A stretch of 64,000 nucleotides of DNA. Source: an uncultured Actinomycetes bacterium. GTDB lineage: Bacteria > Actinomycetota > Thermoleophilia > Solirubrobacterales > 70-9. The stretch spans positions 2,528,203 through 2,592,202 of the forward strand of contig OY969703.1 in assembly GCA_963702075.1 (NCBI GenBank), in the 5' to 3' direction. The notes beneath the pieces are model-generated. The model was not told the DNA's origin. It made no database searches and saw only the letters and a program-made list of their open reading frames with translations. Within the stretch, counting starts at the first letter, position 1; every line of letters begins with the position of its first letter. This document shows positions 1 to 64,000 of the stretch, piece by piece. The translations under genes were made by a program, and so were the position numbers.

Positions 1-271
1 CGGCGCCGTCAACGTCAACGACGTGATCGTCAACTACGTCGCGATGGACGTGCCGATGGGCGGGTGGAAGCAGTCAGGGATCGGGTTCCGCCACGGCGAG
101 TACGGAATCAAGAAGTACTGCCGGCCGGAGTCGCTCCTCGTCACCCGCGTCGGCGGCAAGCGCGAGCCGACCTGGTACCCCTACACCAAGGCCCGCCGGG
201 GCCTGATCAACCGTGTCGCCCAGGCGTTCAACGCTCGCGACTGGCGCCGGCGGCTCGGGCTCAAGCGCTGA
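1..271 (+). CDS. aldehyde dehydrogenase family protein, C-terminal fragment (5' end outside window)
   Basis: Frame is open from the window edge (GAVNVNDVIVNY...). It contains the ALDH C-terminal motif ...PMGGWKQSGIGFRHGEYGIKKY.... Confidence 0.75.
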   Translation, partial: GAVNVNDVIVNYVAMDVPMGGWKQSGIGFRHGEYGIKKYCRPESLLVTRVGGKREPTWYPYTKARRGLINRVAQAFNARDWRRRLGLKR

Positions 272-292
272 GGGACGGAGGTTCTCTTGTAG

Positions 293-408
293 GGAGGGGT
301 GGGTGTCCCTCTCGAAACCTGGGTTCCTCGCCTCGAAGTAGCTGTCTCTCGCTGAGTGGTCTGTGCGAGGAACAGGACGCCGGTCCCGAGAGGGACACCC
401 ACCCCTCC
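293..408 (+). promoter_or_regulatory. long perfect stem-loop (22-bp stem) between ALDH stop and metH
   Basis: 293-314 GGAGGGGTGGGTGTCCCTCTCG is the exact reverse complement of 387-408. A nested 9-bp stem pairs 323-331 with 365-373 inside the loop. Confidence 0.5.
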
Positions 409-494
409 GAGCGACAGTCCCTGACAGACGCTCAAGGGCGGAAGCGGCCTTAAAAGCTCGGTGTCTCAGTCGTCCTGTAGCTGCGTGTCGTAAA

Positions 495-622
495 GGGGGT
501 CGGCACCCCTCCGTAGGAATGTTCGGCTATATGCAATCTGATTTTTGCGGCGAAGCCGCATCAGGTTCTCCCCGCAGCGAAGCGGAGGGGAGGTCAATTC
601 CGGAGGAGGGGTGCCGACCCCC
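495..622 (+). promoter_or_regulatory. second long-range stem (18 bp) enclosing sub-hairpins, ending 45 nt before the metH ATG; candidate riboswitch or attenuator, class unassigned
   Basis: 495-512 GGGGGTCGGCACCCCTCC is the exact reverse complement of 605-622. Internal hairpins include GCGGCGAAGCCGC (about 547-559). It shares the 9-mers GGAGGGGTG and CACCCCTCC with the first hairpin. Confidence 0.4.
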
Positions 623-666
623 TGTACAGGAGCCGTGCGTACGGACCCCGGTACCCTCGTAGGTTC

Positions 667-4252
<3,586 letters not shown>

Positions 4253-4263
<11 letters not shown>

Positions 4264-5128
4264 AGCGCTCCGGCATCTCTGCCGGGTGCAGCGCCGGGCG
4301 CTGCCAGTTGCGGCCTTCGTAGGCTTCCTCGAAGCCGGCCCGTTCCAGGTTGTGGACGATGGCCGACCAGGACGCCAGATCGCATTCGCCGACCTCGACG
4401 AAGACGGTGTGGCATCCCGCCCGGTGGGCGTCGAGCAAACGCCGGTGCAGCAAGGCCGCGTTGCAGCCGCGCCCCCGCGCGTGCTCGAGCGTCGTACCAG
4501 CCCCGAGCTGTGCGACCCCGTCCGCAATCAGCATCGAACCGGTCGAGACCGGGATCTCCTCCGGCCCCAGCGCCGCGGTGTAGCAATGCCACCCGTCTTG
4601 CTGCGGCAGCGAGAAGAACAGCGTCCCCGCTACCAGCGGCATATCGAGGGCTTCGGCGGCGATCGTGCTCAGCCCTTCGCCTTCGGCTTCGTCCTCTCCC
4701 AGCCGGTAGATGACGATGCTGGGATCGATGGTGAAGTCTGGCGGCGAGCCGTCACGGACCAGTTTCACCCAGCCCGTTCCCTGCTCGTAGCCGCGCTCGT
4801 CCAGCCAAGCCTCCGCCACCCCCGCGCCGGGCCTGCCGGCGGCAACCGGGATCCGGTAGTCGACTTCGCGGGCTCGCATCCATTCCACCGCTGCCGCCAG
4901 ATGACCATCGGCGACGGCGGTGGGCTCCGCCGCTCCCTGGATCTGCTGCAGCAAGTGGACTTCGGGCAGGTCGCCGAAGGCGGTGGCCTGCACCGGCCCG
5001 AACGTCTCCACTTCAACTCCTGATTCAGAAACTGCTTCCGGAACTACCGAGTCCCACATGTCGCGCCGGAAGCGCTGCGCGACCCTCTCCAATACTGCCG
5101 AGTCGTATCTCACGGCTCCCCTTCCCAA
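4253..5128 (-). CDS. GNAT family N-acetyltransferase (two-lobed)
   Basis: 291 aa. The C-terminal lobe carries a GNAT acetyl-CoA motif (HARGRGCNAALLHRRLLDAHRAGC...ERAGFEE). The 3' end overlaps metH convergently by 11 nt. Confidence 0.6.
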
Positions 5129-5270
5129 GTTCGCGTGAGTGTTTTGGCCGATTGCTCGACTCTATGCACACCACTGTGGATTCGTCAAGGAACCTTGTCG
5201 ATCTGGCTAAGAAGTCATGCGAGCCCGCGCCTGAGACCCTCGAAGGCGGGCCGTGTGCCCTTTATCGAGA

Positions 5271-7598
5271 CTAGGCGACGCCACCGCGTTTGGCGCCGCC
5301 GGAACGGGCGCGCGGGTGCGGTTCGAGCCGCACCGGAGCGGTCTGGACCGCCTGCACTCGCAGATCGCTCCAGGTGAGCCCCTCGCGAACGAGCGCCGGC
5401 AGGCCGAGGCCCACAGCGGTGGCGATCTCGACCGCCTGGAGGATCACGCCATAGGCGAGGGCGTCGGCGGTGCTGATCCCGAAACCGGTGTGCAGAACGC
5501 TGATCACGGCAAGCTGGAAGACGCCGATATTGGAGGGCGTCGCCGGCACCACCGCGGTGACGTTGACCGCGAAGAGGACCGCTGCGGCGGCTCCGATCCC
5601 GGCCTTGCCGTCGAGCCCGAGGGCATAGAGCAGCGCCCAGCAGGCGCAAAGTTGGATCGCCCAGGCACCGAGCTGCGCGGCGGCAGCGGCCGACCCTTGG
5701 CGCGGATCGCGGAAGACGGTGAGCCCGGCGCGAACCTGCACCAGCGCCCGGTGAATCGCCCCACCCAGGCGGGCCAGGCGGCCATTGCCGTTGCGGCGCA
5801 TCAACAGTGGCGCAATCAGGAGCACCAAGAGGATGAGCACCGGCAACAGGCTGAAGGCGAAGATCTGCTTCGTCCCCGAGTGGAAGAGCGGCGTGGTCGA
5901 GACGATGATCACCCCGAGCAGAACCAGCGCGACCAGGTTCAGCATCGTCTGCGATACCAGGGTCCCGAGCAGGACCGGGAACGTTTCCCGCATTCGCCCG
6001 CTTCGTCGGGCCAAGGTCAGCGCTCGCGCAGGCTCACCCAGGCGCGCGGGCAGCGTCGCCGACATCAGCACCCCGATCATCGTCGCTGAGGTGACGTCGC
6101 GGCGGCGGATCGGCCGGTTCGGCAGCGCCGCCCGGGCGATCCAGTACCAGGAGGCTGCACGGAAGAAGAGTGAAGTCGCCATCAGCGCGCAGGCGATCAG
6201 GACCCAGGTTAGGTTCGAGCGGACGATGCTTTCGACGACGTTGTCGATGCCGATCTTCTGCGCGGCTAAGAGCGTGAGGCCTACCCCCAGCAGCCCTGCG
6301 ACCCCCAGCCCAACCCGCCTGGCGACGACGCGGCCCCTGTTGCCGGCCTGAGCAGGCGCAGGGTCGAGCGAGGGCAGCCGCTCCGCCCGTCGCTTCGGAT
6401 TGCCGTCGGCGGGCCGGATCCCCGCCCAATGGGCGAACTTTTCTCCCGCCGTCGCCGGCTTCGGCGCCGCGATCGCGCGCTCGTAGACCGCCGTCACCTG
6501 ATCGGCCACCCGTGGCCAGGCGTACCGCCGGGCGCTGCGACGCGCGGCCGCGCCCATCTCGAGCAGGCGCTCGGGCTCGTGGTGGACCCGCTGCAGCTCT
6601 TCGGCCAGGCGCTGGGGGTCGCCCGGGGGCACCAGCAAGCCGTCGACCCCGTCGCTGACGACGTCGCTGTACCCGGCGATGGCGGAGGCGATGACCGGGG
6701 TGCCGGCCGCGAAGGCCTCGGTCAGGACCATCCCAAAGCTCTCCCCGGACAGCGAGGGGGCGCAGAGGACGTCGGCGCGGTGCAGCTCATCCCAGAGGCT
6801 TGGCCCGGAGACCCGGCCGCGGATGTCCATGAAGCGCAGCAGGTCGGGGTCGGCGACGTAGCGGAGCACATCCTCCCGCTCGGCGCCGATCACGGTGAGC
6901 TTGCATGGCACGTGCTCGACCAGCGCGTTGAAGGCGGTCAGGAGAATCGGCAGACCCTTGCGCTCCTCCGGCCGGCCGACGAAGAGGATCCGCAGTTCCT
7001 CGGAAGGCGCGACCGGGTCGGTCGGCGCGGCTTCGACGTCGACCCCGTTGGGGATGATCGTGTACTCGCCGCCGAACCAGCGGCGGCCCGTCCAGGCTGC
7101 GGCCTCTGAGACGGCGATCCGGGCCGAGAGGCGGTTGAAAAGCCGACGGGCGCCGACGGCGGTGGCGATGTAGTTCGGCAGCGGCTTGGTCGCATAAGCG
7201 TGAAAGGTGCCGACGACCGGGTCGTGGGCGGCAAGGGTCGCGTTCCAGCCGACCAGCGGCACCAGCGGCTCATGGACGTGAATGACGTCGAAATCGCCGG
7301 CGCGGACGGCGCGACGTGGCGCGACCACGCCGCCGGCCGGGAAAGGTGCCAGGTTGGAGACCGATCCGTTGGCCCCGAACCCGGCCGTGCGACCGAGCGG
7401 GATCAGGTATTCGGGCAGCTCGCGGCGTTCGGCCTGCGCCCGGTGAAGGACGCGGCTGACCCGCCCAGGCGGGTCGACGGGAGCGAGGACGCGGACATCG
7501 TGGCCACGCCCGAGGAACTCCTCGGCCAAAGCCTCAACGTGCCGGTTCACGCCCCCCTGGTAAGACCAGGAATATGGCGAGACGAGACCTATGCGCAC
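5271..7598 (-). CDS. fusion protein: GT4 glycosyltransferase (N-terminal) plus flippase-like / lysyl-PG-synthase-type transmembrane domain (C-terminal)
   Basis: 775 aa. The N-terminus MRIGLVSPYSWSYQGGVNRHVEALAEEF...ESFGMVLTEAFAAGTPVIAS is PimA-like GT4. Residues from about 430 to 775 form about 8 predicted TM helices resembling the UPF0104 flippase-like domain. Confidence 0.75.
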   Translation of the reverse strand: MRIGLVSPYSWSYQGGVNRHVEALAEEFLGRGHDVRVLAPVDPPGRVSRVLHRAQAERRELPEYLIPLGRTAGFGANGSVSNLAPFPAGGVVAPRRAVRAGDFDVIHVHEPLVPLVGWNATLAAHDPVVGTFHAYATKPLPNYIATAVGARRLFNRLSARIAVSEAAAWTGRRWFGGEYTIIPNGVDVEAAPTDPVAPSEELRILFVGRPEERKGLPILLTAFNALVEHVPCKLTVIGAEREDVLRYVADPDLLRFMDIRGRVSGPSLWDELHRADVLCAPSLSGESFGMVLTEAFAAGTPVIASAIAGYSDVVSDGVDGLLVPPGDPQRLAEELQRVHHEPERLLEMGAAARRSARRYAWPRVADQVTAVYERAIAAPKPATAGEKFAHWAGIRPADGNPKRRAERLPSLDPAPAQAGNRGRVVARRVGLGVAGLLGVGLTLLAAQKIGIDNVVESIVRSNLTWVLIACALMATSLFFRAASWYWIARAALPNRPIRRRDVTSATMIGVLMSATLPARLGEPARALTLARRSGRMRETFPVLLGTLVSQTMLNLVALVLLGVIIVSTTPLFHSGTKQIFAFSLLPVLILLVLLIAPLLMRRNGNGRLARLGGAIHRALVQVRAGLTVFRDPRQGSAAAAAQLGAWAIQLCACWALLYALGLDGKAGIGAAAAVLFAVNVTAVVPATPSNIGVFQLAVISVLHTGFGISTADALAYGVILQAVEIATAVGLGLPALVREGLTWSDLRVQAVQTAPVRLEPHPRARSGGAKRGGVA

Positions 7599-7643
7599 GG
7601 GCGATCAAGAGTAGATCATCGGTCGGCAGGCGCCGACGAGCAG

Positions 7644-7853
7644 TCAGCGCCAGGCCAGCGCCAGAACGGTGCCGATCAGGCCGAGGATGCCGACCCCGAC
7701 CGTGCCGGCGAGGCCCCAGCCAATCTGGATGAGAACCCGCTTCAGGGCTGCCACCTCGCCCCGAAGTTCCCGGACGTCGTCACGGATCTCGGTGACGCGT
7801 CCGTTCAGATCGTCGAGACGGGAATCCGTCCAAGTGGACCTCATTGCCTCCAT
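7644..7853 (-). CDS. small coiled-coil protein with C-terminal TM helix (paralog of 12118-12330)
   Basis: 69 aa. GGAGG lies 3 nt upstream of the ATG. It has an N-terminal STWTDSRLDDLNGRV motif and a C-terminal hydrophobic helix. It sits between two co-oriented envelope genes. Confidence 0.55.
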   Translation of the reverse strand: MEAMRSTWTDSRLDDLNGRVTEIRDDVRELRGEVAALKRVLIQIGWGLAGTVGVGILGLIGTVLALAWR

Positions 7854-7877
7854 GCCTCCAGCCTAGGGAGCAAAAGC

Positions 7878-9653
7878 TCAAATTTGGGTCACAGAAGTGT
7901 AACTTTTCGTCTGTGACGATGTTTTCTCGCTCTTTGCACTGCTTTCTGCCCAGGCGAAGCCGGTGAAGACGAGCAGGTAGGCGGCGCCGATCTCGAGCAG
8001 GAGGGCGCCTGAATCGTTGGCGAGGGTGCCGATCGCGGTGGCGGCCAGCGCGCCCAGGAGTCCCGCTCGCATCGCCGGGCGTCCCTCCAGCCAGGCGCTC
8101 AAACGCTCCCGCCGCAGGTAGGCGAGCGCCCCGAGCACGAAGACCACGGGCAGGAACGCCAGCAGGACGGGTCGGACAAAGCTGTGGGCGGAGAGCTGAA
8201 GGCGCCGCTGGGCGACGTCGGCGAGGTCGCTGAGACCGCCGGCGTCGAGCACAGAGCGGGTCAAGTGGGCGTTGGCGCCGCTGAGCAGGTCGATCAGCGC
8301 GAGCAGCGCGAGCACGGCAAACGGCGCGGCGATCACGGCCAGGGCCGCGGTGCGCCGGCCGCGGCCGGCGACCGTGACGGCCGCAACCACGGCCCCGACC
8401 GGGAAGACGATCGCGGCGCCGACGTCGGCTCCGAACCGACCGGCGGCGAAGACGAAGGCGGCGAGCAGACCCACCCCCACGAAGGCAACCACTCGAGCGC
8501 GCTCGGATGCGCTTCGCGCGAACCCGGTTAAAGCGGCGCCGGTGCCGGCGACCACGAGCACCGCCAGCAGGGCCTCGAGCTCGTTGCCGATTCCGTAGAA
8601 GCGCACCCCCAGTCCCGGATTTGGCCCCAGCAGCGAGAGCGAGGTGAGCGACGACCCGGCGATCGCGTCGACGGCGTAGGCGGACACCGTCAGCGCCGAA
8701 GCGATCGCGAGCGCTCGGTAGCCAGGCAAGGCCCAGAGCGTTAGCGCCGCCAGCAGCGGCGATAGGAGCAGCACCAGCAGCTGTTCGGCGCTCTCCCCCG
8801 GTTCAAGCGCCGCTCCGAGCAGGAGGACGAGCGGCAGGTAGACGATCGCGAGCGCGACGACCTTCACCGCCGCCCGGGCCCGCCGCCCGCGGCTGAGAAC
8901 CGCCGCCAGCAGCAGGGCAACCAGCCAGATGACGGCGCTCAGCCCGATCACCGGCCCGCGCCGCGAGGAGATCACGTCCATGCGGTCGACCAGCGATCCG
9001 ATCGCCGCCGGGTCAACAGATCCCTCCGAACGGATCGGCTGCCCCGACATCTCGCTTGGCACCGGAATTCCGAAGTGCCGCAGGATCGTCGGCGCTACGT
9101 CAGTTGAAAGCACGTACCCATCCGTGCGCGTGCTATCCGAGGTGAGGTTGCCGTGGAAGCCCCCGCCGGCGATGCCGATTGAAACCGGTTCATCCGACTT
9201 ACCCGTAGGCCAGGCGATCGCGATCAGGAGCGCATCGCTTCTTGGCGGGGGCAGCCGGTCGAGGGAGGTCCGGGCGATTTCCGAGAACTGGGAGCGGACG
9301 TTGTTTTCTCTCAGCGTTCTCTTCAGGAGATCGGGCACGATGTCGGCGGGCGCGGATTCGGCCCGTTCCACCACTTCCAGGAACCAGCCCGCTCCACTTC
9401 TGTGCTCCGGCAGTGGCCGGTCGTAGAGGGAGTCGAAGACCCGGTTTCCCTGGCCGACGTCGAGGTACGTCTGCAATGGCGGAACCGTCCCGAGTCCGGC
9501 GCTCATCACCCCCGGCGAGAGACCGGCGTCCGCCAGCTGCTCGACCGTCGTATCGCTCGGCAGCCAGGCCAAGATCGCCCTCTGCGGTTGGGCGGCGGCG
9601 GGCGCCGGGGCCACCATTAGTCCCGTAAGAAGCAGCGCTATCGTGGCTCCCAT
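7878..9653 (-). CDS. membrane protein: exported alkaline-phosphatase-superfamily-like domain plus polytopic membrane domain
   Basis: A signal/TM segment MGATIALLLTGLMVAPAPAAA is followed by the motif STDVAPTILRHFGIPVPSEMSGQPI, typical of sulfatase / LTA-synthase-type domains. About 10 TM helices follow. The ORF could start at 9740, but 9653 avoids a long overlap with hemQ. Confidence 0.55.
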   Translation of the reverse strand: MGATIALLLTGLMVAPAPAAAQPQRAILAWLPSDTTVEQLADAGLSPGVMSAGLGTVPPLQTYLDVGQGNRVFDSLYDRPLPEHRSGAGWFLEVVERAESAPADIVPDLLKRTLRENNVRSQFSEIARTSLDRLPPPRSDALLIAIAWPTGKSDEPVSIGIAGGGFHGNLTSDSTRTDGYVLSTDVAPTILRHFGIPVPSEMSGQPIRSEGSVDPAAIGSLVDRMDVISSRRGPVIGLSAVIWLVALLLAAVLSRGRRARAAVKVVALAIVYLPLVLLLGAALEPGESAEQLLVLLLSPLLAALTLWALPGYRALAIASALTVSAYAVDAIAGSSLTSLSLLGPNPGLGVRFYGIGNELEALLAVLVVAGTGAALTGFARSASERARVVAFVGVGLLAAFVFAAGRFGADVGAAIVFPVGAVVAAVTVAGRGRRTAALAVIAAPFAVLALLALIDLLSGANAHLTRSVLDAGGLSDLADVAQRRLQLSAHSFVRPVLLAFLPVVFVLGALAYLRRERLSAWLEGRPAMRAGLLGALAATAIGTLANDSGALLLEIGAAYLLVFTGFAWAESSAKSEKTSSQTKSYTSVTQI

Positions 9654-10359
9654 GGCCGATCGCACCTTTGCCAAGTTCAGCTTCTTCAAGATCGATCCCG
9701 CCTGGCGCCGTCGCGACGCCGAGCTCCGCGCGGCCGACAAGCGAGAGTTCCTCGCCGCCTGCGAGGACTTTGCCGTCGACCGCTCGCTGCGCGCCTACTC
9801 AACCATAGGCACGCGCGGCGACGTCGACCTGGTGCTGCTGACGCAGAGCCCGAACCTGAGCGACATCCACACCTTCCACGTCGTCCTCGGCCAGAGCGGC
9901 CTGGCGAAATGGACCACCACCCCCCACTCGTTCCTCTCGATGACCAAACGCTCGCCCTACTCGGCCGAGGACGCCCGTCCGGAGATCTGCACCAGCGAGC
10001 GCAAGTACCTCTTCCTCTACCCGATGGTCAAGCAGCGGCGCTGGTACGGGCTGCCGCCGGAGGAGCGCGGCCGGATCATGAAAAGCCACATCGAGGTCGG
10101 CCGCCGCCACCCGGAGATCACGATCAACACGACCTACTCATACGGGATCGACGACCAGGAGTTCGTCGTCTGCTTCGAGGGCGACGATCCAGGCGAGTTC
10201 CTCGACCTCGTCAACGAGCTGCGGCCAACCGAGTCGAGCGAGTACACCGAGCGGGAGACGCCGATCTTCACCTGCGTGGCGATGTCGGTCGCGAAGGCGC
10301 TCGACGCCCTCGACGGGACCCCCAGCGCGGTCGGCGCCGGTGCCCCGGCGCTCGGCTGA
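9643..10359 (+). CDS. hemQ: chlorite dismutase family protein / coproheme decarboxylase
   Basis: 238 aa, with FAKFSFFKIDPAWRR...LFLYPMVKQRRWYGLPPEERGRIMKSHIEVGRRH typical of actinobacterial HemQ (ChdC). Confidence 0.8.
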   Translation: MAPMADRTFAKFSFFKIDPAWRRRDAELRAADKREFLAACEDFAVDRSLRAYSTIGTRGDVDLVLLTQSPNLSDIHTFHVVLGQSGLAKWTTTPHSFLSMTKRSPYSAEDARPEICTSERKYLFLYPMVKQRRWYGLPPEERGRIMKSHIEVGRRHPEITINTTYSYGIDDQEFVVCFEGDDPGEFLDLVNELRPTESSEYTERETPIFTCVAMSVAKALDALDGTPSAVGAGAPALG

Positions 10360-10390
10360 CGATCGTCTTTCCCTATTCTTTCGCGCTCCA

Positions 10391-11797
10391 ATGAGCAAGA
10401 TCGGAACCGAAGAGACCCCCCTGCGCGTCGCCATCGTCGGCGCCGGCCCCAGCGGCTTTTACGCCGCCGAGCACATCCTCAAAGACGGCGACCTGCACGC
10501 CCAGGTCGACCTCTTCGACCGCCTCCCCAGCCCGTTCGGCCTGGTCCGCGGCGGCGTCGCCCCGGACCACCCGAAGATCAAGTCGGTAATTCGGGTCTAC
10601 GAAAAAACCGCGGCCCGCGACGGCTTCCGCTTCTTCGGCAACGTCAAGATCGGCCACGACGTCGAGGTCGAAGAGCTGGAGCGGCTCTACCACGCCATCG
10701 TCTTCACGGTCGGCTGTGAGACCGACAGGCAACTGGGGATCCCGGGCGAGGACCTACCCGGCAGCCACGCCGCCACCGCCTTCGTCGGCTGGTACAACGC
10801 CCACCCCGATTACGCCGACCGTGAGTTCGACCTCTCCAGCGAGCGCGCGGTCGTGATCGGCAACGGCAACGTGGCGATGGACGTGGCCCGGATGCTGGCC
10901 CTGACCGACCACGAGCTGCGCCAGACCGACACCGCCGACCATGCGATCGAGGTCCTAGATCGCAAGCAGATCCGCGAGATCGTCGTCCTCGGCCGCCGCG
11001 GCCCGGTCCAAGCCGCCTTCACCAACCCCGAGATCAAAGAGCTCGGGGAGATGGAGGACGCCGACGTCGTCGTCGACCCGCAGGAGGTCGAGCTCGACCC
11101 GGCCAGCCGGGCCTTCCTCGAGTCCGACGAGGTCGACAAGACGACCCGGGTCAACGTCGAAACGCTGAAGGAGTTTTCCGAGCGTGAGCCCGAGGGGAAG
11201 AAGCAGCGGATCGTCCTCCGTTTCCTCTCCTCCCCGGTCGAGATCAAGGGCGACGGCAAGGTCGAATCGATCGTGGTCGGCCGCAACGAGCTGGTCGAGG
11301 ATGGCGGGGCGCTGCGTGCCAAGGACACCGGCGAGCGCGAAGAGCTCGAGTGCGGGCTGGTCCTGCGGTCGGTCGGCTACACCGGCATCCCGATCGAGGG
11401 CGTTCCCTTCGATGAGAGCCGGGGCCTGATCCTCAACGAGGGTGGCCGCATCCTCGACTCCCACGACGCCGGCCACAAGGTCGGCCATTACACCGCCGGC
11501 TGGATCAAGCGCGGGCCCTCAGGCGTGATCGGGACCAACAAGAAAGACGCGCTCGAGACCGTCCAGCACCTACTCCAGGACGTCGAGGCGGAGAAGCTGC
11601 TGAGCCCGGAGAAGCCGGACCCGGTCGCCGTCGAGGACCTGCTGCGCGAGCGCAACATTCGCTACGTCAGCTTCGAGGACTGGCAGGCGATCGACCAGGC
11701 CGAGGTCGGCCGCGGCGAGCCGCACGGCCGCCCGCGGGTCAAGTTCGTCCGGGTCGAGGAGATGCTCGAGACCCTCGGCGAGCCCGCCGCGAGCTAG
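10391..11797 (+). CDS. fprA: NADPH-ferredoxin reductase, FprA / adrenodoxin-reductase type
   Basis: RVAIVGAGPSGFYAAEHIL...FDRLPSPFGLVRGGVAPDHPKIKSV matches the FprA family. The start was moved to the ATG at 10391 (MSKIGTEE); the upstream extension overlaps hemQ. Confidence 0.85.
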   Translation: MSKIGTEETPLRVAIVGAGPSGFYAAEHILKDGDLHAQVDLFDRLPSPFGLVRGGVAPDHPKIKSVIRVYEKTAARDGFRFFGNVKIGHDVEVEELERLYHAIVFTVGCETDRQLGIPGEDLPGSHAATAFVGWYNAHPDYADREFDLSSERAVVIGNGNVAMDVARMLALTDHELRQTDTADHAIEVLDRKQIREIVVLGRRGPVQAAFTNPEIKELGEMEDADVVVDPQEVELDPASRAFLESDEVDKTTRVNVETLKEFSEREPEGKKQRIVLRFLSSPVEIKGDGKVESIVVGRNELVEDGGALRAKDTGEREELECGLVLRSVGYTGIPIEGVPFDESRGLILNEGGRILDSHDAGHKVGHYTAGWIKRGPSGVIGTNKKDALETVQHLLQDVEAEKLLSPEKPDPVAVEDLLRERNIRYVSFEDWQAIDQAEVGRGEPHGRPRVKFVRVEEMLETLGEPAAS

Positions 11798-12033
11798 TGC
11801 CCGCCGACCTCTCTGAGCTGAAGGGGATGATCGAGTTGGCGCTGCCCGGTGCCGCCGCCGAGGTGAGCGACGAAACCGGCACCGGCGACCACATCCGCGC
11901 CACGGTCGTCGCCCCCCAGTTCGAGGGCCTCTCCCGGATCGACCAGCACCGGTTGGTCAAGGCAGCGGTCAAAGAGCGCTTCGACGACGGCACGATCCAC
12001 GCGCTCTCGGTGAAGACCAGCCTTCCCGGCTGA
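11797..12033 (+). CDS. BolA family protein
   Basis: 78 aa. The GTG start overlaps the fprA stop by 1 nt. The motif GDHIRATVVAPQFEGLSRIDQHRLVKAAV...IHALSVKT is the BolA fold signature. Confidence 0.8.
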   Translation: MPADLSELKGMIELALPGAAAEVSDETGTGDHIRATVVAPQFEGLSRIDQHRLVKAAVKERFDDGTIHALSVKTSLPG

Positions 12034-12063
12034 ATTTCACACCTACGCGCGCATCTCTACGAC

Positions 12064-12078
12064 AAAATGTTACATTTT
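12064..12078. promoter_or_regulatory. AT-rich 7-1-7 palindrome AAAATGTtACATTTT flanked by GCGCGC on both sides
   Basis: Read directly from the sequence, 40 nt upstream of the 12118 ATG. It is an isolated AT island in GC-rich DNA. Confidence 0.25.
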
Positions 12079-12117
12079 GCGCGCCATACGTGCGATCTAT
12101 CCGCCTACGCTGGAGCC

Positions 12118-12330
12118 ATGAGATTGAGATCTACCTGGACCGATTCCCGGCTTGACGACTTCAAGGATCAAGTCAACGCCAACTTCAAAGAGCTTGGACA
12201 GCGCGTGGACCACCAGACTCACCGGATCGACACCCTTCAGCACACGATGGTGCAGGCCTTCATCGCGTTGGTGGTCATCATGGTCAGCGGCTTCATGGGC
12301 CTCGCAGGCTTGATCCTCACGCAGATGTGA
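12118..12330 (+). CDS. small coiled-coil protein with C-terminal TM helix (paralog of 7644-7853)
   Basis: 70 aa counted from the internal ATG, which is preceded by GGAG. It begins MRLRSTWTDSRLDDFKDQV and ends in the hydrophobic helix FIALVVIMVSGFMGLAGLIL. Confidence 0.5.
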   Translation: MRLRSTWTDSRLDDFKDQVNANFKELGQRVDHQTHRIDTLQHTMVQAFIALVVIMVSGFMGLAGLILTQM

Positions 12331-12361
12331 GCCGAGCAAGGCCTCTCCCTACAATGCCCCC

Positions 12362-12748
12362 ATGGCCGACCCAGAGCTGAAGAGCAAAATCGAAGAGTTG
12401 ATCGCCGCCAACCAGGTCCTGCTGTTCATGAAAGGGACCCCGGACATGCCGCGCTGCGGGTTCTCGATGCGCGTTGTCCAGGTGCTGGACCAGATCGACG
12501 TCGACTACGGCGCGATCGACGTCCTCCCCGCGCTGCAGCCGCTGCGCGAAGTGACGGCGGAGATCTCCGACTGGCAGACCTTCCCCCAGCTCTACGTCAA
12601 CGGCGAGTTGCTGGGCGGCTGCGACATCATCGAGGAGATGTTCGAGTCCGGCGAGCTGGCCGAAGCCCTAGGTGCCGAGCAGCCCGAGACCGCCCAAGTG
12701 CCGCAGGCCGCGCCTCCGGCGCAGTCCCCGCCTCTCCAGATCGAATAA
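12362..12748 (+). CDS. grxD: monothiol glutaredoxin (Grx4/GrxD family, CGFS active site)
   Basis: VLLFMKGTPDMPRCGFSMRVVQVL...WQTFPQLYVNGELLGGCDI is the canonical CGFS glutaredoxin. Confidence 0.9.
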   Translation: MADPELKSKIEELIAANQVLLFMKGTPDMPRCGFSMRVVQVLDQIDVDYGAIDVLPALQPLREVTAEISDWQTFPQLYVNGELLGGCDIIEEMFESGELAEALGAEQPETAQVPQAAPPAQSPPLQIE

Positions 12749-12775
12749 CCCGAATAAAAAGCTTCTGCGGTCTGA

Positions 12776-13153
12776 CTAAACCGCTGCTGCTGATTCCGCT
12801 GCGTCCTCTTTGACTTGGAAAGAGGAGCCGCAGCCGCAGGCCGCAACCACGTTCGGATTGTTGACCTGGAAGCCGGCGCCCTGCAGGCCTTCGACGTAGT
12901 CGACCTCCGAGCCGAAGACGAACTGCATGCTCACCTTGTCGACGACAACGGCGACGCCGTCGACCTCGAAGAGGTTGTCGTCCTCCTTGGCCTTGTCGAA
13001 GGCGAGTGCGTACTGGAAGCCGGAGCAGCCACCGCCGCGGACGGCAACCCGCAGCGCCTGCTCACCCGCGTCGGCTTGAGAGCCCAGCAGCTCGCCGATC
13101 TTCTCGACGGCCTTGTCACTGAGGGTGATCGCGGCTTGGGGCGTATCGGTCAC
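12776..13153 (-). CDS. erpA: iron-sulfur cluster insertion protein (HesB/IscA/ErpA family)
   Basis: ITLSDKAVEKIGELL...LRVAVRGGGCSGFQYALAFD...CGCGSSF is the A-type carrier signature. The start is set to the GTG at 13153; the upstream part of the 207-aa ORF has no coding character. Confidence 0.85.
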   Translation of the reverse strand: MTDTPQAAITLSDKAVEKIGELLGSQADAGEQALRVAVRGGGCSGFQYALAFDKAKEDDNLFEVDGVAVVVDKVSMQFVFGSEVDYVEGLQGAGFQVNNPNVVAACGCGSSFQVKEDAAESAAAV

Positions 13154-13173
13154 TTCACAAAGTGTAGCGTCAA

Positions 13174-13181
13174 ACGTCGGC
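13174..13181. repeat. target-site duplication, left copy (ACGTCGGC)
   Basis: An identical 8-mer directly abuts the outer end of both terminal inverted repeats (13174-13181 and 17376-17383). Confidence 0.8.
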
Positions 13182-13204
13182 GGTAGTGGGTCAGTTTGAA
13201 TCTG
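13182..13204. repeat. left terminal inverted repeat GGTAGTGGGTCAGTTTGAATCTG
   Basis: Exact reverse complement of 17353-17375, checked base by base. The match stops on both sides. Confidence 0.9.
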
Positions 13205-13315
13205 CCCCCCGCAAGCCGCCTCCACCGCTATAGGTTCCGCCGCGTCCAAGCGAAATAACGGCGGGGGCGCTGGTGGAACAGCCCCCCGCCTGGCACCGAA
13301 AGGCGGAACCTTCCG

Positions 13316-13585
13316 ATGCAGGCAGAGCGTACGGCAGCGCCGTTTGATGAAGACGACATATATGAGCAGGCGGTCCTCAGGCACGTCCTGATCGCGCAAC
13401 CGACGGTCTTGCGGTTGTGCGATCTCACCCGCGAAGTCCGGCCCGAACTGGGCGACTCAGACCCCGTGGACGCCGTTGAAAGAGCGGTGCGGGAACTGGT
13501 CAAGGTCGGCCTGCTCTACCGGGACGGCAAGTGCGTCCTGCCGACCCCGGCAGCGGTCTACGTCGGCGGAATGGACCTCGGATGA
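13316..13585 (+). CDS. hypothetical small winged-helix-like protein (transposon cargo)
   Basis: 89 aa. Its stop overlaps the next start (ATGA). The C-terminal pattern AVERAVRELVKVGLLYRDGKCVLPTPAA parallels the ORF at 13807. Confidence 0.45.
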   Translation: MQAERTAAPFDEDDIYEQAVLRHVLIAQPTVLRLCDLTREVRPELGDSDPVDAVERAVRELVKVGLLYRDGKCVLPTPAAVYVGGMDLG

Positions 13586-13803
13586 GCTGCGATGAGGTCG
13601 GCAAGCAGATCGGGCGCAACATCGCCGAGGCTCGCAGGCAGGCGGGGCTTTCGCAATATCGACTCGGCCTTCGTCTATTCATGCACCCGAACGAGATATC
13701 CCGGCTGGAGCGCGGGGTTGGCTGCCCTCGGCTCACCACGCTCATGCCAATCGCCCGGGATCTGAAGGTGCCGCTGACCGATCTCCTGCGGGGGATCGAG
13801 TAG
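13582..13803 (+). CDS. XRE-family helix-turn-helix transcriptional regulator
   Basis: MSCDEVGKQIGRNIAEARRQAGLSQYRLGLRL...ISRLERG...LTTLMPIARDLKVPLTDLL is a classic Cro/C1-type HTH. Confidence 0.8.
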   Translation: MSCDEVGKQIGRNIAEARRQAGLSQYRLGLRLFMHPNEISRLERGVGCPRLTTLMPIARDLKVPLTDLLRGIE

Positions 13804-13806
13804 GCG

Positions 13807-14052
13807 GTGCCCCCGAGCCGCAAGCACTGGCCGGCGCATCGCATCCCCCTCCAGAGGCCGGTGATGGCGCTGGCCCTGGAGGCTTACCCCCACTGGCGCA
13901 CGATCCCCGAGCTGGCCCGAGAGATCGGTGCCAGCGGGGCGCTGACGCGGTCGGTGATAGAGCTGATCCAGCTCGGGCTGCTGGAAAATCACGGCTCGGC
14001 TGTGCGGCCCACCAAGGCCATCGCCCACATGGAGCGCCTGAGCCTGCCCTAG
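13807..14052 (+). CDS. hypothetical small winged-helix-like protein (paralog-like to 13316 ORF)
   Basis: 81 aa from a GTG start; the start could instead be the internal M at 13864. TIPELAREIGASGALTRSVIELIQLGLLENHGSAVRPTKA resembles the MarR/ArsR-type recognition helix plus wing. Confidence 0.4.
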   Translation: MPPSRKHWPAHRIPLQRPVMALALEAYPHWRTIPELAREIGASGALTRSVIELIQLGLLENHGSAVRPTKAIAHMERLSLP

Positions 14053-14062
14053 GCTTTGAGCT

Positions 14063-14287
14063 ATGGCCAAGCGGAGCAAGAAGCCTGCTGACCTCAACCG
14101 CCTCGCCGCCGCCATCGTCGGCGAGGCGACCGACGAGACGGCCCAGAAAACGGAAAGCCAGCAGGCTCGGGCCGGACGCCTTGGCGGAAGGAAAGGCGGC
14201 AAGGCGCGAGCCGGTCAAATGACGCCGGAGGCACGTTCACAGGCCGCCCGCAAGGCAGCGCGAGCACGGTGGCAGCGAAGCGACTAG
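14063..14287 (+). CDS. small basic protein of unknown function (GGRKGGKARA...ARKAARARW motif)
   Basis: 74 aa, highly basic and low complexity. Its end overlaps the ATPase gene convergently by 4 nt. Confidence 0.35.
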   Translation: MAKRSKKPADLNRLAAAIVGEATDETAQKTESQQARAGRLGGRKGGKARAGQMTPEARSQAARKAARARWQRSD

Positions 14288-15531
14288 TCCGTGTACAGCC
14301 CGGATCTAATCCCCTCTAAGCGGACATAGGGGATCAGCTGGGGATTGATGAACTGCCACCGGTAGTTCCGCCTTACGCCGCTCTTCTTAAGTACAGGCCC
14401 TCTCTGCTTTTCCGTGAACTTGGCGAGGTGGCTCTGAAAGGCGTCAGTCGTGTAGTCGCGGCCCGTCATCTTGCTCAGTGGCTCGCGTAGCTGAACGGCG
14501 GAAAAGCGCCCTAGGAAATCCTTCTCGGCCAATGCGCAGGCAAGCAGCACATAGCGAAACAGCGTGCCTTTCCGGACCGACGCCACCGCTTTCGCGTATT
14601 CCTGCTCTACGGCTCCTGATGCATGCTGGAGGGCTGCTACGACGGCCGCATCTAGATGGCTCAAGCTAACCGTGCTATTCCCGCTGTCAATCGTGCTGCG
14701 GCCAGCCCAGAGCCCGAGAAGATGGGTGTAATGCGGGTATCCCTGGGAGAGTTCAGCAATCCGGGTGTCGACCCCTCGCTCATAGCTCAATCCGGCAAAG
14801 CGAAATCCCTTCTGGACGATCTCCGCTAGCTCCTCAACAGGCATAGGCGAGACCTGAACCGGCGCAATGTTCCGCGCGACAGACTCATGCCCCGCCATCA
14901 GGTCGGCCAGGGAATCGGCGACCCCGACGACCATGATCGTCGCGTCGGTGTCGGTGTCGGCGAACAGCTTAATCGTGTCCGCCATCAACTTGTGAGTCGT
15001 ACCTCCATTCACGGCAACGCGATCAAACTCATCGATGATGATGACCGGCGGGTTTGGCAACGACCGAACGTAGAGTCGAACGTCGTTCGGATGCTCGATC
15101 TCGGCATCGGGCATCTCAAGTCGCCCTACGACAGATGCAGCGACATCCTGAACAAACCCGATTTGGCGCTGCGTCACCTGGATCTCCTGGAAAACCTTCT
15201 TCCAGATGGACGAGAAATTGTCCTCGGAACTGCAAGAGACGAAGATTGAGCGCCTCCCCTGCGGCGCTTCAGGCTCCTGCACCTGGAAGGCGATCACACG
15301 AGCCAGCGAAGTCTTTCCAGTGCCACGGTCGCCGAAGAGGACAACGTGCTGCCCCTCCGTGTTGACGGCGTCGGTTGCCTGGTCTAGAAAGCGCAAGCGA
15401 CCAGCAAGGAACTCCGGGAGATGCACCGGCTTGTATGGAGTGAAAGCGTGGTTTAGCGCGTCGCGCGAAGGTGGCGCAGGAAGTTCAGGGGGCGCCGCTT
15501 TGCGGGTATCTCGGGGGTCGAGCATCTCCAT
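14284..15531 (-). CDS. AAA+ ATPase, Orc1/Cdc6-like (ATPase core plus C-terminal winged-helix-like region)
   Basis: 415 aa. Walker A is VVLFGDRGTGKTSLA and Walker B is PPVIIIDEFDRV. A sensor-like GVADS region is followed by a helical C-terminal domain. Confidence 0.7.
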   Translation of the reverse strand: MEMLDPRDTRKAAPPELPAPPSRDALNHAFTPYKPVHLPEFLAGRLRFLDQATDAVNTEGQHVVLFGDRGTGKTSLARVIAFQVQEPEAPQGRRSIFVSCSSEDNFSSIWKKVFQEIQVTQRQIGFVQDVAASVVGRLEMPDAEIEHPNDVRLYVRSLPNPPVIIIDEFDRVAVNGGTTHKLMADTIKLFADTDTDATIMVVGVADSLADLMAGHESVARNIAPVQVSPMPVEELAEIVQKGFRFAGLSYERGVDTRIAELSQGYPHYTHLLGLWAGRSTIDSGNSTVSLSHLDAAVVAALQHASGAVEQEYAKAVASVRKGTLFRYVLLACALAEKDFLGRFSAVQLREPLSKMTGRDYTTDAFQSHLAKFTEKQRGPVLKKSGVRRNYRWQFINPQLIPYVRLEGIRSGLYTD

Positions 15532-15627
15532 GAAAGAGCAATATAGAGGCTAGAACGAGCAGTAAAGCCCAGATTTTGGGCGCTGCCGCGCAATTGCCGA
15601 GCTTTTCCATCCGCTCGCTCAAGCAAA

Positions 15628-16473
15628 ATGGTCAGTATGAACAGGCTGAGCACGGAGAAGCGAGCGCAGATCATCGGCTGCCTCGTAGAGGGCAACAGCA
15701 TCCGCGCCACCGTGCGGATGACCGGCGCGGCCAAGAACACGATCGTCAAGCTGCTGGCGGATCTCGGCGAAGCCTGCGCCGATTACCAGGATGGCGTGTT
15801 CCAGCAGCTCCCCTGCAAGGTGGTAGAGGCCGATGAGATCTGGGCCTACTGCTACGCGAAGCAGAAGAACGTGCCCGAGCAGTTCAAGGGGACGCCGGGA
15901 TACGGGGACGTGTGGACCTTCACCGCCGTCTGCGCCGACACGAAGCTCGTCCCCTCCTGGCTGGTCGGCGAGCGCACCATGTACGACGCGACCTACTTCC
16001 TCGAAGACCTGGCGGGCCGGATGGCCGGGCGCATCCAGCTATCTACGGACGGGCACTCGATGTACGAATCGTCGGTGCGGCAGGCGTTCGGGGTCAACGT
16101 CGACTGGGCAGTGATCCAGAAGAACTACGCCGCCGACCCGAACCAGGGCGGCAAATACAGCCCGCCTGTCTGCACCGGGACCAAGCGGCGACCGATGAAG
16201 GGCGACCCTGATCCTGCGCGGATCTCCACCAGCTACGTGGAGCGCCAGAACCTGACGATGCGGATGGGCATGCGGCGCTTCACGCGGCTCACCAATGGCT
16301 TCAGCCGCAAAGTCGAGAACCTTGCTCACGCGGTCTCTCTGCACTTCATGCACTACAACTTCGCTCGCCCGCATCGGTCCCTGAAAGAGCGCTACCCGCG
16401 GACCCCGGCGATGGCTGCCGGCATTGCCGATCACATCTGGTCGCTGGAAGAAATCGCAGCGCTGCTGGACTAG
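15628..16473 (+). CDS. IS1 family transposase (single-ORF type)
   Basis: 281 aa. The N-terminal HTH is LSTEKRAQIIGCLVEGNSIRATVRMTGAAKNTIVKLL. The DDE core is EADEIWAYCYAKQKN ... STDGHSMY ... YVERQNLTMRMGMRRFTRLTNGFSRKVENL...HFMHYNF, which parallels IS1 InsB. Confidence 0.8.
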   Translation: MVSMNRLSTEKRAQIIGCLVEGNSIRATVRMTGAAKNTIVKLLADLGEACADYQDGVFQQLPCKVVEADEIWAYCYAKQKNVPEQFKGTPGYGDVWTFTAVCADTKLVPSWLVGERTMYDATYFLEDLAGRMAGRIQLSTDGHSMYESSVRQAFGVNVDWAVIQKNYAADPNQGGKYSPPVCTGTKRRPMKGDPDPARISTSYVERQNLTMRMGMRRFTRLTNGFSRKVENLAHAVSLHFMHYNFARPHRSLKERYPRTPAMAAGIADHIWSLEEIAALLD

Positions 16474-16540
16474 AATGCACAATTGCCTTTGACCACTCAC
16501 CTTGACTTCTATCTCCGCCTGCCGATAAGGTCCTCAAAGG

Positions 16541-16738
16541 ATGGCGGTGGAAATCGGCGCAACCGGTGGCTTTGGCGAGAGCGTGTCCCTTTCCGGGGAG
16601 GACGCTGCGCGCTTCGTAAATGAGGTCGCTCATCCGTCTACCGACGAGCGGCGCCTGTCGCATCTAGAGCGCTCGGACAGGGCTTACGAGCACCTGTTTT
16701 CTCCCGAGCCAATCAGCGAACTCCCTCCCTCGAAGTAG
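16541..16738 (+). CDS. putative antitoxin fragment (resembles only the toxin-binding C-terminal part of DUF1778/TacA antitoxins)
   Basis: 65 aa lying 3 nt upstream of the GNAT ORF. The segment SLSGEDAARFVNEVAHPSTDERRLSHLERS resembles the C-terminal region of TacA-type antitoxins. No N-terminal RHH is recognisable. Confidence 0.35.
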   Translation: MAVEIGATGGFGESVSLSGEDAARFVNEVAHPSTDERRLSHLERSDRAYEHLFSPEPISELPPSK

Positions 16739-16741
16739 TCC

Positions 16742-17350
16742 TTGGCAGCTCAGTTACGGCGCCTAGCGCTCCCCGTTGACGAGCAACTTTCCCGAGTAGT
16801 AGGGGAGTTCGACTGTCTGGGAGATGGCCACCAAGACGACTTGGTGGCCAAGAACGTCAATGGCTTCCTCTGCGACGGTCGCTGCGAGCAGGGGCTAAAG
16901 CACGGAATCAGCTCCACCTATCTCCTGCTCGATCCTGAGAAGGACCCCGCCTTGATCGGCTACGCCACCTTGACCTTCGACTCGGTACGACTGACGAACT
17001 CGGAGAAGAAGAAGATGGAGGAGCTAATTGGTATCGCCCAGTTCGGGGCGATCCGCATCCAGATGATCGGCGTCGATCATCGCCACCAGCGCACCCGCTG
17101 CGGCTCAATCCTCTTGGAGGCCATCACCGGGCTCGCCCGGAAACTCTCCCAGGACATCGCGGTGCGCTTCCTCTTGGCAGATGCCAACGTCAAGCGGATC
17201 GGGTTCTACGAATCAGCCGGCTTTGTCAGGAACCAGGCACAGCGCGAGGCTGAAAGAACGGATACCGAGCGGAGCGTTTCGATGCGCCTCGATCTGATCG
17301 ATCCGCCCAACGCGGACAGTCTCGACGGCGTGACATCAGTCGCCGCCTAG
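16742..17350 (+). CDS. GNAT-fold acetyltransferase, TacT/AtaT-like toxin candidate
   Basis: 202 aa from a TTG start. The layout FDC...FL...SSTYLLLD...LIGYATLTFDSVRL...IQMIGVDHRHQRTRCGSILLEA...RFLLADANVKRIGFYESAGF matches GNAT toxins. The stop lies 3 nt before the right TIR. Confidence 0.5.
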   Translation: MAAQLRRLALPVDEQLSRVVGEFDCLGDGHQDDLVAKNVNGFLCDGRCEQGLKHGISSTYLLLDPEKDPALIGYATLTFDSVRLTNSEKKKMEELIGIAQFGAIRIQMIGVDHRHQRTRCGSILLEAITGLARKLSQDIAVRFLLADANVKRIGFYESAGFVRNQAQREAERTDTERSVSMRLDLIDPPNADSLDGVTSVAA

Positions 17351-17352
17351 GT

Positions 17353-17375
17353 CAGATTCAAACTGACCCACTACC
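17353..17375. repeat. right terminal inverted repeat CAGATTCAAACTGACCCACTACC
   Basis: Exact reverse complement of 13182-13204. Confidence 0.9.
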
Positions 17376-17383
17376 ACGTCGGC
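17376..17383. repeat. target-site duplication, right copy (ACGTCGGC)
   Basis: Identical to 13174-13181 and abuts the right TIR. Confidence 0.8.
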
Positions 17384-17417
17384 GGCCCAATGCGACAGCA
17401 CGTCTAGAATCGCCTTT

Positions 17418-18293
17418 GTGAGCTCGCTCGCCGAGACCGCGGTCGTCTGCGACACGACCGGCTACCTGCCGACCGAGCTTGTGGCCGAGCGGGGGATCAA
17501 GACGATCAGCCTCTATGTCTCGGTCGACGGCCAGCAAGAACGGGAGTCGGAGATCGGCGACTTCGATGACTTCTACGAGCGCTTGCGGGCTTCCGAAAGC
17601 AGCGCGACGACTTCGCAGCCTTCGATCGGCGACTTCCTCGAGGTCTACGAGCCGCTGCTGGCCGAAGGGCGCGAAATCGTCTCGATCCACATCTCCGCCG
17701 GCATCTCCGGCACCTTCGAGGCGGCCGGGCAGGCGCGCGAGCGGTTGATCGAGGAAGACAAGGGGGGCGAGCGCCTGCACCTGATGGATTCGCGCTCGGC
17801 CGCCGGCGGCATGGGTCTATGCACCCTCGGCGCCGCCTCGGCCGCGGCCACCGGCGCCGACGCGGCCGCCTGCCTCGCCAATGCCGAAGAGACCCGAAAC
17901 AACCTGAAGATGTGGTTCGCGATCGACACCCTCGAGTACCTGCGTCGCGGCGGTCGCATCGGTGGCGCCCGCGCCTGGATCGGCGGGGCGCTGAAGATCA
18001 AGCCGATCCTCACTCTCGAGGAGGAGATCACCCCGGTCGAGCGGGTCCGCACCCGCGCCCGCTCGCTGGAGCGGCTGCGGGGCTACGCGCGCCAACGCCA
18101 GGAATCCGGTGCATACGGCTGGGTCGTCCAGTACATCCAAGACAAAGAGACCGCCGACGCCCTGGTCGAAGACTGCTACGAGATCTTCGGCTGTGAGCCG
18201 GCCTTCATCTCCGAGGTCGGTCCCGTGCTCGGCGCCCACGTCGGCCCCGGCCTACTCGGCGTTGGGTCAGTGCGTACCGACCTGATTGCCTGA
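17418..18293 (+). CDS. DegV family fatty-acid-binding protein
   Basis: 291 aa. VVCDTTGYLPTELVAERGIKTISLYV...TTSQPSIGDF...HISAGISGTF is the DegV signature. Confidence 0.85.
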   Translation: MSSLAETAVVCDTTGYLPTELVAERGIKTISLYVSVDGQQERESEIGDFDDFYERLRASESSATTSQPSIGDFLEVYEPLLAEGREIVSIHISAGISGTFEAAGQARERLIEEDKGGERLHLMDSRSAAGGMGLCTLGAASAAATGADAAACLANAEETRNNLKMWFAIDTLEYLRRGGRIGGARAWIGGALKIKPILTLEEEITPVERVRTRARSLERLRGYARQRQESGAYGWVVQYIQDKETADALVEDCYEIFGCEPAFISEVGPVLGAHVGPGLLGVGSVRTDLIA

Positions 18294-18297
18294 GCGG

Positions 18298-18528
18298 CTA
18301 ACCGCGCCGCTTGCGGCGGCGCAGCATTGCCCTCGCCCCGATGAAGAAGCCGACGGCGGCGGCGCCCATAACCAGCTGCTGTTTGTGCTCCTCGACCTGG
18401 CGGCGCCAGTCGGTCAGCTCGTTGACCCGACCGCGCAGGGCCTCGACCGAGCCGCCGAGCTCGCGGCGCTTGAAGTCGATGTCGCGGCGGATCTCTGCCG
18501 GGGAACGTCCTGGAGCACCGGTGGTCAC
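18298..18528 (-). CDS. DUF3618-like small membrane-associated protein
   Basis: 76 aa. SPAEIRRDIDFKRRELGGSVEALRGRV is followed by a C-terminal TM helix and a basic tail. It overlaps the upstream gene by 4 nt. Confidence 0.6.
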   Translation of the reverse strand: MTTGAPGRSPAEIRRDIDFKRRELGGSVEALRGRVNELTDWRRQVEEHKQQLVMGAAAVGFFIGARAMLRRRKRRG

Positions 18529-18974
18529 GAAGCCTCCTTTTCGAGCATCTCCTTGGTCAGCTTCGCCTCTTCGATCGCCTGTTCGGGCACCGGCGGCGAC
18601 CCCGCCTTGACCGCGCGGTAGGCGATGAAGCCGGCGAGGGCGGCGATCAGCAGGAAGATCCCGGCGGTGACGAAGTAGCCGGCCCAGATGTTGCCGCTGA
18701 ACACTTCTTCGCCGAGCAGCCAGGCGATCCCGTGCAGGATCAGGATCAGCGCCAGGAAGGCGAAGGTGCCGGCGGCGATGCCGACGACCGACCCTTTCGC
18801 GAGCTTGCTGACTTTGGCCGAGACCTCGGCCTTGGCGAGTTCGATCTCCTCGCGGACGAGGGTCGAGGCGTGTTCGGAGACGTCGACGACGAGGTCTGCG
18901 AGCGAGCGCTCGTCGGGCGGGGGCGGCGGTCCGGGGGGCGGGATCGGCGGCGGGTTTTGTACGGGGTCGGCCAT
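18525..18974 (-). CDS. holin-X / phage-holin-family (superfamily III) membrane protein
   Basis: 149 aa, with AGGAG 6 nt upstream of the ATG. LADLVVDVSEHASTLVREEIELAKAEVSAKV is followed by two TM helices. Confidence 0.65.
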   Translation of the reverse strand: MADPVQNPPPIPPPGPPPPPDERSLADLVVDVSEHASTLVREEIELAKAEVSAKVSKLAKGSVVGIAAGTFAFLALILILHGIAWLLGEEVFSGNIWAGYFVTAGIFLLIAALAGFIAYRAVKAGSPPVPEQAIEEAKLTKEMLEKEAS

Positions 18975-18983
18975 CGGTCGCTC

Positions 18984-19118
18984 CTACTCCGGCGGGTCCT
19001 CGTTGTATATGCGGCGATAGGCGATTGCCGCGGCCCGCGAGGCGGCGATGCTCGCCAGGGCGCCCATCGCGGCCAGCAAGCCGCTCCAGACCAGACGTTT
19101 GACCAGCTCGTTATCCAC
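18984..19118 (-). CDS. small ORF, DUF4235-like (below the ORF-track length cutoff)
   Basis: Hand translation gives VDNELVKRLVWSGLLAAMGALASIAASRAAAIAYRRIYNEDPPE (44 aa, GTG start). It ends 9 nt before the holin-X start. Actinobacteria commonly have this three-gene arrangement. Confidence 0.35.
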   Translation of the reverse strand: MDNELVKRLVWSGLLAAMGALASIAASRAAAIAYRRIYNEDPPE

Positions 19119-19196
19119 TCAGCTCAAACCTTTCCCCACGAGGACGCGGCAGTAAACCATTCGGCCCGGCGGCGCTAGAAGATGACGCCAAGACTA

Positions 19197-19796
19197 TTAC
19201 CGCGGCTCGAGCCCGTCGCAGATCGTCGTCACCAGGAGATCGCGCGCCTCGTCAAAATCGGTCTCCGAAGCCGGGATCGTGCCGAAGATCCAGCCCGAGA
19301 GCAGTTGCTCGACGGCGCCGTAGAAGGCCATCGAGGCGAACATCGGCGCGACGTCGCCACGCAGGGCGCCGCTCTCCTGACCCTCGACGACGATCTTGGC
19401 GATCCCCTCGTAGGCGCGGCGGATCTGCTCGAGGTGGGTCTGGCCGAACGAGTTGGCCGCCCGGGTGACCTCGACGATGATCACCTTCATCAGCTCCGGG
19501 TCGTGGCGGTAGGAGTCGAAGATGAAGCCGGCTACCGTGCCCAGCTTCTCCCGCGGCCCGCCTTCCTTGCGGTCGGCCTCCTCGATCGCCGCCAGGAGAA
19601 GCGACCAGCGCTCGATGAAGAGTTCGTTCAGGACCTCGTCCTTGGAGTTGAAGTAGTGGTAGACGAGGCCGTAGGCGACCCCGGCCTCGTCGGCGATGTC
19701 GGAGACGCGGGTCGAGTGAAAGCCCTGGCGGGCGAAGACGCGGACGGCGGCGTCGAGGATGAGGCGCCGTTTGTCGGCGGGCGGGGCCTGCGCCAT
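19197..19796 (-). CDS. TetR/AcrR family transcriptional regulator
   Basis: KRRLILDAAVRVFARQGFHSTRVSDIADEAGVAYGLVYHYFNSKDEVL is a TetR HTH. The start is set at the ATG that overlaps the nitrilase stop (ATGA). The ORF could extend to 19826. Confidence 0.85.
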   Translation of the reverse strand: MAQAPPADKRRLILDAAVRVFARQGFHSTRVSDIADEAGVAYGLVYHYFNSKDEVLNELFIERWSLLLAAIEEADRKEGGPREKLGTVAGFIFDSYRHDPELMKVIIVEVTRAANSFGQTHLEQIRRAYEGIAKIVVEGQESGALRGDVAPMFASMAFYGAVEQLLSGWIFGTIPASETDFDEARDLLVTTICDGLEPR

Positions 19797-20629
19797 CAGC
19801 TGTGGGACTCCGTCGCCTGCGGCCATATGTAAGCGTCCGGCTGGCGGTCGGCAAGCGAAGGCAGCGACTCGCGCACCCGGTCCTGGGCGGCGAGGTCGAG
19901 CTCGGCGGCGACGAAGCCCTCCCCATCGGGGGCGGTGGCGAGGACCACGCCCCAGGGGTCGACGACCATCGAGCGGCCAAAAGAGCTGTAGTGCGGCGGC
20001 GCTTCGCCGGACTGATTTGGGGCCACGACGAAGACCTGGTCCTCGATCGCCCGCGCCCGCAGCAGCACTTCCCAGTGGTCGCGACCGGTGGCGAGGGTGA
20101 AGGCGGAGGGGACGGCGACGATCCGGGCGCCGCGCAGGGCGAGGATCCGGAAGAGCTCCGGGAAGCGAAGGTCGTAACAGACGGTCATCCCGAGGACGAG
20201 GTCGCCGAGTGGCGCGACGACCGGCTCGGCACCGGGACGCTCGTGCTCGGACTCGCGGTAGGAGACGCCGCCGGCCTCGACGTCGAACATGTGGATCTTG
20301 CGGTAGACGGCGAGGTCTTCGCCGTCGGGACCGATCAGGACCGAGGTGTTGAAATCCTTCTCGCCGTCGGCGCCACGCTCGGAGATGCTGCCGGCGAGTA
20401 GATGGATGTCGAGCTCGCGGGCCCAGCCGCGGGCCGCAGTCAGGCTCGGGCCGTCGAGCGGCTCGGCCCCCGCGACCAATTCCTCACCGCCGGCCAGCAG
20501 GTTCCACTTCTCGGGCAGGGCGACGAATTCGGCTCCGCCCGCCGCTGCCTCCCGCACCAGGCGCTCGGCCGCGGCGAGGTTCCGCTGCTTGTCCCCGTTT
20601 GAATTCAGCTGTACCGCGGCTACGCGCAC
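19796..20629 (-). CDS. carbon-nitrogen hydrolase (nitrilase superfamily)
   Basis: 277 aa. MRVAAVQLNS...FVALPEKWN...MTVCYDLRFPELF shows the Glu-Lys-Cys catalytic triad context. Confidence 0.85.
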   Translation of the reverse strand: MRVAAVQLNSNGDKQRNLAAAERLVREAAAGGAEFVALPEKWNLLAGGEELVAGAEPLDGPSLTAARGWARELDIHLLAGSISERGADGEKDFNTSVLIGPDGEDLAVYRKIHMFDVEAGGVSYRESEHERPGAEPVVAPLGDLVLGMTVCYDLRFPELFRILALRGARIVAVPSAFTLATGRDHWEVLLRARAIEDQVFVVAPNQSGEAPPHYSSFGRSMVVDPWGVVLATAPDGEGFVAAELDLAAQDRVRESLPSLADRQPDAYIWPQATESHS

Positions 20630-20647
20630 CAGGTCTGTCCTCCGGTT

Positions 20648-20663
20648 GATTGACCCGTCAATC
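20648..20663. promoter_or_regulatory. 7-2-7 palindrome GATTGACccGTCAATC upstream of the nitrilase-TetR operon; candidate TetR operator
   Basis: Read directly from the sequence, 19 nt upstream of the nitrilase start codon. Confidence 0.3.
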
Positions 20664-20704
20664 GGCTATCCCAGTATATGAGCGCCTAGGCGCTTGGCGC
20701 GGCG

Positions 20705-21541
20705 CTAGAGGTTCAGCTGGCGAGCGACGATCCAGTCGAACAGGGGACTGGGAATCAGTGGTTGCACCCGTGCCTGCACCTTGGCGTCGAGCCCGACGAG
20801 GTAGCGGCTCTTGGGTCGCGGCGATTCGAGGGCGTGGGCGATCGCCTTCGCCACCTTCTCCGGTGGGATCCCGCGTTCGGCGGTGTCCTCGATCACCTTG
20901 CGGAACTTGTCCAGCGCCGCCCCGTAGAGCAGGTTCGTCTTCGGCGCCTTGGCTTCGATGTCCTCGGCTTTGCGCTGCCCCCGCTCCCAGATCGGGGTGT
21001 CGATCGAGCCCGGCTCGACGATCGCGACCTTCAGGCCCCAGGGGCGCAGCTCCTGGCGAAAGACGTCGCCGATCGCCTCGGTCGCGAACTTCGAAGCGTG
21101 GTAAGGGCCGCCGAAGGGAAAGGCGATCCGGCCGCCAATCGAGCTGAGAAAGACAACTCGCCCTTCGGCCCGGCGGATCTCTGCCAGCATCGCCTGCGTC
21201 ACCGCCACATAAGCGATCAAGTTGACCTCGAGCTGGTGGCGCAGATCATCCAGCGGCACCGTCTCCAGCGGTCCTGGGACCGCAACTCCGGCGTTGTTGA
21301 CGAGGCCGTCGAGGCCACCGTCGGTCTCACGCTCGATCAACTCGGCCGCGGCGGCAATCTGCTCGGCGTCGGTGACGTCGAGGGTGACCGGCGCAAGCCG
21401 CACCGAGGCCTCGGCGCGCAGGGAAGCGGCGTCCTCCTCCTTGCGCACGCCGGCGAAGACCTTCCAGCCGGAGGCGTCGAGGCGCAGCGCAGTGGCGCGG
21501 CCGATGCCAGTCGAGGCTCCGGTGACGAGGACCGATTGCAT
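20705..21541 (-). CDS. SDR family oxidoreductase
   Basis: MQSVLVTGASTGIGRATALRL ... YHASKFA is the classical SDR pattern (TGxxxGIG and YxxxK). Confidence 0.9.
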   Translation of the reverse strand: MQSVLVTGASTGIGRATALRLDASGWKVFAGVRKEEDAASLRAEASVRLAPVTLDVTDAEQIAAAAELIERETDGGLDGLVNNAGVAVPGPLETVPLDDLRHQLEVNLIAYVAVTQAMLAEIRRAEGRVVFLSSIGGRIAFPFGGPYHASKFATEAIGDVFRQELRPWGLKVAIVEPGSIDTPIWERGQRKAEDIEAKAPKTNLLYGAALDKFRKVIEDTAERGIPPEKVAKAIAHALESPRPKSRYLVGLDAKVQARVQPLIPSPLFDWIVARQLNL

Positions 21542-21651
21542 CCGATGAGGCTATACATGAGCAACCGTGGGCCCATCAAGCTCCCGAACAAGCGCCTCCC
21601 AGGATCTACGAGGGGGAGAGATTTGGCCCTTCCGATTCTTGACACAACAGA

Positions 21652-22568
21652 GTGGGGCAAGAATCGGATACGCGAAGCAAGCGAGCGTGGGAGCTCGCGG
21701 CGCGACAGCACGGCGTCGTCACCCGCCGACAGCTGCTGGCGTTGGGCTTCGGACGAAGGTCGATCGAACATCGGGTAGCACGTGGGCGCCTCTTCACCGT
21801 GAGCCTCGGCGTCTACGCGGTCGGCTGGCCGGCGCTCAATCAGAAGAGACGGTGGATGGCAGCGGTTCTGGCGGGCGGGAAGGACACGGCTCTGAGCCAT
21901 CGCAGTGCGGCGGCGCTGTGGAAATCGGCAACGAGGGCGATGGGATCGTTGTCAGTGTTCGACGGCGCTGTGAACTGCGACGCCAGGGAGTTCGGTTCCG
22001 CGGCCGCCCGAGCTTGGCGCCCGATGACGTTGTGCTCCGGGACGACATTCCGGTCACCTCGCCGGTGCAAACGCTTGTTGACCTCGCGACCGAACTCGAC
22101 CCCGTCGCGCTGGAGCGCGCGGTGAACGATGCCGACAAGCGCGACCTGATCGATCCAGAAGCGTTACGGGAAGACCTCTCGCGTCATAGCGGCGAACCTG
22201 GCATCCGTGTCCTGCGCCACCTGCTCGACAAGCTCTTCTTCCGGCTCTCAGACTCGGACCTGGAGATCTATTTCCGCCACATCGTCAATGTGGCAAGTAT
22301 CTCGATACCGCTCACCAAACATTGGGTGAACGGGTTCGAAGTGGACTTCTTCTGGCCTGACCTCGGACTCGTTGTGGAGATCGATGGCCTCCGCTATCAC
22401 CGAACGCCCTCGGCGCAGCTTCGGGACGCCCGCCGCGACCGGGCACACGTGATGGCTGGAATGACTCCTCTGCGCTTCACGCACTACGAGGTCCGCTACG
22501 AACCCGATCGCGTCCGCGCGGCGCTCACTAAGACGATCGCGATACTTCGGAAGCGCACCCGATTTTGA
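21652..22568 (+). pseudogene. DUF559 / very-short-patch-repair-like endonuclease-domain protein, interrupted by a single-base frameshift
   Basis: The N-terminal part (AWELAARQHGVVTRRQLLALGF...SHRSAAALW) is in one frame. The remainder (EIGNEGDGIVVSV...FEVDFFWPDLGLVVEIDGLRYHRTP...) is in the frame of the 21567 ORF. The switch is at CTGTGGAAATC (21916-21926), where one extra G would restore LWEIG. Confidence 0.6.
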
Positions 22569-22639
22569 CCACAGCCCGCTGGGGCGAAAATCCGATGCGG
22601 GGCTTGAACGCAGGTCAGGAGGCGTAACCTTGTGACGTC

Positions 22640-25600
22640 GTGAACGACCCCCTCAAGGACGATGCCGAGCGCAAGCAGGTAACGGTCCTCTTCGCCGACG
22701 TCAGCGGCTCGATGGACCTCGCCGAGCAGGAGGACCCGGAGGAGTGGCGCAAGATCATGCAGCGCTTCTTCTCGCTGCTGGCCGACTCGGTCAATCGCTT
22801 CGAGGGGACCGTCGACAAGTTCACCGGCGACGGCATCATGGCGATCTTCGGCGCCCCGGTCGCCCACGAGGACCACGCGCCACGGGCCTGTTACGCGGCC
22901 CTGCAGATGCTCGACGAGGTCGCCGGATATGCGGCTGAGCTGCGGCGCGAGCGTGGGCTCAACTTCTCGACCCGGATCGGGATCAACTCCGGCGAGGTAG
23001 TCGCCGGCGCGATCGGCGGCGGCGAAGGCTCCTACACCGCGATCGGCCACACCGTCGGCCTGGCGCAGCGGATGGAGGCGCTGGCGGAGCCGGGCAAGGC
23101 CTACCTGACCGAACACACCGCCGAGCTGGCGCGCGGCTTCCTCGACCTCCCCGACCTCGGCGAGTTCGAGATCAAGGGCGCGAGCCGGCCGGTGCGGGTC
23201 TTCGAGCTAGCGGGGGTCGGCCAGGCGCGCGGCCGCCTCGATCTCGCCCGCGAGCGCGGCTTCTCCCGCTTCGTCGGCCGTGAGCGGGAGATGGTGGCGC
23301 TGGAGGAGGCGCTCGCCCGGGCGCAGAGCGGCAAGGCCACGGCGCTCGGAGTCGTCGCCGAACCGGGGATCGGCAAGAGCCGCCTCTACCACGAGTTCGC
23401 CGAGCGCTGCCGCAGCGAGGGGACCGAGGTCTTCCAGGCGCAGGGCCAGGCGCACGGCAAGTCGATTCCCTTCATGCCGATCCTGCAGATGCTGCGTGCC
23501 TTCTTCGGGATCGGCGACAACGATGCCGAACAGCTGGCGCGGGAGAAGATCGCCGGGCGGGCGCTGCTGCTCGATGCCACCTTCGCCGACGACCTGCCGC
23601 TGCTGTTCGACTTCCTCGGCGTTCCCGATCCCGAGCGGCCGGTCCCGCAGATGAGCCCGGAGGCGCGGCAGCGGGCGCTCGCCGACGTCCTCTGCAAGCT
23701 GGTCGGCAACCCGACCCGGAAGAAGACGCTGATGCTGGTCTTCGAGGACCTGCACTGGATCGACGAGGGCAGCCAAACGATGCTGCAGGGCCTGATCGAG
23801 GGATTCGCCGACACCCGCACCCTCGTCCTCGCCAACTACCGGCCGGAGTATGCCCCGCCGTGGAACGAGAATCCCTGCTGGCAGGCGCTCGAGCTGGCGC
23901 CGCTGCGCCAGGAGGACACGCGCGAGCTGCTGCGCGACCTCGCCGGCGGGGACCCCTCGCTCGACGGCCTCGACGAGCCGATCCACGAGCGCACCGGCGG
24001 CAACCCGTTCTTCATCGAGGAGATCGTCCGCGAGCTGGCCGAGTCCGGCTACCTGGAGGGCGAGCGCGGTGCGTACCGGCTCGCCAAGCCGATCGAGGGC
24101 GCGGGGGTGCCGGTCACCGTGCAGGCCGTGCTGGGGGCGCGAATCGACCGTCTTGCCGGCGACGCCAAGCGGCTGCTGCAGGTCGCCTCCGTGCTCGGCA
24201 AGGAGGTGAGCGGCGAGGCGCTGGGGTCGACGGCGGGGCTCGAGGAGGAGGCGCTGATGGAGCGGGCTTTGCGCGAGCTGATCGACGGTGGCTTCCTCTT
24301 CGAAGCGGAGATGTACCCGCAGCGCCTGCTCGCCTTCCGCCACCCGCTGACCCGCGAGGTCGCTTACGGCACCCAGCTGGCCGAACAGCGGGCGGCCACC
24401 CATGCCAAGGCGGCGCAATCGCTGATCGCACTGAACCCACCCGACCGCTGGGACGAGCTTTCGGCCCTGATCGCCGATCACCTGAGGCAGGGCGGCGAGC
24501 GGCTGGAAGCGGCGCGCTGGTCGGCCCGCGCCGCCTACTGGGCCGGTCACAGCCGACCCCGCGATTCGCTGCGGCTCTGGCACGACGTGATGGAGCTGAC
24601 CGACGGCCTGGAGGAGGACGAGGAGGTCGCCGCCCTGGCAATCCACTCCCGCCTGCAGCAGCTGACCTACGCCTTCCGGGTTGGCATGGGTCGCGAGGAG
24701 CAGGAACGGCTCGCGGCCGAGGCGGAGGAGATCGCCACCCGGCGCGAGGATCTCCACTCGCTGGCGCTGCTGCGAGTGGCGACCGCGGTCCGCCCCGGCC
24801 TCGACCACTTCGCCGAGACCTGGCTCGCTGCCGTTCGCGAGTCGGTCGAGCTGGCCGACCGAGCCGGCGACCCCCACCTGCGCGTGGCGATCCGCTGCGC
24901 CGGCGGCTTCGCCTTTCTGATGACCGGAGACTTCGACGGCTTCGAGGCGGCGCTCGACGAAGTGCTGGAGCTGGTCGGCGACGACGGCTCGATCGGCGCC
25001 AACATCATCCTCGGCAGCCCCGTCGCCTGGGGGCTGATGGGCAAGGGGATGGTGCGCCGGGAGAGGGTCGAATTCGACGCGGCCGAGGAGCTGTTCGAGC
25101 GAGCTTTGCGCATCGCCCTGGAGGAGGACGATCCGGAGACCGCGAGCTGGGTCCGGAGCAACCAGGCGGGGCTGCTCGCGATGCGCGGCGAATCCGAGGC
25201 CGGGTTGGCGATCGCCATGCGAAACGTCGAGCTGACGGAAAAGCTCGGCGACGTGTTCTCACGCAGCCTCGCGCTCTCGAACCTGTCCTGGGTCCAGCTC
25301 AACAGCGGCGACGCCGAGGGATCGCTGGAGTCGATCGAAGAGTCCGAGCGCCTCTACCGCGAGCTGATGGACGAAGGTGGCGAGATGGCGGCCTGGCGGG
25401 CCCACCTGCGCTCGCAGGCGCTGCGCGAGGTGGGCCGTGCCGAGGAGGCCGTCGAGGCCGCGGAATGGGCCGCCGAGACCTCTCGCTCGCGGGGTCTGCT
25501 GTGGACCTACCCGGCGGCGATGCTGGCGCTGACCCGGGCGCTTACGGCTACTGGGCGGCCGGGCGCGCTGGAGGCGCTGGCCGAGGCCGAGCGGGTCGCC

Positions 25601-25705
25601 CTGGAGACCGGCGCCGAGACGCTGATGATCGACATAACCGCCGAACGAGAGGCGCTGGAGGGCGGAGGTGGGCCGCTGGGAGTTCGTACCCGCGGCGCCT
25701 ACTAG
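22640..25705 (+). CDS. class III adenylate/guanylate cyclase fused to a STAND-type AAA ATPase and TPR-like helical repeats
   Basis: 1021 aa. The cyclase core is VTVLFADVSGSMDL...FTGDGIMAIFGAPVAHEDHAPRA. A P-loop (AEPGIGKSRL) and a long helical C-terminus follow. No LuxR-type HTH is visible at the end. Confidence 0.85.
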   Translation: MNDPLKDDAERKQVTVLFADVSGSMDLAEQEDPEEWRKIMQRFFSLLADSVNRFEGTVDKFTGDGIMAIFGAPVAHEDHAPRACYAALQMLDEVAGYAAELRRERGLNFSTRIGINSGEVVAGAIGGGEGSYTAIGHTVGLAQRMEALAEPGKAYLTEHTAELARGFLDLPDLGEFEIKGASRPVRVFELAGVGQARGRLDLARERGFSRFVGREREMVALEEALARAQSGKATALGVVAEPGIGKSRLYHEFAERCRSEGTEVFQAQGQAHGKSIPFMPILQMLRAFFGIGDNDAEQLAREKIAGRALLLDATFADDLPLLFDFLGVPDPERPVPQMSPEARQRALADVLCKLVGNPTRKKTLMLVFEDLHWIDEGSQTMLQGLIEGFADTRTLVLANYRPEYAPPWNENPCWQALELAPLRQEDTRELLRDLAGGDPSLDGLDEPIHERTGGNPFFIEEIVRELAESGYLEGERGAYRLAKPIEGAGVPVTVQAVLGARIDRLAGDAKRLLQVASVLGKEVSGEALGSTAGLEEEALMERALRELIDGGFLFEAEMYPQRLLAFRHPLTREVAYGTQLAEQRAATHAKAAQSLIALNPPDRWDELSALIADHLRQGGERLEAARWSARAAYWAGHSRPRDSLRLWHDVMELTDGLEEDEEVAALAIHSRLQQLTYAFRVGMGREEQERLAAEAEEIATRREDLHSLALLRVATAVRPGLDHFAETWLAAVRESVELADRAGDPHLRVAIRCAGGFAFLMTGDFDGFEAALDEVLELVGDDGSIGANIILGSPVAWGLMGKGMVRRERVEFDAAEELFERALRIALEEDDPETASWVRSNQAGLLAMRGESEAGLAIAMRNVELTEKLGDVFSRSLALSNLSWVQLNSGDAEGSLESIEESERLYRELMDEGGEMAAWRAHLRSQALREVGRAEEAVEAAEWAAETSRSRGLLWTYPAAMLALTRALTATGRPGALEALAEAERVALETGAETLMIDITAEREALEGGGGPLGVRTRGAY

Positions 25706-26418
25706 CGCCGGCGCTCGAGCTCGGCGACCATCAGCTTGGTGTGGAGGGCGGCGATGAAGTCCTTCAGCGGCTGGGCGCCGGCTTCGAGCAGCTCCACCAC
25801 CCGCTCTGGCGGCACCTCGCCGGCTAGACGGTCCATCACCACGTCGACCTCCTGGCGCACCAACTCTTCCAGCGCCGCTTTGTAGCGCAGGGTGTCGTAG
25901 ACGGTGAAGCCGATCTGCTCGTCGTAGCCGCCGGCGCGGAAGCGGCCGATCGCCTCGATGATCGCCACGTCGGAGGGGGTGTAGCCGCGGCTGTTCGGGG
26001 TCAGGAGGCCGATCTCGGCGAGGCGGTCGAGGGCCTCCTTGGGGACGCCGTAGCGCTTGCGGACCTCGGTAGCGCTGGTGCGGGAGCGCTCGCCGGCCAG
26101 CGCCCGATCGAGGATCTGATCGCCGAGCTCGAGCATCGCCTTGGCCCGGTCGGGGTCCTCGTCGAGCACGTTCTTGATCGCCTTCAGCGGCATGAACCGC
26201 TCTTCCTGCAGGCGCTTGATCAGCTTGATCCGCTCGACGAACTCGGGCGGGTAGTAGGCCATGTTGCGGCTGGTCTTGACCGGCTCCGGCAGCAGGCCCT
26301 CGCGCAGGTAGTGCTTGATCGTCGGCCCCGGCACCCCGGAGGCCGCGGCCAGCTCGCGCATCCGCAGCAGGCCCTCGCCGTTGCTCTGTTGGGTGTCCGG
26401 GGTTCCGTTGGCGCTCAC
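25702..26418 (-). CDS. MerR family transcriptional regulator
   Basis: MRELAAASGVPGPTIKHYLREGLLPEP...NMAYYPPEFVERIKLIKRLQEERFMPLKAIKNVL is a MerR HTH. The GTG at 26418 overlaps the CoA-transferase stop (GTGA); the ATG at 26361 is an alternative start. The 406-aa track ORF is over-extended. Confidence 0.8.
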   Translation of the reverse strand: MSANGTPDTQQSNGEGLLRMRELAAASGVPGPTIKHYLREGLLPEPVKTSRNMAYYPPEFVERIKLIKRLQEERFMPLKAIKNVLDEDPDRAKAMLELGDQILDRALAGERSRTSATEVRKRYGVPKEALDRLAEIGLLTPNSRGYTPSDVAIIEAIGRFRAGGYDEQIGFTVYDTLRYKAALEELVRQEVDVVMDRLAGEVPPERVVELLEAGAQPLKDFIAALHTKLMVAELERRR

Positions 26419-27650
26419 GCGCGGAACTCTCCCTGCGACTCGGCGGCGGGGCCGGCGGCCGCGCCCGACTCTTTCATCGCAACGATCTCGGCGGCCGAGT
26501 AGCCGGCCTCCGCCAGAACCTCGTCGGTGTGCTCGCCGAAGGCCGGGGCCGGCCGGGTCGGGTCGGCTGGGGTGCGGCTCAGCTTCACCGGGTGGCCGAG
26601 CTGGCGGACCTTGCCGAGCTCCGGCTGATCGAGCTCGACGACCATCTCGCGGGCCTTGACCAACTCCGATCCGAGCGCCTCGTCGAGGTCGAGGACCGGC
26701 TCGATGCAGCAGTCGTGCTCGTCGTTGAAGGCAAGCCACTCGTCGCGCGTACGGGAGCGGAAGACCGCGGCGATCTCCTCCCACGCCTCCGAGCCCGGCG
26801 CCTCGAACTGCTTCTCGATCAGGTCGGGACGGCCGACGCCGTTGCAGAGGGCGGCCCAGAACTTCGGCTCCAGCGCTCCGCAGGTAACCCAGCCGTCGGC
26901 AGCTTCGTAGGGCAGGTAGCAAATCAACCCGCCGGCGAGCTGCTGCTCGCCGCGCCGCGGCACCTCCTCGTCGCAGAAGTAGCGGCCCGCGACCATCGCC
27001 AGCCAGGAGAGGGCGCCGTCGGCCATCGAGACGTCGACCATCTGCCCCTCGCCGGAGCGCTGGCGCTCGTGCAGCGCCGCCATCACCCCGAAGGCGGCCA
27101 TCAGCCCGCCGCCGCCGAGGTCGGCGATCTGGCCGGCCGACTGCACCGGCGGCCCGTCCTTGGCGCCGGTCAGCCCGAGCAGGCCGACCAGGCCGAGGTA
27201 GTTCATGTCGTGGCCGGCGCGCTGGGCGTAGGGACCGTCCTGGCCGTAGCCGGTGATCGCGCAGAAGACGATCCGCGGGTTCGCCTCGTGCATCCGCTCG
27301 TAGCCGACCCCGAGCCGGTCCAGCACGCCAGGGCGGAAGCCGTCGAGGACGACGTCGTGGCCGGCGACCAGCCGCAGCAGCGCCTCCCTCCCCTGCTCCT
27401 GCTTGAGATCGAGCCGGACCGAGCGCTTGCCGCGGTTGAGCGAGAGGTAGAGCGAAGAGCGAGTGCCGAGCGCTTGCTGCTCCTCGGAGCCGTAGTAGGG
27501 CGGCGCCCAGCGGATGTAGTCGCCCATGCCGGTGTCCTCGACCTTCAGCACCTCGGCGCCAAGGTCGGCGAGCAGCAGCGAGCAGAAGCCGCCCGGCAGC
27601 AGGCGGGTGAGGTCGAGAACCTTGACGTCGCTAAGCGGTAGACCGCTCAC
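26415..27650 (-). CDS. family III CoA-transferase (CaiB/BaiF)
   Basis: 411 aa. LSDVKVLDLTRLLPGGFCSLLLADLGAEVLKVE...GRRSVRLDLK-type motifs are present. Confidence 0.9.
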   Translation of the reverse strand: MSGLPLSDVKVLDLTRLLPGGFCSLLLADLGAEVLKVEDTGMGDYIRWAPPYYGSEEQQALGTRSSLYLSLNRGKRSVRLDLKQEQGREALLRLVAGHDVVLDGFRPGVLDRLGVGYERMHEANPRIVFCAITGYGQDGPYAQRAGHDMNYLGLVGLLGLTGAKDGPPVQSAGQIADLGGGGLMAAFGVMAALHERQRSGEGQMVDVSMADGALSWLAMVAGRYFCDEEVPRRGEQQLAGGLICYLPYEAADGWVTCGALEPKFWAALCNGVGRPDLIEKQFEAPGSEAWEEIAAVFRSRTRDEWLAFNDEHDCCIEPVLDLDEALGSELVKAREMVVELDQPELGKVRQLGHPVKLSRTPADPTRPAPAFGEHTDEVLAEAGYSAAEIVAMKESGAAAGPAAESQGEFRA

Positions 27651-28524
27651 GCTTCGGCACCCCCAGCAGCTCCCGCGCCTCCGCCACGCTGGCTGCGCGT
27701 CGGCCGATGTCCTCTGCCATCTGCCGCGCCTTGGCGATCAGCTCGCCGTTGGACTTGCACATCTCGCCGTTCGGCAGGTAGAGGTTGTCCTCGACCCCGG
27801 CACGGACATTGCCGCCGAGCACCAGCGAGGAAGCGAGCAGCTTCCACTGGTCGCGGGAGATGCCGATCACCTGCCACTGATTCGGCCCTTCGGGGCCGCC
27901 GGGGATCTGGTCGGACATCAGGGTGACGTTGCGGGGGGTCGGGCGGATGCCGCCGGTCACCCCCATCACCAGCGAGATCTGCAGCGGCGGCTCCAGCAGT
28001 CCCATGTCGACCAGCGGGTCGAGGTTGGCGACGTGGCCGGAGTCGAAGCACTCGTGCTCGGGCTTGACGCCGAGCTCTTTCATCGCCGTCAGGAACTCGA
28101 TGATCGTGTCGAAGCTGTTCTCGAAGACGGCCTTGAAGACGAAGTCCTTGCGCCGGCGCGAGTACTTCGCGTAGTTCATCGAGCTCATGTTCAGGGCTGC
28201 GACGTCGGGGCGGCAGGCGCGCAGGTACTCGATCCGCTTCTCGATCGGGATCCCAATTGCGCCGGTCGAGTAGTTGACGATCACGTCCCCGACCTCGGCC
28301 AGGATCGCCTCGGTGATCGCCTGGAAGTCCTCGATCTCATACGAGGGCGTGCCGTCGGGTTTGCGGGCGTGGATGTGGATCTGCGAGGCGCCCTCGTCGA
28401 CCGCGCGCCGCGCCTCGGCCGCGTACTCCTCCGGCGTGTAGGGGATCGCCGGGCACTGGTCGCGGTTGGCAATCACACCGCTGATCGAGCAGCTGATGAT
28501 CACGGGGTCGTCGAATGAGCTCAC
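27631..28524 (-). CDS. beta-keto acid cleavage enzyme (BKACE / DUF849, 3-keto-5-aminohexanoate cleavage family)
   Basis: 297 aa. PVIISCSISGV...IPYTPEEYAAEARRAVDEGASQIHIHAR...G is the family signature. Confidence 0.85.
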   Translation of the reverse strand: MSSFDDPVIISCSISGVIANRDQCPAIPYTPEEYAAEARRAVDEGASQIHIHARKPDGTPSYEIEDFQAITEAILAEVGDVIVNYSTGAIGIPIEKRIEYLRACRPDVAALNMSSMNYAKYSRRRKDFVFKAVFENSFDTIIEFLTAMKELGVKPEHECFDSGHVANLDPLVDMGLLEPPLQISLVMGVTGGIRPTPRNVTLMSDQIPGGPEGPNQWQVIGISRDQWKLLASSLVLGGNVRAGVEDNLYLPNGEMCKSNGELIAKARQMAEDIGRRAASVAEARELLGVPKRERSTA

Positions 28525-28582
28525 AACGCCTCCTTCTTCTGTTCCTTATGCCTGCATGACGAGCAAAAGGAACAACTGAACG

Positions 28583-30175
28583 TCATACCGGCATCACGCC
28601 GTGGCGTTTCTTCGGCTTCTCGACGTGCTTGTTGCGGGCCATCCGCAGCGCCTTGGCGATCGTCGGACGGGTCTCGCGCGGGTCGATGATGTCGTCGATC
28701 ACCGCGTTGCCGGCGGCGATGTACGGATCAATCTGCTGGCGAACCGCGTTCAGCATCGCCTCGCGGGTCGCCTCCGGATCCTCGGAGGCCTCGATCGCCG
28801 AGCGGCCGATGATTTCGACCGCGCCCTCGGCCCCCATCACCGAGATCTCCGCCCCCGGCCATGCGACGATCAGGTCGGGCTCGTAGGCCTTGCCGCACAT
28901 CACGTAGTAGCCGGCGCCGTAGGCCTTGCGGACGACGACGGTCACCTTCGGCACGGTGGCGCGGCTGACCGCGTAGAGCATCTTCGCCCCGTGGCGGATG
29001 ATCCCGGCGTGCTCGACTTTCGAGCCGACCATGAAGCCGGGGACGTCCTGGAGGAAGACAAGCGGGATGTTGAAGGCGTCGCAGAGGTTGATGAAGCGCG
29101 CCGCCTTGTCAGCCGAGTCGTTGTCGAGGACGCCGGCCAGCTGCTTCGGCTGGTTGGCGACGATCCCCGCCGGCTGGCCGCCGAAGCGGGCAAAGCAGGT
29201 GATCACGTTCTTCGCGAACTTCGGCTTCAGGTCGAACCAGTCGCCGTCGTCGACGATCTCGCGGATCACGTCGTACATGTCGTACGGCTGCCGCGGCGAC
29301 TCCGGCACGATCTCCATCAGCTTCTCGGAGGCTCGCTCGATCGGGTCGCTGACGTCGACGACGGGCGGCCGCTCCTCGCAGTTGCCCGGGAAGTAGGAGA
29401 GGTACTTGCGGACCGAGGCGATGCACTCCTCGTCGTCGGCGACCTCGAGGTCGCCGACGCCGGATTTGCGGCAGTGGACCTTGGCGCCGCCGAGGTCCTC
29501 CATCGAGATCTCCTCGCCGGTCACGGCTTTGGTCAGGTGCGGGCCGGCGAGCGCCATCGCCCCCTGGCCGGAGACCATCGGCACGAAGTCCGAGAGCGCC
29601 GGGATGTAGGCGGTGCCGGCGGCACACGGCCCCATCATCGCCGCCACCATCGGGATCACACCGGACATTTCCACCTCCTCGCGGAAGAGGTGGCCGGAGC
29701 CGGCGAAGAGCGAGCCCGCCGCCTCCTGGATGCGGGCGCCGGCCGAGTCGAGCAGCCAGACGAACGGCATCCGCTTCTGCAGCGCCATCTCGCGCAGCCG
29801 GGTGACCTTGAGCTCGCCGGTCATCCCCATCGAGCCGGCCATCACCGTGAAGTCGTAGGCGGCGATGCAGGTGGCGCGGCCGTCGACGTCGCCCCAACCG
29901 GTGACGACGCCGTCAGCCGGTGCCTCGACTCCGTCCATCGCCCGCTGGGCGAAGTGCGGGCGACCGTGGATGCCCATCTCGACGAAGGTACCCTCGTCGA
30001 CCAGCAGGTCGATCCGCTCGCGGGCGGTGAGCTTGCCGCGATCGTGCTGCTTGGCGATCTTCTCCTCGCCGCCGCCGAGCTTCGCCTTGGCGCGGCGCTC
30101 GTGCATCTGGGCGGTCAGATCGGCCAGGGAGGCGGTGCCGGGAAGCAGGTTCGGGGACTTCTCCTCGGTCGCCAC
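28583..30175 (-). CDS. acyl-CoA carboxylase carboxyltransferase (beta) subunit
   Basis: 530 aa from the GTG at 30175, which overlaps the upstream stop by 1 nt. GKLTARERIDLLVDEGTFVEMG...AYDFTVMAGSMG... shows the two-lobe CT architecture. The N-terminal 67 codons of the track ORF were rejected. Confidence 0.85.
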   Translation of the reverse strand: MATEEKSPNLLPGTASLADLTAQMHERRAKAKLGGGEEKIAKQHDRGKLTARERIDLLVDEGTFVEMGIHGRPHFAQRAMDGVEAPADGVVTGWGDVDGRATCIAAYDFTVMAGSMGMTGELKVTRLREMALQKRMPFVWLLDSAGARIQEAAGSLFAGSGHLFREEVEMSGVIPMVAAMMGPCAAGTAYIPALSDFVPMVSGQGAMALAGPHLTKAVTGEEISMEDLGGAKVHCRKSGVGDLEVADDEECIASVRKYLSYFPGNCEERPPVVDVSDPIERASEKLMEIVPESPRQPYDMYDVIREIVDDGDWFDLKPKFAKNVITCFARFGGQPAGIVANQPKQLAGVLDNDSADKAARFINLCDAFNIPLVFLQDVPGFMVGSKVEHAGIIRHGAKMLYAVSRATVPKVTVVVRKAYGAGYYVMCGKAYEPDLIVAWPGAEISVMGAEGAVEIIGRSAIEASEDPEATREAMLNAVRQQIDPYIAAGNAVIDDIIDPRETRPTIAKALRMARNKHVEKPKKRHGVMPV

Positions 30176-30978
30176 TAGCGTCCTTTCCACTGCGGGTCGC
30201 GTTTCTCGAAGAAGGCGGTGACCCCCTCGACGATGTCCTCGGTGGTGAAGGTGAGCGAGAGCTGCGAGCGCAGGAACTCGAGCGCGTCGTCGAGCGCCAT
30301 GTCCTGCTGGCGGTACATCGCGTCGTGGCCGAGCCGCATCAGCACCGGGCTCTTCGAGGCGAGCTTGGCCGCCCACTCGGAGACCGCCGCGTTGAACTCC
30401 CCCGCCGGGACCACCTTATTGGCGAGCCCGTACTCGACCGCCTGCTCGGCCGAGAGCCGCTCGCCCAGCAGCATCATCTCGTTGACCTTCTTGCGCGGGA
30501 CGTTGCGGTAGATGATCGACATGATCATGTAGGGGAAGGCGCCGACGTTGATCTCCGGCGTGCCGAAAGTCGCGCCCTCCTTGGCGATCACCAGGTCGCA
30601 GGAGAGGGCGAGGCCCATCCCGCCGGCGAGCACGTGGCCGTTGGCGGCGCAAAGCGACGGCTTCCCCAGGCGCGGCATCAACCGGAAGAACTCGAGGAAG
30701 AGGTCGGAGGCGAAGTGTTTGGCGACCAGCGGCGCGTCGGCGGCGAAGCCGCCGAGGTCGGCGCCGGCGCAGAAGACCTTCTCCCCCGCCCCCGTCAGCA
30801 CGACCGCCCGCACCTCATCGGAGGCTTTGGCGAGCTTCATCGCCTCGACCAGCTCGCTCAGCATCTGGCCGGAGAGCATGTTGCGCTTCTCCGGGTCGTT
30901 CAGGGTCACCGTGGCGACGCCGTCGGCCACCGCGTAGGCGACTTTCTCGCCGCTCCACTGAGGATCTCCTTGGGCCAT
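30175..30978 (-). CDS. enoyl-CoA hydratase/isomerase (crotonase) family protein
   Basis: 267 aa from the ATG at 30978. VVLTGAGEKVFCAGADLG...ANGHVLAGGMGLALSCDLVIA...FFEKRDPQWKGR is crotonase-like. The rest of the 836-aa track ORF is antisense shadow of the ACAD gene. Confidence 0.85.
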   Translation of the reverse strand: MAQGDPQWSGEKVAYAVADGVATVTLNDPEKRNMLSGQMLSELVEAMKLAKASDEVRAVVLTGAGEKVFCAGADLGGFAADAPLVAKHFASDLFLEFFRLMPRLGKPSLCAANGHVLAGGMGLALSCDLVIAKEGATFGTPEINVGAFPYMIMSIIYRNVPRKKVNEMMLLGERLSAEQAVEYGLANKVVPAGEFNAAVSEWAAKLASKSPVLMRLGHDAMYRQQDMALDDALEFLRSQLSLTFTTEDIVEGVTAFFEKRDPQWKGR

Positions 30979-31080
30979 CGGCGGGCACGATAGCACCGAA
31001 CTGAAAGTAGGAAGTGCTACTGTCCACTTCGCATTCGGGGGACCGGAGCGGTCCCGCAATTTCACCAGAGGAGAGAGATA

Positions 31081-32295
31081 GTGGCGACCGCGACCAACGA
31101 CTCCAGCGTCATCAAGCCCGACCACGCAGCAGGGCGCAAGCACTTCATCTTCAGCCAGGAGCACGAAGACCTGCGCGAGTCGATGGAGTCGTGGGTGAAA
31201 AAGGAGATGTGGCCTCACCGCAACGAATGGGAGGACACCTACTGGCCGAGCGAGAAGATGAAGCGCGCCGGCGAGCTTGGCTTCCTCGGCCTCTGCTTCC
31301 CGGAGGAGTACGGCGGCCAGGGCGGCGACTACTTCTACTCGCTGGTCCGGGCCGAGTGCATGAGCTACTCCGGCTCCGGCGGCACCAACATGGGCTTCGC
31401 GGTCCAGACCGACATGGTCCTCCCCCCCATCCACCTGCTCGGCAGCGAGGAGCAGAAGAAGAAGTACCTCGAACCGGGGCTGAAGGGCGAGAAGATCGGC
31501 GCGCTGGGAATCACCGAGCCGGGCGCCGGCTCCGATGTCGCCGGGATCCGCACCACGGCGATCCGCGACGGCGACGAATACGTGATCAACGGCTCCAAGA
31601 CCTTCATCACCAACGGGCCGCGGGCCGACTTCATCGTCCTCGTCTGCAAGACCGACCCGAGCGAGCGCCACGCCGGCATCACCCTCTTCGTCGTCGACCT
31701 GCGCGACGAGAACGGCGAGAAGGTCCCCGGCTTCACCGTCTCCGCCGAGCTGGAGAAGATGGGGATGCACGCCTCCGACACCGGCGAACTCGCCTTCGAA
31801 GACGTCCGCGTCCCCGCCGACGCCGTGCTCGGCGAGGTCGGCAAGGGCTTCTACCACATCGCCTGGGAGCTCCAGGGCGAGCGGCTGGTCGCCGCGGCCG
31901 GCTCCCACGCCGGCTGCGAACGGATGATCGAGAAGACCCTCGAGTACGCGAAGGAGCGGGAAGCCTTCGGGCGCTCGATCGGCAAGTTCCAGGCGATCCG
32001 CCACAAGTTCGCCGAGATGGCGACCAAGACCGAGGCGGCGAAGCAGTTCACCTACGCGACCGCCTGGCGCTTCGGCAACGGCGAGTACCCGGTGCGCGAG
32101 ATCACGATGGCCAAGCTCTTCTCCTCCCGCATCGCCTGCGAGGTCGCCGACGACTGCATCCAGATCCTCGGCGGCTACGGCTACATGAAGGAGTACGAGA
32201 TCGAGCGCGCCTACCGCGACGTCCGCCTCAACCGCATCGGCGCCGGCACCGACGAGGTGATGCTCGACGTGATCGGGCGGAGCTACGGGCTGTAG
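31081..32295 (+). CDS. acyl-CoA dehydrogenase
   Basis: 404 aa from a GTG start. GALGITEPGAGSDVAGIRTTA...FITNGPRADF...QILGGYGYMKEYEIERAYRDVRLNRIGAGTDEV is an ACAD signature. Confidence 0.9.
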   Translation: MATATNDSSVIKPDHAAGRKHFIFSQEHEDLRESMESWVKKEMWPHRNEWEDTYWPSEKMKRAGELGFLGLCFPEEYGGQGGDYFYSLVRAECMSYSGSGGTNMGFAVQTDMVLPPIHLLGSEEQKKKYLEPGLKGEKIGALGITEPGAGSDVAGIRTTAIRDGDEYVINGSKTFITNGPRADFIVLVCKTDPSERHAGITLFVVDLRDENGEKVPGFTVSAELEKMGMHASDTGELAFEDVRVPADAVLGEVGKGFYHIAWELQGERLVAAAGSHAGCERMIEKTLEYAKEREAFGRSIGKFQAIRHKFAEMATKTEAAKQFTYATAWRFGNGEYPVREITMAKLFSSRIACEVADDCIQILGGYGYMKEYEIERAYRDVRLNRIGAGTDEVMLDVIGRSYGL

Positions 32296-32301
32296 GGATC
32301 G

Positions 32302-32724
32302 ATGACCGGGGCCGAGCGGGTCCGCGCCTACTACGAGGCCCTGAACAAGGGCGACGCCGAGGCGGTCTCCGCCCACTTCACCGAGAACGCGGTCCATTAC
32401 TACACGCGCCTCGGACCGCACGAGGGAGCAGAGACGATCGGCCGCTACGCCGCCTTCGGCGTCGAGCAGATCGACGCCCAGTGGCACCTCGAGAACCTGA
32501 TCGAGCAGGGCGACCAGGTGGCGATCGAGTGGACGATGACCTGGCGCGACCCGGAGAAGGGCGAGCGGCGGCTCGACCGCGGGGCCGAGTTCTTCCTGAT
32601 CCGCGACGGCAGGATCGCCGAGGTCCGCGCCTACCACCACGGCGGCAAGAAGAACCCGCAGGGCGACCTGCTCGGCTTCGACCACGAGGGCCGCGGCTAC
32701 ACGATGCTCGAGGACGCGGGATGA
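32302..32724 (+). CDS. SnoaL-like / NTF2-fold protein
   Basis: 140 aa. RVRAYYEALNKGDAEAVSAHFTENAVHYY is a typical SnoaL polyketide-cyclase-like N-terminus. Confidence 0.7.
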   Translation: MTGAERVRAYYEALNKGDAEAVSAHFTENAVHYYTRLGPHEGAETIGRYAAFGVEQIDAQWHLENLIEQGDQVAIEWTMTWRDPEKGERRLDRGAEFFLIRDGRIAEVRAYHHGGKKNPQGDLLGFDHEGRGYTMLEDAG

Positions 32725-33899
32725 CCGTCGTCAAGGACAGCGGCGCCCGCGCCACCCTGCCGCCCTTCGGCGAGGAGCATGAGGAGCTGCGCCAGACCGT
32801 CGCCCGCTTCGTCGCCAACGAGATCGGGCCCCACGTCGACGAGTGGGAGGCGGCGCGGGAATTCCCCCGCGAGCTGTTCGGCCGCTGCGCCGAGCTCGGC
32901 TTCCTCGGGCTGAAGTTTCCGGAGGAGCTCGGCGGCCAGGGCGGCACCCATCTTCACGACGCGGTCTGGGTCGAGGAGCTGGCCCGCTCCGGTGGCTCCG
33001 GCGGCGTCGCCGCCGGGCTCAACGCCCACGCCTCGATCGCGATGCCGCCGATCTTCAAGTTCGGCACCGAGGAGCAGAAGCAGCGCTGGCTGCCCGCCGG
33101 GATCGCCGGCGAGAAGATCGGCGCCCTCGGGATCACCGAGCCCGGCGCCGGCTCCGACGTCGCCTCGCTCGCCACCACCGCCGTGCGCCACGGCGACGCT
33201 TACGTCGTCAACGGCGCCAAGACCTTCATCACCAACGGCGTTCGCGCCGACTTCCTCGTCTGCGCCTGCAAAACCCGCGAGGAGGGCGGTCACGGCGGCA
33301 TCTCCTTCCTCGTCCTCGAGCGGGAGATGCCCGGCTACGAGGTCAGCCGCAAGCTGGAGAAGATGGGCTGGCACTCCTCCGACACCGGCGAAATCTCCTT
33401 CACCGACGTCGAGGTTCCGGCCGAGAACCTGCTCGGCGAGGAGAACGGCGGCTTCAAGCTGATCATGGCCAACTTCGCCTGGGAGCGGCTGCTGATGGCG
33501 ATCGGCGCTGTCGGGGCGATGCAGCGCCTGATCGAGATCACCGTCGCCTTCGCGCTCGAGCGCGAAGCCTTCGGCCGCCCGATCGGCAAGTTCCAGGCGA
33601 TCCGCCACCAAGTCGCCGAGATGGCAACCAAGGCCGAGGCCTCCCGCGCTCTCACCTACAACGGCCTCCGCCTCTTCCACGAAGGCCAGGACTGCATCCA
33701 GGAGGTCTCGATGGCCAAGCTCATAACCCAGCGTGCCGTCCTCGAGATCGCCGACCAGGCCCTCCAGATCCACGGCGGCTACGGCTACATGCGCGAGTAC
33801 GGCATCGAGCGCGCGGTCCGCGACGCCCGCCTCGGCCCGATCGGCGGCGGCACCGACGAGATCATGAAGGAGATCATCGGCAAGACGATGGGTCTCTAG
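32721..33899 (+). CDS. acyl-CoA dehydrogenase (second copy)
   Basis: 392 aa from the ATG at 32721, which overlaps the SnoaL stop (ATGA). GALGITEPGAGSDVASLATTA...QIHGGYGYMREYGIERAVRDARLGPIGGGTDEI is an ACAD signature. Confidence 0.9.
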   Translation: MTVVKDSGARATLPPFGEEHEELRQTVARFVANEIGPHVDEWEAAREFPRELFGRCAELGFLGLKFPEELGGQGGTHLHDAVWVEELARSGGSGGVAAGLNAHASIAMPPIFKFGTEEQKQRWLPAGIAGEKIGALGITEPGAGSDVASLATTAVRHGDAYVVNGAKTFITNGVRADFLVCACKTREEGGHGGISFLVLEREMPGYEVSRKLEKMGWHSSDTGEISFTDVEVPAENLLGEENGGFKLIMANFAWERLLMAIGAVGAMQRLIEITVAFALEREAFGRPIGKFQAIRHQVAEMATKAEASRALTYNGLRLFHEGQDCIQEVSMAKLITQRAVLEIADQALQIHGGYGYMREYGIERAVRDARLGPIGGGTDEIMKEIIGKTMGL

Positions 33900-33925
33900 A
33901 CGCCCCAATTCCGAACTCGCAACAT

Positions 33926-33988
33926 TTGTCACCCGTGCGAGATACCCATTCGTACCAATCTATGGCATGCTATGGGCACGGGTGACAA
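33926..33988. promoter_or_regulatory. 13-bp perfect inverted repeat TTGTCACCCGTGC / GCACGGGTGACAA (37-nt spacer), with a third half-site at 34006-34015
   Basis: Read directly from the sequence between the ACAD stop and the HxlR-like regulator gene. The third copy TGTCACCCGG lies 36 nt before the ATG. Confidence 0.35.
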
Positions 33989-34050
33989 GGCTGCTAGGTA
34001 CCTCCTGTCACCCGGAAGCTCGTTAGCTAGTTCAGGAGAGGGGCCTCTAT

Positions 34051-35004
34051 ATGACACGGACGGGAGCACGTGCATTGACGGTGCTGGCTGCGCCACTCCA
34101 CGTGCACATCCTCAAGGCGCTCGAGGAGGGACCCAAGGGGCTCCTCGATCTCCATCGCGCGGTTGGCTCGCCACCCCAGAGCACGATGCGCGTCTACACG
34201 CGAACACTCGAGGAGTTGGGGGTGCTCGAAAGGCGGCGCCAGAACGAATTTCCGGCGACCGCCGAGTATTCGATAACCCCGGCGGGAGAATCTCTGCTGG
34301 AGGTCGCGGGCCTCTTGCAGGAGTGGCTGTTGACTGCGCCAAACGGGCCGATCCTGCTCGGGAGCATGGCAGCCAAGAGCGGAGTCAAGGCGTTGGTCGG
34401 TGGTTGGTCCTCCCACATCGTCCGGGCCGTCGCGGCACGGGCCCTCTCGCTGACCGAACTCAACGTATTGATCCCCAAGATCAGCTACCCGAGCCTCGAG
34501 CGCAAGCTCAGCGCGATGAGAAGCGCGAGCCTGGTCGAACCGCAGCCCGGCAGCGGTCGCGGCACCCCATGCGGACCCACGGTCTGGCTGCGCCAGGCGA
34601 TGATTCCTCTCGCCTCCGCCTCGGCGTGGGAGCGGAAGTTCGCCTCCGAGTCGGCAACCCCTATAGGCCGCCTCGATGTCGAGGCGGCACTCCTGCTGTC
34701 TCTCCCGCTGATCGAGCTTGACCCCGGGCACAGCGGTCGCTGTCGGCTGTCGGTCGAGATACGGGGAGGCTCCTCCCCCGCCATGGCTGGAGCAATCGTG
34801 GCAATCGAGGAAGGCAAGGTCGTCTCCTGCACCTCTCGCCTGGATGGCGACGTCCAGGCGTCTGCCTCGGGCAGCGCCCTTGCCTGGATGCGCCAAATGA
34901 ACGGCGGACCCTCGGGCCAGCTCGAGATGGGCGGCGACCTGTCTCTTTCGATGGCGGTCACCAATGCGCTGAGGGAACTTCGAGGCGCTTTGTCCCCGAA
35001 TTGA
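34051..35004 (+). CDS. transcriptional regulator with two HxlR-type winged-helix domains plus an SCP2-like C-terminal domain
   Basis: 317 aa. The first wHTH is HILKALEEGPKGLLDLHRAVGSPPQSTMRVYTRTLEELGVLERR...EYSITPAG. The second, degenerate copy is at about aa 120-200. The C-terminus ...LEMGGDLSLSMAV is SCP2-like. Confidence 0.5.
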   Translation: MTRTGARALTVLAAPLHVHILKALEEGPKGLLDLHRAVGSPPQSTMRVYTRTLEELGVLERRRQNEFPATAEYSITPAGESLLEVAGLLQEWLLTAPNGPILLGSMAAKSGVKALVGGWSSHIVRAVAARALSLTELNVLIPKISYPSLERKLSAMRSASLVEPQPGSGRGTPCGPTVWLRQAMIPLASASAWERKFASESATPIGRLDVEAALLLSLPLIELDPGHSGRCRLSVEIRGGSSPAMAGAIVAIEEGKVVSCTSRLDGDVQASASGSALAWMRQMNGGPSGQLEMGGDLSLSMAVTNALRELRGALSPN

Positions 35005-35259
35005 CGCCTTCGCGAATCGAAACGCGTCGGCGCGCAGAAATCTGCTCTTTGCAGGGAGATCACACTCCCTGCCATGCACCTCGACGGTCGACCCAGCTGA
35101 CTTCACCTGAAGATTTGGAAGCCCACGCCCAATCGGGTCTGATGGATCTCGAGGTACTTCCTACGACATAGAGGTGCTTCATTATTTCTCCTGAGAGGGC
35201 GGCGCCGACGAAGTGCCGCCCTCTATTTGTTCAGCGGACTAGGGACTAGAGTCCTCGGC

Positions 35260-35769
35260 ATGCGTTCCGGTGGAACGGTGCGGTGCGTGGATCCCCGGGC
35301 CTCACGCGGTCCGGTCTACCGCTGGTTCGCCCGTTTCTCGGCCTCGCGCTTCGGCTTCTGGCTGTCGCGCAACATCAGCTGGAAAGTCGACCCCTACCTG
35401 CTTCGCATGACCGGGGGACGGATCGGAACCGGGCTGATCATCCCCACCGGGCTACTGGAAACGCGCGGGGCACGGTCGGGGCAGCTTCGACGCAACGGGG
35501 TCATCTACTTTCACGATGGCGAGAAGGTGACGATCGTCGCCTCCAAGGCCGGTGCCCCCGAGCACCCCGCCTGGTTCCACAACGCCCGCGCCCACCCCGA
35601 CGTCCGCTTCGGGGGCCAGCCGTTCCGCGCCGAGGTGGTCGAAGACGATGGTGAGCGGACTCGGATCTGGGGGCTCGCCGACCAGGTGTTCCCGCCCTTC
35701 GCCGACTATCGCGAGCGCGCCGGGCGCAGCGGTCGCACGATCCCGATCCTGCAGCTGGTCCCTCGCTGA
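35260..35769 (+). CDS. deazaflavin (F420)-dependent nitroreductase family protein (DDN/DUF385)
   Basis: GLLETRGARSGQLRRNGVIYFHDGEKVTIVASKAGAPEHPAWFHNARAHPDV...IPILQLVPR is a DDN signature. A TTG at 35227 is an alternative start. Confidence 0.8.
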   Translation: MRSGGTVRCVDPRASRGPVYRWFARFSASRFGFWLSRNISWKVDPYLLRMTGGRIGTGLIIPTGLLETRGARSGQLRRNGVIYFHDGEKVTIVASKAGAPEHPAWFHNARAHPDVRFGGQPFRAEVVEDDGERTRIWGLADQVFPPFADYRERAGRSGRTIPILQLVPR

Positions 35770-35782
35770 TCGGGCGCGGCGC

Positions 35783-36511
35783 TCAGCGGCGGGGGCCGGT
35801 GTTGCAGCCGTGGTCCCTGCCCCAGCCGCGTTGGCCGTTGCAGTAGTCGAAGCCGGGGCCCCCGTAGAGCTGATCGGCGGCGCGGCCGCCGTAGAGACGG
35901 TCGTTACCGGCGCCGCCATGGCAGCCGTCCTGGCCCGGGCCCATGATGCAGATGTCGCGGCCGGGGCCGCCCCAGCAGCCGTCGCTGCCGGCGCCGTGGT
36001 GGCAGAAATCGTTGCCGCGGCCGCCGACGCAGTCGCTGTTGCGGTTGCCGGTGATGCAGACGTCGTTGTTGCCCCCGCCGATGCAGCGGTTGCGGCGAGA
36101 GCCTTCGGAGAAGCAGATGTCCCGCTCGCCTTTGCCGACGAACTTGTCCGAGCCGCGGCCGAGGTGGACGACCAGGGGCAGGGGCAGGGTCCTCGTCACC
36201 TTGACCATGTCGCCCTTCGGCCCCATCTTGACTTCGATCGCACCGACGCCGCGAGTCGAGCAGACGGCCTTGCGGTGGCCGCGGGTGAAGTGGCAGCCGC
36301 GTGGGTGGTGGTGGGCCATGTTGCCCTTGACCACGAGCTTGTTGTGGCCGCGCGGGTGCAGCCTCAGCGTCGACCCCTTGTGGGAGCCGAAGATGACGAT
36401 TTTGGAGACAGACGTGGCGGCGGACGGAAGTGCCAGGAGGGCCACTACCGCGACCAAGCCGACCAGCAGCCTGCGGCCAGGGGGCAAACGCATCGGGCGC
36501 ATATTAATCAT
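35783..36511 (-). CDS. secreted protein with Cys-substituted RTX-like (GGxGxDxCx) calcium-binding repeats
   Basis: 242 aa. The signal peptide is LLVGLVAVVALLALPSAATS. Six repeats read GNNDVCITG / NRNSDCVGG / RGNDFCHHG / AGSDGCWGG / PGRDICIMG / PGQDGCHGG. Canonical GAGNDRLYGGRAADQLYGG follows. Confidence 0.6.
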   Translation of the reverse strand: MINMRPMRLPPGRRLLVGLVAVVALLALPSAATSVSKIVIFGSHKGSTLRLHPRGHNKLVVKGNMAHHHPRGCHFTRGHRKAVCSTRGVGAIEVKMGPKGDMVKVTRTLPLPLVVHLGRGSDKFVGKGERDICFSEGSRRNRCIGGGNNDVCITGNRNSDCVGGRGNDFCHHGAGSDGCWGGPGRDICIMGPGQDGCHGGAGNDRLYGGRAADQLYGGPGFDYCNGQRGWGRDHGCNTGPRR

Positions 36512-36605
36512 GTGTATCGGCTAACAAAACGGAGACCTGAAGATCACACGCCGAATTTCCCGCATTTGGAGCAGAAAGATGATCTATTGCCCGGACGCAG
36601 CGAGG

Positions 36606-36642
36606 GCGAGGGGGCACCGAAGCGCTGCTGGCGCCCCCTCGC
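36606..36642 (-). terminator. GC-rich hairpin (10-bp stem, no U-tract) 23 nt downstream of the 1224-aa gene stop; possible I-shaped terminator
   Basis: GCGAGGGGGC (36606-36615) is complementary to GCCCCCTCGC (36633-36642). Confidence 0.3.
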
Positions 36643-36664
36643 GAGGCAGGCTTTTCTGGCTCCC

Positions 36665-39600
36665 CTAGCGGCTCTTCTTAGAGCGCTTGCCGCCGCAGCG
36701 AGCCTTCAGCGGCGGGTTGAACACATGCCGCTTGCCGTTTTGCCCGGTAAAGCTGGCCTTCGCACGGTGGTTGCCTCGACAGATGTTGGTGCTGTTGACG
36801 AGCAGGCCCTTCTTGCCGCCCTGCATTTCGAGGACGAACTTGGTCACCGGGGCGTCGGGAACCGCTTCGAAGGAGTTGCGGATCCCTCCGTCGACCGAGT
36901 CGATCCGACCGACGAGGTCGATGTCCACCTTCGCCGAGTGCAGCGCGGCTACGAGGTCGGGTAGCGGATGATTGGACGAGCGCAGGTAGACGCGCCCGAC
37001 CAGCGGTTCGTCGAGTAGAGGAGATACCGCTCTCGCGCGGCCATAGATGGACCGCTTGGGGCACTGACTGCCGTTGCCGTTGCCAGCCGCGAACTGGACC
37101 CGGGTGCAAATCGTGCCGATGTGCCCCTGTTCCAGGAACTCGGAGTGGGGAAGTTTGACTACGGCTGCCCCGATGTTGGCGTCGCCTTTGCGGGCGGTGA
37201 GAACGGCTTTGAGCGCCGGATTGGCTCCGCGCCTGGTCCCGCCCTTGAGGGTCAGCGCCAGCTTCGGCTTGAAGCCGAGACGGGCACAGTCGGCGGCCTG
37301 GAAGGGCGAGGTGACGTCAACTGGCGAAAGGCCGGAAACAGAAGCCGAAGCGGTCATCCGTTCACAGCTGGTCGGATTGAGGACGAAGTCCTTGCGGTCG
37401 ACGTAGATCCGGATGTCCCGCGCGTGGACGACGATCCCCTGCAGGATGTGCGGGATCGGGTCTCCGCTCGAGCCGTCGGTCGAGACTTCGGCCGTGTTCG
37501 GATCGACCTTCAGCCCTTGGCGGATGACGACGTTGCCGAGGTCGAAAGGACCGACCTTGGCCGTCGTGATCGCCACGACCGACAGCTTGGTCCCTTTATA
37601 CGGGCCGGCGAGATAGACCTTGCCCGGGGCGTAGGTCAAGGTCGGCCCCACTCCGGCACCCACCAGGGTCCGCCCGATCTGCGAGGCATCCGGGCAGCTC
37701 GGGTGTTCGAGCTCTTCCTGACCGCCGTTCGGCCCCGTCCTCGTGCGGGCCGCGGCAATCGCCGCATCCGAGCAGAACGGAATGCCGGACAGATTCCCGA
37801 TCACGCCCTTCGGCAGCTTCAGGGAGAAGGTCGTGAATTCCTGTTCCCCGTCCTGTCGCGTCAGTCGCACGTCCAGCGGCGAGTATTTACCGGCAGCGTT
37901 GTTCTCCGTCCCGGCGGTGAAGCCCGGCTTGAACGGCGGCGTCCCGCTCGGGCAAGCACTCCCGTTGGGCCCATGATCGACCGTGAACGAACTCGTCCTG
38001 GTGACGATCTCGTTTGGCTGTGGGTTGTTCGGATCCGCAGCGTTCCAAGGCGTGAACTTCGCCGTGATGTCGTACTTGCCGCACGTCGCCGGCATGACCA
38101 GCGGCGCCCGATCGCCTTCTTTGAAGTGCAGGTTGAAGGTGCTGAATGGGATCTGCGGCAGGTTGTCGAAGGTGGAAACCAACTGCCCCGTAGCCGGGTT
38201 CAGCTCCACCTTGCCAGCTTGTTTGACCAGGATTCCGCGGTCGGGAATCTTCGCCACCACATAGAGGGCGAGCAACGACCCGAAGGGGTTGTCATAAGGC
38301 GCGGCCACGTAGACAGATCCGTGAGCTTCCTCTTCGAGCAGCGGCGTCGTGATGTCGACGTTCCCGATCTTCGAGGATTCAGGACAACCTTCACCGGGCG
38401 TCGAATCGAACCTCTCCCGCGCGTAATCCGTCGGCGTGCAGGCGTCCAACCCATTTGCCTGCGACGGATTCACCGTTATCCCTTCGGGCAGCGTCACTTC
38501 AACCTTCTTCGCCTGCCCTTCGGCGACCTTCGCGTTCGGGTCCAGCAGCCCAGAGTTTGGCATGTCAACGCGGAAATCAAGTCCGCTCGCCGTTCCGGCA
38601 TCTGGGTTGGTCGGAGACGCCGCGATGCTCGGATTGAAAGGCACTTGGTTGCAGCCGACCATGTTCGGCTGCGTCGAGTTCGCTTGCTGGACCACGGTTC
38701 CGAGCGGGACATTCCAGGGTTCGAGTTCGACTCGGAAGTCGAGAGGACTTGCGCAGGAGACCGGCTGGCGAAGGAAAGCGGTTTCACCGAGGCCATTCGG
38801 CCGCCCGCAGGTTCCCTGTGCCCGGAAGTACACGCAGTTCCAGCCCCTCGCGCTGTCATGACGGGAGTCCCCCGGCGAGCCCCAAAGGCTCACCGTGCTC
38901 GAGAGGAAGTTGGCGACCTGGGTCGCGTTGTTGACCAATGCGACGATGCGGTAGCCGTTGTCGGGATCAACAGCCGTATCGATGACCACCGGGGTCCCGA
39001 CTGCCATGAAGCCAAAGCGGGCCGGCTCTCCCTCGGCGGGCACAAGATTGAAAACCGGCACAGCAACGCGGAGCAGGCCGAAGGTCGCCGGTTCGATGAT
39101 GGTGACCGTAGTGACCCCGACGGCGGTGGCATCGGGACATTCGTTAGTCAGTTCTTCGGTCGTGGTGAGGAAGCTCACCATCGGGCATTTGGGAGTGGCG
39201 GTTGCGCTGCCCACAAAACCCGCCGGCAAGGAGAACCGCACGTTTCGGGGGAGCCCCGGCTGTTCGATGAAAGCGTCTCTGCGGTTGCCTCCGTTCAGGG
39301 CCGCCGTGTTGAGCTGGATGGTCGTCGTCAGCTGAAAAGGATGGGCTCCAGCCCGGGTCGTGGGAGCGCCGCCCTCTTCTTCTGATTGTGAGGAGGTCTG
39401 TTCGATGCCGAAGGGGGTGGGTTCCGGGCTGACTTTGACGACCTGGGGGACCGAGAGCGAGGGGGCATTTGCGCCTGAAACGGTGACAGTGCCCGGCGCC
39501 CCGGCGACCGGCGGTTCCCCAATCAGGTTGGCGAGGATTTCGACTTCGATCGCTTCATAGGAGGGGAGCGTCTTTTCGAAGGTGCAGGAGACTTCTACCG

Positions 39601-40339
39601 GCGATTCGACCGTGCAGTCCACTCCGCCGATCGTTCCCTGGGCACCGGCGAACGCTTCGACTCCAGCTGCTTCCACACCCTCCGGCAGGTGATCGACGAT
39701 GGTAACCGGAGTTTCCGTGGCATCAACCGGAGCATCGCCAAGGTTCGTCAGGGTCAGGACGAGCCGGCCGCTGCCACCGTTCTCCAGAATTTTGGCTTTC
39801 GCGCTCCCCAGATTTCCGAAAACTTCGTTTTCGACTGGCTTGACACTAATGACGGGCTCGGCATGCTTCGGAACCGTGATCACGAACGGGGCACCGCCGA
39901 CAGGCCCGCCCGTAACTTTGACAGCATTCGTGCCGAATGCGACTTCAAGAAGCGCCTTTAGTTGTGCCGCAGTTTCGGTAGGCGGAAAGCCGGTGTTGTT
40001 TTCGCAGAAGACTTCCCCGAAGAAGTTCGCGGTGCCGAGGCAGCCGATCAGTTTGCCCCCGACCCTGAGTTCGATCGCCGCGATCTGAGATCCGAAGAGT
40101 TCCTTGGTTCCGGTTTCGATTTCCTGGACGTTGTCGGTTGGCTCCCAGAGGTTCGTCGGCCGACTACCGGTCAGAACCTGCCACCAAGGTTGAGGCGCCG
40201 CGGAGGCTTGGGCAGGCAGCACCGCGAGGGCGCCGAAAGCGAGGATGACGAGGGTGAGCTGCCTGAGCCGTAGGAACATGGTCGAGAACTCCCTGGTTGC
40301 GGCACGATCGAGATCGGGGGTCTGCTGCACGCGCCTCAT
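36665..40339 (-). CDS. large secreted protein of unknown function: DUF11/CARDB-like N-terminal region plus four tandem copies of an unrecognised module of about 170-200 aa (Cys-x(14-25)-Cys-Pro)
   Basis: 1224 aa. The ATG at 40339 overlaps the upstream stop (ATGA); an alternative ATG is at 40279 (MFLRLRQLTLVILAFGALAVLPAQASA, a signal peptide). Coding periodicity is consistent throughout. The repeats are described in the findings. Confidence 0.8.
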   Translation of the reverse strand: MRRVQQTPDLDRAATREFSTMFLRLRQLTLVILAFGALAVLPAQASAAPQPWWQVLTGSRPTNLWEPTDNVQEIETGTKELFGSQIAAIELRVGGKLIGCLGTANFFGEVFCENNTGFPPTETAAQLKALLEVAFGTNAVKVTGGPVGGAPFVITVPKHAEPVISVKPVENEVFGNLGSAKAKILENGGSGRLVLTLTNLGDAPVDATETPVTIVDHLPEGVEAAGVEAFAGAQGTIGGVDCTVESPVEVSCTFEKTLPSYEAIEVEILANLIGEPPVAGAPGTVTVSGANAPSLSVPQVVKVSPEPTPFGIEQTSSQSEEEGGAPTTRAGAHPFQLTTTIQLNTAALNGGNRRDAFIEQPGLPRNVRFSLPAGFVGSATATPKCPMVSFLTTTEELTNECPDATAVGVTTVTIIEPATFGLLRVAVPVFNLVPAEGEPARFGFMAVGTPVVIDTAVDPDNGYRIVALVNNATQVANFLSSTVSLWGSPGDSRHDSARGWNCVYFRAQGTCGRPNGLGETAFLRQPVSCASPLDFRVELEPWNVPLGTVVQQANSTQPNMVGCNQVPFNPSIAASPTNPDAGTASGLDFRVDMPNSGLLDPNAKVAEGQAKKVEVTLPEGITVNPSQANGLDACTPTDYARERFDSTPGEGCPESSKIGNVDITTPLLEEEAHGSVYVAAPYDNPFGSLLALYVVAKIPDRGILVKQAGKVELNPATGQLVSTFDNLPQIPFSTFNLHFKEGDRAPLVMPATCGKYDITAKFTPWNAADPNNPQPNEIVTRTSSFTVDHGPNGSACPSGTPPFKPGFTAGTENNAAGKYSPLDVRLTRQDGEQEFTTFSLKLPKGVIGNLSGIPFCSDAAIAAARTRTGPNGGQEELEHPSCPDASQIGRTLVGAGVGPTLTYAPGKVYLAGPYKGTKLSVVAITTAKVGPFDLGNVVIRQGLKVDPNTAEVSTDGSSGDPIPHILQGIVVHARDIRIYVDRKDFVLNPTSCERMTASASVSGLSPVDVTSPFQAADCARLGFKPKLALTLKGGTRRGANPALKAVLTARKGDANIGAAVVKLPHSEFLEQGHIGTICTRVQFAAGNGNGSQCPKRSIYGRARAVSPLLDEPLVGRVYLRSSNHPLPDLVAALHSAKVDIDLVGRIDSVDGGIRNSFEAVPDAPVTKFVLEMQGGKKGLLVNSTNICRGNHRAKASFTGQNGKRHVFNPPLKARCGGKRSKKSR

Positions 40340-43300
40340 CGCGAGGCCTTTCGGCCGTGGCCGGCTTTCCTGTGCTGGTGCTTGTGCTTGACGCAGCGAG
40401 ACTTGCCGTGACGGCGCACCTTCCGCTCGCCCTTTCGGCAGTGAACCTTTGCCGCCCCGACATTGCCTGGCCCAGAGAAGACCGAGCTCGACGGCGTGGG
40501 GTCATTCGGCGGCGTGCCATGTGCCTGGCATGCTTCGCCGAGGCATTCGACGCGAGGAGTGAGGCTCCCGGGACTGCCGTTAACGCGGGCATCGTAGACA
40601 TCCAGCTCCGAGTCTTCATCGACAGGATTGAGCCTCGCCGGCGTCATGAAGAACACGTCGTCGCCGCTTTCGCTGGCATCGAGGAATCCGGCTTCGCTTT
40701 TCCCGGTGCCCGAGGAGAGCAGCGACACGCAGCCGCCGGCACTCCTCGCGGTAGCCGCATCGCCGGAGGCCTGGCTGCAACTGCCCAGGACCGCGGGCTC
40801 GTACTGGTAGACATCCCATCCGCCGTTCGCGTCGGCTGGCACCAGCGAATCCGCAGCGTTGAAGAAAACGCGACCATTGTCGAGCACGGCCCGGGGGGAG
40901 TAGAGCGATATCTCGCTCAAGACATCGGAGACCGTGGGCTCGGGCAGAACGGCCTCGATCTGGTCCCCTTCCCACTGGCGGCGTGGATCCACCAGCTTGA
41001 TCACCCCCGCCAGTTCTCCTTCGGGAGCGGCGCCACTCGGCTTACAGGAGATACAGGCCAATTGGTCGACGTTTGCGTCGTAGCGATAGACCCGCTGGAC
41101 TGGTTCGCCGGTTTTGGAATCAAGGTTGTCGTTGCCGGCGAGAGGGCGCTCGGAGGCGAAGGCAAAGAAGCGGCCGCTGGGCGATGCGGCGGCACTCAGG
41201 CGTGAGGCGATCCCCTGCGAAGTACCCCAGTCATGTTCGTCTTCTTTGGAGAGAGTTCCTATGTAACGTACGCCCTCGCCCTTGCGCCAGACGTAGAGGT
41301 TTGGCTTTTCGGGGGCGGCGGTTTCACCCTCTTGGTTGGGGGCAGGGTCCAGAACCCCAAGAGCAACGAAGTAGACCGTCAAACCGTCATCGCCGACGCC
41401 GGGCGCAAGGCCCTGGACTTCGGCGCTTTCTCCGGAGAGCCCGGCGGGAACACTGATGTCGACGAGGCTGCTGCAACCAGATGCGACCGAGCCAGCCGGG
41501 ATCTCACACCGATAGAGGTCGCGTCCGCTCGGGCTGGCGTCGCCCGTCAGCTGCTGGGAATCGGTGAAGAAGACCGCGGTTCCATCCGTGCTCGCCCCCT
41601 GAAAGATCGGTTCTGACGCACCCGAACCGCCTCCCCCAAGGGGTACGTCGATCCGAACCGTTTCCTCGGCCACCGTGTCGCGCAGGTAGAGCGCGGTGAA
41701 GTTGTGAGCGCTCCAAAAGATGCGCGACCCGTCGCTCGAGATCGCGTTGTCAACCGTGTGGCCGGTCGAGATTTGATGGCCTCCCGAGCCGAGGGTTTCG
41801 GTATCCGCGAGCCCACCACCTTCCGTCGAGGGCAGAACGCTAATCGGCCGCAGCCCTCCCGCGCTCCATAGGTAGAGGCTGTTGAACGGCGGCGGCGGCG
41901 CCCCCTCGACAAGCGGCACCTGAGCATTCAGGACCACGTGCGCCATATCGGGCGTTGCCCCTGCGATGTTTACGGGGCCGAGCGGGTTTCGTGGATCGCC
42001 ACCGAATTCCGTACCGCCGGGAACGTTCCCTGCGGTGATCAGCGGCGTGAAGACAGGCGGGTCCGTGCTCTGCCGGAGATACGGGGTTCTTTCAGTCGCC
42101 TGGGAAGAAAGCCCCACGGTGGTGCGCGGTTCGACCAAACCCGCAGACAGGTCGCGGCCGAAGAGCTTGTATTCGCTCAGCGAGCCAACTGGAATCTGGG
42201 TGACGCTGCCATTGGGAAGGGTGATGTCCTTGGAACTCCACCCCGTTGCGGCCCGGCGAGCAAAGACCGTCGAAGCTTCAGCCGTTCGGTTCCCCGCCGG
42301 CTCTGGTTCGATCGACCCGCGGCTGGCGTAGACGATGCTTTCCCCGTTCGCGGCAGCCTGAACATGGGCATTTTGCGAGCCCTGGAGCACCGCGCCATGC
42401 TTATTCGGAGGCGACACGATCTCCCAGGCTCGCGAGTCGCTCAGCTGAAAACCGAGCGAACTGGTCTCGGTTCTGAACGTGTGGTTGGATTCCAGGGCCA
42501 GATTGCTTCCTTCTGAGTTTTCCGCGAGAACCCGGTAGTGGTAGACCGTGTTGGGGGCGAGGCCGGTTAGAGCCTGGGACACGCGGACACCCTTGTCGCC
42601 GCTGCCAATATCCACGGCAGTGGCAGGAACTGAGGTGCAGGGGTCGAGCGAGCAGTCTTCGAGCCCATATTGGAACACGTAGGTCGTCTCGTGAGAGCCG
42701 GGATTGATTTCAGCAGTCAACGTCGCCGAGTCGCCGCTGACTTCGGTGACGGAAATATGTTCGACCCGAGGCGGTCCCTCATATTTTTCTCTGGGCTTGA
42801 AGATCTCGACCCGGGAGGGCTCGCCGGTCACCGTGTTGGCGACGAAGATAGCCGTGTTTTCACCGTCGATTCCAACTCCTTGGGCAAATTCGACTTCACC
42901 TTCCTCGCCCACTCCTGCAAAGGTCGCCAGCAGGTTTCCCGCTTCGTCATACCATGCGATCTTGGGATCGGACACCTTCTGGGCAACGTAGACGTCATTC
43001 GTTGCTGGATCGACCCCCACCGCATAGGCAGCTGTCGCATCGACAGGTTCCGAGGCGGCAGTGTACGTCGTTAGAGGCGTAACCGGATACACCGAAGGGG
43101 TGAACTTAAGGACGGGTGCTCCGGCGGCATTTCCAAGATTGAGAAACAGGTCGCCATTCATGTCGACAGCGCCGTTGGCAGGATGGGGAGTGGAAAACAC
43201 CGTGATCTGTTCACCGGTTGAGGCAAAGATCGTCACCGTTTCGGCGAGAGTGTCGATTGCGTAGATATCGCCATTCGCGTCCACGGCCACGCCCGTGAGT

Positions 43301-43767
43301 TTGGCGAAGCCAGTAAGTCGATCAGTACCGGCGTCGGAACCGGCCGTGAACTCGGCCGGTTCCCCGTCCGGTTGGAAGACACGCAGGGAATTGGCGTCGG
43401 TGACGTAGAACTCATGGGTGGTCGAGTTGACAGCCACTTGACTCTCACCCGATCCCGCAGAGAGACCTAGACCGCCGATCACGTTCCCCGAGATGTAGCC
43501 AGCGGACCCTCCAAAGTTCGCCGGTTCTCCTCCCGAGTCGAATCTCAGCAGCGAGCCGTTGCCGCGATCGAGAACGTAGACCCAGTGTTCTTGCTGATCA
43601 ACTGAAATCGATCCCGCTTCTACGAAACTGCCTGGACCTATCCCGTCAGGTCCAAAGCTGCCGCTGAATTCGGGTGATTCGGCCGCAGAAGCCGACCCCG
43701 TGACGCTGAGGACGATCAATAGGCAACCAATCAACAGTGCCCCGCCGCTAAAGAGGCGTGCTCGCAT
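40336..43767 (-). CDS. large secreted protein: NHL-type beta-propeller, FN3-like domain, TolB/PD40-like beta-propeller and a basic Cys-containing tail
   Basis: 1143 aa from the ATG at 43767, which has GGAAGGGG 7 nt upstream. The signal peptide is MRARLFSGGALLIGCLLIVLSVTGSASA. NHL-like blades include YVLDRGNGSLLRFD, FYVTDANSLRVFQPDGE and IYAIDTLAETVTIF. The FN3-like part is LTAEINPGSHETTYVFQYG...NTVYHYRVLAENSEGS. PD40-like repeats include SSDGSRIFWSA, STDGTAVFFTD and DNGRVFFNAAD...WDVYQYE. Confidence 0.8.
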   Translation of the reverse strand: MRARLFSGGALLIGCLLIVLSVTGSASAAESPEFSGSFGPDGIGPGSFVEAGSISVDQQEHWVYVLDRGNGSLLRFDSGGEPANFGGSAGYISGNVIGGLGLSAGSGESQVAVNSTTHEFYVTDANSLRVFQPDGEPAEFTAGSDAGTDRLTGFAKLTGVAVDANGDIYAIDTLAETVTIFASTGEQITVFSTPHPANGAVDMNGDLFLNLGNAAGAPVLKFTPSVYPVTPLTTYTAASEPVDATAAYAVGVDPATNDVYVAQKVSDPKIAWYDEAGNLLATFAGVGEEGEVEFAQGVGIDGENTAIFVANTVTGEPSRVEIFKPREKYEGPPRVEHISVTEVSGDSATLTAEINPGSHETTYVFQYGLEDCSLDPCTSVPATAVDIGSGDKGVRVSQALTGLAPNTVYHYRVLAENSEGSNLALESNHTFRTETSSLGFQLSDSRAWEIVSPPNKHGAVLQGSQNAHVQAAANGESIVYASRGSIEPEPAGNRTAEASTVFARRAATGWSSKDITLPNGSVTQIPVGSLSEYKLFGRDLSAGLVEPRTTVGLSSQATERTPYLRQSTDPPVFTPLITAGNVPGGTEFGGDPRNPLGPVNIAGATPDMAHVVLNAQVPLVEGAPPPPFNSLYLWSAGGLRPISVLPSTEGGGLADTETLGSGGHQISTGHTVDNAISSDGSRIFWSAHNFTALYLRDTVAEETVRIDVPLGGGGSGASEPIFQGASTDGTAVFFTDSQQLTGDASPSGRDLYRCEIPAGSVASGCSSLVDISVPAGLSGESAEVQGLAPGVGDDGLTVYFVALGVLDPAPNQEGETAAPEKPNLYVWRKGEGVRYIGTLSKEDEHDWGTSQGIASRLSAAASPSGRFFAFASERPLAGNDNLDSKTGEPVQRVYRYDANVDQLACISCKPSGAAPEGELAGVIKLVDPRRQWEGDQIEAVLPEPTVSDVLSEISLYSPRAVLDNGRVFFNAADSLVPADANGGWDVYQYEPAVLGSCSQASGDAATARSAGGCVSLLSSGTGKSEAGFLDASESGDDVFFMTPARLNPVDEDSELDVYDARVNGSPGSLTPRVECLGEACQAHGTPPNDPTPSSSVFSGPGNVGAAKVHCRKGERKVRRHGKSRCVKHKHQHRKAGHGRKASR

Positions 43768-44096
43768 GAACTGTTCCCCTTCCTTCGCCGGTGTAACCGA
43801 CCGATACGCCCCGCGACTCGCGTCCCCGAGCCGGTTCCCCCCCTTGAGGGATGAGCTGAGCTGATTCCCACTCAGAAACCTAACGACTCCGGAGCAAACG
43901 GGGAAACTTTGTAGCCCAGACAAAAGTTCTGTCCTTGGCAGCGGGCTCAAAAGTTCCTGGAATTATCACTACAGCAAATATTCGCACGTGCATCCCTGAG
44001 CCCTCGACAGCTCCTCTTTTCATGTCTCTAAATGGGGTGGGGTGGGACCTATGCGGCCCCGCCCCTTCAATCCGTACTTCCTTGCTTGATATCGGT

Positions 44097-44792
44097 CTAG
44101 CATGTGAACGTCATATTCTGAGCGAAAGTCAACGTCCTTTCGCCATCCTGGGAAGCCGTCGTAGCTGCGCCTCCGTTCTGGCTCGAGGTGAGAGCGAATT
44201 TCGTGCCGGTTGTTGTGACCTGAGTCCACTTCTGTGTGCCGGTCGCCGGCGATTCGTACTTCACCGTCGCGGTTTTCTGTACTGCGCCGCACGTGGTCGG
44301 CGCGGTCATTTCACCGATGATGCCGTTGCCGTTGATGACCTCGCTCACCAAACCTCCCCCGCAGATGAACGAGGCAAAGTGCCCGGCGTTCGGTGTGAGC
44401 AAGATGCCGCGGACCTCGGGTGGCCCTTTCTCGAGGATGACGTTGTGCCCGATCAGATCTGTCGTTTTGATCGAGCCAGAGGCCTGGCCGGTGGACGTGC
44501 ATTTGCTGCCGAAGAGGTTCTCCGTGCAGTTGCTGAACGTCAGTGTGACTTCTGACGATGTCGTGGCCGTGGTTTGCTGGCCGGCGCCGGCGACAGAGGT
44601 ACAGGTCATTTTCAGGCTCGAACCGTCGGCTGTTACGGGGACCGTGTTCCCGATACTGGCCAGATTGAACGCAACCGGGAAGCTACCGTTCGCCGGATCG
44701 AGGCTCCATTCTCCGGCCGTAGCCAGGGCCGGCAGGACGAACATCGCTGCGCTGATCGCTGAGAGGGCGAGCAGGAGGATCTTCTTGCTCAT
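44097..44792 (-). CDS. secreted six-Cys protein, GEW family, tandem copy 1
   Basis: 231 aa. The signal peptide is MSKKILLLALSAISAAMFVLPALATA, followed by GEWSLDP. It has six Cys and ends ...MTFTC. It is about 90% identical to copy 2. Confidence 0.8.
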   Translation of the reverse strand: MSKKILLLALSAISAAMFVLPALATAGEWSLDPANGSFPVAFNLASIGNTVPVTADGSSLKMTCTSVAGAGQQTTATTSSEVTLTFSNCTENLFGSKCTSTGQASGSIKTTDLIGHNVILEKGPPEVRGILLTPNAGHFASFICGGGLVSEVINGNGIIGEMTAPTTCGAVQKTATVKYESPATGTQKWTQVTTTGTKFALTSSQNGGAATTASQDGERTLTFAQNMTFTC

Positions 44793-45069
44793 GTTTGCCT
44801 TTCACGTCTGGTCTCGGCAGGAGATCTGCGATCTGTTTGCCGGACTATTGTGTGCGGGTCGGCCGCTCTTTCGTCTGCCAACCCACCTTTCCCCCACATC
44901 TCTAGCCGCACACGGCTAAGAGCACAAAGATATCTGAGTTTTTTAGCGCAGTCACGTGATCACCTAGCGGAATGTCCCCGCACTCCCCAGAACAACGGGA
45001 CATCACCCTCGCAAAGGCACGCCTAATTGAGTTCTGCATGAACCTGACTCCTATTGGTGAGCGGAACCA

Positions 45070-45100
45070 CAAAAAGGCCGGGGGACAACTGGCCCCCGGC
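45070..45100 (-). terminator. rho-independent terminator after GEW copy 2
   Basis: The minus-strand RNA reads GCCGGGGG-CCAGUUGU-CCCCCGGC followed by CUUUUUG. It lies 30 nt downstream of the stop at 45130. Confidence 0.7.
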
Positions 45101-45129
45101 TCATTATTCAGTGCTAGATCGTCAACTTC

Positions 45130-45822
45130 CTAGCATGTAAACGTCATGTTTTCGGCGAACGTCACAGTCCCTTCGCCGTCCTGGGAAGCCGTCGTAGCTG
45201 CGCCTCCGTTCTGGCTCGAGGTGAGAGCGAATTTCGTGCCGGTTGTTGTGACCTGAGTCCACTTCTGTGTGCCGGTCGCCGGCGATTCGTACTTCACCGT
45301 CGCGGTTTTCTGTACTGCGCCGCACGTGGTCGGCGCGGTCATTTCACCGATGATGCCGTTGCCGTTGACGACAACGGCAACGAGTCCCCCGCCGCAGGAG
45401 AACGAAGCAAAGTGCCCGGCGTTCGGTGTGAGCAAGATGCCGCGGACCTCGGGCGGCCCTTTCTCGAGGATGACGTTGTGCCCGATCAGATCTGTCGTTT
45501 TGATCGAGCCAGAGGCCTGGCCGGTGGACGTGCATTTGCTGCCGAAGAGGTTCTCCGTGCAGCCGCTGAACGTCAGTGTGACGTTGCTCGATGTCGTGGC
45601 CGAGGTCTGTGAGCCGTTACCGGCGGCACTGGTGCAGGTCACTTTCAGGCTCGAACCGTCGGTTGTCAGGGTCGTGTTCCCGATACTGGCCAGATTGAAC
45701 GCAACCGGGAAGCTACCGCTCGCCGGATCGAGGCTCCATTCCCCGGCCGACGCAACCGCCGGCAGGGCGAACATCGCTGCGCTGATCGCCGAGAGGGCGA
45801 GCAGGATGATCTTCTTGCTCAT
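45130..45822 (-). CDS. secreted six-Cys protein, GEW family, tandem copy 2
   Basis: 230 aa. The signal peptide is MSKKIILLALSAISAAMFALPAVASA, followed by GEWSLDP. The Cys scaffold matches copy 1. Confidence 0.8.
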   Translation of the reverse strand: MSKKIILLALSAISAAMFALPAVASAGEWSLDPASGSFPVAFNLASIGNTTLTTDGSSLKVTCTSAAGNGSQTSATTSSNVTLTFSGCTENLFGSKCTSTGQASGSIKTTDLIGHNVILEKGPPEVRGILLTPNAGHFASFSCGGGLVAVVVNGNGIIGEMTAPTTCGAVQKTATVKYESPATGTQKWTQVTTTGTKFALTSSQNGGAATTASQDGEGTVTFAENMTFTC

Positions 45823-46082
45823 GCTTTACCTTTCGATTCAGGTCTCGGCAGGATGGTCTGGAACCTGTTCTTGCCGGACCAGTTGTGCGGGGTCGGCGGA
45901 CGCTTCCGTCGACCCGCTCTTTCCTCTACATCCCTAGCCGAGACGCAACTAATGGATCAAGGCATCCTGTTCATTCAGGGATATCCGTTGGTTCGGGCCT
46001 ACGCACTACCCCTGCAAATAGGCCAAAACCAATCTTTAGCTTTCGCAGAACTGTGCCCTCAAGTTAGGTCGGCGCTGGCGGA

Positions 46083-46538
46083 TCAGAGGATCCGAGGGCA
46101 GGTTTTCAAGCCGTAAGCCTTTGCTTCGCGCTCGAACTGAGGGACGCTTGACTGGAGCGCCTTTTTAGGTTCTTCTTCCATCATCTGGCTCGCGTGAGAC
46201 AGCGTGCTGACCATGTGGGCTACTTCGGCTCGATCCTTTTCGGGGGCCATAAGGGTTTCCAGTTGTTCCGCCTGGCCCTTCAGCGCTGGCGCGATTACTT
46301 CACGAAAACCGTCTTCAAGCTTGCTTTCAGCTTCAGCGGGGCCGCCGGGTAATTCCTTCCTCCAGGCATCGGCCGCGGCTTCCCGCTCCTGGGTTGCCTT
46401 CGTACAGATCGCGTCGGCTTGCTTGATGAACTGTGCCTTGGTGAGAGGCGCCGACGTTGCTTCGTCTCCCGAGCTTCCGCAGCCAGCTGCCATGCAAACC
46501 GCTGCTACCACTCCTATAACCATGATCAGCCTGTACAT
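46083..46538 (-). CDS. lipoprotein of unknown function
   Basis: 151 aa, with GGGAGGAG upstream. MYRLIMVIGVVAAVCMAAGCGSSGDE is a lipobox-like signal. The mature part is helical and charged. Confidence 0.65.
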   Translation of the reverse strand: MYRLIMVIGVVAAVCMAAGCGSSGDEATSAPLTKAQFIKQADAICTKATQEREAAADAWRKELPGGPAEAESKLEDGFREVIAPALKGQAEQLETLMAPEKDRAEVAHMVSTLSHASQMMEEEPKKALQSSVPQFEREAKAYGLKTCPRIL

Positions 46539-46653
46539 CGTGCTTCGTCTCCTCCCGCTTTGTTTGATCCTGAAACGGGATGAACGTACTGATCAGACGA
46601 GAATGTTCAAAGCAAAACTAAGGCGGCGCGCGCGGGAAGCTGGCGAAGTGGGG

Positions 46654-47160
46654 TTAGACGTGCGCGGCGGTCAGAGCGGCTGAGATCTGCTTTGCCCAGT
46701 CGCGGATCTCGGCCCAGTCGCGGCGGTCGCGGAACTCGCGTGGGATCCCCTCGACCATCGCCCTCTCCATGAAGCCGTGCGGCTCCGCCGGCAGGCAGCC
46801 GCCGAAGACGACGTGCTCCCTGCCGCCCAGCTCCTCGACCTTGTCGGTGATCTCCGGCGGCTCGGTCCACTCGGGGTTGTCCTTGGAGGGGTCGCCTACG
46901 GGGCCGGAGCTGAAGACCCAGAGCGGCAGTTGCCGCAGGCCCTTGCGGTGCTTCTTGAGGAAGTGGCGGGCGTCGCCGCGCCAGCGCTTCATGTAGACGG
47001 CGCTCCCTAGGACGACTGCGTCGTAGGGGTCGAGGCTTTGGACGTCTTCGGCTCGCTCGAGGCAGACTCCCAGCCCCTCTCGCCGCAGGGTCGCGGCGAT
47101 CGTCTCGGCGATCTCCGCGGTGGAGCCGCGTTTGGAGCTGTAGGCGACGAGGATTGTCAT
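46654..47160 (-). CDS. flavodoxin-like protein (flavodoxin_5 / HemG-like family)
   Basis: MTILVAYSSKRGSTAEIAETIAATL...YDAVVLGSAVYMKRW is flavodoxin-like. The start is set to the ATG at 47160. Confidence 0.7.
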   Translation of the reverse strand: MTILVAYSSKRGSTAEIAETIAATLRREGLGVCLERAEDVQSLDPYDAVVLGSAVYMKRWRGDARHFLKKHRKGLRQLPLWVFSSGPVGDPSKDNPEWTEPPEITDKVEELGGREHVVFGGCLPAEPHGFMERAMVEGIPREFRDRRDWAEIRDWAKQISAALTAAHV

Positions 47161-47284
47161 CGCTCCCGATTGTGCCTTACTGGACAGGGTGTCGCATCGT
47201 GCATTCGCCACAGAAGGCACGGCGGTTGTCCCGGGTGACGTGAACCGCGCTACGTTGGGGCCTCACCAACGCAAGGAGGCGCGG

Positions 47285-47719
47285 ATGCTCTCGTGGCTGG
47301 CAGGCAAGCTAATCGCCCACAACATGCGGAGGCTGAGGGAAGGCGACCCGTCGCCGACCGTGCGTATGTATGCCGAGGACGTCCACTTCACCTTCCCCGG
47401 CGACAGCTCCTTCGCTCCCGGGGCGAGCAATAAACGCGAGCTGACGCAGTGGCTCGAGCGGTTCGTCTCGCTGGGGCTGAAGATTTACCCCGACGAAGTT
47501 GTCCTCAAGGGCTTCCCATGGCGCCAGACCGTCTGCGTGCGCGGCCACATCCACCTCGACGATCCCGAGGAGGGCCGGGTCTACGACAACCGCTATGTGA
47601 TCTGGGGTCACATGGCTTGGGGCAAGATGCGCGCCTACGAGGTCTACGAGGACACGCAGCAGTCCAAGGCCCTTGACGAGTACCTGGCGCGGACCGGCAA
47701 AGAGAAGGTCGCCCGATGA
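47285..47719 (+). CDS. SnoaL-like / NTF2-fold protein
   Basis: 144 aa from the ATG at 47285, preceded by AAGGAGG. YAEDVHFTFPGDS...WLERF...YDNRYVIWGHMAWGKMRAYEVYEDT is NTF2-like. Confidence 0.55.
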   Translation: MLSWLAGKLIAHNMRRLREGDPSPTVRMYAEDVHFTFPGDSSFAPGASNKRELTQWLERFVSLGLKIYPDEVVLKGFPWRQTVCVRGHIHLDDPEEGRVYDNRYVIWGHMAWGKMRAYEVYEDTQQSKALDEYLARTGKEKVAR

Positions 47720-48132
47720 AGCAGCGCGTCAACCTGATCACGCTCGGGACCGGCGACCTCGCCCGCGCCCGCGGCTTCTACGAAGCGCTTGGCTGGAACA
47801 CCAACGCCGAGCCCGGCGACGACGTCGCCTTCTTCCAGGCCGGGGACATGGTCGTCGCGCTCTGGGACCGAGCCCGCCTGGCTGAGGACAGCTGCGTCGA
47901 GGACGGCGGCGGCTGGGGCGTCACCCTGGCGCTCAACTTCGGCTCGCCCGAGGAGGTCGACGCCGTGATCGAGGAAGCCCGCGCCGCCGGCGCGAAGATC
48001 GGCCGCGAGCCGGCCGAGACCTTCTGGGGCGCCTACAGCGGCGTATTCGTCGACCCCGAGGGGCATCCGTGGGAGGTCGCACACAACCCGCGCTGGACCG
48101 TCACCGAGGACGGCGGCATCCGCCTCGGCTGA
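47716..48132 (+). CDS. VOC (glyoxalase/bleomycin-resistance) family protein
   Basis: 138 aa. VNLITLGTGDLARARGFYEALGW...DPEGHPWEVAHNP is VOC-like. The start overlaps the upstream stop (ATGA). Confidence 0.8.
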   Translation: MKQRVNLITLGTGDLARARGFYEALGWNTNAEPGDDVAFFQAGDMVVALWDRARLAEDSCVEDGGGWGVTLALNFGSPEEVDAVIEEARAAGAKIGREPAETFWGAYSGVFVDPEGHPWEVAHNPRWTVTEDGGIRLG

Positions 48133-48229
48133 GCGGGCAGCCAGTGGCTGACTGGCCGGTCAACCAGGATCGCCGGTTCCCGGTAGCCTCCCGGCCCGAC
48201 TTTCTACGAATCGAAGGAGAGGCGGAGTA

Positions 48230-49060
48230 ATGGGACTTCTGGATGGGAAAGCCGCAATCGTCACCGGTTCGGCGCGCGGCATCGGCCGCGCCACCGCGGA
48301 GCTGTTCGTCAGCGAGGGCGCGAAGGTGCTGATCAACGACCTCGACGCCGACGTCGCCGAGCAGACGGCAGGCGAGATCGACGGCGAGACCGCGGTCTTC
48401 GCCGGCGATCTGACCAAGACCGGCGCTGCAGACGACCTGGTCAAGGCAGCGGTCGACGCCTTCGGCTCGGTCGACATCTGCGTCAACAACGCCGGCTACA
48501 CCTGGGACGGCGTCGCCCACAAGATGAGCGACGAGCAGTTCCAGGCGATGCTCGACATCCACACGATCGTCCCCTTCCGCGTCGCCCGAGCGCTCGCCCC
48601 ACACTGGCGCGAGGCGGCGAAGGCCGAGCGCGGCGAAGGCAAAGAGGTCTTCCGCAAGATCGTCAACACCTCCTCGACCTCGGGGATGATGGGCAACGCC
48701 GGCCAGGTCAACTACTCGGCGGCGAAGATGGGCGTCGTCGGGCTGACGAAAACGCTGGCCAAGGAGTGGGGCCAGTTCAAGATCAACGTCAACGCGGTCG
48801 CCTTCGGCTTCGTCGAAACCCGCCTCACCGGCGCCAAAGAGGCCGGTGAAGAGATGACCGCCCCCGGCGGCGAGAAGATCGAGCTCGGGATCCCCGAGCA
48901 GATGCGGGCGATGGCCTCGGCGATCATCCCGCTCGGCCGCCCGGCGACCCCGGAGGAGGCTTCCGGCCCGGTCCTCTTCCTCTGCTCACCGCTCGCCGAC
49001 TACATGCACGGCCAGGTGCTGAACGTGACCGGCGGCATGTTCGGGGGGATGTACACCTGA
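48230..49060 (+). CDS. SDR family oxidoreductase (FabG-like)
   Basis: GKAAIVTGSARGIGRATAELF ... NYSAAKMGVVGLTK is the classical SDR signature. Confidence 0.9.
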   Translation: MGLLDGKAAIVTGSARGIGRATAELFVSEGAKVLINDLDADVAEQTAGEIDGETAVFAGDLTKTGAADDLVKAAVDAFGSVDICVNNAGYTWDGVAHKMSDEQFQAMLDIHTIVPFRVARALAPHWREAAKAERGEGKEVFRKIVNTSSTSGMMGNAGQVNYSAAKMGVVGLTKTLAKEWGQFKINVNAVAFGFVETRLTGAKEAGEEMTAPGGEKIELGIPEQMRAMASAIIPLGRPATPEEASGPVLFLCSPLADYMHGQVLNVTGGMFGGMYT

Positions 49061-49098
49061 GCGACACCGGGGCGCGGCGCCCGCCGCGCTACCTCGAC

Positions 49099-49536
49099 GT
49101 GGGGGATCACATCTGGCCCGCCACGCGCCGCTTCATGGGCGCCCACACGTTCCTCTACCGGAGGACGGGTGGGCGCCTCGGCCACACCCTCCCGGGCGTG
49201 CCGGGCAAGATGCTCCTGCTCGACCACGTCGGCGCCAAGAGCGGGACGAAGCGCACCTCGCCGTTGCTCTACGTGCGCGACGGCAAGGACCTGGTCGTCG
49301 TCGCCTCCAAAGGCGGCTACCCCAAGCACCCGGCCTGGTACCACAACCTGATGGCCAATCCCGACACCACCGTGCAGGTCAAGGACGAGACGCTTGCCGT
49401 CCATGCCCGGACCGCGAAGCCGGAGGAGCGCGCGCGGCTCTGGGCGCTGGCCGTCAAGGGATACCGCGGCTACGACGATTACGCCGCCCGCAGCAAGGGC
49501 CGCGAGATTCCGCTGGTCGTCCTCGAGCCGCGCTAG
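49099..49536 (+). CDS. deazaflavin (F420)-dependent nitroreductase family protein (DDN/DUF385), second copy
   Basis: LLLDHVGAKSGTKRTSPLLYVRDGKDLVVVASKGGYPKHPAWYHNLMANPD...REIPLVVLEPR is a DDN signature. The start is GTG; the ATG at 49135 is an alternative. Confidence 0.8.
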   Translation: MGDHIWPATRRFMGAHTFLYRRTGGRLGHTLPGVPGKMLLLDHVGAKSGTKRTSPLLYVRDGKDLVVVASKGGYPKHPAWYHNLMANPDTTVQVKDETLAVHARTAKPEERARLWALAVKGYRGYDDYAARSKGREIPLVVLEPR

Positions 49537-49542
49537 CGGCGC

Positions 49543-50397
49543 CTACTTCGCGCGGCGCTCCTCGGCGACGGGGGTGCCTGCCTCGTCTGCAATCGCTTCG
49601 GGCGGCCAGGGGCCGGCCCAGTTGTCACGGGCGCCGTCGATCGTGATCGTCGTCCCGGAGTAGAAATCGCCCGCCGGCGAGGCGAGGTAGGCGACGAGCC
49701 AGGCCATCTCCTCGGGCCGGCCGGCGCGGCCGATCGGGATCGAGCGCTCGAGGTTGTCGACGACTACCTGCGGATACTTGGTCAGCAGCGTCTCGGTCGC
49801 GAACTGACCGGCGGCGAGGGCGACGGTCTTGATCCCGAACCGCGCCCACTCGACCGCCAGCGTCCGCATCATGTTCTCGACCGCGGCGCGAGCGGCCCCG
49901 GAGTGGACCATCCCCGGCATCCCGTTGTGTGGCGAGAGGGTGACGCTCAAGACCTTGCCCTCACCCTGTGGGATGAAGGCCTTGGTGGCGGCGGCGTGGG
50001 TCATCAACCAGGTGCCGAGCACGTTGAGGTCGATCACGGTCTTGAAGCCTTTGGGGCTGATCGACTCGGCCGGACTCAAGAACTGGCCGCCGGCGTTGTT
50101 GACGAGGACGTCGAGGCGGTCATGGCGCTCCAGCAGGCCGTCGAAGAAGCGCCCGACCGGCTCCTCCTCGCGGATGTCGAGCGTCTCGAACTCGAAGCTG
50201 CCGGGCAGTTCGGCCGCCAGCGCCGCCGTCTCAGCCAGCGGCTCCTGGCGCCGCCCGCAGGCGACGACGGTGGCGCCCAGGCGCGCCAGCTCCAGCGCCG
50301 TCTCCCGGCCGAGACCGCTGCCGGCGCCGGAGACCGCACACACCTGCCCCTCGAGGAGGCCGTCCCTGAAGACCCGCGAACGGTCGCATTCAGCCAT
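49543..50397 (-). CDS. SDR family oxidoreductase (enoyl/dienoyl-CoA-reductase-like)
   Basis: GQVCAVSGAGSGLGRETALELA ... NNAGGQF ... SGAARAAVENM is SDR-like. Confidence 0.85.
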   Translation of the reverse strand: MAECDRSRVFRDGLLEGQVCAVSGAGSGLGRETALELARLGATVVACGRRQEPLAETAALAAELPGSFEFETLDIREEEPVGRFFDGLLERHDRLDVLVNNAGGQFLSPAESISPKGFKTVIDLNVLGTWLMTHAAATKAFIPQGEGKVLSVTLSPHNGMPGMVHSGAARAAVENMMRTLAVEWARFGIKTVALAAGQFATETLLTKYPQVVVDNLERSIPIGRAGRPEEMAWLVAYLASPAGDFYSGTTITIDGARDNWAGPWPPEAIADEAGTPVAEERRAK

Positions 50398-50445
50398 CGA
50401 CGGCCAAGCCTATAGCCGCGCCGAGCCGCAAGAATCCCCTTCACG

Positions 50446-51357
50446 ATGAGCATCAGCGTCGAGCCACACCCCCTGCACGAGCCGCTTGCCGGCGGCACCC
50501 GCGGCGCCACCGTGGCGGTCGAACCCCTGGTCGCCGGGCACGTCGAATGGTCGCGGGCGATGATGGTCAGCCCCGGCGGCGGGATGCTGACCGCGAAGCT
50601 CTTGCGCGCGCTGCTGACCAACCAGAACCCCATCGCGGTGCCGGTGCCGGCCTTCCTGATCCGACATCCGAGCGCCGGGGCGATCCTCGTCGACACCGGC
50701 CTCCACCCCTCGATCGCGACCGACCCGCGCGAGAACTTCGGCTCGCTCGCCGCCCGCTTCAGCAAGATCACCCTGGAGCCGGGCGAAGACGTCCCCTCGC
50801 AGCTGCGCGAGCGCGGGCTCGAGCCGGGCGAGATCCCGGTCGTGGTCATGACCCATCTCCACCTCGACCACACCTCGGCGATCTCCGAGTTCCCGAGCTC
50901 CACCTTCGTCGTCTCGGAGACCGAGTGGCAGGCGGCCGCCCACGGCCCGAACCCGCTGATGAACGGCTACCGCCGGGCCCACTTCGACTACGCCTTCGAG
51001 TACCGCACGGTCGACTTCGACCGCGCCAACATCTCCTCCTACGCCGGCTTCGGCCGCACCTTCGACCTCTTCGGCGACGGCTCGATCCGCCTCGCCTTCA
51101 CCCCCGGCCACAGCGCCGGCCACATGTCGATCATCTGCCATCTCGCCGAGCGCGATTTCGTGATCGGCGGCGACTGCGTCTACATGCTCGCCCAGCTCGA
51201 CGGCGACGAGGCCGGGCCACCGCGCCCCCAAGACGCCCATAACTACCGCCGCTCACTGCAGGAGCTGCGTCTCTTCCGCCGCCAGTTCCCCGATTCGATC
51301 GTCACGCCCGGCCACGATCCGGACTTCTACGCCCAGATCAAGCAGCGCTACGAGTAG
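50446..51357 (+). CDS. MBL-fold metallo-hydrolase (lactonase-like)
   Basis: VVMTHLHLDHTSAI ... TPGHSAGHMS is the HxHxDH metallo-beta-lactamase motif. Confidence 0.85.
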   Translation: MSISVEPHPLHEPLAGGTRGATVAVEPLVAGHVEWSRAMMVSPGGGMLTAKLLRALLTNQNPIAVPVPAFLIRHPSAGAILVDTGLHPSIATDPRENFGSLAARFSKITLEPGEDVPSQLRERGLEPGEIPVVVMTHLHLDHTSAISEFPSSTFVVSETEWQAAAHGPNPLMNGYRRAHFDYAFEYRTVDFDRANISSYAGFGRTFDLFGDGSIRLAFTPGHSAGHMSIICHLAERDFVIGGDCVYMLAQLDGDEAGPPRPQDAHNYRRSLQELRLFRRQFPDSIVTPGHDPDFYAQIKQRYE

Positions 51358-52045
51358 CGAGCGCGTCGTGCATCGCGCGGACGCGGCCGAAGACCTCGGT
51401 CGCGACTTCGAGCTGACGCTCGCGGCTCGGCTCGCTCTCGACCGGGAAGGTAAGCGGCTCGCCGAACTGGACCGTGACCTTGGGGAAGCGCAGGCGCTTC
51501 CAGCTGCGGACCCGCTCGGAGCCGTAGATGCAGACGGGGACGATCGGCGCCCCGGTTTCGAGCGCGATGCGGCCGATCCCGGGCTTCGGCTCCCCGAGCT
51601 CGCCCGAGCGGGAGCGGCCGCCCTCGGCGTAGACGAGCAGCATCTCCCCTTGCTCGACCAGGATCCGCGCGGTCGTGATCGCCACCTCGTCGTGGTGGCC
51701 GCGGCGGACCGGGAAGACGCCCCCGTGCTTGTAGACGTAGGTGAGGACAGGCGGACCGAAGAGCTGGGATTTGGCCATGAAGCGGATCTTCCGGCGCAGG
51801 TATAGGCCGGCGAAGAAGTGGTCCATCTGGCTGAGGTGGTTGGGGGCGAGGACCAGCGGGCCTTCCTTCGGCACGTTCTCGACCCCGATCGCCCGCACCC
51901 GGTAGATCAAGAGCGTCGGGAGCGTGAGGACGATGCGGGCAAAGGTGTAGGTCCAGCCGACGCCCTTGCGCGCCGCCTCGTGGAACTGCGTGAAGTACTC
52001 CGCCGGGCGCGGGTCCTTGTAGACCTGTGGCTTCATCTCGGCCAT
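51338..52045 (-). CDS. plsC: 1-acyl-sn-glycerol-3-phosphate acyltransferase
   Basis: 235 aa from the ATG at 52045. LVLAPNHLSQMDHF (the HX4D motif) and VYAEGGRSR are present. The N-terminal 364 codons of the 599-aa track ORF overlap glpK out of frame and were rejected. Confidence 0.85.
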   Translation of the reverse strand: MAEMKPQVYKDPRPAEYFTQFHEAARKGVGWTYTFARIVLTLPTLLIYRVRAIGVENVPKEGPLVLAPNHLSQMDHFFAGLYLRRKIRFMAKSQLFGPPVLTYVYKHGGVFPVRRGHHDEVAITTARILVEQGEMLLVYAEGGRSRSGELGEPKPGIGRIALETGAPIVPVCIYGSERVRSWKRLRFPKVTVQFGEPLTFPVESEPSRERQLEVATEVFGRVRAMHDALATRSAA

Positions 52046-52104
52046 ATCGGGGTGGCGGCGAGGGTGGTCGCCGTGCTTCTGCCTACCCAGGCCGATCCGG
52101 CGGG

Positions 52105-53544
52105 TTACGCCCAGTCGCGGGAGCGTTCCAGCGCCCGGCCCCAGTCCGCCAGCAACGCCGCTCGCTGCGCCTCCTCCATCCGCGGCTCGTAGCGGTCCGC
52201 CTCCCGCCACATCTGCCCCACCTGCTCCAGGGACCAGAGGCCGGTGGCGATCCCGGCCAGGTAGGCGGCGCCGAGGGCGGTCGTCTCGGCGATCTCCGGA
52301 ACCGAGACCGGCGCCCCCAGCACGTCGGCCTGGAACTGCATCAGCCAACGGTTGACGGTGGCGCCGCCGTCGGCCCGCAGCAGCTCGAGCCGCTCGCCGC
52401 AGGCGGCCTCCTGCGCCCGCACCGCGTCGACGGTCTCGTAGGCGATCGCCTCCAGCGCCGCCCGCGCCAGGTGAGCGCGGGCGCTGCCGCGGGTGAGGCC
52501 GACGATCGTGCCGCGTGCATACGGATCCCAGTAGGGGGAGCCGAGGCCGGTGAGCGCGGGGACGAAGTAGACGCCGTCGTTGGAGTCGAGCGAGGCGGCG
52601 AGCGCCTCGGTCTCCCCCGCCTCCCCGATGATCCCGAGGCCGTCCCGCAACCACTGCACCGCCGCGCCGGTGACGAAGATCGCCGCCTCGAGCGCGTAGG
52701 AGACCTCCTCCCCGGTGCTGGCGGCGACGGTCGCCAGCAGTCCCTCCGGCGCCTGGGGCGGCTCGGTGCCGCTGTTGAGGAGGACGAAGCTGCCGGTGCC
52801 GTAGGTGTTCTTCGCCATCCCCGGCTGGTGGCAGGCCTGGCCGAAAAGAGCGGCCTGCTGATCTCCCGCGACCCCCGCCACCGGGACCTCGCCGCCGAAC
52901 TCGCTCGTGGTTCCGAAGACGCAGGACGAGGGCAGCGGCTCGGGCAGCCGCGCCGGGTCGACTCCGAGCAGCCCGCAGAGCTCCGTGTCCCAGGCCAACT
53001 TGCGGATGTCGAACAGCATCGTCCGCGAGGCGTTCGTGTAGTCGGTGACGTGGCGGCCGGTCAGCTTGAACAGGAGCCAGGAGTCGATCGTCCCGAAGAG
53101 CGCCCGCTCGACCCCCTCGGCGTTGCGCAGCAGCCACTCGATCTTGGTGCCGGAGAAGTAAGGGTCGATGGTGAGACCGGTCCGCTTCCGCACCAGCGAT
53201 TCGTGCCCCGCCTGCTTCAGCTCCTCGCAGCGCGCCGCGGTGCGGCGGTCCTGCCAGACGAGCGCGCGGTGGATCGGCTCGCCCGTCTGCGGGTCCCAGG
53301 CGACGACCGTCTCCCGCTGGTTGGTGATCCCGATTGCCTCCAGCTCGGGGCCGCCGGCGTCGGCGATCGCCTCGACGGCGACCCGCCGCGTCACCTCCCA
53401 GATCTCATTCGCGTCGTGCTCGACCCACCCCGGCCGCGGGAAGAACTGCTCGAACTCGGAGTAGGCGCGACCGGCAATCGCGCCGTCCCGGTCGAAGACG
53501 AGACAGGTGGTTCCAGTCGTCCCCTGGTCGATCGCGAGGATCAC
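52105..53544 (-). CDS. glpK: glycerol kinase
   Basis: 479 aa from a GTG start. ILAIDQGTTGTTCLVFD...GWVEHDANEIW...ITNQRETVVAWD is the FGGY kinase / GlpK signature. Confidence 0.93.
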   Translation of the reverse strand: MILAIDQGTTGTTCLVFDRDGAIAGRAYSEFEQFFPRPGWVEHDANEIWEVTRRVAVEAIADAGGPELEAIGITNQRETVVAWDPQTGEPIHRALVWQDRRTAARCEELKQAGHESLVRKRTGLTIDPYFSGTKIEWLLRNAEGVERALFGTIDSWLLFKLTGRHVTDYTNASRTMLFDIRKLAWDTELCGLLGVDPARLPEPLPSSCVFGTTSEFGGEVPVAGVAGDQQAALFGQACHQPGMAKNTYGTGSFVLLNSGTEPPQAPEGLLATVAASTGEEVSYALEAAIFVTGAAVQWLRDGLGIIGEAGETEALAASLDSNDGVYFVPALTGLGSPYWDPYARGTIVGLTRGSARAHLARAALEAIAYETVDAVRAQEAACGERLELLRADGGATVNRWLMQFQADVLGAPVSVPEIAETTALGAAYLAGIATGLWSLEQVGQMWREADRYEPRMEEAQRAALLADWGRALERSRDWA

Positions 53545-53550
53545 GGGGCG

Positions 53551-54342
53551 CTACTTCTGGACCCTGCAGGTGCGGATCAAGGTCGAGGAAAGCTTGCGCC
53601 CGTCGGCGAAGGTCATCGAGACCTTGGAGAAGGGGAAGGTCGCGCTGGTGAACCCGGCCGGGGCTGAGCAAGCGGCGCTCAGGTAGCTGTGCTTCTGCCC
53701 CCGGTAGACGAAGGTTCGCCGCAGCTCGAGGCTGATCTTCTTCAGGTAGCCCGAGCGATTGAGGCGGGCGGGCAGGGCGGCGCTGAGGGTCGTCCCGAAG
53801 GCGCCCACGTGCGCTTGATGGATGTGGAAGACGATGATGCGGCTGTTCGGCACCGGGTCGCCGCCATAGACGTGGGCGAGAATCGCCCGCTGGCCGTCGA
53901 TCACGGCATTGAAGGCGAGGACGCGCCCCTGCAAGGGGAAGCGGTCCTGTTCGGGCAACGCGAGGGCACCGAGGTAGCGGCCTTCGCCGACCAGGGCCGG
54001 CCGGCACGCTTCCAGCGCCTGCTGCGAGGTGGCCGGTTCGATCTGCGAGCGGCGGCAGGTCGGCAGGCCGCGGGTGTCGATGACGCCGCCACGGTTGATC
54101 GCGATCGAGATGTGGCGTAGCGCCGGCGGCCGTTCGCCCGAGAGGACCCTGACCGTGCCGTCGACCCGAACCGCGATCGGCGCCCGCTCAACTCGCGGCA
54201 GCGCCGTCGGGGCGATGCCGCCGTCGAACTTGACGAAGAGGTTCCCCCGCTCGACCAGCTCGGCTCGTGCGATCGACGCGACGAGGAGGCCCGCGATCAT
54301 GAGGCTGGTGAGCACGACAACCTTCTTTCCCCTCCGCTGCAT
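53551..54342 (-). CDS. secreted protein consisting of one copy of the Cys-x16-Cys module found four times in the 1224-aa protein
   Basis: 263 aa. The signal/TM segment is VVVLTSLMIAGLLVASIARA. LPTCRRSQIEPATSQQALEACRPALVGEGRY...PLQGRVLAFN aligns by eye with IGTICTRVQFAAGNGNGSQCPKRSIYGRAR...PLVGRVYLRS of module 4. The stop is 6 nt before the glpK start. Confidence 0.7.
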   Translation of the reverse strand: MQRRGKKVVVLTSLMIAGLLVASIARAELVERGNLFVKFDGGIAPTALPRVERAPIAVRVDGTVRVLSGERPPALRHISIAINRGGVIDTRGLPTCRRSQIEPATSQQALEACRPALVGEGRYLGALALPEQDRFPLQGRVLAFNAVIDGQRAILAHVYGGDPVPNSRIIVFHIHQAHVGAFGTTLSAALPARLNRSGYLKKISLELRRTFVYRGQKHSYLSAACSAPAGFTSATFPFSKVSMTFADGRKLSSTLIRTCRVQK

Positions 54343-54533
54343 CGAGCCAGACTAACGCCGGTCGACCTTCTCAGTGCCGAATTACCCAGACAGGCACAGT
54401 CGACCTCTTTCGTGCGCAACGAACTCAGGTGTCTTTGACCCCCCGACCGAAAGGCGTTAGACCGGTGGAGGAATCCGGGGCCCGTCCCATATACGAGGGT
54501 TTCAAGCAGGGCTCCTCAACACGAAAGGCCATT

Positions 54534-55208
54534 ATGAAAAGGCTATTAGTACTCTCAATTACTGCGCTCGCCACCACCATCCTAATTCTCCCAGCGGTAG
54601 CGTTTGCAGGAGAGTGGGAAATGGATCCTGCAGGATGGGCCTTTGCGGTCAACGGCGTCGGCAATACCGTCTTGACAGCGGGCAATAATGGAACAGTTAC
54701 CTGCACCGCTGAGCAAGGCATAGGCGCGTACAACGCAGGATCAAAGACGACCGGCACTATCGAGCTGACGCTGAACGGATGCAAGGAGTCGGTCTTCGGC
54801 GCCAACTGCAATTCGGCGGGTCAGCCCGCTGGCTCGATCACAACTACAAAAATGACGTTTACAAACACCTACCTCACCGACAATAAGACGACACCCGGGA
54901 TCACAATTCGAGGCACGGGATCCGAAGAGCACTATGCGACTTTCAGTTGCGCCGGTGGGCTGGTGCAGGTTGTAGTCAGGGGAACAGTCTTAGGCGACTC
55001 CGAGCTCGAATGTAATACCGAAACCAAAGAACATAAGTTTGTGTTTGAATCGGTTGCCCACGGCGTTCAGAAGTACATGCAGGTAACAGGGACAGGGTCG
55101 ACCGAGGATCTGACCGTGACGATGAATGGTGGCGCCGCCGTGACAGCGTCTATCGATTCCACAACAATCTTGAAATCCAACGAAGCTGGCAAAATTACAT
55201 GCGTGTAA
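54534..55208 (+). CDS. secreted six-Cys protein, GEW family, divergent third member
   Basis: 224 aa from the ATG at 54534. The signal peptide is MKRLLVLSITALATTILILPAVAFA, followed by GEWEMDP. Shared blocks with 44097/45130 are LTLNGCKESVFGANCNSAGQPAGSITTT, ATFSCAGGLV, QKYMQVTGTGS, NGGAAVTASID and a terminal ITCV. Codon usage is visibly AT-richer. Confidence 0.75.
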   Translation: MKRLLVLSITALATTILILPAVAFAGEWEMDPAGWAFAVNGVGNTVLTAGNNGTVTCTAEQGIGAYNAGSKTTGTIELTLNGCKESVFGANCNSAGQPAGSITTTKMTFTNTYLTDNKTTPGITIRGTGSEEHYATFSCAGGLVQVVVRGTVLGDSELECNTETKEHKFVFESVAHGVQKYMQVTGTGSTEDLTVTMNGGAAVTASIDSTTILKSNEAGKITCV

Positions 55209-55235
55209 TGCCGTAAGGGTTCAGGATGTTTACGA

Positions 55236-55267
55236 GGAGGCGCGGATAATCTGCGCCTCCCTTTTCC
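55236..55267 (+). terminator. rho-independent terminator after the third GEW-family gene
   Basis: GGAGGCGC-GGATAATCT-GCGCCTCC is followed by CTTTTCC. Confidence 0.6.
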
Positions 55268-55992
55268 TAACGACGCTGCAATAGGCGGGAGAGGAACACT
55301 AGGGCGAAGTCGCGGAGCTGGCCGGCGCGGTGGAGGAAGCCTCTGAGGTCCCGGCCGGTGGCGCGGTGCTCCAGGTCGAGCTCGTACTCGCGCAGGCGGT
55401 AGCCGCCGCGGACGGCGTCGACGGTCATCCCGATCTCCATCCCGAAGCCCTTGGCGAACGGGAGGGTCGCGCGCAGGGTCTCGACGCGGAGCGCTCGCTG
55501 GCCGGAGATCGGCGCCGTCGCCTCGGCGCCGCAGAGGCGCCGGATCGCCCAGTGGGCGAACCCGAGCGCGAGACCGAAGCCGCCGCCCAGGCGCCGACTG
55601 AAGGCGGCGACCGCGAGGTCGCACTCACCCTGCTCCACGGCCGCCACCAGCGGCGCCAGACGGGCTGCCGAGGCGCCGAGGTCGCCGTCGCAGAGGAGGA
55701 CGACCCGCGGCGGGGACGGCACGCTCAGCGCCGCCTCGGCGGCGGCGGTGACATTGCCGCCCTTGCCGTGGGAGCGGCCGCGCCGCACCACCTCCGCCCC
55801 CGCCAGCATCGCCGCCTCGGCGGTGCCGTCCTCGGAGGCGTCGTCGGCGACCCAGACCCTGGCCCCGGGAAATGCCTCGCGCAGCGACCGCACCGTCTCC
55901 CCCACCCGGTCGGCCTCGTTGCGGGCGGCGACGATCGCCGCCAGCCCTTCCCCTTCCCCCGCCGCCGGTTCAGGTCCCGGGTTAAGTCCCAT
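55267..55992 (-). CDS. GT2 family glycosyltransferase
   Basis: LAAIVAARNEADRVGETVRSL...VWVADDASEDGTAE...LLCDGDLG is GT2 (GT-A fold, DxD). The start is the ATG at 55992 or at 56016. The remainder of the 539-aa track ORF is shadow. Confidence 0.75.
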   Translation of the reverse strand: MGLNPGPEPAAGEGEGLAAIVAARNEADRVGETVRSLREAFPGARVWVADDASEDGTAEAAMLAGAEVVRRGRSHGKGGNVTAAAEAALSVPSPPRVVLLCDGDLGASAARLAPLVAAVEQGECDLAVAAFSRRLGGGFGLALGFAHWAIRRLCGAEATAPISGQRALRVETLRATLPFAKGFGMEIGMTVDAVRGGYRLREYELDLEHRATGRDLRGFLHRAGQLRDFALVFLSRLLQRR

Positions 55993-56014
55993 CACCGGGC
56001 TATTGTCCCCGGCC

Positions 56015-56227
56015 ATGGCAGACATCGCGGCACACATCACCGGCAACGTTTGGAAAATCGAGGTGGCAGTCGGCGACCAGGTGTCCGACGGCGACACCGT
56101 CGTCATCCTCGAGTCGATGAAGATGGAGATCCCGGTCGAGGCCGAAGACGACGGCGTCGTCAAGGAGATCCGCTGCGAGGAGGGCCAGTCGGTCAGCGAA
56201 GGCGACGTCCTCGTAGTGCTGGAGTAG
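56015..56227 (+). CDS. stand-alone biotinyl/lipoyl-domain protein (BCCP-like)
   Basis: 70 aa: MADIAAHITGNVWKIEVAVGDQVSDGDTVVILESMKMEIPVEAEDDGVVKEIRCEEGQSVSEGDVLVVLE. It carries the (E/A)-(S/A)-M-K-M biotinylation motif. Confidence 0.8.
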   Translation: MADIAAHITGNVWKIEVAVGDQVSDGDTVVILESMKMEIPVEAEDDGVVKEIRCEEGQSVSEGDVLVVLE

Positions 56228-56232
56228 CGGCC

Positions 56233-57039
56233 GTGGAGGGGCAGCTCGCGGGCGGCAAGCTCCTGCTCGACCAGCCGGCCGAGGCCGTCACGCGGTTGAC
56301 GATCTCCAACCCGGCGCGCCGAAACGCGCTCGACCACGAGATCCTCGACGCGATCGCCGAAGTCGTGCCGCAGCTCGACCGCGGAATCGAGAACCGCTGC
56401 CTCCTGATCACCGGGGCACCGCCGCTCTTCTCCGCCGGCTACGACATCGCCGGGATCCCCGACGAGAGCTTCGAGCGCGACGCCGAGGCGCTCGTCGCCC
56501 ATCCCTTCCACGCGGCGCTGGAGGCGATCGCCAAGCACCCTTGGCCGACCGTCGCCGCCGTCAACGGCCACTGCCTCGGCGGCGGCCTCGAGCTGGCGAT
56601 CACCTGCGACTTGCGGATCTGCGCCGAGGGCGCCAAGCTGGGGATGCCCCCGGCCAAGCTCGGCCTGATCTACGGCCACACGGGGCTGCGCAAGTTCCTC
56701 GACGTCGTCGGCCTGCCGCGGACCAAGGAGCTCTTCCTCACCGGCCGCAACTTCGACGCCACCCGCGCCGAGCAGATCGGCCTGGTCAACGACGTCGTCG
56801 CCGCCGAGAAGCTGGAGCGCGAGTCGATCGAGCTGGCGGCGGCGATCGCCGCGAACGCGCCGCTCTCGATGCGCGGCAACAAGCACGCGATCAACCTGCT
56901 GAGCGAGGTCGCCGAACTGACCGCGCAGCAGGAGGCGGGGCTGGTCGCTCTGCGCGAGTCCTGCTTTGAATCCGAGGACTTCCGCGAGGGCATCCGTGCC
57001 TTCGGCGAGAAGCGCCGCCCACAGTGGCAGGGGCGGTGA
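56233..57039 (+). CDS. enoyl-CoA hydratase/isomerase (crotonase) family protein
   Basis: 268 aa from the GTG at 56233. LLITGAPPLFSAGYDI...AVNGHCLGGGLELAITCDLRI...FGEKRRPQWQGR is crotonase-like. Confidence 0.8.
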   Translation: MEGQLAGGKLLLDQPAEAVTRLTISNPARRNALDHEILDAIAEVVPQLDRGIENRCLLITGAPPLFSAGYDIAGIPDESFERDAEALVAHPFHAALEAIAKHPWPTVAAVNGHCLGGGLELAITCDLRICAEGAKLGMPPAKLGLIYGHTGLRKFLDVVGLPRTKELFLTGRNFDATRAEQIGLVNDVVAAEKLERESIELAAAIAANAPLSMRGNKHAINLLSEVAELTAQQEAGLVALRESCFESEDFREGIRAFGEKRRPQWQGR

Positions 57040-57668
57040 GCGCGAAAGCGCGCAAAGCGCTGGCCGCCGCCGATCCGGCGATGGCGGAGCTGATCGAGCG
57101 GATCGGCAAGATCGACCTCGCGACGCGGCTGCGGCGGCGCAAAGAGGAGCGGCCCCCCGACGCCTACGGCGCCCTGCTGCGAGCGATCGTCGGCCAACAG
57201 CTCTCGACTAAAGCGGCGCGGACGATCTACCTGCGCGTGCTGGACCTCTTCGGCGGCACCACGCCTTCGCCCGAGCAGCTCCTGGAGGCAAGTGAGGAGG
57301 ATCTGCGCGGCTGCGGGCTCTCCGGCCGCAAGACCGAATACGTCCGCGACCTCGCCCGCCACGTCCTCAGCGGCGAGCTCGAGCTCGACATCCTCGAGGA
57401 ACTCGAGGATGAGGCGGTGATCGAGGAGATCGTCGCCGTCCGCGGCCTCGGCCGCTGGACCGCCGAGATGTTCCTGCTCTTCCACCTGCAGCGCCCCGAC
57501 GTCCTCTCCGGCGGCGACCTCGGGATCCGCAAAGCGATCCAGGTCGAGTACGGCCTGGCGGAGATGCCGACCCCGACCCGGGTGCTGGAGATCGGCGAGC
57601 CGTGGCGCCCCCACCGCAGCCTCGCCAGCCTCTATCTCTGGGAGTCCCTGGCCGCCGTCCCCTCATGA
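57024..57668 (+). CDS. DNA-3-methyladenine glycosylase II family (HhH-GPD) protein
   Basis: GQQLSTKAARTIYLRV...VRGLGRWTAEMFLLFHLQRPDVLSGGDLGIRKA is AlkA-like. The start is the GTG at 57024 or at 57036. Confidence 0.8.
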   Translation: MAGAVSAKARKALAAADPAMAELIERIGKIDLATRLRRRKEERPPDAYGALLRAIVGQQLSTKAARTIYLRVLDLFGGTTPSPEQLLEASEEDLRGCGLSGRKTEYVRDLARHVLSGELELDILEELEDEAVIEEIVAVRGLGRWTAEMFLLFHLQRPDVLSGGDLGIRKAIQVEYGLAEMPTPTRVLEIGEPWRPHRSLASLYLWESLAAVPS

Positions 57669-59137
57669 GAACCCGCTTCTGGATCAGCATCGCCGCCATC
57701 GCCGCGATCGCGCTCGGCTCGGTGATCGCCGCAGTCGGCGTCTACCGCAACGACGAGGGCGATTTCGACCGCGTGCAGAGCGACGACGCGGCGCGGGCCG
57801 CCCATCAAGCCGAAGCGGTGGCGGAGCTGTCGATCGGCAAGCTCTCGACCGCCGCGGCATTCGCCCAGACCCAGGGCGGACTCGACCGGCATGAATTCAA
57901 CGTGATCGGCCGCTCCTTGCTCGGCAAAGGCGCGCTCGACGGAGCCGGTTACGTCCCCCGGGTATCCGCGGCGCAGCGGGCTGCCTTCGAACGGCGGATG
58001 GGGTTCGAGATCAGCGAACGCCGCCTCGGGCCTCTGCTGAAGAAAGCGGCGGCGCGCCCGGACTATTTCCCGATCACGGTCGGGACCAGCGAAGCCGAAC
58101 AGCCGCAGCGGGTGCGCGGCTTCGACCTCGCTTCGGATCCGCTGCGCGCCCGCTCCCTGCGCCGCGCCCGCGACACCGGCCAGGCGGTCGCGACGCCGCT
58201 GGTGGGGCTCCTGATCGGCGGCACCGGAATCAACGTCTTCCGCCCGATCTACCGTGACGGCGCCCCGGTGGCGACGACCGCCGAGCGCCGCCGGGCGTTG
58301 ATCGGGTTCATCGCCGGCAGCTTCCGGGTCAACGACATCGCCGCCGCCGCGCTGGCGGTCCTGCCCGACGACGTCGAAGCGCAGTTGCGGGTCGACCGGC
58401 GGGTGGCGTTCGGACCGAGAGAACTCGAAGACGCGGCCACCGCGCCCGTCCACATCGCCGACCGTATCTGGCTGCTGACGGTCAAGGAGCCGGGTGGGCC
58501 GCCCGTCGGGCTGCCGATCGCCCTGGCGGTGCTGGGAATCGCCCTCGCCGCCCTGCTCGCCTCGCTGGTCGTCGGCTGGAATCGCGGCGAGCGGATGCGC
58601 GAGCTGGAACGGCAGGCCGGCCAGGATGCGCTGACGGGGCTCGGGAACCGGCGCCGCTTCGAGGAAGAGCTGGCGGCGGCGATGGCGCGCAGCCGGCGCG
58701 ACGGCACCACCGGCGCCCTGCTGATGCTCGACCTCGACCGCTTCAAGCAGGTCAACGACTCCCACGGGCACCCGGCCGGCGATCGCCTGATCAGGGAGGT
58801 GGCGGAGGCGCTGCGCCGCCGCACCCGGACGAGCGACTCGCTGGCCCGGCTCGGGGGCGACGAGTTCGCGGTGATCCTGCCGCGCTGCAGCGGCGAGGAG
58901 GCACTGGTCGCCGCCGAGGCGATCGCCGAGGAAATCCGCCGCCATCACCCCGAGGACGGCCTCGACCCGCTCACGGTGAGCATCGGCATCGCTCGCTTCG
59001 GCGAGGACCCCAAGGCCAGCGTCGCCACCATCGTCGCCGACGCCGACGCGGCGATGTACGCGGCCAAGGACGAAGGGCGCGACGGCGTGCGGGTGTTCGA
59101 TCCGGTCGCGGTGCGCGAGGACTTCGACCGCAGCTAG
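57665..59137 (+). CDS. diguanylate cyclase with extracytoplasmic CHASE-like sensor domain
   Basis: 490 aa. An N-terminal TM helix is followed by a periplasmic domain (GYVPRVSAAQRAAFERRMGFEI..., CHASE-like), a second TM helix and a GGDEF domain (RLGGDEFAVIL). The ATG overlaps the upstream stop (ATGA). Confidence 0.85.
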   Translation: MRTRFWISIAAIAAIALGSVIAAVGVYRNDEGDFDRVQSDDAARAAHQAEAVAELSIGKLSTAAAFAQTQGGLDRHEFNVIGRSLLGKGALDGAGYVPRVSAAQRAAFERRMGFEISERRLGPLLKKAAARPDYFPITVGTSEAEQPQRVRGFDLASDPLRARSLRRARDTGQAVATPLVGLLIGGTGINVFRPIYRDGAPVATTAERRRALIGFIAGSFRVNDIAAAALAVLPDDVEAQLRVDRRVAFGPRELEDAATAPVHIADRIWLLTVKEPGGPPVGLPIALAVLGIALAALLASLVVGWNRGERMRELERQAGQDALTGLGNRRRFEEELAAAMARSRRDGTTGALLMLDLDRFKQVNDSHGHPAGDRLIREVAEALRRRTRTSDSLARLGGDEFAVILPRCSGEEALVAAEAIAEEIRRHHPEDGLDPLTVSIGIARFGEDPKASVATIVADADAAMYAAKDEGRDGVRVFDPVAVREDFDRS

Positions 59138-60285
59138 GGAGCCAGGTCCCCCCGCAGGGCGAGGACGCGCTCGGCGGCGGCTTCGAACTGGCCCCGGTCG
59201 AGGGCATCGGAGCTCAATTCGCGGACCAGGGCGCGGCGGGCGGCCTCGGCCGGAGCGAGTTCGGTGAACAGGAGCAGGTCGCAGCCGGCACGGGCGGCGG
59301 CGAGGCCGCTCTTCGCCGGTCCTCCATAGGCGCCGACCGCGACGGTGTTGAGAGCGTCGGTCATCGCCACCCCCCGGTAGCCGATCCGCTCGCGCAACTC
59401 GCCGGTGACCAGCGCCGGCGAGAACGCCGCCGGGGCGTCGGAGAAGGCCGGGTAGATCGCGGTGCTGACCATCACCATGTCGCCGCCGATGCGGGAGTAG
59501 GCCGCGTACGGGGCCTCGTCGATCCGCCGCAGTTGCGCCTTCGAGAGGCCGATGCGGCCGACTTCTACGTCGGTGTCTTCGGGAGCCGCGCCGAGCCCCG
59601 GGAAGTGCTTCGCGGTCGCCGCCACCCCGGCCCGCTGCAGACCCGCCGCGAACGCCACGCCGTTCGCGGTCACCTTGGTCGCCGTCGAGCCGAAGCCCCG
59701 GTAGTAGTGCGCGGTCGAAGAGCCCGGCCTGGCGACGTCGAGGACCGGGGCGATGTCGACGTTGACGCCGAGGCTGCGCAGGTTCTCGCCGGTGCGCGTG
59801 CCTTCGCGGCGGCTGAAGGCGGGGCCCCGCTCGCCCATCGCCAGCGCCGAGACGCTCGGGGCGCCGTCGACCCGCTTGACCAGCCCTCCCTCCTGGTCGA
59901 GCAAGATCAGCAGCGGATCCCTGAGACCGGCCGGCCGCGGCAGCGCCTGCAGCCGGGCGATCAGGCGCCGGCCGGAGGGGCGACTGGGGAAGTTGCCGGC
60001 GTAGAGGACGACCCCGGCGAGGTCGCCGCGGCGGATCGCCTGCTTCAGTTCTGCCGGAACGGTGGTGCCGCTGAGCCCGACGACGATCCGCTCGCCCGCG
60101 AGCCGGCCGGGCGAAAGGGCGCTCGCGCGTTCGCCCTTGGACGCATCGCCGCCGCCGAACCCCGTGTGGCTGTCGCTCCCCGCCGGCCCCTTCCCCAGCG
60201 CCAGGCCGACCACGAAGGCGAGGATCGCCAGACACGAGAGCGTCCCCATCGCCGCCCGGCGCCGCCGCTTGACCGCCCGCTGCAT
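59134..60285 (-). CDS. glycoside hydrolase family 3 (NagZ-like beta-N-acetylhexosaminidase), exported
   Basis: ILLDQEGGLVKRV ... NVDIAPVLDV ... KHFPGLG is a GH3 signature. There is an N-terminal signal/TM segment. Confidence 0.8.
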   Translation of the reverse strand: MQRAVKRRRRAAMGTLSCLAILAFVVGLALGKGPAGSDSHTGFGGGDASKGERASALSPGRLAGERIVVGLSGTTVPAELKQAIRRGDLAGVVLYAGNFPSRPSGRRLIARLQALPRPAGLRDPLLILLDQEGGLVKRVDGAPSVSALAMGERGPAFSRREGTRTGENLRSLGVNVDIAPVLDVARPGSSTAHYYRGFGSTATKVTANGVAFAAGLQRAGVAATAKHFPGLGAAPEDTDVEVGRIGLSKAQLRRIDEAPYAAYSRIGGDMVMVSTAIYPAFSDAPAAFSPALVTGELRERIGYRGVAMTDALNTVAVGAYGGPAKSGLAAARAGCDLLLFTELAPAEAARRALVRELSSDALDRGQFEAAAERVLALRGDLAP

Positions 60286-60329
60286 GGCCCGATCCTAGGC
60301 GTCCGGGCCGCTTCCTAGGCTGCGCCCCG

Positions 60330-61454
60330 ATGCCCCCCTTGATCACCGCCGAGGAGGCCCTCGCCTACGGTCGCCAGACCGAGCACGCCGAGATCGAAGC
60401 CCTGGTCGAACGGGCCTGGGAGGTGCGGCGGGAGAACTTCGGCGACTCGACCGACATGTGCTCGCTGGTCAACGCCAAGTCCGGCGGCTGCGCCGAGGAC
60501 TGCGGCTTCTGCGCCCAGTCCCGCTACGCCGAGGCCGACACGCCGATGCACGCGATGATGGAGCCCGACCAGATCCTCGAGCACGCGAAAGCGGCCGAGG
60601 CCGCCGGCGCCCACCGCTTCTGCATGGTCACGCAGGGCCAGGGCCTCTCCAAACGGGACTTCGAGAAGATCCTCGAGGGCACCCGGCTGGTCGCCGAGCA
60701 GACCAACCTCAAGCGCTGCGCCTCGATCGGCCACATGTCGGCCGACCGGGCGAAGGCGCTGAAGGAGGCCGGCGTTCAGCGCGTCCACCACAACGTCGAG
60801 TCGGCCCGCTCCTACTACCCGGAGGTCTCGACCACGGTCCGCTACGAGGGCCGGCTGCGGACGATCCAGGCGGTCAAGGAGGCGGGCCTCGAGACCTGCG
60901 TCGGCGGCATCCTCAACCTCGGCGAGAGCGAGGAGCAGCGGGTCGAGATGGCCTTCGAGCTCTCCGAGATCGACCCCACCTCGGTCCCGATCAACCTCCT
61001 GATCCCGAAGGAGGGGACGAAGTTCGGCGAGCGCGAGGTGATGGACCCCTGGGAGGTCGTGAAGTGGATCGCGATCTTCCGCCTGATCATCCCCGGCGCC
61101 CTCTTCCGTCTCTGCGGCGGCCGGGTCGAGAACCTCGGCAGCATGCACAAGCTGGCGGTCAAGGCCGGCCTCAACGGGGTGATGATGGGCAACTTCCTCA
61201 CCACCCTCGGCGCCGAGCCGGCCGAGGACCGGGCGATGTTCGAAGAGCTCGGCCTCAACGTGGCCCGCCAGCCCGACAACGGCGCCAACCCGCGGCCGGA
61301 CAACCGCTCCGGCTGGCTCGAGGGCGAGGCGCCGGCGACGCCGATCGACGAGCTGGTCGACAGTCAGGCGGAGGCGAACTTCTGGGACCCCTCGACCCAG
61401 CTGCGGGTCGTCAAGAAGAAGGGCAAGACTCCCTCTTACCCACAGGCGGCGTGA
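60330..61454 (+). CDS. bioB: biotin synthase
   Basis: The radical-SAM motif GGCAEDCGFCAQS is followed by MVTQG...CVGGILNLGES. It has a C-terminal extension of about 40 aa. Confidence 0.93.
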   Translation: MPPLITAEEALAYGRQTEHAEIEALVERAWEVRRENFGDSTDMCSLVNAKSGGCAEDCGFCAQSRYAEADTPMHAMMEPDQILEHAKAAEAAGAHRFCMVTQGQGLSKRDFEKILEGTRLVAEQTNLKRCASIGHMSADRAKALKEAGVQRVHHNVESARSYYPEVSTTVRYEGRLRTIQAVKEAGLETCVGGILNLGESEEQRVEMAFELSEIDPTSVPINLLIPKEGTKFGEREVMDPWEVVKWIAIFRLIIPGALFRLCGGRVENLGSMHKLAVKAGLNGVMMGNFLTTLGAEPAEDRAMFEELGLNVARQPDNGANPRPDNRSGWLEGEAPATPIDELVDSQAEANFWDPSTQLRVVKKKGKTPSYPQAA

Positions 61455-62647
61455 CCGACGTCGCCGAGCGGCTCGAGGAGCTCCGCGAGCGCGGGCTCTA
61501 CCGGCGACTGCGGCTGATCGAGGGACCCCAGGGGCCGAGCGTCACGCTCGACGGCCGCCCGGTCCTGCTGCTCTGCTCGAACAACTACCTCGGCCTCGCC
61601 GACCGCGCCGAGGTGCGCGAGGCCGCCGCCGAGGCGGCGCTGCGCTGGGGCGCGGGCGCCGGCGCCTCGCGGCTGATCTCCGGGAACATGGAGCCGCACC
61701 GGCAGCTGGAGCGGCGGCTGGCGGCGTTCGAGGGCTACGAGGCGGCGCTGCTGTTCGGCTCCGGGTACCTCGCCAACACCGGCCTGGTGGCGGCGCTGGC
61801 GGGCAAGGGGGAGGTCGTCTTCTCCGACGAGCTCAACCACGCCAGCATCGTCGACGGCTGTCGGCTCAGTCGCGCCGAGACCTTCGTCTACCGCCACGGC
61901 GACCTCGAACACCTCGCCTGGGCGCTCTACCACCAGCGCGGGCGGCCGGCCCTGATCGTCACCGACGGCGTCTTCTCGATGGACGGCGACCTGGCGCCGC
62001 TGCCGGAGTTGCTGGAACTGGCGCGGCGGCACGGGGCGCGGCTGATGGTCGACGAGGCGCACGCCACCGGCGCCATCGGCCCCGGCGGTCGCGGCTCGGT
62101 CGCCGCCGCCGGCCTCAGCGGCGAGGTCGACGTCGTCGTCGGCACCCTCGGCAAGGCCCTCGGCTCCTACGGCGCCTATGCCTGCGCCAACGCCGAGACG
62201 ATCGACTTCCTCGTCAACACCGCCCGTCCCTTCATCTTCTCCACCGCCCCGCCGCCGCCGGCCGTCGGAGCAGCGATGACGGCACTGGAGCTGCTGGAAG
62301 CCGAGCCGGAGCTGGTCGACCGCCTGCAGCTGAACGCCCGGCAGCTGCGGACCGCCTTGGCGGGCCAGGGGCTCGGCGTCGGCGCCGCGAAAACCCAGGT
62401 CGTCCCGGTCCACGTCGGCGAGGCGGAGATGACGATGGACCTCTGCGAGGCCGCGCTTCAGCGCGGTGTCTTCGCCCAGGGCATCCGGCCGCCGACGGTC
62501 CCGGAGGGCGCCTGCCGGCTGCGCTGCACGGTGATGGCAACCCACTCCGCCGGGGACCTGGCCCAGGCCGCCCGCCAGATCGGCGCCGCCGCCCGAGACG
62601 TCGGCCTCGCCCCCACCTCGCAGGCCCTGACCGCCCGGGTCGCCTAG
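61451..62647 (+). CDS. bioF: 8-amino-7-oxononanoate synthase
   Basis: The GTG overlaps the bioB stop (GTGA). [11 protein letters not shown]...SGYLANTG...DEAHATG...[11 protein letters not shown] carries the PLP lysine motif. Confidence 0.9.
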
Positions 62648-62649
62648 CC

Positions 62650-63306
62650 GTGGCGGGTACGCCGGGCCTGTTCGTCACCGGCACCAGCACGGAAGTCGGC
62701 AAGACCGTCGTCGCCGCGGTGCTCGCCCGCACGCTCGCCGAGGAAGGCAAGCGCGTCGCCGTCTTCAAGCCGGCGGTGACCGGGCTCGAAGAGGAGGGCG
62801 AGACCGACCACGCGCTGCTGCGCCGAGCTTCCGGCTCGAGCCAGAGCGACGAGCAGATCGCCCCCTACCGCTACCAGCCGCCGGCCTCCCCCCACCTCGC
62901 CGCGGCGCTGGCCGGCGAGGAGATCGACCCCGAACGGCTGCGGCAGGCCGCCCGCGCCGCCGCCGAGGGCGCCGACATCTTGGTCTGCGAGGGCGTGGGT
63001 GGCCTCCTCGTCCCCTTGACCCCCACCTACCTAGTCCGCGACCTAGCCGTCGACCTGGGCTATCCCCTGGTCATCGTCGCCAGCCCCGGCCTCGGCACGA
63101 TCAACCACGCCCTGCTCACCCTCGAAACCGCCCGCGCCGCCGACCTAGATGTCGCTGCCGTGGTCCTCAATCCCTGGCCGGAGCATCCAACCGAGATCGA
63201 GTTCGACAACCGTGGCATCATCACCAGGATCGGCGACGTACGGGTCGCCACCATCCCCCAGCTGGATCTCAGCCACCCCGCAAACTGGCCGCCGATTCGA
63301 ATTTGA
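62650..63306 (+). CDS. bioD: dethiobiotin synthetase
   Basis: GLFVTGTSTEVGKTVVAAVLA is a P-loop, and ...CEGVGGLLVPL follows. Confidence 0.9.
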   Translation: MAGTPGLFVTGTSTEVGKTVVAAVLARTLAEEGKRVAVFKPAVTGLEEEGETDHALLRRASGSSQSDEQIAPYRYQPPASPHLAAALAGEEIDPERLRQAARAAAEGADILVCEGVGGLLVPLTPTYLVRDLAVDLGYPLVIVASPGLGTINHALLTLETARAADLDVAAVVLNPWPEHPTEIEFDNRGIITRIGDVRVATIPQLDLSHPANWPPIRI

Positions 63307-63358
63307 GCCTCGCAGTACCGGATCCACGCAAACCGTGGGCTTGGGCGAGCTCCGCCTC

Positions 63359-64000
63359 TTATTTTTCCGCCACGTAGAGGTTGCCGCCGGTGCGGTTCAG
63401 AGTGAGGGCCGCTCCCGTCTGCGCAAGGCTCAACGGGCAGGTCAACGGTTCCCCGGCATTCAGCGCCCAGGCTCCTTCCCAGGCAAGGGTCCCGGCCAGA
63501 TGATTGAAGAACGCCGTGCTTTCGGTCAGGGTGAATACGCAGATCGGCCCACCCTGTATTTCGACGGCCATACTCGGAGTGCCGCCGGCGCCGCCTTCCA
63601 CCGCGAGGAAGGATTGGGGGGCATTCGTTTGGAGATATCGGAATTTCGAGGTGTTGAAGGGCGCGTTGAAAGAGAGTCTCGCCGCCGGGGCTTTGCCGCC
63701 GAGGTTGGTTGCGCAGAGACCGGTTTTGCCCGATTCGAGCGTGATCGTTCTCATTCCTCCTCCCCCGGGGAAGCTCGAGCCGTCCGCGTTGAAGACCCCC
63801 GTGAAGCCGCCTTCGCTACAGGAGATCCATTCTTTGGCGTTGACCCGGAACTGGATGTCTTTGCCTGCGTTTATGGAGGCCTGCACCTGGCCGTTGTAGG
63901 TTCCACCGTTGCAAACCAGCGTCCCGCCAACCAGCTGCGGCAGGGCTTTGCAAAGCACGGTGTTGGTCGGCGCAGCTTTTTTCTGGACGAAGACCCATTC
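63359..64000 (-). CDS. Cys-containing, Gly/Thr-rich hypothetical protein, 5' end outside window (probably secreted)
   Basis: The frame stays open to the window edge (...EWVFVQKKAAPTNTVLCKALPQLVGGTLVCNGG...). The track M at 63958 is a GTG inside the open frame. It contains 6 Cys. Confidence 0.5.
   Translation of the reverse strand, partial: EWVFVQKKAAPTNTVLCKALPQLVGGTLVCNGGTYNGQVQASINAGKDIQFRVNAKEWISCSEGGFTGVFNADGSSFPGGGGMRTITLESGKTGLCATNLGGKAPAARLSFNAPFNTSKFRYLQTNAPQSFLAVEGGAGGTPSMAVEIQGGPICVFTLTESTAFFNHLAGTLAWEGAWALNAGEPLTCPLSLAQTGAALTLNRTGGNLYVAEK

Follow-up and report, generated by a model that had tools for sequence, protein, structure and literature searches.

The locus raises two questions: what kind of element occupies the gap between the host genes erpA and degV, and what brought it to that position? 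Here, the window denotes the whole 64-kb stretch of DNA analysed, which comes from a GC-rich Solirubrobacterales (Actinomycetota) genome. The original prediction described a transposon with perfect 23-bp terminal inverted repeats (TIRs) and an 8-bp target site duplication (TSD), spanning 4,194 bp. Both repeats, and both flanking 8-mers, are found exactly. The boundaries are as follows.

13174–13181, no strand: left TSD copy, ACGTCGGC
13182–13204, + strand: left TIR, perfect over 23 bp, with the family core GGYAGTGGGTCAGTTTG
17353–17375, - strand: right TIR, the reverse complement of the left TIR
17376–17383, no strand: right TSD copy, ACGTCGGC, abutting the right TIR

The left TIR reads GGTAGTGGGTCAGTTTGAATCTG and, with up to three mismatches allowed, this sequence matches the window at the two TIRs only (shuffled sequences give an expectation of 0.00). 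If one mismatch is permitted, the inverted repeat reaches 26 nt. From outer TIR tip to outer TIR tip, the element measures 4,194 bp and contains eight ORFs. Each end is flanked directly by the 8-mer. Note that GG follows the right-hand copy, which allows a reading of the direct repeat that runs into the TIR and measures up to 10 bp. The length of the duplication was fixed at 8 bp because 58 relatives have unambiguous 8-bp duplications.

Subtracting the element, and one 8-mer, from the ErpA–DegV gap leaves 62 bp. In most related metagenome contigs the empty gap is also ~62 bp, equal to this reconstruction. The original prediction suggested looking for the empty site in relatives, and two loci, L082 (GTAGCGTCAgACGTCGGCGGgCCaAaG) and L112, carry the window's 8-mer in a single copy. 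Elsewhere, L116 shows the site of the L096 insertion in its exact empty form. The 8-bp duplication arose by insertion. A recent event, as had been proposed, is indicated by the intact ends and by relatives whose sites are empty. We searched for a second copy, or a near-identical relative, of the window element and found none. Hence, recent insertion, rather than present-day activity, is supported.

The element encodes one transposase.

15628–16473, + strand: single-ORF DDE transposase, 281 aa, a probable distant IS1-family member from profile matches and InsB alignment (D69/D141/E205)

This enzyme had been called a single-ORF, IS1-type DDE transposase, and the description stands with the addition that the relationship is distant. 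Pfam PF03400 (IS1) matches with 27.6 bits, against a gathering score of 24.1, covering only the C-terminal residues 198–241 (44 residues). The NCBIfam IS1 model NF033558 covers residues 7–152 with E=6e-13 and 49 bits, far under its cut-off of 100, while IS1595 gives E=1e-3. BLASTP against E. coli InsB, using a reference sequence entered by hand, returned E=2e-6 with 24% identity. In that comparison D69, D141 and E205 are aligned, the blocks DEIW, TDG and ERQN line up, and a 33-residue insertion separates the second D from the E. The three acidic residues do not vary across 61 family members. The ORF is uninterrupted, without an insA/insB frameshift, and its N-terminus has no paired CxxC motifs, and so no zinc finger; an HTH_23 match there is weak. 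A structural model of the transposase was poor (pLDDT 40).

By the ISfinder definition, IS1 family TIRs start with GGnnnTG and duplications are 8–9 bp long. Both properties had been predicted here. GGTAGTG stands at both tips of the window element, with ACGTCGGC on either side, and GGYAGTG is found in ~60 relatives. Could the transposase still belong to a separate family, IS1595-like or new, that shares just the DDE fold and short end motifs with IS1? Such an origin would suit the weak scores on IS1 models, the low identity to InsB with its 33-residue insertion, the missing zinc finger and frameshift, and the presence in every member of an extra gene (orf74, below) unknown in classical IS1. 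However, IS1 is the top match in both libraries (6e-13 versus 1e-3 for IS1595), the Pfam match lies above the gathering score, and the DDE blocks align with InsB. The GGnnnTG ends and 8-bp duplication agree, and both NCBI and JGI label homologues 'IS1 family transposase'. We consider a separate family improbable. Classical IS1 has insA and insB joined by a -1 frameshift, and an N-terminal zinc finger plus HTH, but single-ORF subgroups also exist. Since they do, absence of the frameshift and zinc finger excludes the classical subgroup, not the IS1 family. The IS1 family is therefore the best match for the transposase, though a distant one.

Relatives of the element are numerous. At least 59 related complete elements, of 1.9–8 kb, have the common end GGYAGTGGGTCAGTTTG and perfect 8-bp duplications. 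For 58 elements plus L001 the TIR core is the same, and every duplication differs in sequence. A copy on a Mesorhizobium (M. loti) plasmid shares the TIR core exactly, is flanked by an 8-bp duplication and encodes an orf74 homologue, although its transposase is just 53% identical. The core also occurs in >120 viral contigs; these carry full elements and MITE-like derivatives of 153–1142 bp, again with 8-bp duplications. The element very probably belongs to a widespread, distant IS1 branch, as a transporter IS.

The original prediction also counted seven passenger genes. The remaining features of the element are listed below.

13231–13236, + strand: TAGGTT, conserved and -10-like, candidate promoter of a left-end small-gene operon
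13260–13290, + strand: conserved GC-rich hairpin of the left leader, with a 12-bp stem (RNAalifold)
13316–13585, + strand: orf89, small paralogue of orf81, left-end module; tblastn finds 20 loci, in the same places as orf81
13582–13803, + strand: XRE-type HTH protein, 73 aa, left-end module (Pfam HTH_3, E=1.7e-10)
13807–14052, + strand: orf81, small conserved protein, left-end module; tblastn finds 33 genome loci, with up to 88% identity
14063–14287, + strand: orf74, basic protein of 74 aa
14284–15531, - strand: cargo 1, P-loop ATPase of AAA_22/nSTAND1 type (STAND-like), 415 aa (Pfam AAA_22, 6e-11; nSTAND1, 2e-9)
16541–16738, + strand: cargo 2a, orf65, small ORF and possible antitoxin, 3 nt upstream of the GNAT gene
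16742–17350, + strand: cargo 2b, GNAT acetyltransferase and possible toxin, 202 aa (Pfam Acetyltransf_1, 25.5 bits; cut-off 20.7)

Only part of the count survives. The ATPase, orf65 and GNAT genes vary between relatives and are the only variable cargo; they also bear out the predicted cargo-carrying element in a GC-rich actinobacterial genome. The other four are something else. The gene orf74 is present in all 59 complete elements; it is not a passenger but an accessory gene carried throughout this IS group. Its homologue in M. loti is annotated 'histone H1', and among 1,465 homologues none is named or has a Pfam domain. The AlphaFold model has three helices (pLDDT 74), for which Foldseek returned no structural match. 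By clustering, the left-end module, consisting of the XRE-HTH gene and orf81/orf89-type genes, recurs in 43 of the 59 elements. The ATG of the XRE-HTH gene overlaps the orf89 stop codon as ATGA, and homologues lie in the left modules of 35 loci. Neither orf81 nor orf89 has a Pfam match. Across 17 aligned left ends, the T, the A and the last TT of TAGGTT are invariant, and we infer a promoter for the left-end operon. In RNAalifold analysis of 17 elements, eight pairs of the leader hairpin show compensatory double changes; Rfam contains no match to it.

Turning to the cargo, the ATPase is carried by 3 of 59 elements; in PADLOC it has only weak P-loop matches, and a search for relatives at the nucleotide level found none. 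The orf65 and GNAT genes are kept together in L138 and L139. In TacAT/AtaRT-like pairs, a small DUF1778/RHH antitoxin precedes a GNAT toxin. No family match to orf65 was found in Pfam or NCBIfam, and matches of the GNAT protein to the PDB are weak and non-significant, with AtaT entries among them at E 0.5–0.9. The two genes may form a GNAT-type toxin–antitoxin pair of this kind. Over the whole family, the census of cargo includes methylases, Mrr, GmrSD, Fic, SDH proteases and M78+HTH pairs. Genes for defence and conflict are thus abundant in family cargo.

The main feature of the locus, position-specific homing to a putative promoter motif, was missed by the first reading. It concerns the host DNA on either side of the element.

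12776–13153, - strand: host erpA/iscA-type Fe-S carrier gene, 125 aa, GTG start (NCBIfam NF010147 ErpA, 120.8 bits; cut-off 117)
13152–13168, - strand: host target motif GCTACACTTTGTGAAGT, a -10-like TACACT plus the palindrome ACTT-N4-AAGT, overlapping the erpA start codon
13169–13173, no strand: 5-nt spacer between motif and duplicated 8-mer, giving a constant motif-to-TIR distance
17418–18293, + strand: host DegV-family gene, the other flank (NCBIfam TIGR00762, 260 bits)

In the window, GCTACACTTTGTGAAGT is the sole match at up to three mismatches (0.05 expected), ACTTNNNNAAGT occurs at the erpA target site only, and the general form of the motif, GCTAYACTTTNTGAAGT, is found once, at the element. 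Among the 59 elements, GCTAYACTTTNTGAAGT lies exactly 5 nt past the duplication in 27, in both orientations. Allowing up to six mismatches raises the number to 37, and all other offsets from 0 to 30 give ~0. All 26 occupied sites have 13 nt (8+5) between motif and TIR. A scan of 1.45 Mb located 41 motif matches, of which 26 have a TIR end precisely 13 nt away; counting all loci together, 34 of the 100 exact motifs carry an insertion. The motif also stands at empty sites. At 11 or more ErpA–DegV sites, the TIR begins exactly 13 nt after the motif, with differing duplications and both orientations. Note that many ErpA-site insertions are from related species, and that independence was judged by distinct perfect duplications and the two orientations. 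The same spacing recurs at non-orthologous promoters, at least four in number (erpA, trxA, moeZ and cysM). We conclude that the Solirubrobacterales lineage of the element homes to one exact position beside a rare, putative promoter motif.

A shared location might instead reflect an ordinary IS with no target preference, and either selection for the few permissive intergenic sites or one ancient, inherited insertion. The genomes are compact (complete MAG chromosomes are 2.5–3 Mb), insertions elsewhere may be purged, and many occupied sites are orthologous ErpA–DegV spacers, with erpA orthologues flanking related elements at 10 genome loci. However, selection cannot set a single-nucleotide offset, and the non-orthologous promoters share the 13-nt spacing with no other offset seen. 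Each copy has its own perfect duplication, fitting the local variable sequence; both orientations are found and sister genomes are empty. We give this explanation almost no weight.

What is the motif to which the element homes? GCTAYACTTTNTGAAGT precedes erpA/iscA, trxA, moeZ and cysteine synthase genes, all of thiol or sulfur metabolism. From this position and gene content we infer a promoter/operator, with a -10 element and a palindrome. A simple sigma-70 scan at the motif found nothing, because no -35 consensus is present. On the opposite flank, degV keeps its -10-like TAGAAT (17403–17408) after insertion, and empty sites, too, have the conserved GTCTAGAATCG near degV.

The motif could be read by a host factor. 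The transposase, or orf74, might dock on a regulator bound to the palindrome, or on RNA polymerase or sigma at the -10 element, and insert at a fixed distance, a route proposed for TnGBS/ISLre2 at sigma-A promoters. The motif, common to a functional regulon, combines a -10 element with a palindrome of the sort that dimeric regulators typically bind. The centres of duplication and palindrome are ~20 bp, or two helical turns, apart. Fixed-distance promoter targeting by DDE transposases is also documented in another family (PMC3942029). Conversely, some sites with this offset are degenerate and retain the motif only in part (GCTAY... in L030 and in the inner element of L007; ...TGAAG in class-2 sites), a pattern compatible with tolerant direct readout. 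Within the same host order, a sister lineage targets an unrelated motif, CTCGATAATNNATGTTATGTAAA, at another offset. Host-factor targeting is possible but, in our view, unlikely.

A guide RNA encoded by the element, as in IS110/IS1111, is a further candidate; RNA-guided targeting is seen in other IS families, and the strongly covarying hairpin of the non-coding left leader could be the guide. However, the 27 motif-targeting elements match or complement the 17-nt target no better than shuffles (5.78 versus 5.86 mismatches), the hairpin loop differs among elements with the same target, and the enzyme is DDE, not DEDD. We regard a guide RNA as highly improbable. Two findings suggest that specificity is encoded by the element: within one host order the sister lineage has its own target motif, and the HTH module is missing both from that lineage and from the motif-targeting L033.

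Our data make it very probable that this is a cargo-carrying, distant-IS1 transposon whose Solirubrobacterales lineage homes to GCTAYACTTTNTGAAGT. In the proposed mechanism, the single-ORF transposase would bind the conserved ends GGYAGTGGGTCAGTTTG, cut the target with an 8-bp stagger and join the element. Whichever way the element points, its tip always lands 13 nt upstream of the motif, which places it 15 bp upstream of the -10 hexamer, and the window copy entered the 62-bp erpA–degV spacer in this way. The motif would be read by the transposase N-terminus or orf74, not by a host factor, and insertion would be tolerated because the promoter works without a -35 region. More tentatively, and with rather less than even confidence, we propose an IS1 branch with protein-encoded, lineage-switchable targeting, where the transposase N-terminal domain or orf74 reads a ~17-bp motif and the cut falls 5 bp away. 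Targets would be a thiol-regulon promoter here, CTCGATAATNNATGTTATGTAAA in the sister lineage and hairpin loops in another. If true, this would be compact, two-gene, sequence-directed DDE transposition, shuttling defence genes into 'safe' promoter-proximal sites.

How does the element compare with known systems? It resembles E. coli IS1 in its DE.W, TDG and ER.N blocks, GGnnnTG ends, 8–9-bp duplication and ~23-bp inverted repeats. It differs in its single ORF, without frameshift or zinc finger, and in belonging to a family of 1.9–8 kb with cargo, the universal 74-aa accessory gene and an HTH module. Whereas the only known target preference of IS1 is regional and AT-rich, one lineage of this family inserts in a sequence-directed, position-exact manner. 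To our knowledge, position-exact homing to a promoter motif has not been reported for IS1-type elements. The ISMhu11 subgroup of IS1 reaches ~4.6 kb with passenger genes, and the resemblance seen is one of length and cargo. The '+' groups of IS1595 provide other examples of transporter ISs. We know of no description of site specificity for either. A transporter IS (tIS) is an IS-type element with passenger genes within its inverted repeats (PMC9330008). The ATPase and orf65–GNAT genes, inside the TIRs and varying between relatives, fit that definition, but some apparent cargo is a conserved accessory module.

IS110/IS1111 elements, too, are small ISs that choose their targets strictly, and differently from lineage to lineage. 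They are moved by a DEDD recombinase with an RNA guide and make no duplication, whereas no guide-like complementarity was found in the motif-targeting elements here. Tn7, directed by TnsD to attTn7, and other att-site transposons similarly keep a fixed distance from a conserved sequence that they recognise by housekeeping genes, with few sites per genome. Tn7 uses TnsABC proteins, makes a 5-bp duplication and inserts downstream of the gene. In contrast, the window element has no TnsABC-type proteins and an 8-bp duplication, and lands upstream, inside the promoter, in both orientations. A Tn7-like element was rejected, with none of the eight ORFs matching TnsA, TnsB, TnsC or selector families; TniB matches the ATPase P-loop with E=0.005 only, and most relatives lack the ATPase.

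TnGBS, ISLre2 and ISKra4, which have Mutator-like DDE transposases, likewise insert at a set distance from promoter elements; ISKra4-group elements also have near-perfect inverted repeats and both orientations. A Mutator-like (p-MULT) transposase was rejected here, as Pfam and NCBIfam matches are to IS1, not Mutator/IS256-type enzymes, and the likeness to TnGBS is behavioural only. TnGBS and related ISs insert 15–17 bp upstream of the -35 element of sigma-A promoters (PMC3942029). Their transposases are unrelated and their targets generic, whereas the window element uses a specific 17-nt motif of one regulon, and its insertion point, 15 bp from the -10 element, lies between the positions of the -35 and the -10.

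The ends of the element agree with the original prediction, which had described perfect 23-bp terminal inverted repeats (TIRs) and an 8-bp target-site duplication around 4,194 bp. The 23-mer GGTAGTGGGTCAGTTTGAATCTG occurs only twice in the 64-kb window, allowing up to three mismatches, while none is expected by chance. A repeat finder lengthens the TIR pair to 26 nt, of which one is mismatched. The element has a G+C content of 58-66%, compared with 65-70% for its flanks. Boundaries and flanking genes are listed below.

12776-13153, - strand (leftward): erpA/iscA-type gene, left flank
13174-13181 and 17376-17383, no strand: 8-bp duplication ACGTCGGC, adjoining both tips
13182-13204, + strand: left end (TIR-L), 23-mer GGTAGTGGGTCAGTTTGAATCTG
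17353-17375, - strand: right end (TIR-R), exact reverse complement of the 23-mer
17418-18293, + strand (rightward): degV gene, right flank

Empty sites were sought by searching metagenomes with the DegV protein, which returned 80 contigs. In most contigs having both genes, erpA and degV are ~62 bp apart. The same gap in the window is 4,264 bp (17418 - 13153 - 1), and subtracting the 4,194-bp element with one 8-mer leaves 62 bp. The empty site in contig L082 (...GTAGCGTCAgACGTCGGCGGgCCaAaG...) has a single copy of ACGTCGGC, in the same context as in the window, and contig L112 also has the 8-mer once. Hence, the 8-bp repeat is a true target-site duplication. For another insertion, in L096, contig L116 is the exact empty counterpart. 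Note that no second copy, or near-identical relative, of this particular element was found in our searches. It is only a candidate for present-day activity.

For the transposase, IS1 is the best family match. The match to Pfam DDE_Tnp_IS1 is limited to C-terminal residues and reaches 27.6 bits, where the gathering score is 24.1. The NCBIfam IS1 model matches residues 7-152 (E=6e-13), with a score under the curated cut-off, and the runner-up is IS1595 (E=1e-3). BLASTP against E. coli InsB, whose sequence as used may be inexact, gave 24% identity (E=2e-6). The alignment pairs EADEIW with EMDEQW, STDG with MTDG, and VERQN with IERHN. Hence, the catalytic triad is placed at D69, D141 and E205, residues that are invariant in 61 family members ranging from 53 to 94% identity. 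Compared with InsB, there is a 33-residue insertion ahead of the catalytic E; the transposase lacks both a frameshift and a zinc finger. It matches more than 8,000 database proteins, of which the most similar (up to 94% identity) come from Solirubrobacterales and bear the name 'IS1 family transposase'. A shallow alignment left the AlphaFold model unusable (pLDDT 40). The element agrees with those IS1 descriptors that can be tested. The Pfam and NCBIfam matches, the InsB alignment and the triad bear out the single-ORF DDE transposase of the original prediction, and the element would represent a distant single-ORF branch of the IS1 family.

The leader and genes of the element are as follows. The first four genes are small and closely packed.

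13231-13236, + strand: -10-like TAGGTT in the conserved leader
13260-13290: GC-rich hairpin in the left leader, with a 12-bp stem; 8 pairs covary across 17 elements
13316-13585, + strand: orf89
13582-13803, + strand: XRE-type HTH gene (Pfam HTH_3, 1.7e-10)
13807-14052, + strand: orf81
14063-14287, + strand: orf74, encoding a basic protein
14284-15531, - strand: P-loop ATPase, 415 aa (AAA_22, nSTAND1)
15628-16473, + strand: transposase, 281 aa
16541-16738, + strand: orf65
16742-17350, + strand: GNAT acetyltransferase, 202 aa; stop codon 2 nt short of TIR-R

All seven genes other than the transposase had been called passengers. Clustering of ORFs over 59 complete elements alters this count. Like the transposase, orf74 is present in 59 of 59. 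Small HTH/orf81-type genes are found in 43, and homologues of the XRE gene at 35 loci. Hence, four of the supposed passengers are the element's own conserved equipment, and annotation should not count orf74 and the HTH module as cargo. The description holds for the ATPase, orf65 and the GNAT gene. Just 3 of the 59 elements carry the ATPase. The orf65 and GNAT pair is confined to this element and two metagenome contigs (76% nucleotide identity), and is downstream of the transposase in every case. In PADLOC, nothing beyond generic P-loop and HTH hits came up, so the ATPase is not attributable to any defence system. Among 76 cargo ORFs of the family, a Pfam census counted SDH-type proteases (11), M78 peptidases (10), HTH_3 proteins (8), DNA methylases (5), STAND/AAA ATPases (4), Fic (3), Mrr (3), AbiEii-like ATPases (2) and GmrSD (1), plus nested foreign IS. 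Judged from these domains, the family's cargo profile is one of defence and conflict genes. The orf74 product has 1,465 unnamed homologues and no Pfam domain; its AlphaFold model, of moderate quality (pLDDT 74), has three helices and no structural match in the PDB by Foldseek.

A decayed inner right TIR would, if real, account for capture of the GNAT cargo. The candidate after the transposase stop (16487-16503) was rejected; its score of 7 only equals the 95th percentile for random segments, and other elements show no fossil of this kind. We also rejected a separately bounded GNAT module in L138, a related locus, where the two right ends instead reflect nested elements. Within the left non-coding leader (13205-13315), another, weaker helix forms by pairing with the region around the first ORF's start codon. 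The leader hairpin has no U-tract, and an Rfam search of 13000-17600 gave no match. The hairpin may control translation, or shield against read-through transcription.

Elements occupy the same ErpA-DegV spacer at ten loci from genomes and ten or more from metagenomes. At each, the TIR begins exactly 13 nt past AAGTGTAGC, duplications vary by copy, and both orientations occur. When all 58 target sites were rebuilt, one side comprised the duplication, then 5 nt, then GCTAYACTTTNTGAAGT. A scan of 1.45 Mb gave 41 matches to this motif (up to two mismatches); 26 have a TIR end precisely 13 nt away, and none has one at any other distance. Junctions showed no orientation bias (~14 right-end versus 12 left-end). 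At an offset of 5, the exact motif is found for 27 of 59 elements, or 37 with up to six mismatches; other offsets from 0 to 30 gave essentially none. Counted across all loci, an element occupies 34 of 100 exact motifs. The window has one motif (13152-13168), against 0.05 expected by chance. We conclude that the insertion rule is general across the reconstructed sites of this lineage.

Some loci are more complex. The ends of the element in L017 (7696-13179) adjoin two different motif sites, in cysteine-synthase and moeZ promoters, and it has no matching duplication; this pattern probably records a recombination or inversion event involving two copies at neighbouring motif sites. Short or decayed derivatives of 0.7-2.5 kb lie at the same ErpA-DegV position in L095, L099, L111, L119 and L158, and some remnants have a degenerate TIR or one with a 1-nt deletion. 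By these sequences, the hotspot appears to gather remnants. Unrelated insertions are also found in this spacer (L101, L107 and L114).

Four gene families lie downstream of the motif: erpA/iscA (NF010147), thioredoxin (TIGR01068), rhodanese-MoeB/MoeZ adenylyltransferase (NF006444) and cysteine synthase (cysKM). Promoters headed by it occur in Solirubrobacterales contigs L001, L003, L005, L014, L024, L025 and others. It consists of a -10-like TAYACT and a palindrome, ACTT-N4-AAGT. From its composition and gene context, we infer a putative promoter/operator of an undescribed thiol/sulfur regulon. Since the motif overlaps the erpA GTG start codon, the erpA transcript may be leaderless. A sigma-70 consensus scan requires a -35 element and so identified no promoter. 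The element tip sits 15 bp upstream of the -10 hexamer. Hence, insertion displaces the -35 region of the target promoter, and inspection of the TIR found no -35-like hexamer at 16-18 bp.

Target preference differs between lineages. In a sister lineage from the same host order, CTCGATAATNNATGTTATGTAAA directly follows the 8-bp duplication in different gene contexts (L043 10873; L044 16743, - strand; L060 10861; L067 13859, - strand; L069 11150). This adjacency is a probable second homing specificity. Loops of GC hairpins (cccc-duplication-gggg) are occupied in another lineage (L070 152-4833, L072 7623-11846 and L078 7493-11442), which suggests a third target type. An RNA guide carried inside the element could direct target choice. 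However, element-internal sequences match or complement the target no better than chance, so such a guide is unlikely. The same result led us to reject an internal operator with the target's own sequence. A 'pseudo-end' model, where TIR interior CAGTTTGAA resembles target CACTTTGTGAA, fails for TATACTTTTTGAAGT sites and was dropped. The HTH module is missing from L033 and the sister lineage. Together with the lineage-specific motifs, and the improbability of an RNA guide, this implicates the transposase or orf74 in selecting the target. Tethering through a host factor, on the lines suggested for TnGBS, is a less likely but plausible alternative.

The IS group is large and mobile. Scanning genomes identified 80 loci, nearly all in Solirubrobacterales or Thermoleophilia MAGs. 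In ~60, the transposase lies between inverted copies of GGYAGTGGGTCAGTTTG; 58 TIR pairs, spanning 1.9-8 kb, have perfect 8-bp duplications, each of different sequence. On Mesorhizobium loti plasmid p_1 (CP050295.1, 3796-7165) lies a 3.4-kb relative whose TIR core is identical and whose 8-bp duplication is CGCTGGTG. It carries two cargo genes and a homologue of orf74 with the annotation 'histone H1', and its transposase is only 53% identical. Hence, the group has spread across phyla. The TIR core is also present in more than 120 viral-classified IMG/VR contigs (L162-L281; G+C 34% to 66%). Among them are full elements with transposase, orf74 and 8-bp duplications, and MITE-like derivatives of 153-1142 bp with perfect 8-bp duplications (e.g. 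L163 373-662, L241 852-1004 and L167 4334-4949). Phages or prophages may be vehicles. Separately, family copies are nested or in tandem at L007 (3799-11480, inner element 7938-11312) and L138 (618-2263); the inner L007 copy and a partial motif, GCTACAC, are 5 nt apart. ARAGORN predicted tRNA-like genes within two related elements, L093 (3557-3630, - strand) and L023 (1767-1852, + strand). One has an odd anticodon and the other, just upstream of the transposase, was called tRNA-Pyl(CTA); tRNA cargo is one possible explanation, false positives another.

The original observation is thus confirmed, and its interpretation was largely right, save for the passenger count and for the ISMhu11 link, which is only a possibility. 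Classical IS1-type elements are regarded as near-random inserters, and our literature searches, for site-specific IS1-family elements and for ISMhu11, returned nothing relevant. New here are this lineage's nucleotide-exact homing to a regulon-specific, putative promoter motif, and a universal accessory protein, orf74. One transposase and one tiny accessory protein could provide a simple DDE model for how target choice is encoded and changes between lineages. In Solirubrobacterales, the element also marks an uncharacterised putative promoter/operator common to the genes for erpA, trxA, moeZ and cysteine synthase. Defence and conflict genes, namely STAND ATPases, Mrr, GmrSD, methylases, Fic and putative toxin-antitoxin pairs, are brought by small IS-like elements into core thiol-metabolism promoters, and expression of the targeted genes is possibly affected.

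The element falls within the definition of a transporter IS (tIS; PMC9330008). With Tn7-type homing, it shares a similar logic but no proteins. TnGBS, ISLre2 and ISKra4 use DDE transposases to insert 15-17 bp upstream of the -35 element of sigma-A promoters (PMC3942029). Their enzymes are Mutator-like, the targets are generic promoters and insertion is outside the promoter. The likeness is in fixed-distance promoter targeting by a DDE transposase.

Follow-up and report, generated by a model that had tools for sequence, protein, structure and literature searches.

A Solirubrobacterales gene cluster for exported, non-enzymatic proteins as a candidate sortase-independent envelope complex

What could a bacterium build with six neighbouring genes whose products are all exported and among which no enzyme is recognised? 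This question is raised by the block at positions 35783-46538 of the 64-kb stretch of DNA analysed here (the window), which comes from an uncultured member of the Solirubrobacterales. This order is among the commonest of the soil Actinomycetota and is almost entirely uncultured, and a literature search on its surface structures returned nothing relevant. The region is read here as encoding a lineage-specific, Sec-exported, disulfide-stabilised and non-enzymatic envelope complex, with adhesion or ligand capture as its output, a reading to which we give a probability of about one half.

The six ORFs are found where the first-pass annotation had placed them, all co-oriented on the minus strand. 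They encode a 242-aa exported basic protein of pI 9.7 with Cys-containing RTX-type nonapeptides (A, 35783..36511), a 1204-aa exported protein (B, 36665..40279), a 1143-aa exported propeller protein (C, 40336..43767), a 231-aa exported, Thr-rich, six-Cys protein (D, 44097..44792), its 230-aa paralog (E, 45130..45822) and a 151-aa helical lipoprotein (F, 46083..46538). Taking this block as the complete unit was premature, since two related genes had been missed. They sit 7-8 kb away in divergent orientation, and encode c2, a 263-aa exported basic protein of pI 10.7 with four Cys (53551..54342, minus strand), and D3, a third D-family paralog of 224 aa (54534..55208, plus strand). As had been claimed, every product of the block carries an export signal: A to E have an N-terminal hydrophobic signal region followed by an AxA-type site, and F, rightly called a lipoprotein, has instead the lipobox MAAG↓C, with Cys20 as the lipid-bearing residue. 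No further transmembrane-like segment is seen in the six proteins beyond this signal region. Their mature Cys counts are all even (12 in A, 22 in B, 12 in C, 6 in D and in E, and 2 in F after the lipid-modified Cys). The view that the block holds no enzyme, transporter, sortase or secretion ATPase is borne out by the Pfam, NCBIfam, PHROG and PADLOC searches, none of which returned a match of these kinds. A phage or defence origin was also considered and rejected, since none of the eight proteins matches a PADLOC or PHROG model at E <= 0.01.

The composition of the region is unusual. The spacers are indeed AT-richer than the background (GC 0.55-0.56, against 0.67 for the window), and the whole block is poor in GC and in GC3, with GC3 values of 0.63-0.79 compared with 0.87-0.96 in the flanking enzyme genes. 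Such a GC-poor island could in principle have brought together by chance exported proteins that are unrelated and have no common function, the more so as the genes for A, F and the nearby HxlR-type regulator shift position between genomes. Comparison with related genomes, which the first-pass annotation had proposed as a check, largely refutes this explanation and leaves it the least probable of those considered. Dozens of genomes show the same gene order, and the gene run is thus more than chance. The F-D-C-B order, with a c2 gene 6-7 kb away, is retained even where B identity falls to about 50-65%. Related genomes moreover carry the cluster at the same site of the chromosome, and it was therefore inherited rather than recently inserted. 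It is found only in the order Solirubrobacterales, all homologs coming from uncultured MAGs.

The same comparison shows which part of the cluster is under selection. Of the 91 B genes present in 82 loci, about 90 have a C homolog as their immediate upstream neighbour, C-B-C-B tandem arrays are frequent among these loci, and the two proteins are occasionally fused in nature (P0195, P0295, P0253 and P0197). Because of this near-universal adjacency, the arrays and the fusions, the C-B pair, and not the six-gene block, is the selected unit, and C and B are taken to act together. The proposal of a dedicated extracellular assembly holds in the sense that a set of exported, non-enzymatic proteins is conserved and inherited together, but its boundaries have to be redrawn around this pair. 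F, D and E, A and the HxlR-type regulator are accessories of one B subtype only, namely that in which B has an N-terminal extension.

The C protein consists of a signal peptide, a six-bladed NHL propeller, an FN3-like domain, a PD40/TolB-like propeller region, a Cys-rich segment and a polybasic tail. The first of the domains previously assigned to it stands firmly. The Pfam NHL model (PF01436, clan Beta_propeller) scores 22.1 bits for a cut-off of 20, the NCBIfam model scyF_NHL gives 8.7e-13, and the C-family profile matches six-bladed NHL propellers of the PDB over residues ~45-305 with E-values of 5e-37 to 1e-20. The FN3 and PD40 assignments stay below the cut-offs and depend on weak matches and motifs: fn3 scores 17.1 bits (cut-off 25), Pur_ac_phosph_N 27.4 bits over residues 333-433 (cut-off 30) and PD40 13.9 bits (cut-off 20.9). 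The C-family profile also matches the titin chain 8q6t_I (4.6e-10), at profile positions 405-433 only, and the family consensus contains repeated S-x-DG-x-x-hydrophobic-F motifs.

For the B protein, the start codon had to be reconsidered. The ATGA overlap with the C gene does exist at 40336-40339, but the translational coupling deduced from it is doubtful, because a start at Met21 (40279) is better supported. This Met is preceded by AGGGAG 9 nt upstream and followed by a canonical signal peptide, and the 20-aa extension before it is not conserved. The length of 1,224 aa, obtained with the ATG at 40339, should accordingly be corrected to 1204 aa, which is the length of a database entry 100% identical to B from Met21 (P0001 in the protein collection, from a 2.74-Mb contig). 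After the signal peptide, B continues with an N-terminal region of ~260 aa and with four homologous modules, each 210-250 aa long, and it ends in a short polybasic tail. The four modules, already recognised by the first-pass annotation, are recovered by profile-profile comparison with probabilities of 77-99% and E-values of 2e-5 to 2e-20, and each of them carries a conserved Cys...CP-x-x-S-x-IG disulfide motif. Among 195 B homologs, the residues conserved at 93% or more are Gly, Pro and Trp together with eight Cys pairs, with no catalytic-looking set. At 50% identity the family falls into about 7,500 clusters, none of them annotated, and neither the single sequence nor the family profile finds anything in the PDB.

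Structure prediction, which had also been suggested, was informative for B. The model is a chain of Ig-like beta-sandwiches of moderate confidence (pLDDT 71, pTM 0.55), and its best Foldseek matches are the C123 stalks of antigen I/II, the legs of integrin alpha and macroglobulin domains. The probability is 0.99 for the antigen I/II C123 structures 3qe5, 6e3f and 7l0o (E 6.5e-7 to ~1e-6); the TM-scores are low (0.09-0.29) and the matches are those of generic Ig-like arrays. Giant relatives contain 8-16 stretches matching the B module region, and resemble giant adhesins in this multi-module build. The possibility that c2 is a free-standing B module, or that c2, c3 or D are kin to the B modules, was rejected (hhalign probability of at most 5%). 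In the proposed assembly, C would thus supply the ligand-binding heads, through its NHL and PD40-like propellers, and B would provide a rod of Ig-like beta-sandwich modules.

How such a rod could be held at the cell surface is suggested by its C-terminal end. Throughout both the B and C families, a polybasic tail follows a conserved Cys. In C, this tail has 40 aa and a charge of +15, for a body of net charge ~-76; in B, the tail has +6 and the body -19. None of the eight proteins has a C-terminal LPXTG-like motif or transmembrane-like segment, no sortase is seen among the Pfam hits of the neighbours, and no Pfam or NCBIfam match to SLH or another recognised wall-binding module is found in any protein. 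Because of the missing sortase signal and membrane span, and of the conserved Cys and basic tail, it is proposed that the Lys/Arg/His-rich tails on their acidic bodies hold B and C, without covalent bonds, on anionic polymers of the wall, or bind them to each other. The target of such tails could also be DNA, polyphosphate or soil minerals, and not the wall.

One way of dispensing with an anchor would be that the proteins are released, as soluble binders that capture nutrients or signals. The propellers, together with a barrel-like D, would then bind small molecules or polymers of the soil under the control of the adjacent HxlR, TetR or PucR regulators. Ligand binding is common among NHL and PD40 propellers, and the closest actinobacterial match of the NHL domain is the PknD sensor; regulators do recur beside the clusters, D is weakly similar to small beta-barrels, and c3 of related loci gives a weak match of HtaA type. 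A rod-like stalk of ~120 kDa bearing polybasic tails is nevertheless hard to explain in a freely diffusing protein, the giant multi-module relatives are adhesin-like, and no linked transporter or uptake system is found in the 82 loci. We consider this explanation improbable, and retain as the likeliest reading a putative sortase-independent complex, electrostatically wall-bound, for adhesion or ligand capture.

The D family raises a different possibility. As had been noted for the two "GEW six-Cys" proteins, D and E both have a mature N-terminus GEW and six conserved Cys; they are paralogs with 90% identity, small, acidic and rich in Thr, Gly and Ser, and D ends on a Cys. D3 shares the GEW N-terminus and the six Cys at 39-40% identity to D and E. 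The family diverges much faster than B, with identities of 38-64% for D and 64-84% for B across the same loci. A single-protein genome scan with D recovered four loci only. Neither the D sequence nor its family profile finds anything in the PDB, and the all-beta D model, compact and complete as a monomer, has no significant fold match in the PDB or among viral models. The best one is a small phage "OMP beta-barrel" model (TM-score 0.44-0.55, E 0.27). D was therefore assigned no known fold, and is predicted to represent a new all-beta fold. The weak similarity to small beta-barrels could mean ligand binding rather than a structural role. The only kin detected for D is the double-domain c15 family (hhalign probability 94%). 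Two other relationships were tried and rejected: D is not the head of the collagen-like proteins of paralogous loci, as a shared "GEWSL" might have suggested (hhalign probability 0), and D, E and D3 are not type IV or Tad pilins, given their ordinary type I signal peptides, with A-x-A before GEW, and their all-beta mature protein.

The D-family genes also have upstream elements of their own. Upstream of E (45823..45965, minus strand) lie promoter-like boxes, namely a conserved TTGA(T/C)C box and a TA-initiated box, then a 5' leader with two hairpins and, before the ATG, a strong Shine-Dalgarno, GAAAGGTAAAGC. The region upstream of D (44793..44935, minus strand) duplicates this leader and Shine-Dalgarno. 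The conserved boxes and the two-hairpin leader precede D-family genes, the boxes being defined by conservation across loci and the leader by single-sequence folds. A sigma-70 consensus scan showed no promoter in the block, an Rfam scan of 33-49 kb found nothing, and the MAFFT alignment of the D leaders was too poor for RNAalifold to derive a usable consensus from it. An intrinsic-terminator-like hairpin (45077..45100, minus strand), consisting of 8 G-C pairs followed by CTTTTTGTGG, is placed 30 nt past the stop codon of E. D, E and D3 would thus each probably be transcribed separately, from their own promoter and with a structured leader.

The genes of S-layer proteins and of major pilins have a similar layout, with their own promoter, structured leader, strong Shine-Dalgarno and terminator. 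This likeness, together with the small, duplicated and fast-evolving character of D and E and with the collagen-like fibre protein that occupies the D-family position in paralogous clusters, recalls a surface coat of S-layer or sheath type, in which D and E would make up the lattice or fibre as its abundant subunit, with C, B, F, A and c2 as minor anchoring or organising parts. The distribution of the family speaks against it: D-family genes lie upstream in 15 of the 23 loci where B has its N-terminal region and in none of the 50 where it is lacking, an association that is confounded by phylogeny. Since it is missing from all 50 loci with an N-less B, and absent from most C-B loci, D cannot be a general subunit. 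Six Cys per subunit are moreover unusual for S-layer proteins, no SLH or other known S-layer anchor is found, and there is no sign of self-assembly, the D monomer model being compact and complete. A coat of this type is thus unlikely, although it comes ahead of the other alternatives. Within the adhesive or ligand-capture complex, D, E and D3 would rather be abundant, exposed partner subunits working with the N-terminal extension of B.

The remaining proteins, namely F, the basic proteins A and c2 and the HxlR-type regulator, would complete this subtype. All nine homologs of F keep the motif [AVGT]-G-C-G, and the F-D adjacency recurs in loci L001, L003, L005, L045, L083, L085 and L086. A c2 homolog directly follows B in 37 related loci; the contig of the c2 entry itself is a 1.9-kb fragment without gene context. 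The HxlR-family gene (34051..35004, plus strand), with a C-terminal extension of ~200 aa, is a candidate regulator only. It adjoins D-type clusters in L001-L004, L007, L009, L021, L023 and L045, including loci with differing flanks, and the presence of HxlR, TetR and PucR regulators near the clusters suggests that expression is conditional and not constitutive. A is tied to the D-type cluster, its position varying between loci. Its description as a Cys-substituted RTX protein proved correct: the HemolysinCabind model scores 32 bits for a cut-off of 23, eight nonapeptide matches fall within residues 118-236, and the protein has consecutive GxGxDxUx nonapeptides, with Cys at the buried position 7 recurring every 9 residues from 143 to 197. 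Such Cys in 7-8 consecutive repeats suggest, from the repeat pattern, a disulfide ladder inside the roll. Secretion of A as a T1SS-type RTX protein was rejected, given its N-terminal signal peptide and the absence of ABC or MFP genes among the scanned genes of the window and the recurrent neighbour families.

An RTX-type protein in multi-copy, variable clusters recalls toxin loci, and the NHL propeller of C also matches teneurin NHL domains. Antagonism or toxin delivery, by teneurin-like or polymorphic-toxin-like surface proteins directed against competitors or hosts, is nevertheless very unlikely. The analysis turned up no toxin, no RHS/YD or immunity component and no part of a T1SS or T7SS; the Sec signal of A is N-terminal, unlike the C-terminal signal of T1SS substrates, and B is highly conserved with a C-terminus that is not polymorphic. 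What the complex would likely do is attach to an external ligand or surface, or capture it, and not catalyse a reaction. A bolder extension, which we regard as speculative and doubtful, is that C-B and its interchangeable partners (the D family here, collagen-like proteins in paralogous loci) form an undescribed sortase-independent appendage of monoderm Actinomycetota, assembled after Sec export through disulfides and tail electrostatics, with several variant copies per genome for varied attachment to particles, hosts or prey.

The cluster is a well-delimited "dark matter" system rather than a demonstrated new mechanism. Its type is conserved and often multi-copy, each copy taking up 7-11 kb in genomes of ~2.5-2.8 Mb, and it includes protein families without any annotation, namely B, c2 and D with its predicted new fold. 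The C-B pair offers a concrete handle on how cell surfaces are built without sortase in the Solirubrobacterales, with three new domain families for the databases and a testable model of polybasic-tail anchoring. An attachment role, if true, would be relevant to soil aggregation, to the colonisation of the rhizosphere and to phage-receptor biology.

Several known systems share part of this architecture. The streptococcal antigen I/II adhesins (SpaP, SspB, AspA and BspA), whose C123 stalk is the best fold match of the B model, are like B exported Gram-positive proteins, and their tandem Ig-like sandwiches form a rigid stalk, a build that is predicted for B. They have no sequence similarity to B, which lacks the LPXTG anchor, the sortase partner and the A and P repeats, would always work with a separate propeller protein, and has conserved Cys pairs where antigen I/II modules are stabilised by isopeptide bonds. 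The NHL sensor of Mycobacterium tuberculosis PknD (PDB 1rwi), from which the Pizza designs were derived, is a true homolog of the N-terminal domain of C, also six-bladed and extracellular in an actinobacterium; the C-family profile reaches 3.5e-26 with this sensor and 5e-37 with the Pizza and TRIM NHL structures. Unlike PknD, C has no kinase or transmembrane segment, its propeller being fused to the FN3-like domain, the PD40-like propeller and the polybasic tail. Integrin alpha combines a propeller head with a beta-sandwich leg, as C and B would do together. The B model matches its thigh and calf legs, as well as the macroglobulin-domain arrays of TEP1 and A2M. This is an architectural resemblance only, with no homology demonstrable by sequence; head and leg are here on two polypeptides, rare fusions excepted, and the thioester motif of the complement/alpha-2-macroglobulin proteins is missing. 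With the RTX beta-roll proteins, A shares the HemolysinCabind profile and the consecutive nonapeptides, and differs by its Sec signal, the lack of T1SS genes nearby and its buried Cys, whose suggested ladder recalls the disulfides inside the antifreeze beta-helix of Tenebrio. The mycobacterial HBHA, finally, is a non-covalently anchored surface protein whose Lys-rich tail binds polyanions. It is no homolog of B or C, for which polyanion binding is only putative, and the likeness lies in the general build, with an acidic body, a C-terminal tail rich in Lys, Arg and His, and neither a sortase motif nor a transmembrane anchor.

The gene cluster at 35783-46538 is conserved and encodes disulfide-rich proteins that are Sec-exported and non-catalytic; its invariant core pairs a propeller protein with an Ig-like stalk protein. 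Its six minus-strand ORFs, lettered A to F by rising coordinate, are present exactly where the first-pass annotation had placed them: a Cys-substituted RTX protein (A, 35783-36511), a four-module protein (B, 36665-40339), a propeller protein (C, 40336-43767), a GEW six-Cys protein (D, 44097-44792), its paralog (E, 45130-45822) and a lipoprotein (F, 46083-46538). They are bordered by an F420H2 quinone reductase gene on the plus strand (35227-35769) and a minus-strand flavodoxin gene (46654-47220). The window is chromosomal DNA of high GC content (0.67), with housekeeping genes encoding MetH, acyl-CoA dehydrogenases, a carboxyltransferase, short-chain dehydrogenases and F420H2-dependent quinone reductases, and every close relative of its proteins belongs to a Solirubrobacterales MAG. 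The three long spacers of the block are indeed AT-richer (GC 0.55-0.56), and the GC3 of the B-F coding regions (0.63-0.79) lies below that of the flanking enzymes (0.87-0.96). This low GC3 is no mark of recent insertion, since related genomes carry the cluster at the same chromosomal position. A second GC-poor stretch (0.60-0.62), at 12000-17000, includes a plus-strand ORF (15547-16473) with weak IS1 and integrase-core matches and may be a mobile-element remnant. Two unusual fusions are also encoded in the window, one of 1025 aa that unites an adenylate/guanylate cyclase with AAA_16 and TPR domains (22628-25705, plus strand), the other a GT4 glycosyltransferase linked to a TM domain of the lysyl-phosphatidylglycerol-synthase type (5271-7604, minus strand).

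The export proposed for all six products is borne out by an N-terminal hydrophobic signal region in each, with a lipobox in F that is kept in all F homologs; no TM-like segment was found beyond the signal region in any of A-F. Once the signal peptide and the lipid-modified Cys of F are removed, the Cys counts are all even (12, 22, 12, 6, 6 and 2 from A to F), which is the pattern expected for disulfide-bonded exported proteins. As had been described, none of the six proteins matches an enzyme, transporter, sortase or secretion ATPase family, and no phage or defence family match was obtained for them either. An antagonism system is a very improbable reading of the block.

The relatives of B are abundant, with 841 word-index matches, about 7,500 clusters at 50% identity in an exhaustive search (2,722 at E <= 1e-30) and at least 583 copies in species-representative genomes. 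They are 'hypothetical' in every named source, and the 80 retained copies come nearly all from Solirubrobacterales MAGs, several of which carry multiple copies. The co-location of the genes is not peculiar to the window: gene order recurs across related loci, around an invariant C-B pair. C and B have been inherited and duplicated together, and occasionally fused: a C homolog lies directly upstream, on the same strand, in about 90 of the 91 B genes of 82 fetched loci, tandem C-B arrays are frequent (e.g. L078, L081, L075, L039), and C-like and B-like parts are joined in the fusion proteins P0195, P0295, P0253 and P0197. That these neighbours make up no functional unit is thereby the least probable of the readings considered. 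In the 82 loci, the recurrent neighbours of C-B are exported proteins or regulators only (TetR, PucR or HxlR), with no transporter, sortase or secretion gene recurring near the pair in related loci. Directly after B are found the families c2 and c3, and directly before C either D-family genes or a collagen-like protein. In the window, an HxlR-family regulator (34051-35004, plus strand) is unusual in its C-terminal extension, some 200 aa long; homologs adjoin D-type clusters in several genomes despite different flanks, with three or four copies around the cluster in L021 and L023.

The six-gene block is not, however, the complete unit. Searching the window with proteins that recur beside B elsewhere revealed two more members. 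One is c2 (53551-54342, minus strand), a basic protein (pI 10.7, four Cys) 36-40% identical to the gene directly after B in 37 related loci. The other is D3, a third D-family paralog (54534-55208, plus strand), which is divergent from c2, shares 39-40% identity with D/E, and has the mature N-terminus GEWEMDP and six Cys. L083, L085 and L086 show this satellite layout too, the distance between c2 and an F-D-...-C-B block being 6-7 kb. The exported c3 protein (about 360 aa, two repeats, weak HtaA-like match with E 0.004) follows c2 as the second gene after B in 31 loci (e.g. L006, L009, L013, L014, L022, L027, L030, L033) and has no homolog in the window.

In protein C the signal peptide is followed by a six-bladed NHL propeller, then by an FN3-like domain and a PD40-type repeat region, with a Cys-rich segment and a polybasic tail of 40 residues at the C-terminal end. 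Of the NHL / FN3 / PD40 makeup proposed earlier, the NHL assignment is solid, the C-family profile matching the Pizza designs (E 5e-37), which derive from PknD, the PknD extracellular sensor (3.5e-26) and teneurin NHL (1e-11) in the PDB. The other two both remain below Pfam cut-offs, although the profile matches a titin chain at 4.6e-10 over the FN3-like domain and PD40-type motifs are repeated.

Protein B has no sequence match in Pfam, NCBIfam or PDB. Its four modules are homologous, as was recognized from the sequence (about 210-250 aa each, probability 77-99% by profile-profile comparison), each containing a Cys...CP-x-x-S-x-IG motif, and are preceded by an N-terminal region of about 260 aa. 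The AlphaFold model is all-beta and multi-domain (pLDDT 71, pTM 0.55), and the PDB structures that it matches best consist of Ig-like sandwiches in arrays, namely the antigen I/II adhesin C123 stalk (probability 0.99, E 6.5e-7), integrin alpha legs and TEP1/alpha-2-macroglobulin domains. The positions at least 93% conserved in a 195-homolog alignment are Gly, Pro, Trp, eight Cys pairs and a few scattered charged residues, with no catalytic-like set among them. Stretches matching the B module region, 8-16 per protein, are also seen in giant proteins of 3,400-7,200 aa (P0150, P0151, P0154, P0160, P0196), one from an Actinomycetota MAG; the best fall within about residues 467-1173. The ATGA overlap at 40336-40339 is present, but the translational coupling attributed to it is doubtful. 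Homologs do not keep the 20 extra N-terminal residues that this start would add. An AGGGAG box lies 9 nt before the next Met (40279), which yields a canonical signal peptide, and P0001, a 1204-aa protein from a 2.74-Mb contig, 100% identical to B, matches this Met start. On this evidence C and B are certainly adjacent, at most 56 nt apart, and they are probably co-transcribed.

D-family genes, F, A and the HxlR-like regulator occur only with the B subtype having the N-terminal region. A D-family gene lies upstream in 15 of 23 loci of this subtype and in 0 of 50 lacking the region, against 0 of 23 and 21 of 50 for the collagen-like gene. This association, confounded by phylogeny, suggests that the N-terminal region and the D proteins cooperate. 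The collagen-like protein (about 270 aa), which takes the place of the D genes just upstream of C in paralogous C-B clusters (L014, L028-L032, L040, L043, L048, L050, L052, L053, L055, L059, L064, L067, L068, L070-L074, L078, L081), combines 15-25 G-X-Y triplets with a conserved hydrophobic segment at the N-terminus (…RFGIPGVISVIALVFAMLGGAYAA) and, at the C-terminus, a globular domain whose last residues are GTWAVTAP.

D and E do form a GEW six-Cys pair of paralogs, 90% identical (dN/dS 0.44), with differences concentrated at residues 51-88; both are Thr-rich (17%) and acidic, with Cys as the last residue. D was modelled with confidence (pLDDT 83.5, pTM 0.81) as an all-beta protein of long strands, for which PDB and viral models gave no significant fold match. 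The family has 126 detectable members, all single-domain and 'hypothetical', every one with an organism name coming from a Solirubrobacterales MAG; its sole relative is c15, a double-domain protein of paralogous clusters. Across orthologous loci, identity is far lower in D (38-64%) and F (34-70%), the latter a small, helical lipoprotein, than in B (64-84%) and A (61-89%). A does carry RTX nonapeptides with Cys at the normally hydrophobic buried position 7. These Cys follow an exact 9-residue period in consecutive repeats (residues 143-197) and every homolog keeps them, suggesting a beta-roll with a disulfide ladder. A is basic (pI 9.7), and its secretion signal is of the Sec type, not T1SS.

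In many loci, the region upstream of D-family genes contains first a conserved TTGAC(T/C) box and, 17-19 nt further on, a box that starts with TA; a leader of about 100 nt comes next, and then a strong Shine-Dalgarno sequence (GAAAGGTAAAGC). The same two hairpins (GGGUCGRC...GYCGACCC, then CCGGCRG...CUGCCGG) appear in every leader folded, including the minus-strand leader regions of D (44793-44935) and E (45823-45965), and the elements are also found in L001, L003-L006, L008-L011 and L038. Single-sequence folds agree (z-scores -2.2 to -3.1) and the stem sequences vary among loci yet stay paired; the D-leader alignment gave neither a consensus fold nor covariation, and no Rfam family matched. 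A terminator-like hairpin of 8 G-C pairs lies 3' of E. Structural subunits that are abundant, transcribed on their own and served by stable mRNAs typically show such a layout of promoter-like boxes, structured leader and terminator-like hairpin, and D-family proteins may accordingly be abundant. A coat-like or S-layer-like variant would read the same layout as that of a lattice subunit, D/E, within a cluster whose invariant core is C-B; it is unlikely.

Both the C and B families have a conserved Cys near the C-terminus followed by a Lys/Arg/His-rich tail, commonly terminating in ...NRRAGR in C. In the window proteins, a tail of charge +15 follows a body of about -76 in C, and one of +6 a body of -19 in B; no LPXTG motif, hydrophobic C-terminal span or known wall-binding module was found. 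Release of these products as binding or sensing proteins would suit the PknD match, the polybasic tails standing on the other side, and seems rather improbable. The exported surface assembly proposed by the first-pass annotation is reasonable as a general reading, but its unit needs redrawing around C-B, with c2 and D3 added. We give this surface complex about even odds (roughly 0.5). C and B would form a complex outside the cell, their polybasic tails attaching them to anionic polymers of the wall or to the acidic body of the partner protein. D, E and D3 would be abundant, exposed, fast-evolving partner subunits docked on the N-terminal extension of B, F a membrane-proximal lipid anchor, and the basic A and c2 bridges between acidic components, with adhesion or ligand capture as output.

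At the domain level, the block belongs only to the NHL-propeller, RTX-repeat and lipoprotein superfamilies, and no described family was found for B, D or c2. What these genes encode is probably an exported complex with a surface or adhesive role. The families that make it up are undescribed and, in metagenome sequences of Solirubrobacterales, very numerous. A new mechanism is not demonstrated; the cluster is a good, well-delimited target for structural and metaproteomic follow-up. Among known systems, the block fails the defining tests of sortase-anchored adhesins or pili, type I-secreted RTX proteins, SLH-type S-layers, type IV pilins, and phage or defence modules. Its architecture resembles a propeller head on Ig-like legs, and it would work most like the sortase-independent surface adhesins of Gram-positive bacteria.

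Follow-up and report, generated by a model that had tools for sequence, protein, structure and literature searches.

The locus described here poses a simple question: what is the cysteine-bearing unit that recurs along a long secreted protein of an uncultured Solirubrobacterales soil bacterium, and what is the protein that carries it likely to do? A first-pass annotation of the window (the whole stretch of DNA analysed, 64,000 nucleotides) had described four tandem copies of an unrecognised module at 36695-39352 on the minus strand (residues 330-1215 of a 1,224-aa ORF), and had read them as an old, disulfide-stabilised extracellular domain. The 64-kb window contains no second module-carrying gene. 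The features of the module protein are as follows.

36665..40339, minus strand: whole ORF of the module protein, 1,224 aa, from the ORF list
40199..40279, minus strand: Sec-type signal peptide, residues 21-47 (MFLRLRQ, a hydrophobic core, PAQASA), from hydrophobicity and AxA motifs
39419..40198, minus strand: acidic variable N-terminal head, residues 48-307, pI 4.4, no Pfam or NCBIfam match
38645..39418, minus strand: module M1 (start cap), residues 308-565, with C385, C401, C529 and C563, from hhalign, profile and AlphaFold element order
37940..38644, minus strand: module M2 (first half of the extendable unit), residues 566-800, with C634, C652, C753 and C796, from blastp and hhalign
37280..37939, minus strand: module M3 (second half of the extendable unit), residues 801-1020, with C856, C882, C992 and C1018, from blastp and hhalign
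36695..37279, minus strand: module M4 (basic end cap), residues 1021-1215, with C1078, C1093, C1187 and C1215, pI 10.3, from blastp and hhalign
36668..36694, minus strand: Lys/Arg-rich C-terminal tail GGKRSKKSR, read from the sequence

The first ATG of the ORF overlaps the upstream stop codon as ATGA. The real start codon is probably M21 at 40279, with AGGGAG 9 nt before that ATG; starting there, the product has 1,204 aa, as in databases (P0001, also 1,204 aa, is 100% identical). The single 19-residue window with a Kyte-Doolittle hydrophobicity above 1.6 is the N-terminal signal segment, in which an AxA cleavage motif can be read. The protein has no LPXTG motif, sortase signal, second hydrophobic segment or membrane helix, and Pfam gave no match to SLH, LysM, GW or choline-binding domains. 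Given one signal segment with AxA, no other hydrophobic segment and an even count of invariant Cys, the protein is predicted to be extracellular.

The four modules, of ~200-260 residues each, account for three-quarters of the secreted ~1,200-residue protein, in keeping with the original description, and every Cys position and motif quoted there is found in the sequence. Significant internal similarity is present: in blastp, M2 matches M3 over 227 aa (E 1.8e-9) and also M4 (E 2.3e-9), and the orthologue profiles align in hhalign with probabilities of 97.1% for M2-M3 (E 6.6e-11) and 97.7% for M2-M4 (E 2.3e-12). By these alignments M2, M3 and M4 are clearly homologous, far beyond chance. M1 is a divergent copy, with a weaker but real relationship. 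It aligns with M3 at 67% probability (hhalign, E 5e-5); a profile made from M2-M4 alone scores 7.7 bits on its residues 364-413, against at most 4.4 bits in 500 shuffles; and it has its secondary-structure elements in the same order as the other modules in the AlphaFold model, with Cys at equivalent positions. The layout proposed for the repeat stands, with its boundaries revised to residues 308-565, 566-800, 801-1020 and 1021-1215. The duplications are also old, as had been suggested: identity among the four modules is 22-26%, and their order is fixed across 150 representatives of the family. Residues invariant across module types are F, P, L, P, C, C, G, G, P, C and C, with no Lys, Asn or Asp. 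A PFxP-type linker opens each module 3-5 residues past the last Cys of the preceding one, and with linkers this short and ending in PFxP, the array should be stiff. M1 additionally carries an insert of ~36 aa with a C502/C511 pair and the invariant motif WGxPxDxxHxxxRG.

The first-pass annotation counted a Cys pair and one closing Cys per module. Its positions were right, but the invariant number is four: C753, C992 and C1187 are each the third Cys of their module, and a fourth follows 26-44 residues later (C563, C796, C1018 and C1215). In an alignment of 57 orthologues, all 20 Cys from C242 onward are invariant. Exactly four Cys are present in 607 of 635 modules (96%), and all six modules that miss the third have lost the fourth as well. 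It seems from the sequences that the four Cys probably form two disulfides per module. A bond between Cys 1 and Cys 2, the latter within the CP motif, would close off the loop that follows the LPxG strand and carries the helix, and one between Cys 3 and Cys 4 would close the C-terminal strands. A disulfide-stabilised extracellular domain fits both the Cys invariance and the signal peptide, with the bonds themselves predicted. In Actinobacteria, exported proteins including pilins are oxidised via MdbA/VKOR (PMC9974433, PMC5478893).

Does the module belong to a known family? The claim that it does not was borne out by each library searched. Even at E<=10, neither the complete protein nor any one of its modules matched a Pfam entry, and NCBIfam returned nothing for the protein or its modules. 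A set of 35 module sequences had no Pfam or NCBIfam match at any threshold, DUF11/CARDB included; nor did Cna_B, Collagen_bind, SpaA, AgI_II_C2 and similar Pfam families match any module at E<=10. Pfam and NCBIfam searches of giant relatives at lenient thresholds gave nothing relevant. Profiles of the full-length protein and of the module, run against PDB sequences, produced only noise (ankyrin, thioredoxin, a capsid protein), which we rejected.

AlphaFold modelled the full chain with a pLDDT of 75 and a pTM of 0.61, showing the same element order in all four modules, and M2 alone with a pLDDT of 86.8 and a pTM of 0.84. The modelled module has ~12 strands and a single short helix arranged about an Ig-like core. 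Foldseek, run with M2 and with the full model, yielded core resemblance and no whole-domain match. The M2 model had no match at E<=0.001 in PDB or BFVD, and its best PDB partners (E >=8e-3) overlap the core only, at a query-normalised TM-score <=0.34, so that ~100 of the 235 M2 residues have no counterpart. The high-probability partners are exclusively Ig-like sandwiches of surface proteins, namely BslA, YcnI, the N2 domains of CNA/CNM, the C-terminal domains of AgI/II, and RrgA; GFP and PilZ, which headed the M2 list, were rejected for their low probability, and the full model retrieved generic multi-sandwich proteins (TM-score 0.06-0.11), which were likewise set aside. The module is thus a ~220-residue beta-sandwich family found in no searched library, and in that sense a new family, whereas its class of architecture, the modelled Ig-like sandwich core, is familiar and not new.

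The module profile finds 5,959 protein clusters, and those that are named all belong to Solirubrobacterales, Thermoleophilia or other Actinomycetota. The module protein has more than 800 full-length homologues. The arrangement of modules, read on 150 representatives of clusters made at 50% identity, follows M1-(M2-M3)n-M4, with up to about 31 modules per protein and 30 or more in some relatives. The order 1-2-3-4 occurs in 116 of the 150, the long proteins all alternate 2-3-2-3, and M1 comes first in most representatives with a complete N-terminus, including all 116 four-module ones. Identity is 40-70% between modules two or four positions apart and 25-30% between those one or three apart. Arrays lengthen by adding M2-M3 pairs between an M1 start cap and an M4 end cap. 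Copy numbers follow a 2+2n rule and are not simply multiples of four. The ~400-aa M3-M4 pieces that made up most of a second protein search, with the module profile, are truncated gene calls and not a two-module family. Giant relatives reach ~7,000 residues, and several of them lack a head altogether. A ~2.5-Mb genome carries several paralogous loci; the genome scan was run with the full-length alignment and is hence biased towards close relatives.

The two ends of the protein differ in charge. Across the family, heads have a median pI of 4.3, M1 of 4.7, M2 of 4.6, M3 of 5.5 and M4 of 10.0, the median net charge of M4 being +15, and the C-terminal tail of 57 orthologues has a median length of 10 aa, 50% of it Lys and Arg. 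From its composition, the basic M4 together with this tail is a candidate for a new anchor. The N-terminal head is the least conserved part of the protein, and conservation rises towards M3 and M4. The second half of the head, with C242/C252, reads like a DUF11/CARDB-type sandwich, and we take the LPxG-then-Cys-pair layout of the modules to resemble this DUF11-like domain; hhalign of the domain against the modules gave a probability below 1%. In relatives, the head is an NHL propeller, an Ig_2 or fn3-like domain, or absent, and no enzyme domains were seen among these heads.

Three further secreted proteins are encoded upstream on the same strand.

40336..43767, minus strand: secreted propeller partner, 1,143 aa, from Pfam, PDB sequence search and synteny
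44097..44792, minus strand: small secreted six-Cys protein, paralogue 2, 231 aa
45130..45822, minus strand: small secreted six-Cys protein, paralogue 1, 230 aa, 90% identical to paralogue 2

The partner combines an NHL beta-propeller with an fn3-like domain and a second propeller region of PD40-like type, plus a basic tail that contains Cys, and it matches the NHL domains of TRIM2, TRIM3 and TRIM71 in PDB sequences. Of 77 loci, nearly all have its gene directly upstream of the module gene and in the same orientation, and six representatives (P0177, P0196, P0165, P0181, P0182 and P0143) have its domains fused to modules. About half of the loci have homologues of the small six-Cys proteins, a tiny and fast-evolving family, encoded upstream of the gene pair, and in the window a terminator-like hairpin (45077-45100) follows the paralogue 1 gene. 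The idea that the module itself occurs in the small proteins or the partner was rejected (hhalign probability 0.2%).

The closest known counterparts are fibrillar adhesin-like proteins, which combine a stalk with an adhesive head (Monzon et al. 2021, PMC8286594). They are recognised as rigid extracellular rods of one or a few identical chains that each run the full length of the fibril, with tandem stalk domains <35 residues apart, a terminal adhesive region and a surface anchor (PMC8286594). The protein studied here likewise is predicted to be extracellular and has a single long chain and a tandem beta-sandwich stalk with very short linkers, its four contiguous modules lying 3-5 residues apart, and copy number varies among its relatives from 4 to about 31. 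It differs in having no known surface anchor or adhesive domain, in a module that lies outside the 82 Pfam stalk families (PMC8286594) and outside all of Pfam, and in neighbours that are 22-30% identical and follow a strict grammar of start cap, alternating pair and end cap instead of being near-identical copies. With the DEv-IgG domains of MSCRAMM/CNA-type proteins and of the antigen I/II C-terminus, and with the CnaB domains of pilins, all from Gram-positive bacteria, it shares an Ig-like sandwich core (Foldseek probability 0.9-1.0), monoderm hosts and, as we infer, covalent intradomain cross-links that stiffen a surface fibre. Those cross-links are Lys-Asn/Asp isopeptide bonds, whereas here they would be disulfides; the module is also ~100 residues larger, reaches a query-normalised TM-score of at most 0.34 and comes with no sortase signal. 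BslA and YcnI (DUF1775) give the best target-normalised overlap with the M2 model (TM-score 0.49-0.58 over ~125 residues), but they are single small domains that form no tandem arrays, and neither the BslA hydrophobic cap nor the YcnI copper site is conserved in the modules. The MG arrays of alpha-2-macroglobulin and complement are also long beta-sandwich arrays, and C5, TEP1 and A2ML1 are among the Foldseek matches of the full model; yet TM-scores are only 0.06-0.08, and the module protein has neither a CxEQ thioester motif nor an A2M/MG Pfam match.

We therefore favour, at a probability of roughly 0.6, a reading in which the module is a new stalk domain, carried by a fibrillar-adhesin-like surface rod that does without sortase, a function that we infer from its architecture. 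The gene product would be a Sec-exported, single-chain surface rod with a variable acidic head followed by four modules. The strongly basic M4 and the Lys/Arg tail would hold the C-terminal end on the anionic envelope without sortase, while the acidic, fast-evolving N-terminal end projects outward, where it may offer for binding either its own head or the two-propeller partner encoded alongside it. Disulfides would confer mechanical and protease resistance, as isopeptide bonds do in Gram-positive pilins and adhesins. By extension, the thousands of related proteins are probably rigid cell-surface rods.

Against an adhesin rod, the protein has no recognised adhesive domain and no recognised anchor, the full-chain pTM of 0.61 could reflect a compact arrangement instead of a rod in the model, and an acidic protein, not the envelope, could be what the basic M4 binds. 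Repeats of typical fibrillar adhesins are near-identical and unstable; the old, position-specific repeats seen here suit a fixed structural machine no less than they suit an adhesin. It is conceivable, although unlikely, that the module protein helps to build a lattice or sheath of the envelope, or a multi-protein appendage, in which M1-(M2-M3)n-M4 serves as a spacer or strut of defined length and the rod assembles with the small six-Cys proteins, possibly a major subunit, and with the propeller protein. The fixed order of old, diverged modules, the conserved set of small-protein, propeller and module genes, the headless giants and the full-length pTM are all consistent with this, as is the hairpin after the first small gene, terminator-like hairpins being common after major-subunit genes. 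About half of the loci, however, have no small proteins, and the family of these proteins is tiny and evolves fast; the many paralogous pairs per genome and the variable N-terminus look more like diversified binding proteins, and Pfam found no SLH or other lattice-type domains.

That the module protein is instead a soluble secreted scaffold or binder, for example of soil polymers or metals, with modules that bind ligand and form no stalk, appears improbable. The missing anchor, the copper-binding YcnI among the Foldseek partners and the propeller partners, which are often ligand binders or enzymes, would suit it, and JGI labels giant relatives as CusF, Pfam CusF_Ec summing to 34 bits on P0123. 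No single CusF stretch passes threshold, though, and the window protein has no CusF match at E<=10, so we judge the label an artefact of summed weak matches. Moreover, most of the invariant residues are Cys, Gly or Pro, which are structural; beyond the paired Cys, no His/Met/Cys metal-site pattern is conserved across module types, and the basic cap and tail are kept family-wide. It is harder still to regard the module as a very diverged copy of a described Ig-like stalk family (DUF11/CARDB, CnaB/SpaA or the DEv-IgG CNA type). The DUF11-like layout and the high-probability partial Foldseek matches to CNA N2 and the AgI/II C-domains point that way, but the empty Pfam and NCBIfam searches of 35 modules, the hhalign probability below 1% for the N-terminal domain, the TM-scores <=0.34 and the missing LPXTG argue against it. 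Several spurious long ORFs overlap the region in other frames, as they might if the repeat were a chance or compositional product of a high-GC ORF; this explanation can be considered refuted by the >800 full-length homologues, hhalign E values of 1e-11 to 1e-12, the confident AlphaFold model of M2 and the 5,959 clusters.

Solirubrobacterales are among the commonest soil Actinomycetota. The lineages concerned here are uncultured, with small (~2.5-Mb) genomes that each carry several copies of the ~7-kb gene pair around the module. Defining the module domain would give an annotation to thousands of 'hypothetical' proteins, including giants of ~7,000 residues, and would supply a further stalk family to the pipelines for adhesin discovery, by which these proteins are now missed. 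On the surface-rod reading, the family offers a natural example of predicted disulfides in the stabilising role held elsewhere by isopeptide bonds, and of a capped, alternating-pair repeat grammar, together with a possible new electrostatic cell-wall anchor. More speculatively, and at low odds, the small six-Cys proteins may join the M1-(M2-M3)n-M4 proteins and the two-propeller partners obligate to these in an undescribed, sortase-independent surface appendage of Thermoleophilia, a disulfide-stapled rod whose length the number of M2-M3 pairs would set genetically, with dedicated start and end caps and electrostatic attachment to the envelope through the basic cap and tail. If true, this would amount to a novel kind of cell-surface architecture in monoderms, beyond another adhesin.

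The repeat lies in a single open reading frame, and the interval singled out by the first-pass annotation (36695-39352) maps exactly onto residues 330-1215 of the secreted product, hereafter the module protein. All 22 cysteines are found in the translation, as are the four C-P motifs quoted there.

Table. The module protein gene and its neighbours.
36665-40339, minus strand: module protein, 1,224 aa, four tandem modules (M1-M4)
40336-43767, minus strand: partner, secreted; NHL propeller, fn3-like domain, second (PD40-like) propeller region, basic tail
44097-44792 and 45130-45822, both minus strand: small six-Cys proteins, secreted tandem paralogues, 90% identical, ending ...MTFTC
46083-46538, minus strand: lipoprotein, 151 aa, lipobox …AAGC
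35783-36511, minus strand: RTX-type protein, 242 aa, secreted, Pfam HemolysinCabind
34051-35004, plus strand: HxlR-family regulator, just beyond the 3' end of the cluster, convergent

The stop codon of the partner gene shares bases with the first ATG of the module frame (ATGA overlap, 40336-40339). A second ATG, 60 nt further in (M21, at 40279), is preceded by a better ribosome-binding site (AGGGAG) and begins a typical signal peptide; database annotation agrees with this start, as a 1,204-aa version that is 100% identical (P0001). Residue numbers in this text are those of the 1,224-aa frame, as in the first-pass annotation.

The four-module internal repeat proved real by pairwise blastp, profile-profile comparison, shuffling and the order of elements in the full-length AlphaFold model. 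M2 aligned with M3 across 227 residues (E 1.8e-9) and with M4 (E 2.3e-9). When 57 full-length orthologues (62-86% identity) were aligned, the alignment (A1) split by module and the resulting profiles compared, M2-M3 reached 97.1%, M2-M4 97.7% and M1-M3 67%, and the N-terminal region stayed below 1% against any module. M1 is the divergent copy; its residues 364-413, which span the core from LPxG through C..CP to G, scored 7.7 bits with a profile of M2, M3 and M4 only (best of 500 shuffles, 4.4 bits). The modules first described stand, but their limits required revision, to 308-565 (M1), 566-800 (M2), 801-1020 (M3) and 1021-1215 (M4), each opened by PFxP/GFKP just 3-5 residues past the last Cys of the preceding module. 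In the full-length AlphaFold model (pLDDT 74.9, pTM 0.61) all modules share, in this order, three strands, a short helix between Cys 1 and Cys 2, and eight or nine further strands. MAFFT alignment places the four Cys of M1-M4 in register and assigns an additional pair, C502/C511, to an insert of ~36 residues in M1. This M1-specific region (residues 480-525; window about 38765-38902, minus strand) carries an invariant W-G-x-P-x-D-x-x-H-x-x-x-R-G ahead of C502 and C511, and could be a candidate ligand or metal site.

More than 800 homologues of the full protein were found, the best 120 of which are ~1,200 aa long and labelled hypothetical, the named ones all being from Solirubrobacterales. An exhaustive HMMER search with the module profile retrieved 5,959 clusters (50% identity) at E<=1e-3, of which 2,134 pass the stricter limit of E<=1e-30, with 3 to 32 matched stretches per protein and lengths up to 7,161 aa; where a name is given, it is Solirubrobacterales, Thermoleophilia, Actinomycetota or, for a partial sequence, Rubrobacteraceae. 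GTDB species genomes yielded 349 matches when scanned with patterns from close orthologues, and the 76 loci kept all come from Solirubrobacterales or Actinomycetota MAGs; because of those patterns the scan sets no bound on the family's range. One genome of ~2.5 Mb holds up to six or more module loci. With type-specific HMMs, every module was assigned a type in 150 distant representatives of 50%-identity clusters: the order is 1-2-3-4 in 116, and long proteins, with up to about 31 modules, all read 1-(2-3)n-4 or a truncation thereof (123234 and 12323234, for example). Pairwise identity independently confirms this alternation, since it peaks between modules two or four positions apart (40-70%; 25-30% for modules one or three apart). 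The expansions are old, with a within-type identity of 37-63%.

All 20 cysteines from C242 onward are invariant among the 57 orthologues, and the positions invariant across module types are F, P (linker), L-P, Cys 1, Cys 2 (followed by P), G, G, P, Cys 3 and Cys 4. Exactly four conserved Cys and no extras occur in 607 of the 635 module instances of the representatives; the six modules without Cys 3 all lack Cys 4 too, and retain Cys 1 and Cys 2. This pattern of loss, the even Cys count and export point to two predicted disulfides per module, Cys 1-Cys 2 and Cys 3-Cys 4. Exported proteins are oxidised by MdbA/VKOR in Actinobacteria (PMC9974433, PMC5478893).

The inability to place the module in a known family was upheld in all resources searched. 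Pfam gave no match at E<=10 for the whole protein or any module, and no family came up consistently among 35 module sequences; NCBIfam gave no match, PDB sequence searches returned noise only, and the confident M2-only AlphaFold model (pLDDT 86.8, pTM 0.84) had no Foldseek match at E<=0.001 in PDB or BFVD. High-probability matches of M2 were all partial and only to Ig-like sandwiches (BslA, YcnI, CNA/CNM N2, antigen I/II C-domains, RrgA), with TM-scores up to 0.58 normalised by target and <=0.34 by query. By these partial matches the module core is an Ig-like sandwich as used in Gram-positive surface proteins, and about 100 of the 235 residues modelled for M2 are without a solved counterpart. 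For the full-length model, too, Foldseek matches were confined to multi-sandwich proteins of a generic kind and had very low TM-scores. The module protein has no thioester motif. Two giant module arrays outside the window, P0123 (4,032 aa) and P0400 (5,288 aa), bear the JGI name 'Cu/Ag efflux protein CusF'; this is probably a mis-annotation, as Pfam CusF_Ec reaches 34 bits solely by summing sub-threshold stretches, which map to central hairpins of M2-type modules.

Charge is polarised along the module protein, the pI running from 4.4 in the head (the region before M1) through 4.85, 4.6, 7.3 and 10.3 in M1-M4 to 12 in the tail. Family-wide medians are 4.3 for the head and 4.7, 4.6, 5.5 and 10.0 for the modules, with a median net charge of +15 on M4. 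Beyond the last Cys, orthologues have a tail of about 10 residues, half of them Lys/Arg; neither an LPXTG motif nor a second hydrophobic segment is present in the module protein. Conservation climbs from 0.58 at the N-terminus to 0.83 in M3 and M4. Elsewhere in the family the head is Ig_2, fn3-like or missing, and no enzyme domain was seen.

In nearly all of 77 loci a homologue of the partner gene directly precedes the module gene in the same orientation, and partner domains are fused N-terminal to modules in six representatives. The C-terminal tail of the partner (window 40336-43950, minus strand) contains Cys and is strongly basic (…CVKHKHQHRKAGHGRKASR), like that of the module protein, and the two may share one attachment mode. 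Genes of the small six-Cys type are present in about half of the loci; the two proteins match nothing in Pfam or PDB, and just 28 homologues were found, all of the same lineage. Terminator-like hairpins are common after major-subunit genes, and a strong one (45077-45100) stands behind the first small six-Cys gene (45130-45822). Over the partner gene and the genes of the small proteins (42000-46000) GC content drops to about 0.59-0.60, from 0.67-0.71 on either side. The RTX-like protein and the lipoprotein often neighbour the module gene. RTX homologues occur nearby in many Solirubrobacterales loci; in the RTX-type protein Cys recurs every 9 residues (C133, 143, 152, 161, 170, 179, 188, 197), so that Cys takes the core place in the nonapeptide repeat that a hydrophobic residue usually fills, and the protein may form a disulfide-laddered beta-roll. 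Several related loci have a lipoprotein homologue upstream of their small-protein genes, and the lipoprotein may belong to the same cluster; the HxlR-family gene is conserved at a comparable place in several such loci.

The best-supported reading is that the module is a new stalk domain, probably disulfide-stapled. Judged from sequence and models, the module protein behaves like a fibrillar adhesin, a class defined in PMC8286594, but lacks the known anchor of that definition, and its head, which gave no Pfam or NCBIfam match, would be the candidate adhesive region. For the old, position-specific module repeats, a structural strut or appendage component is an equally good fit. The domain family, its grammar, Cys pattern, charge polarity and obligate propeller partner are solid results; for function, we infer a surface rod. 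Under the stalk reading, the modules would build a stiff rod of variable length with dedicated caps, whose basic C-terminal end would hold it on the anionic envelope, and which would display either its acidic, variable head or the partner with the propellers.
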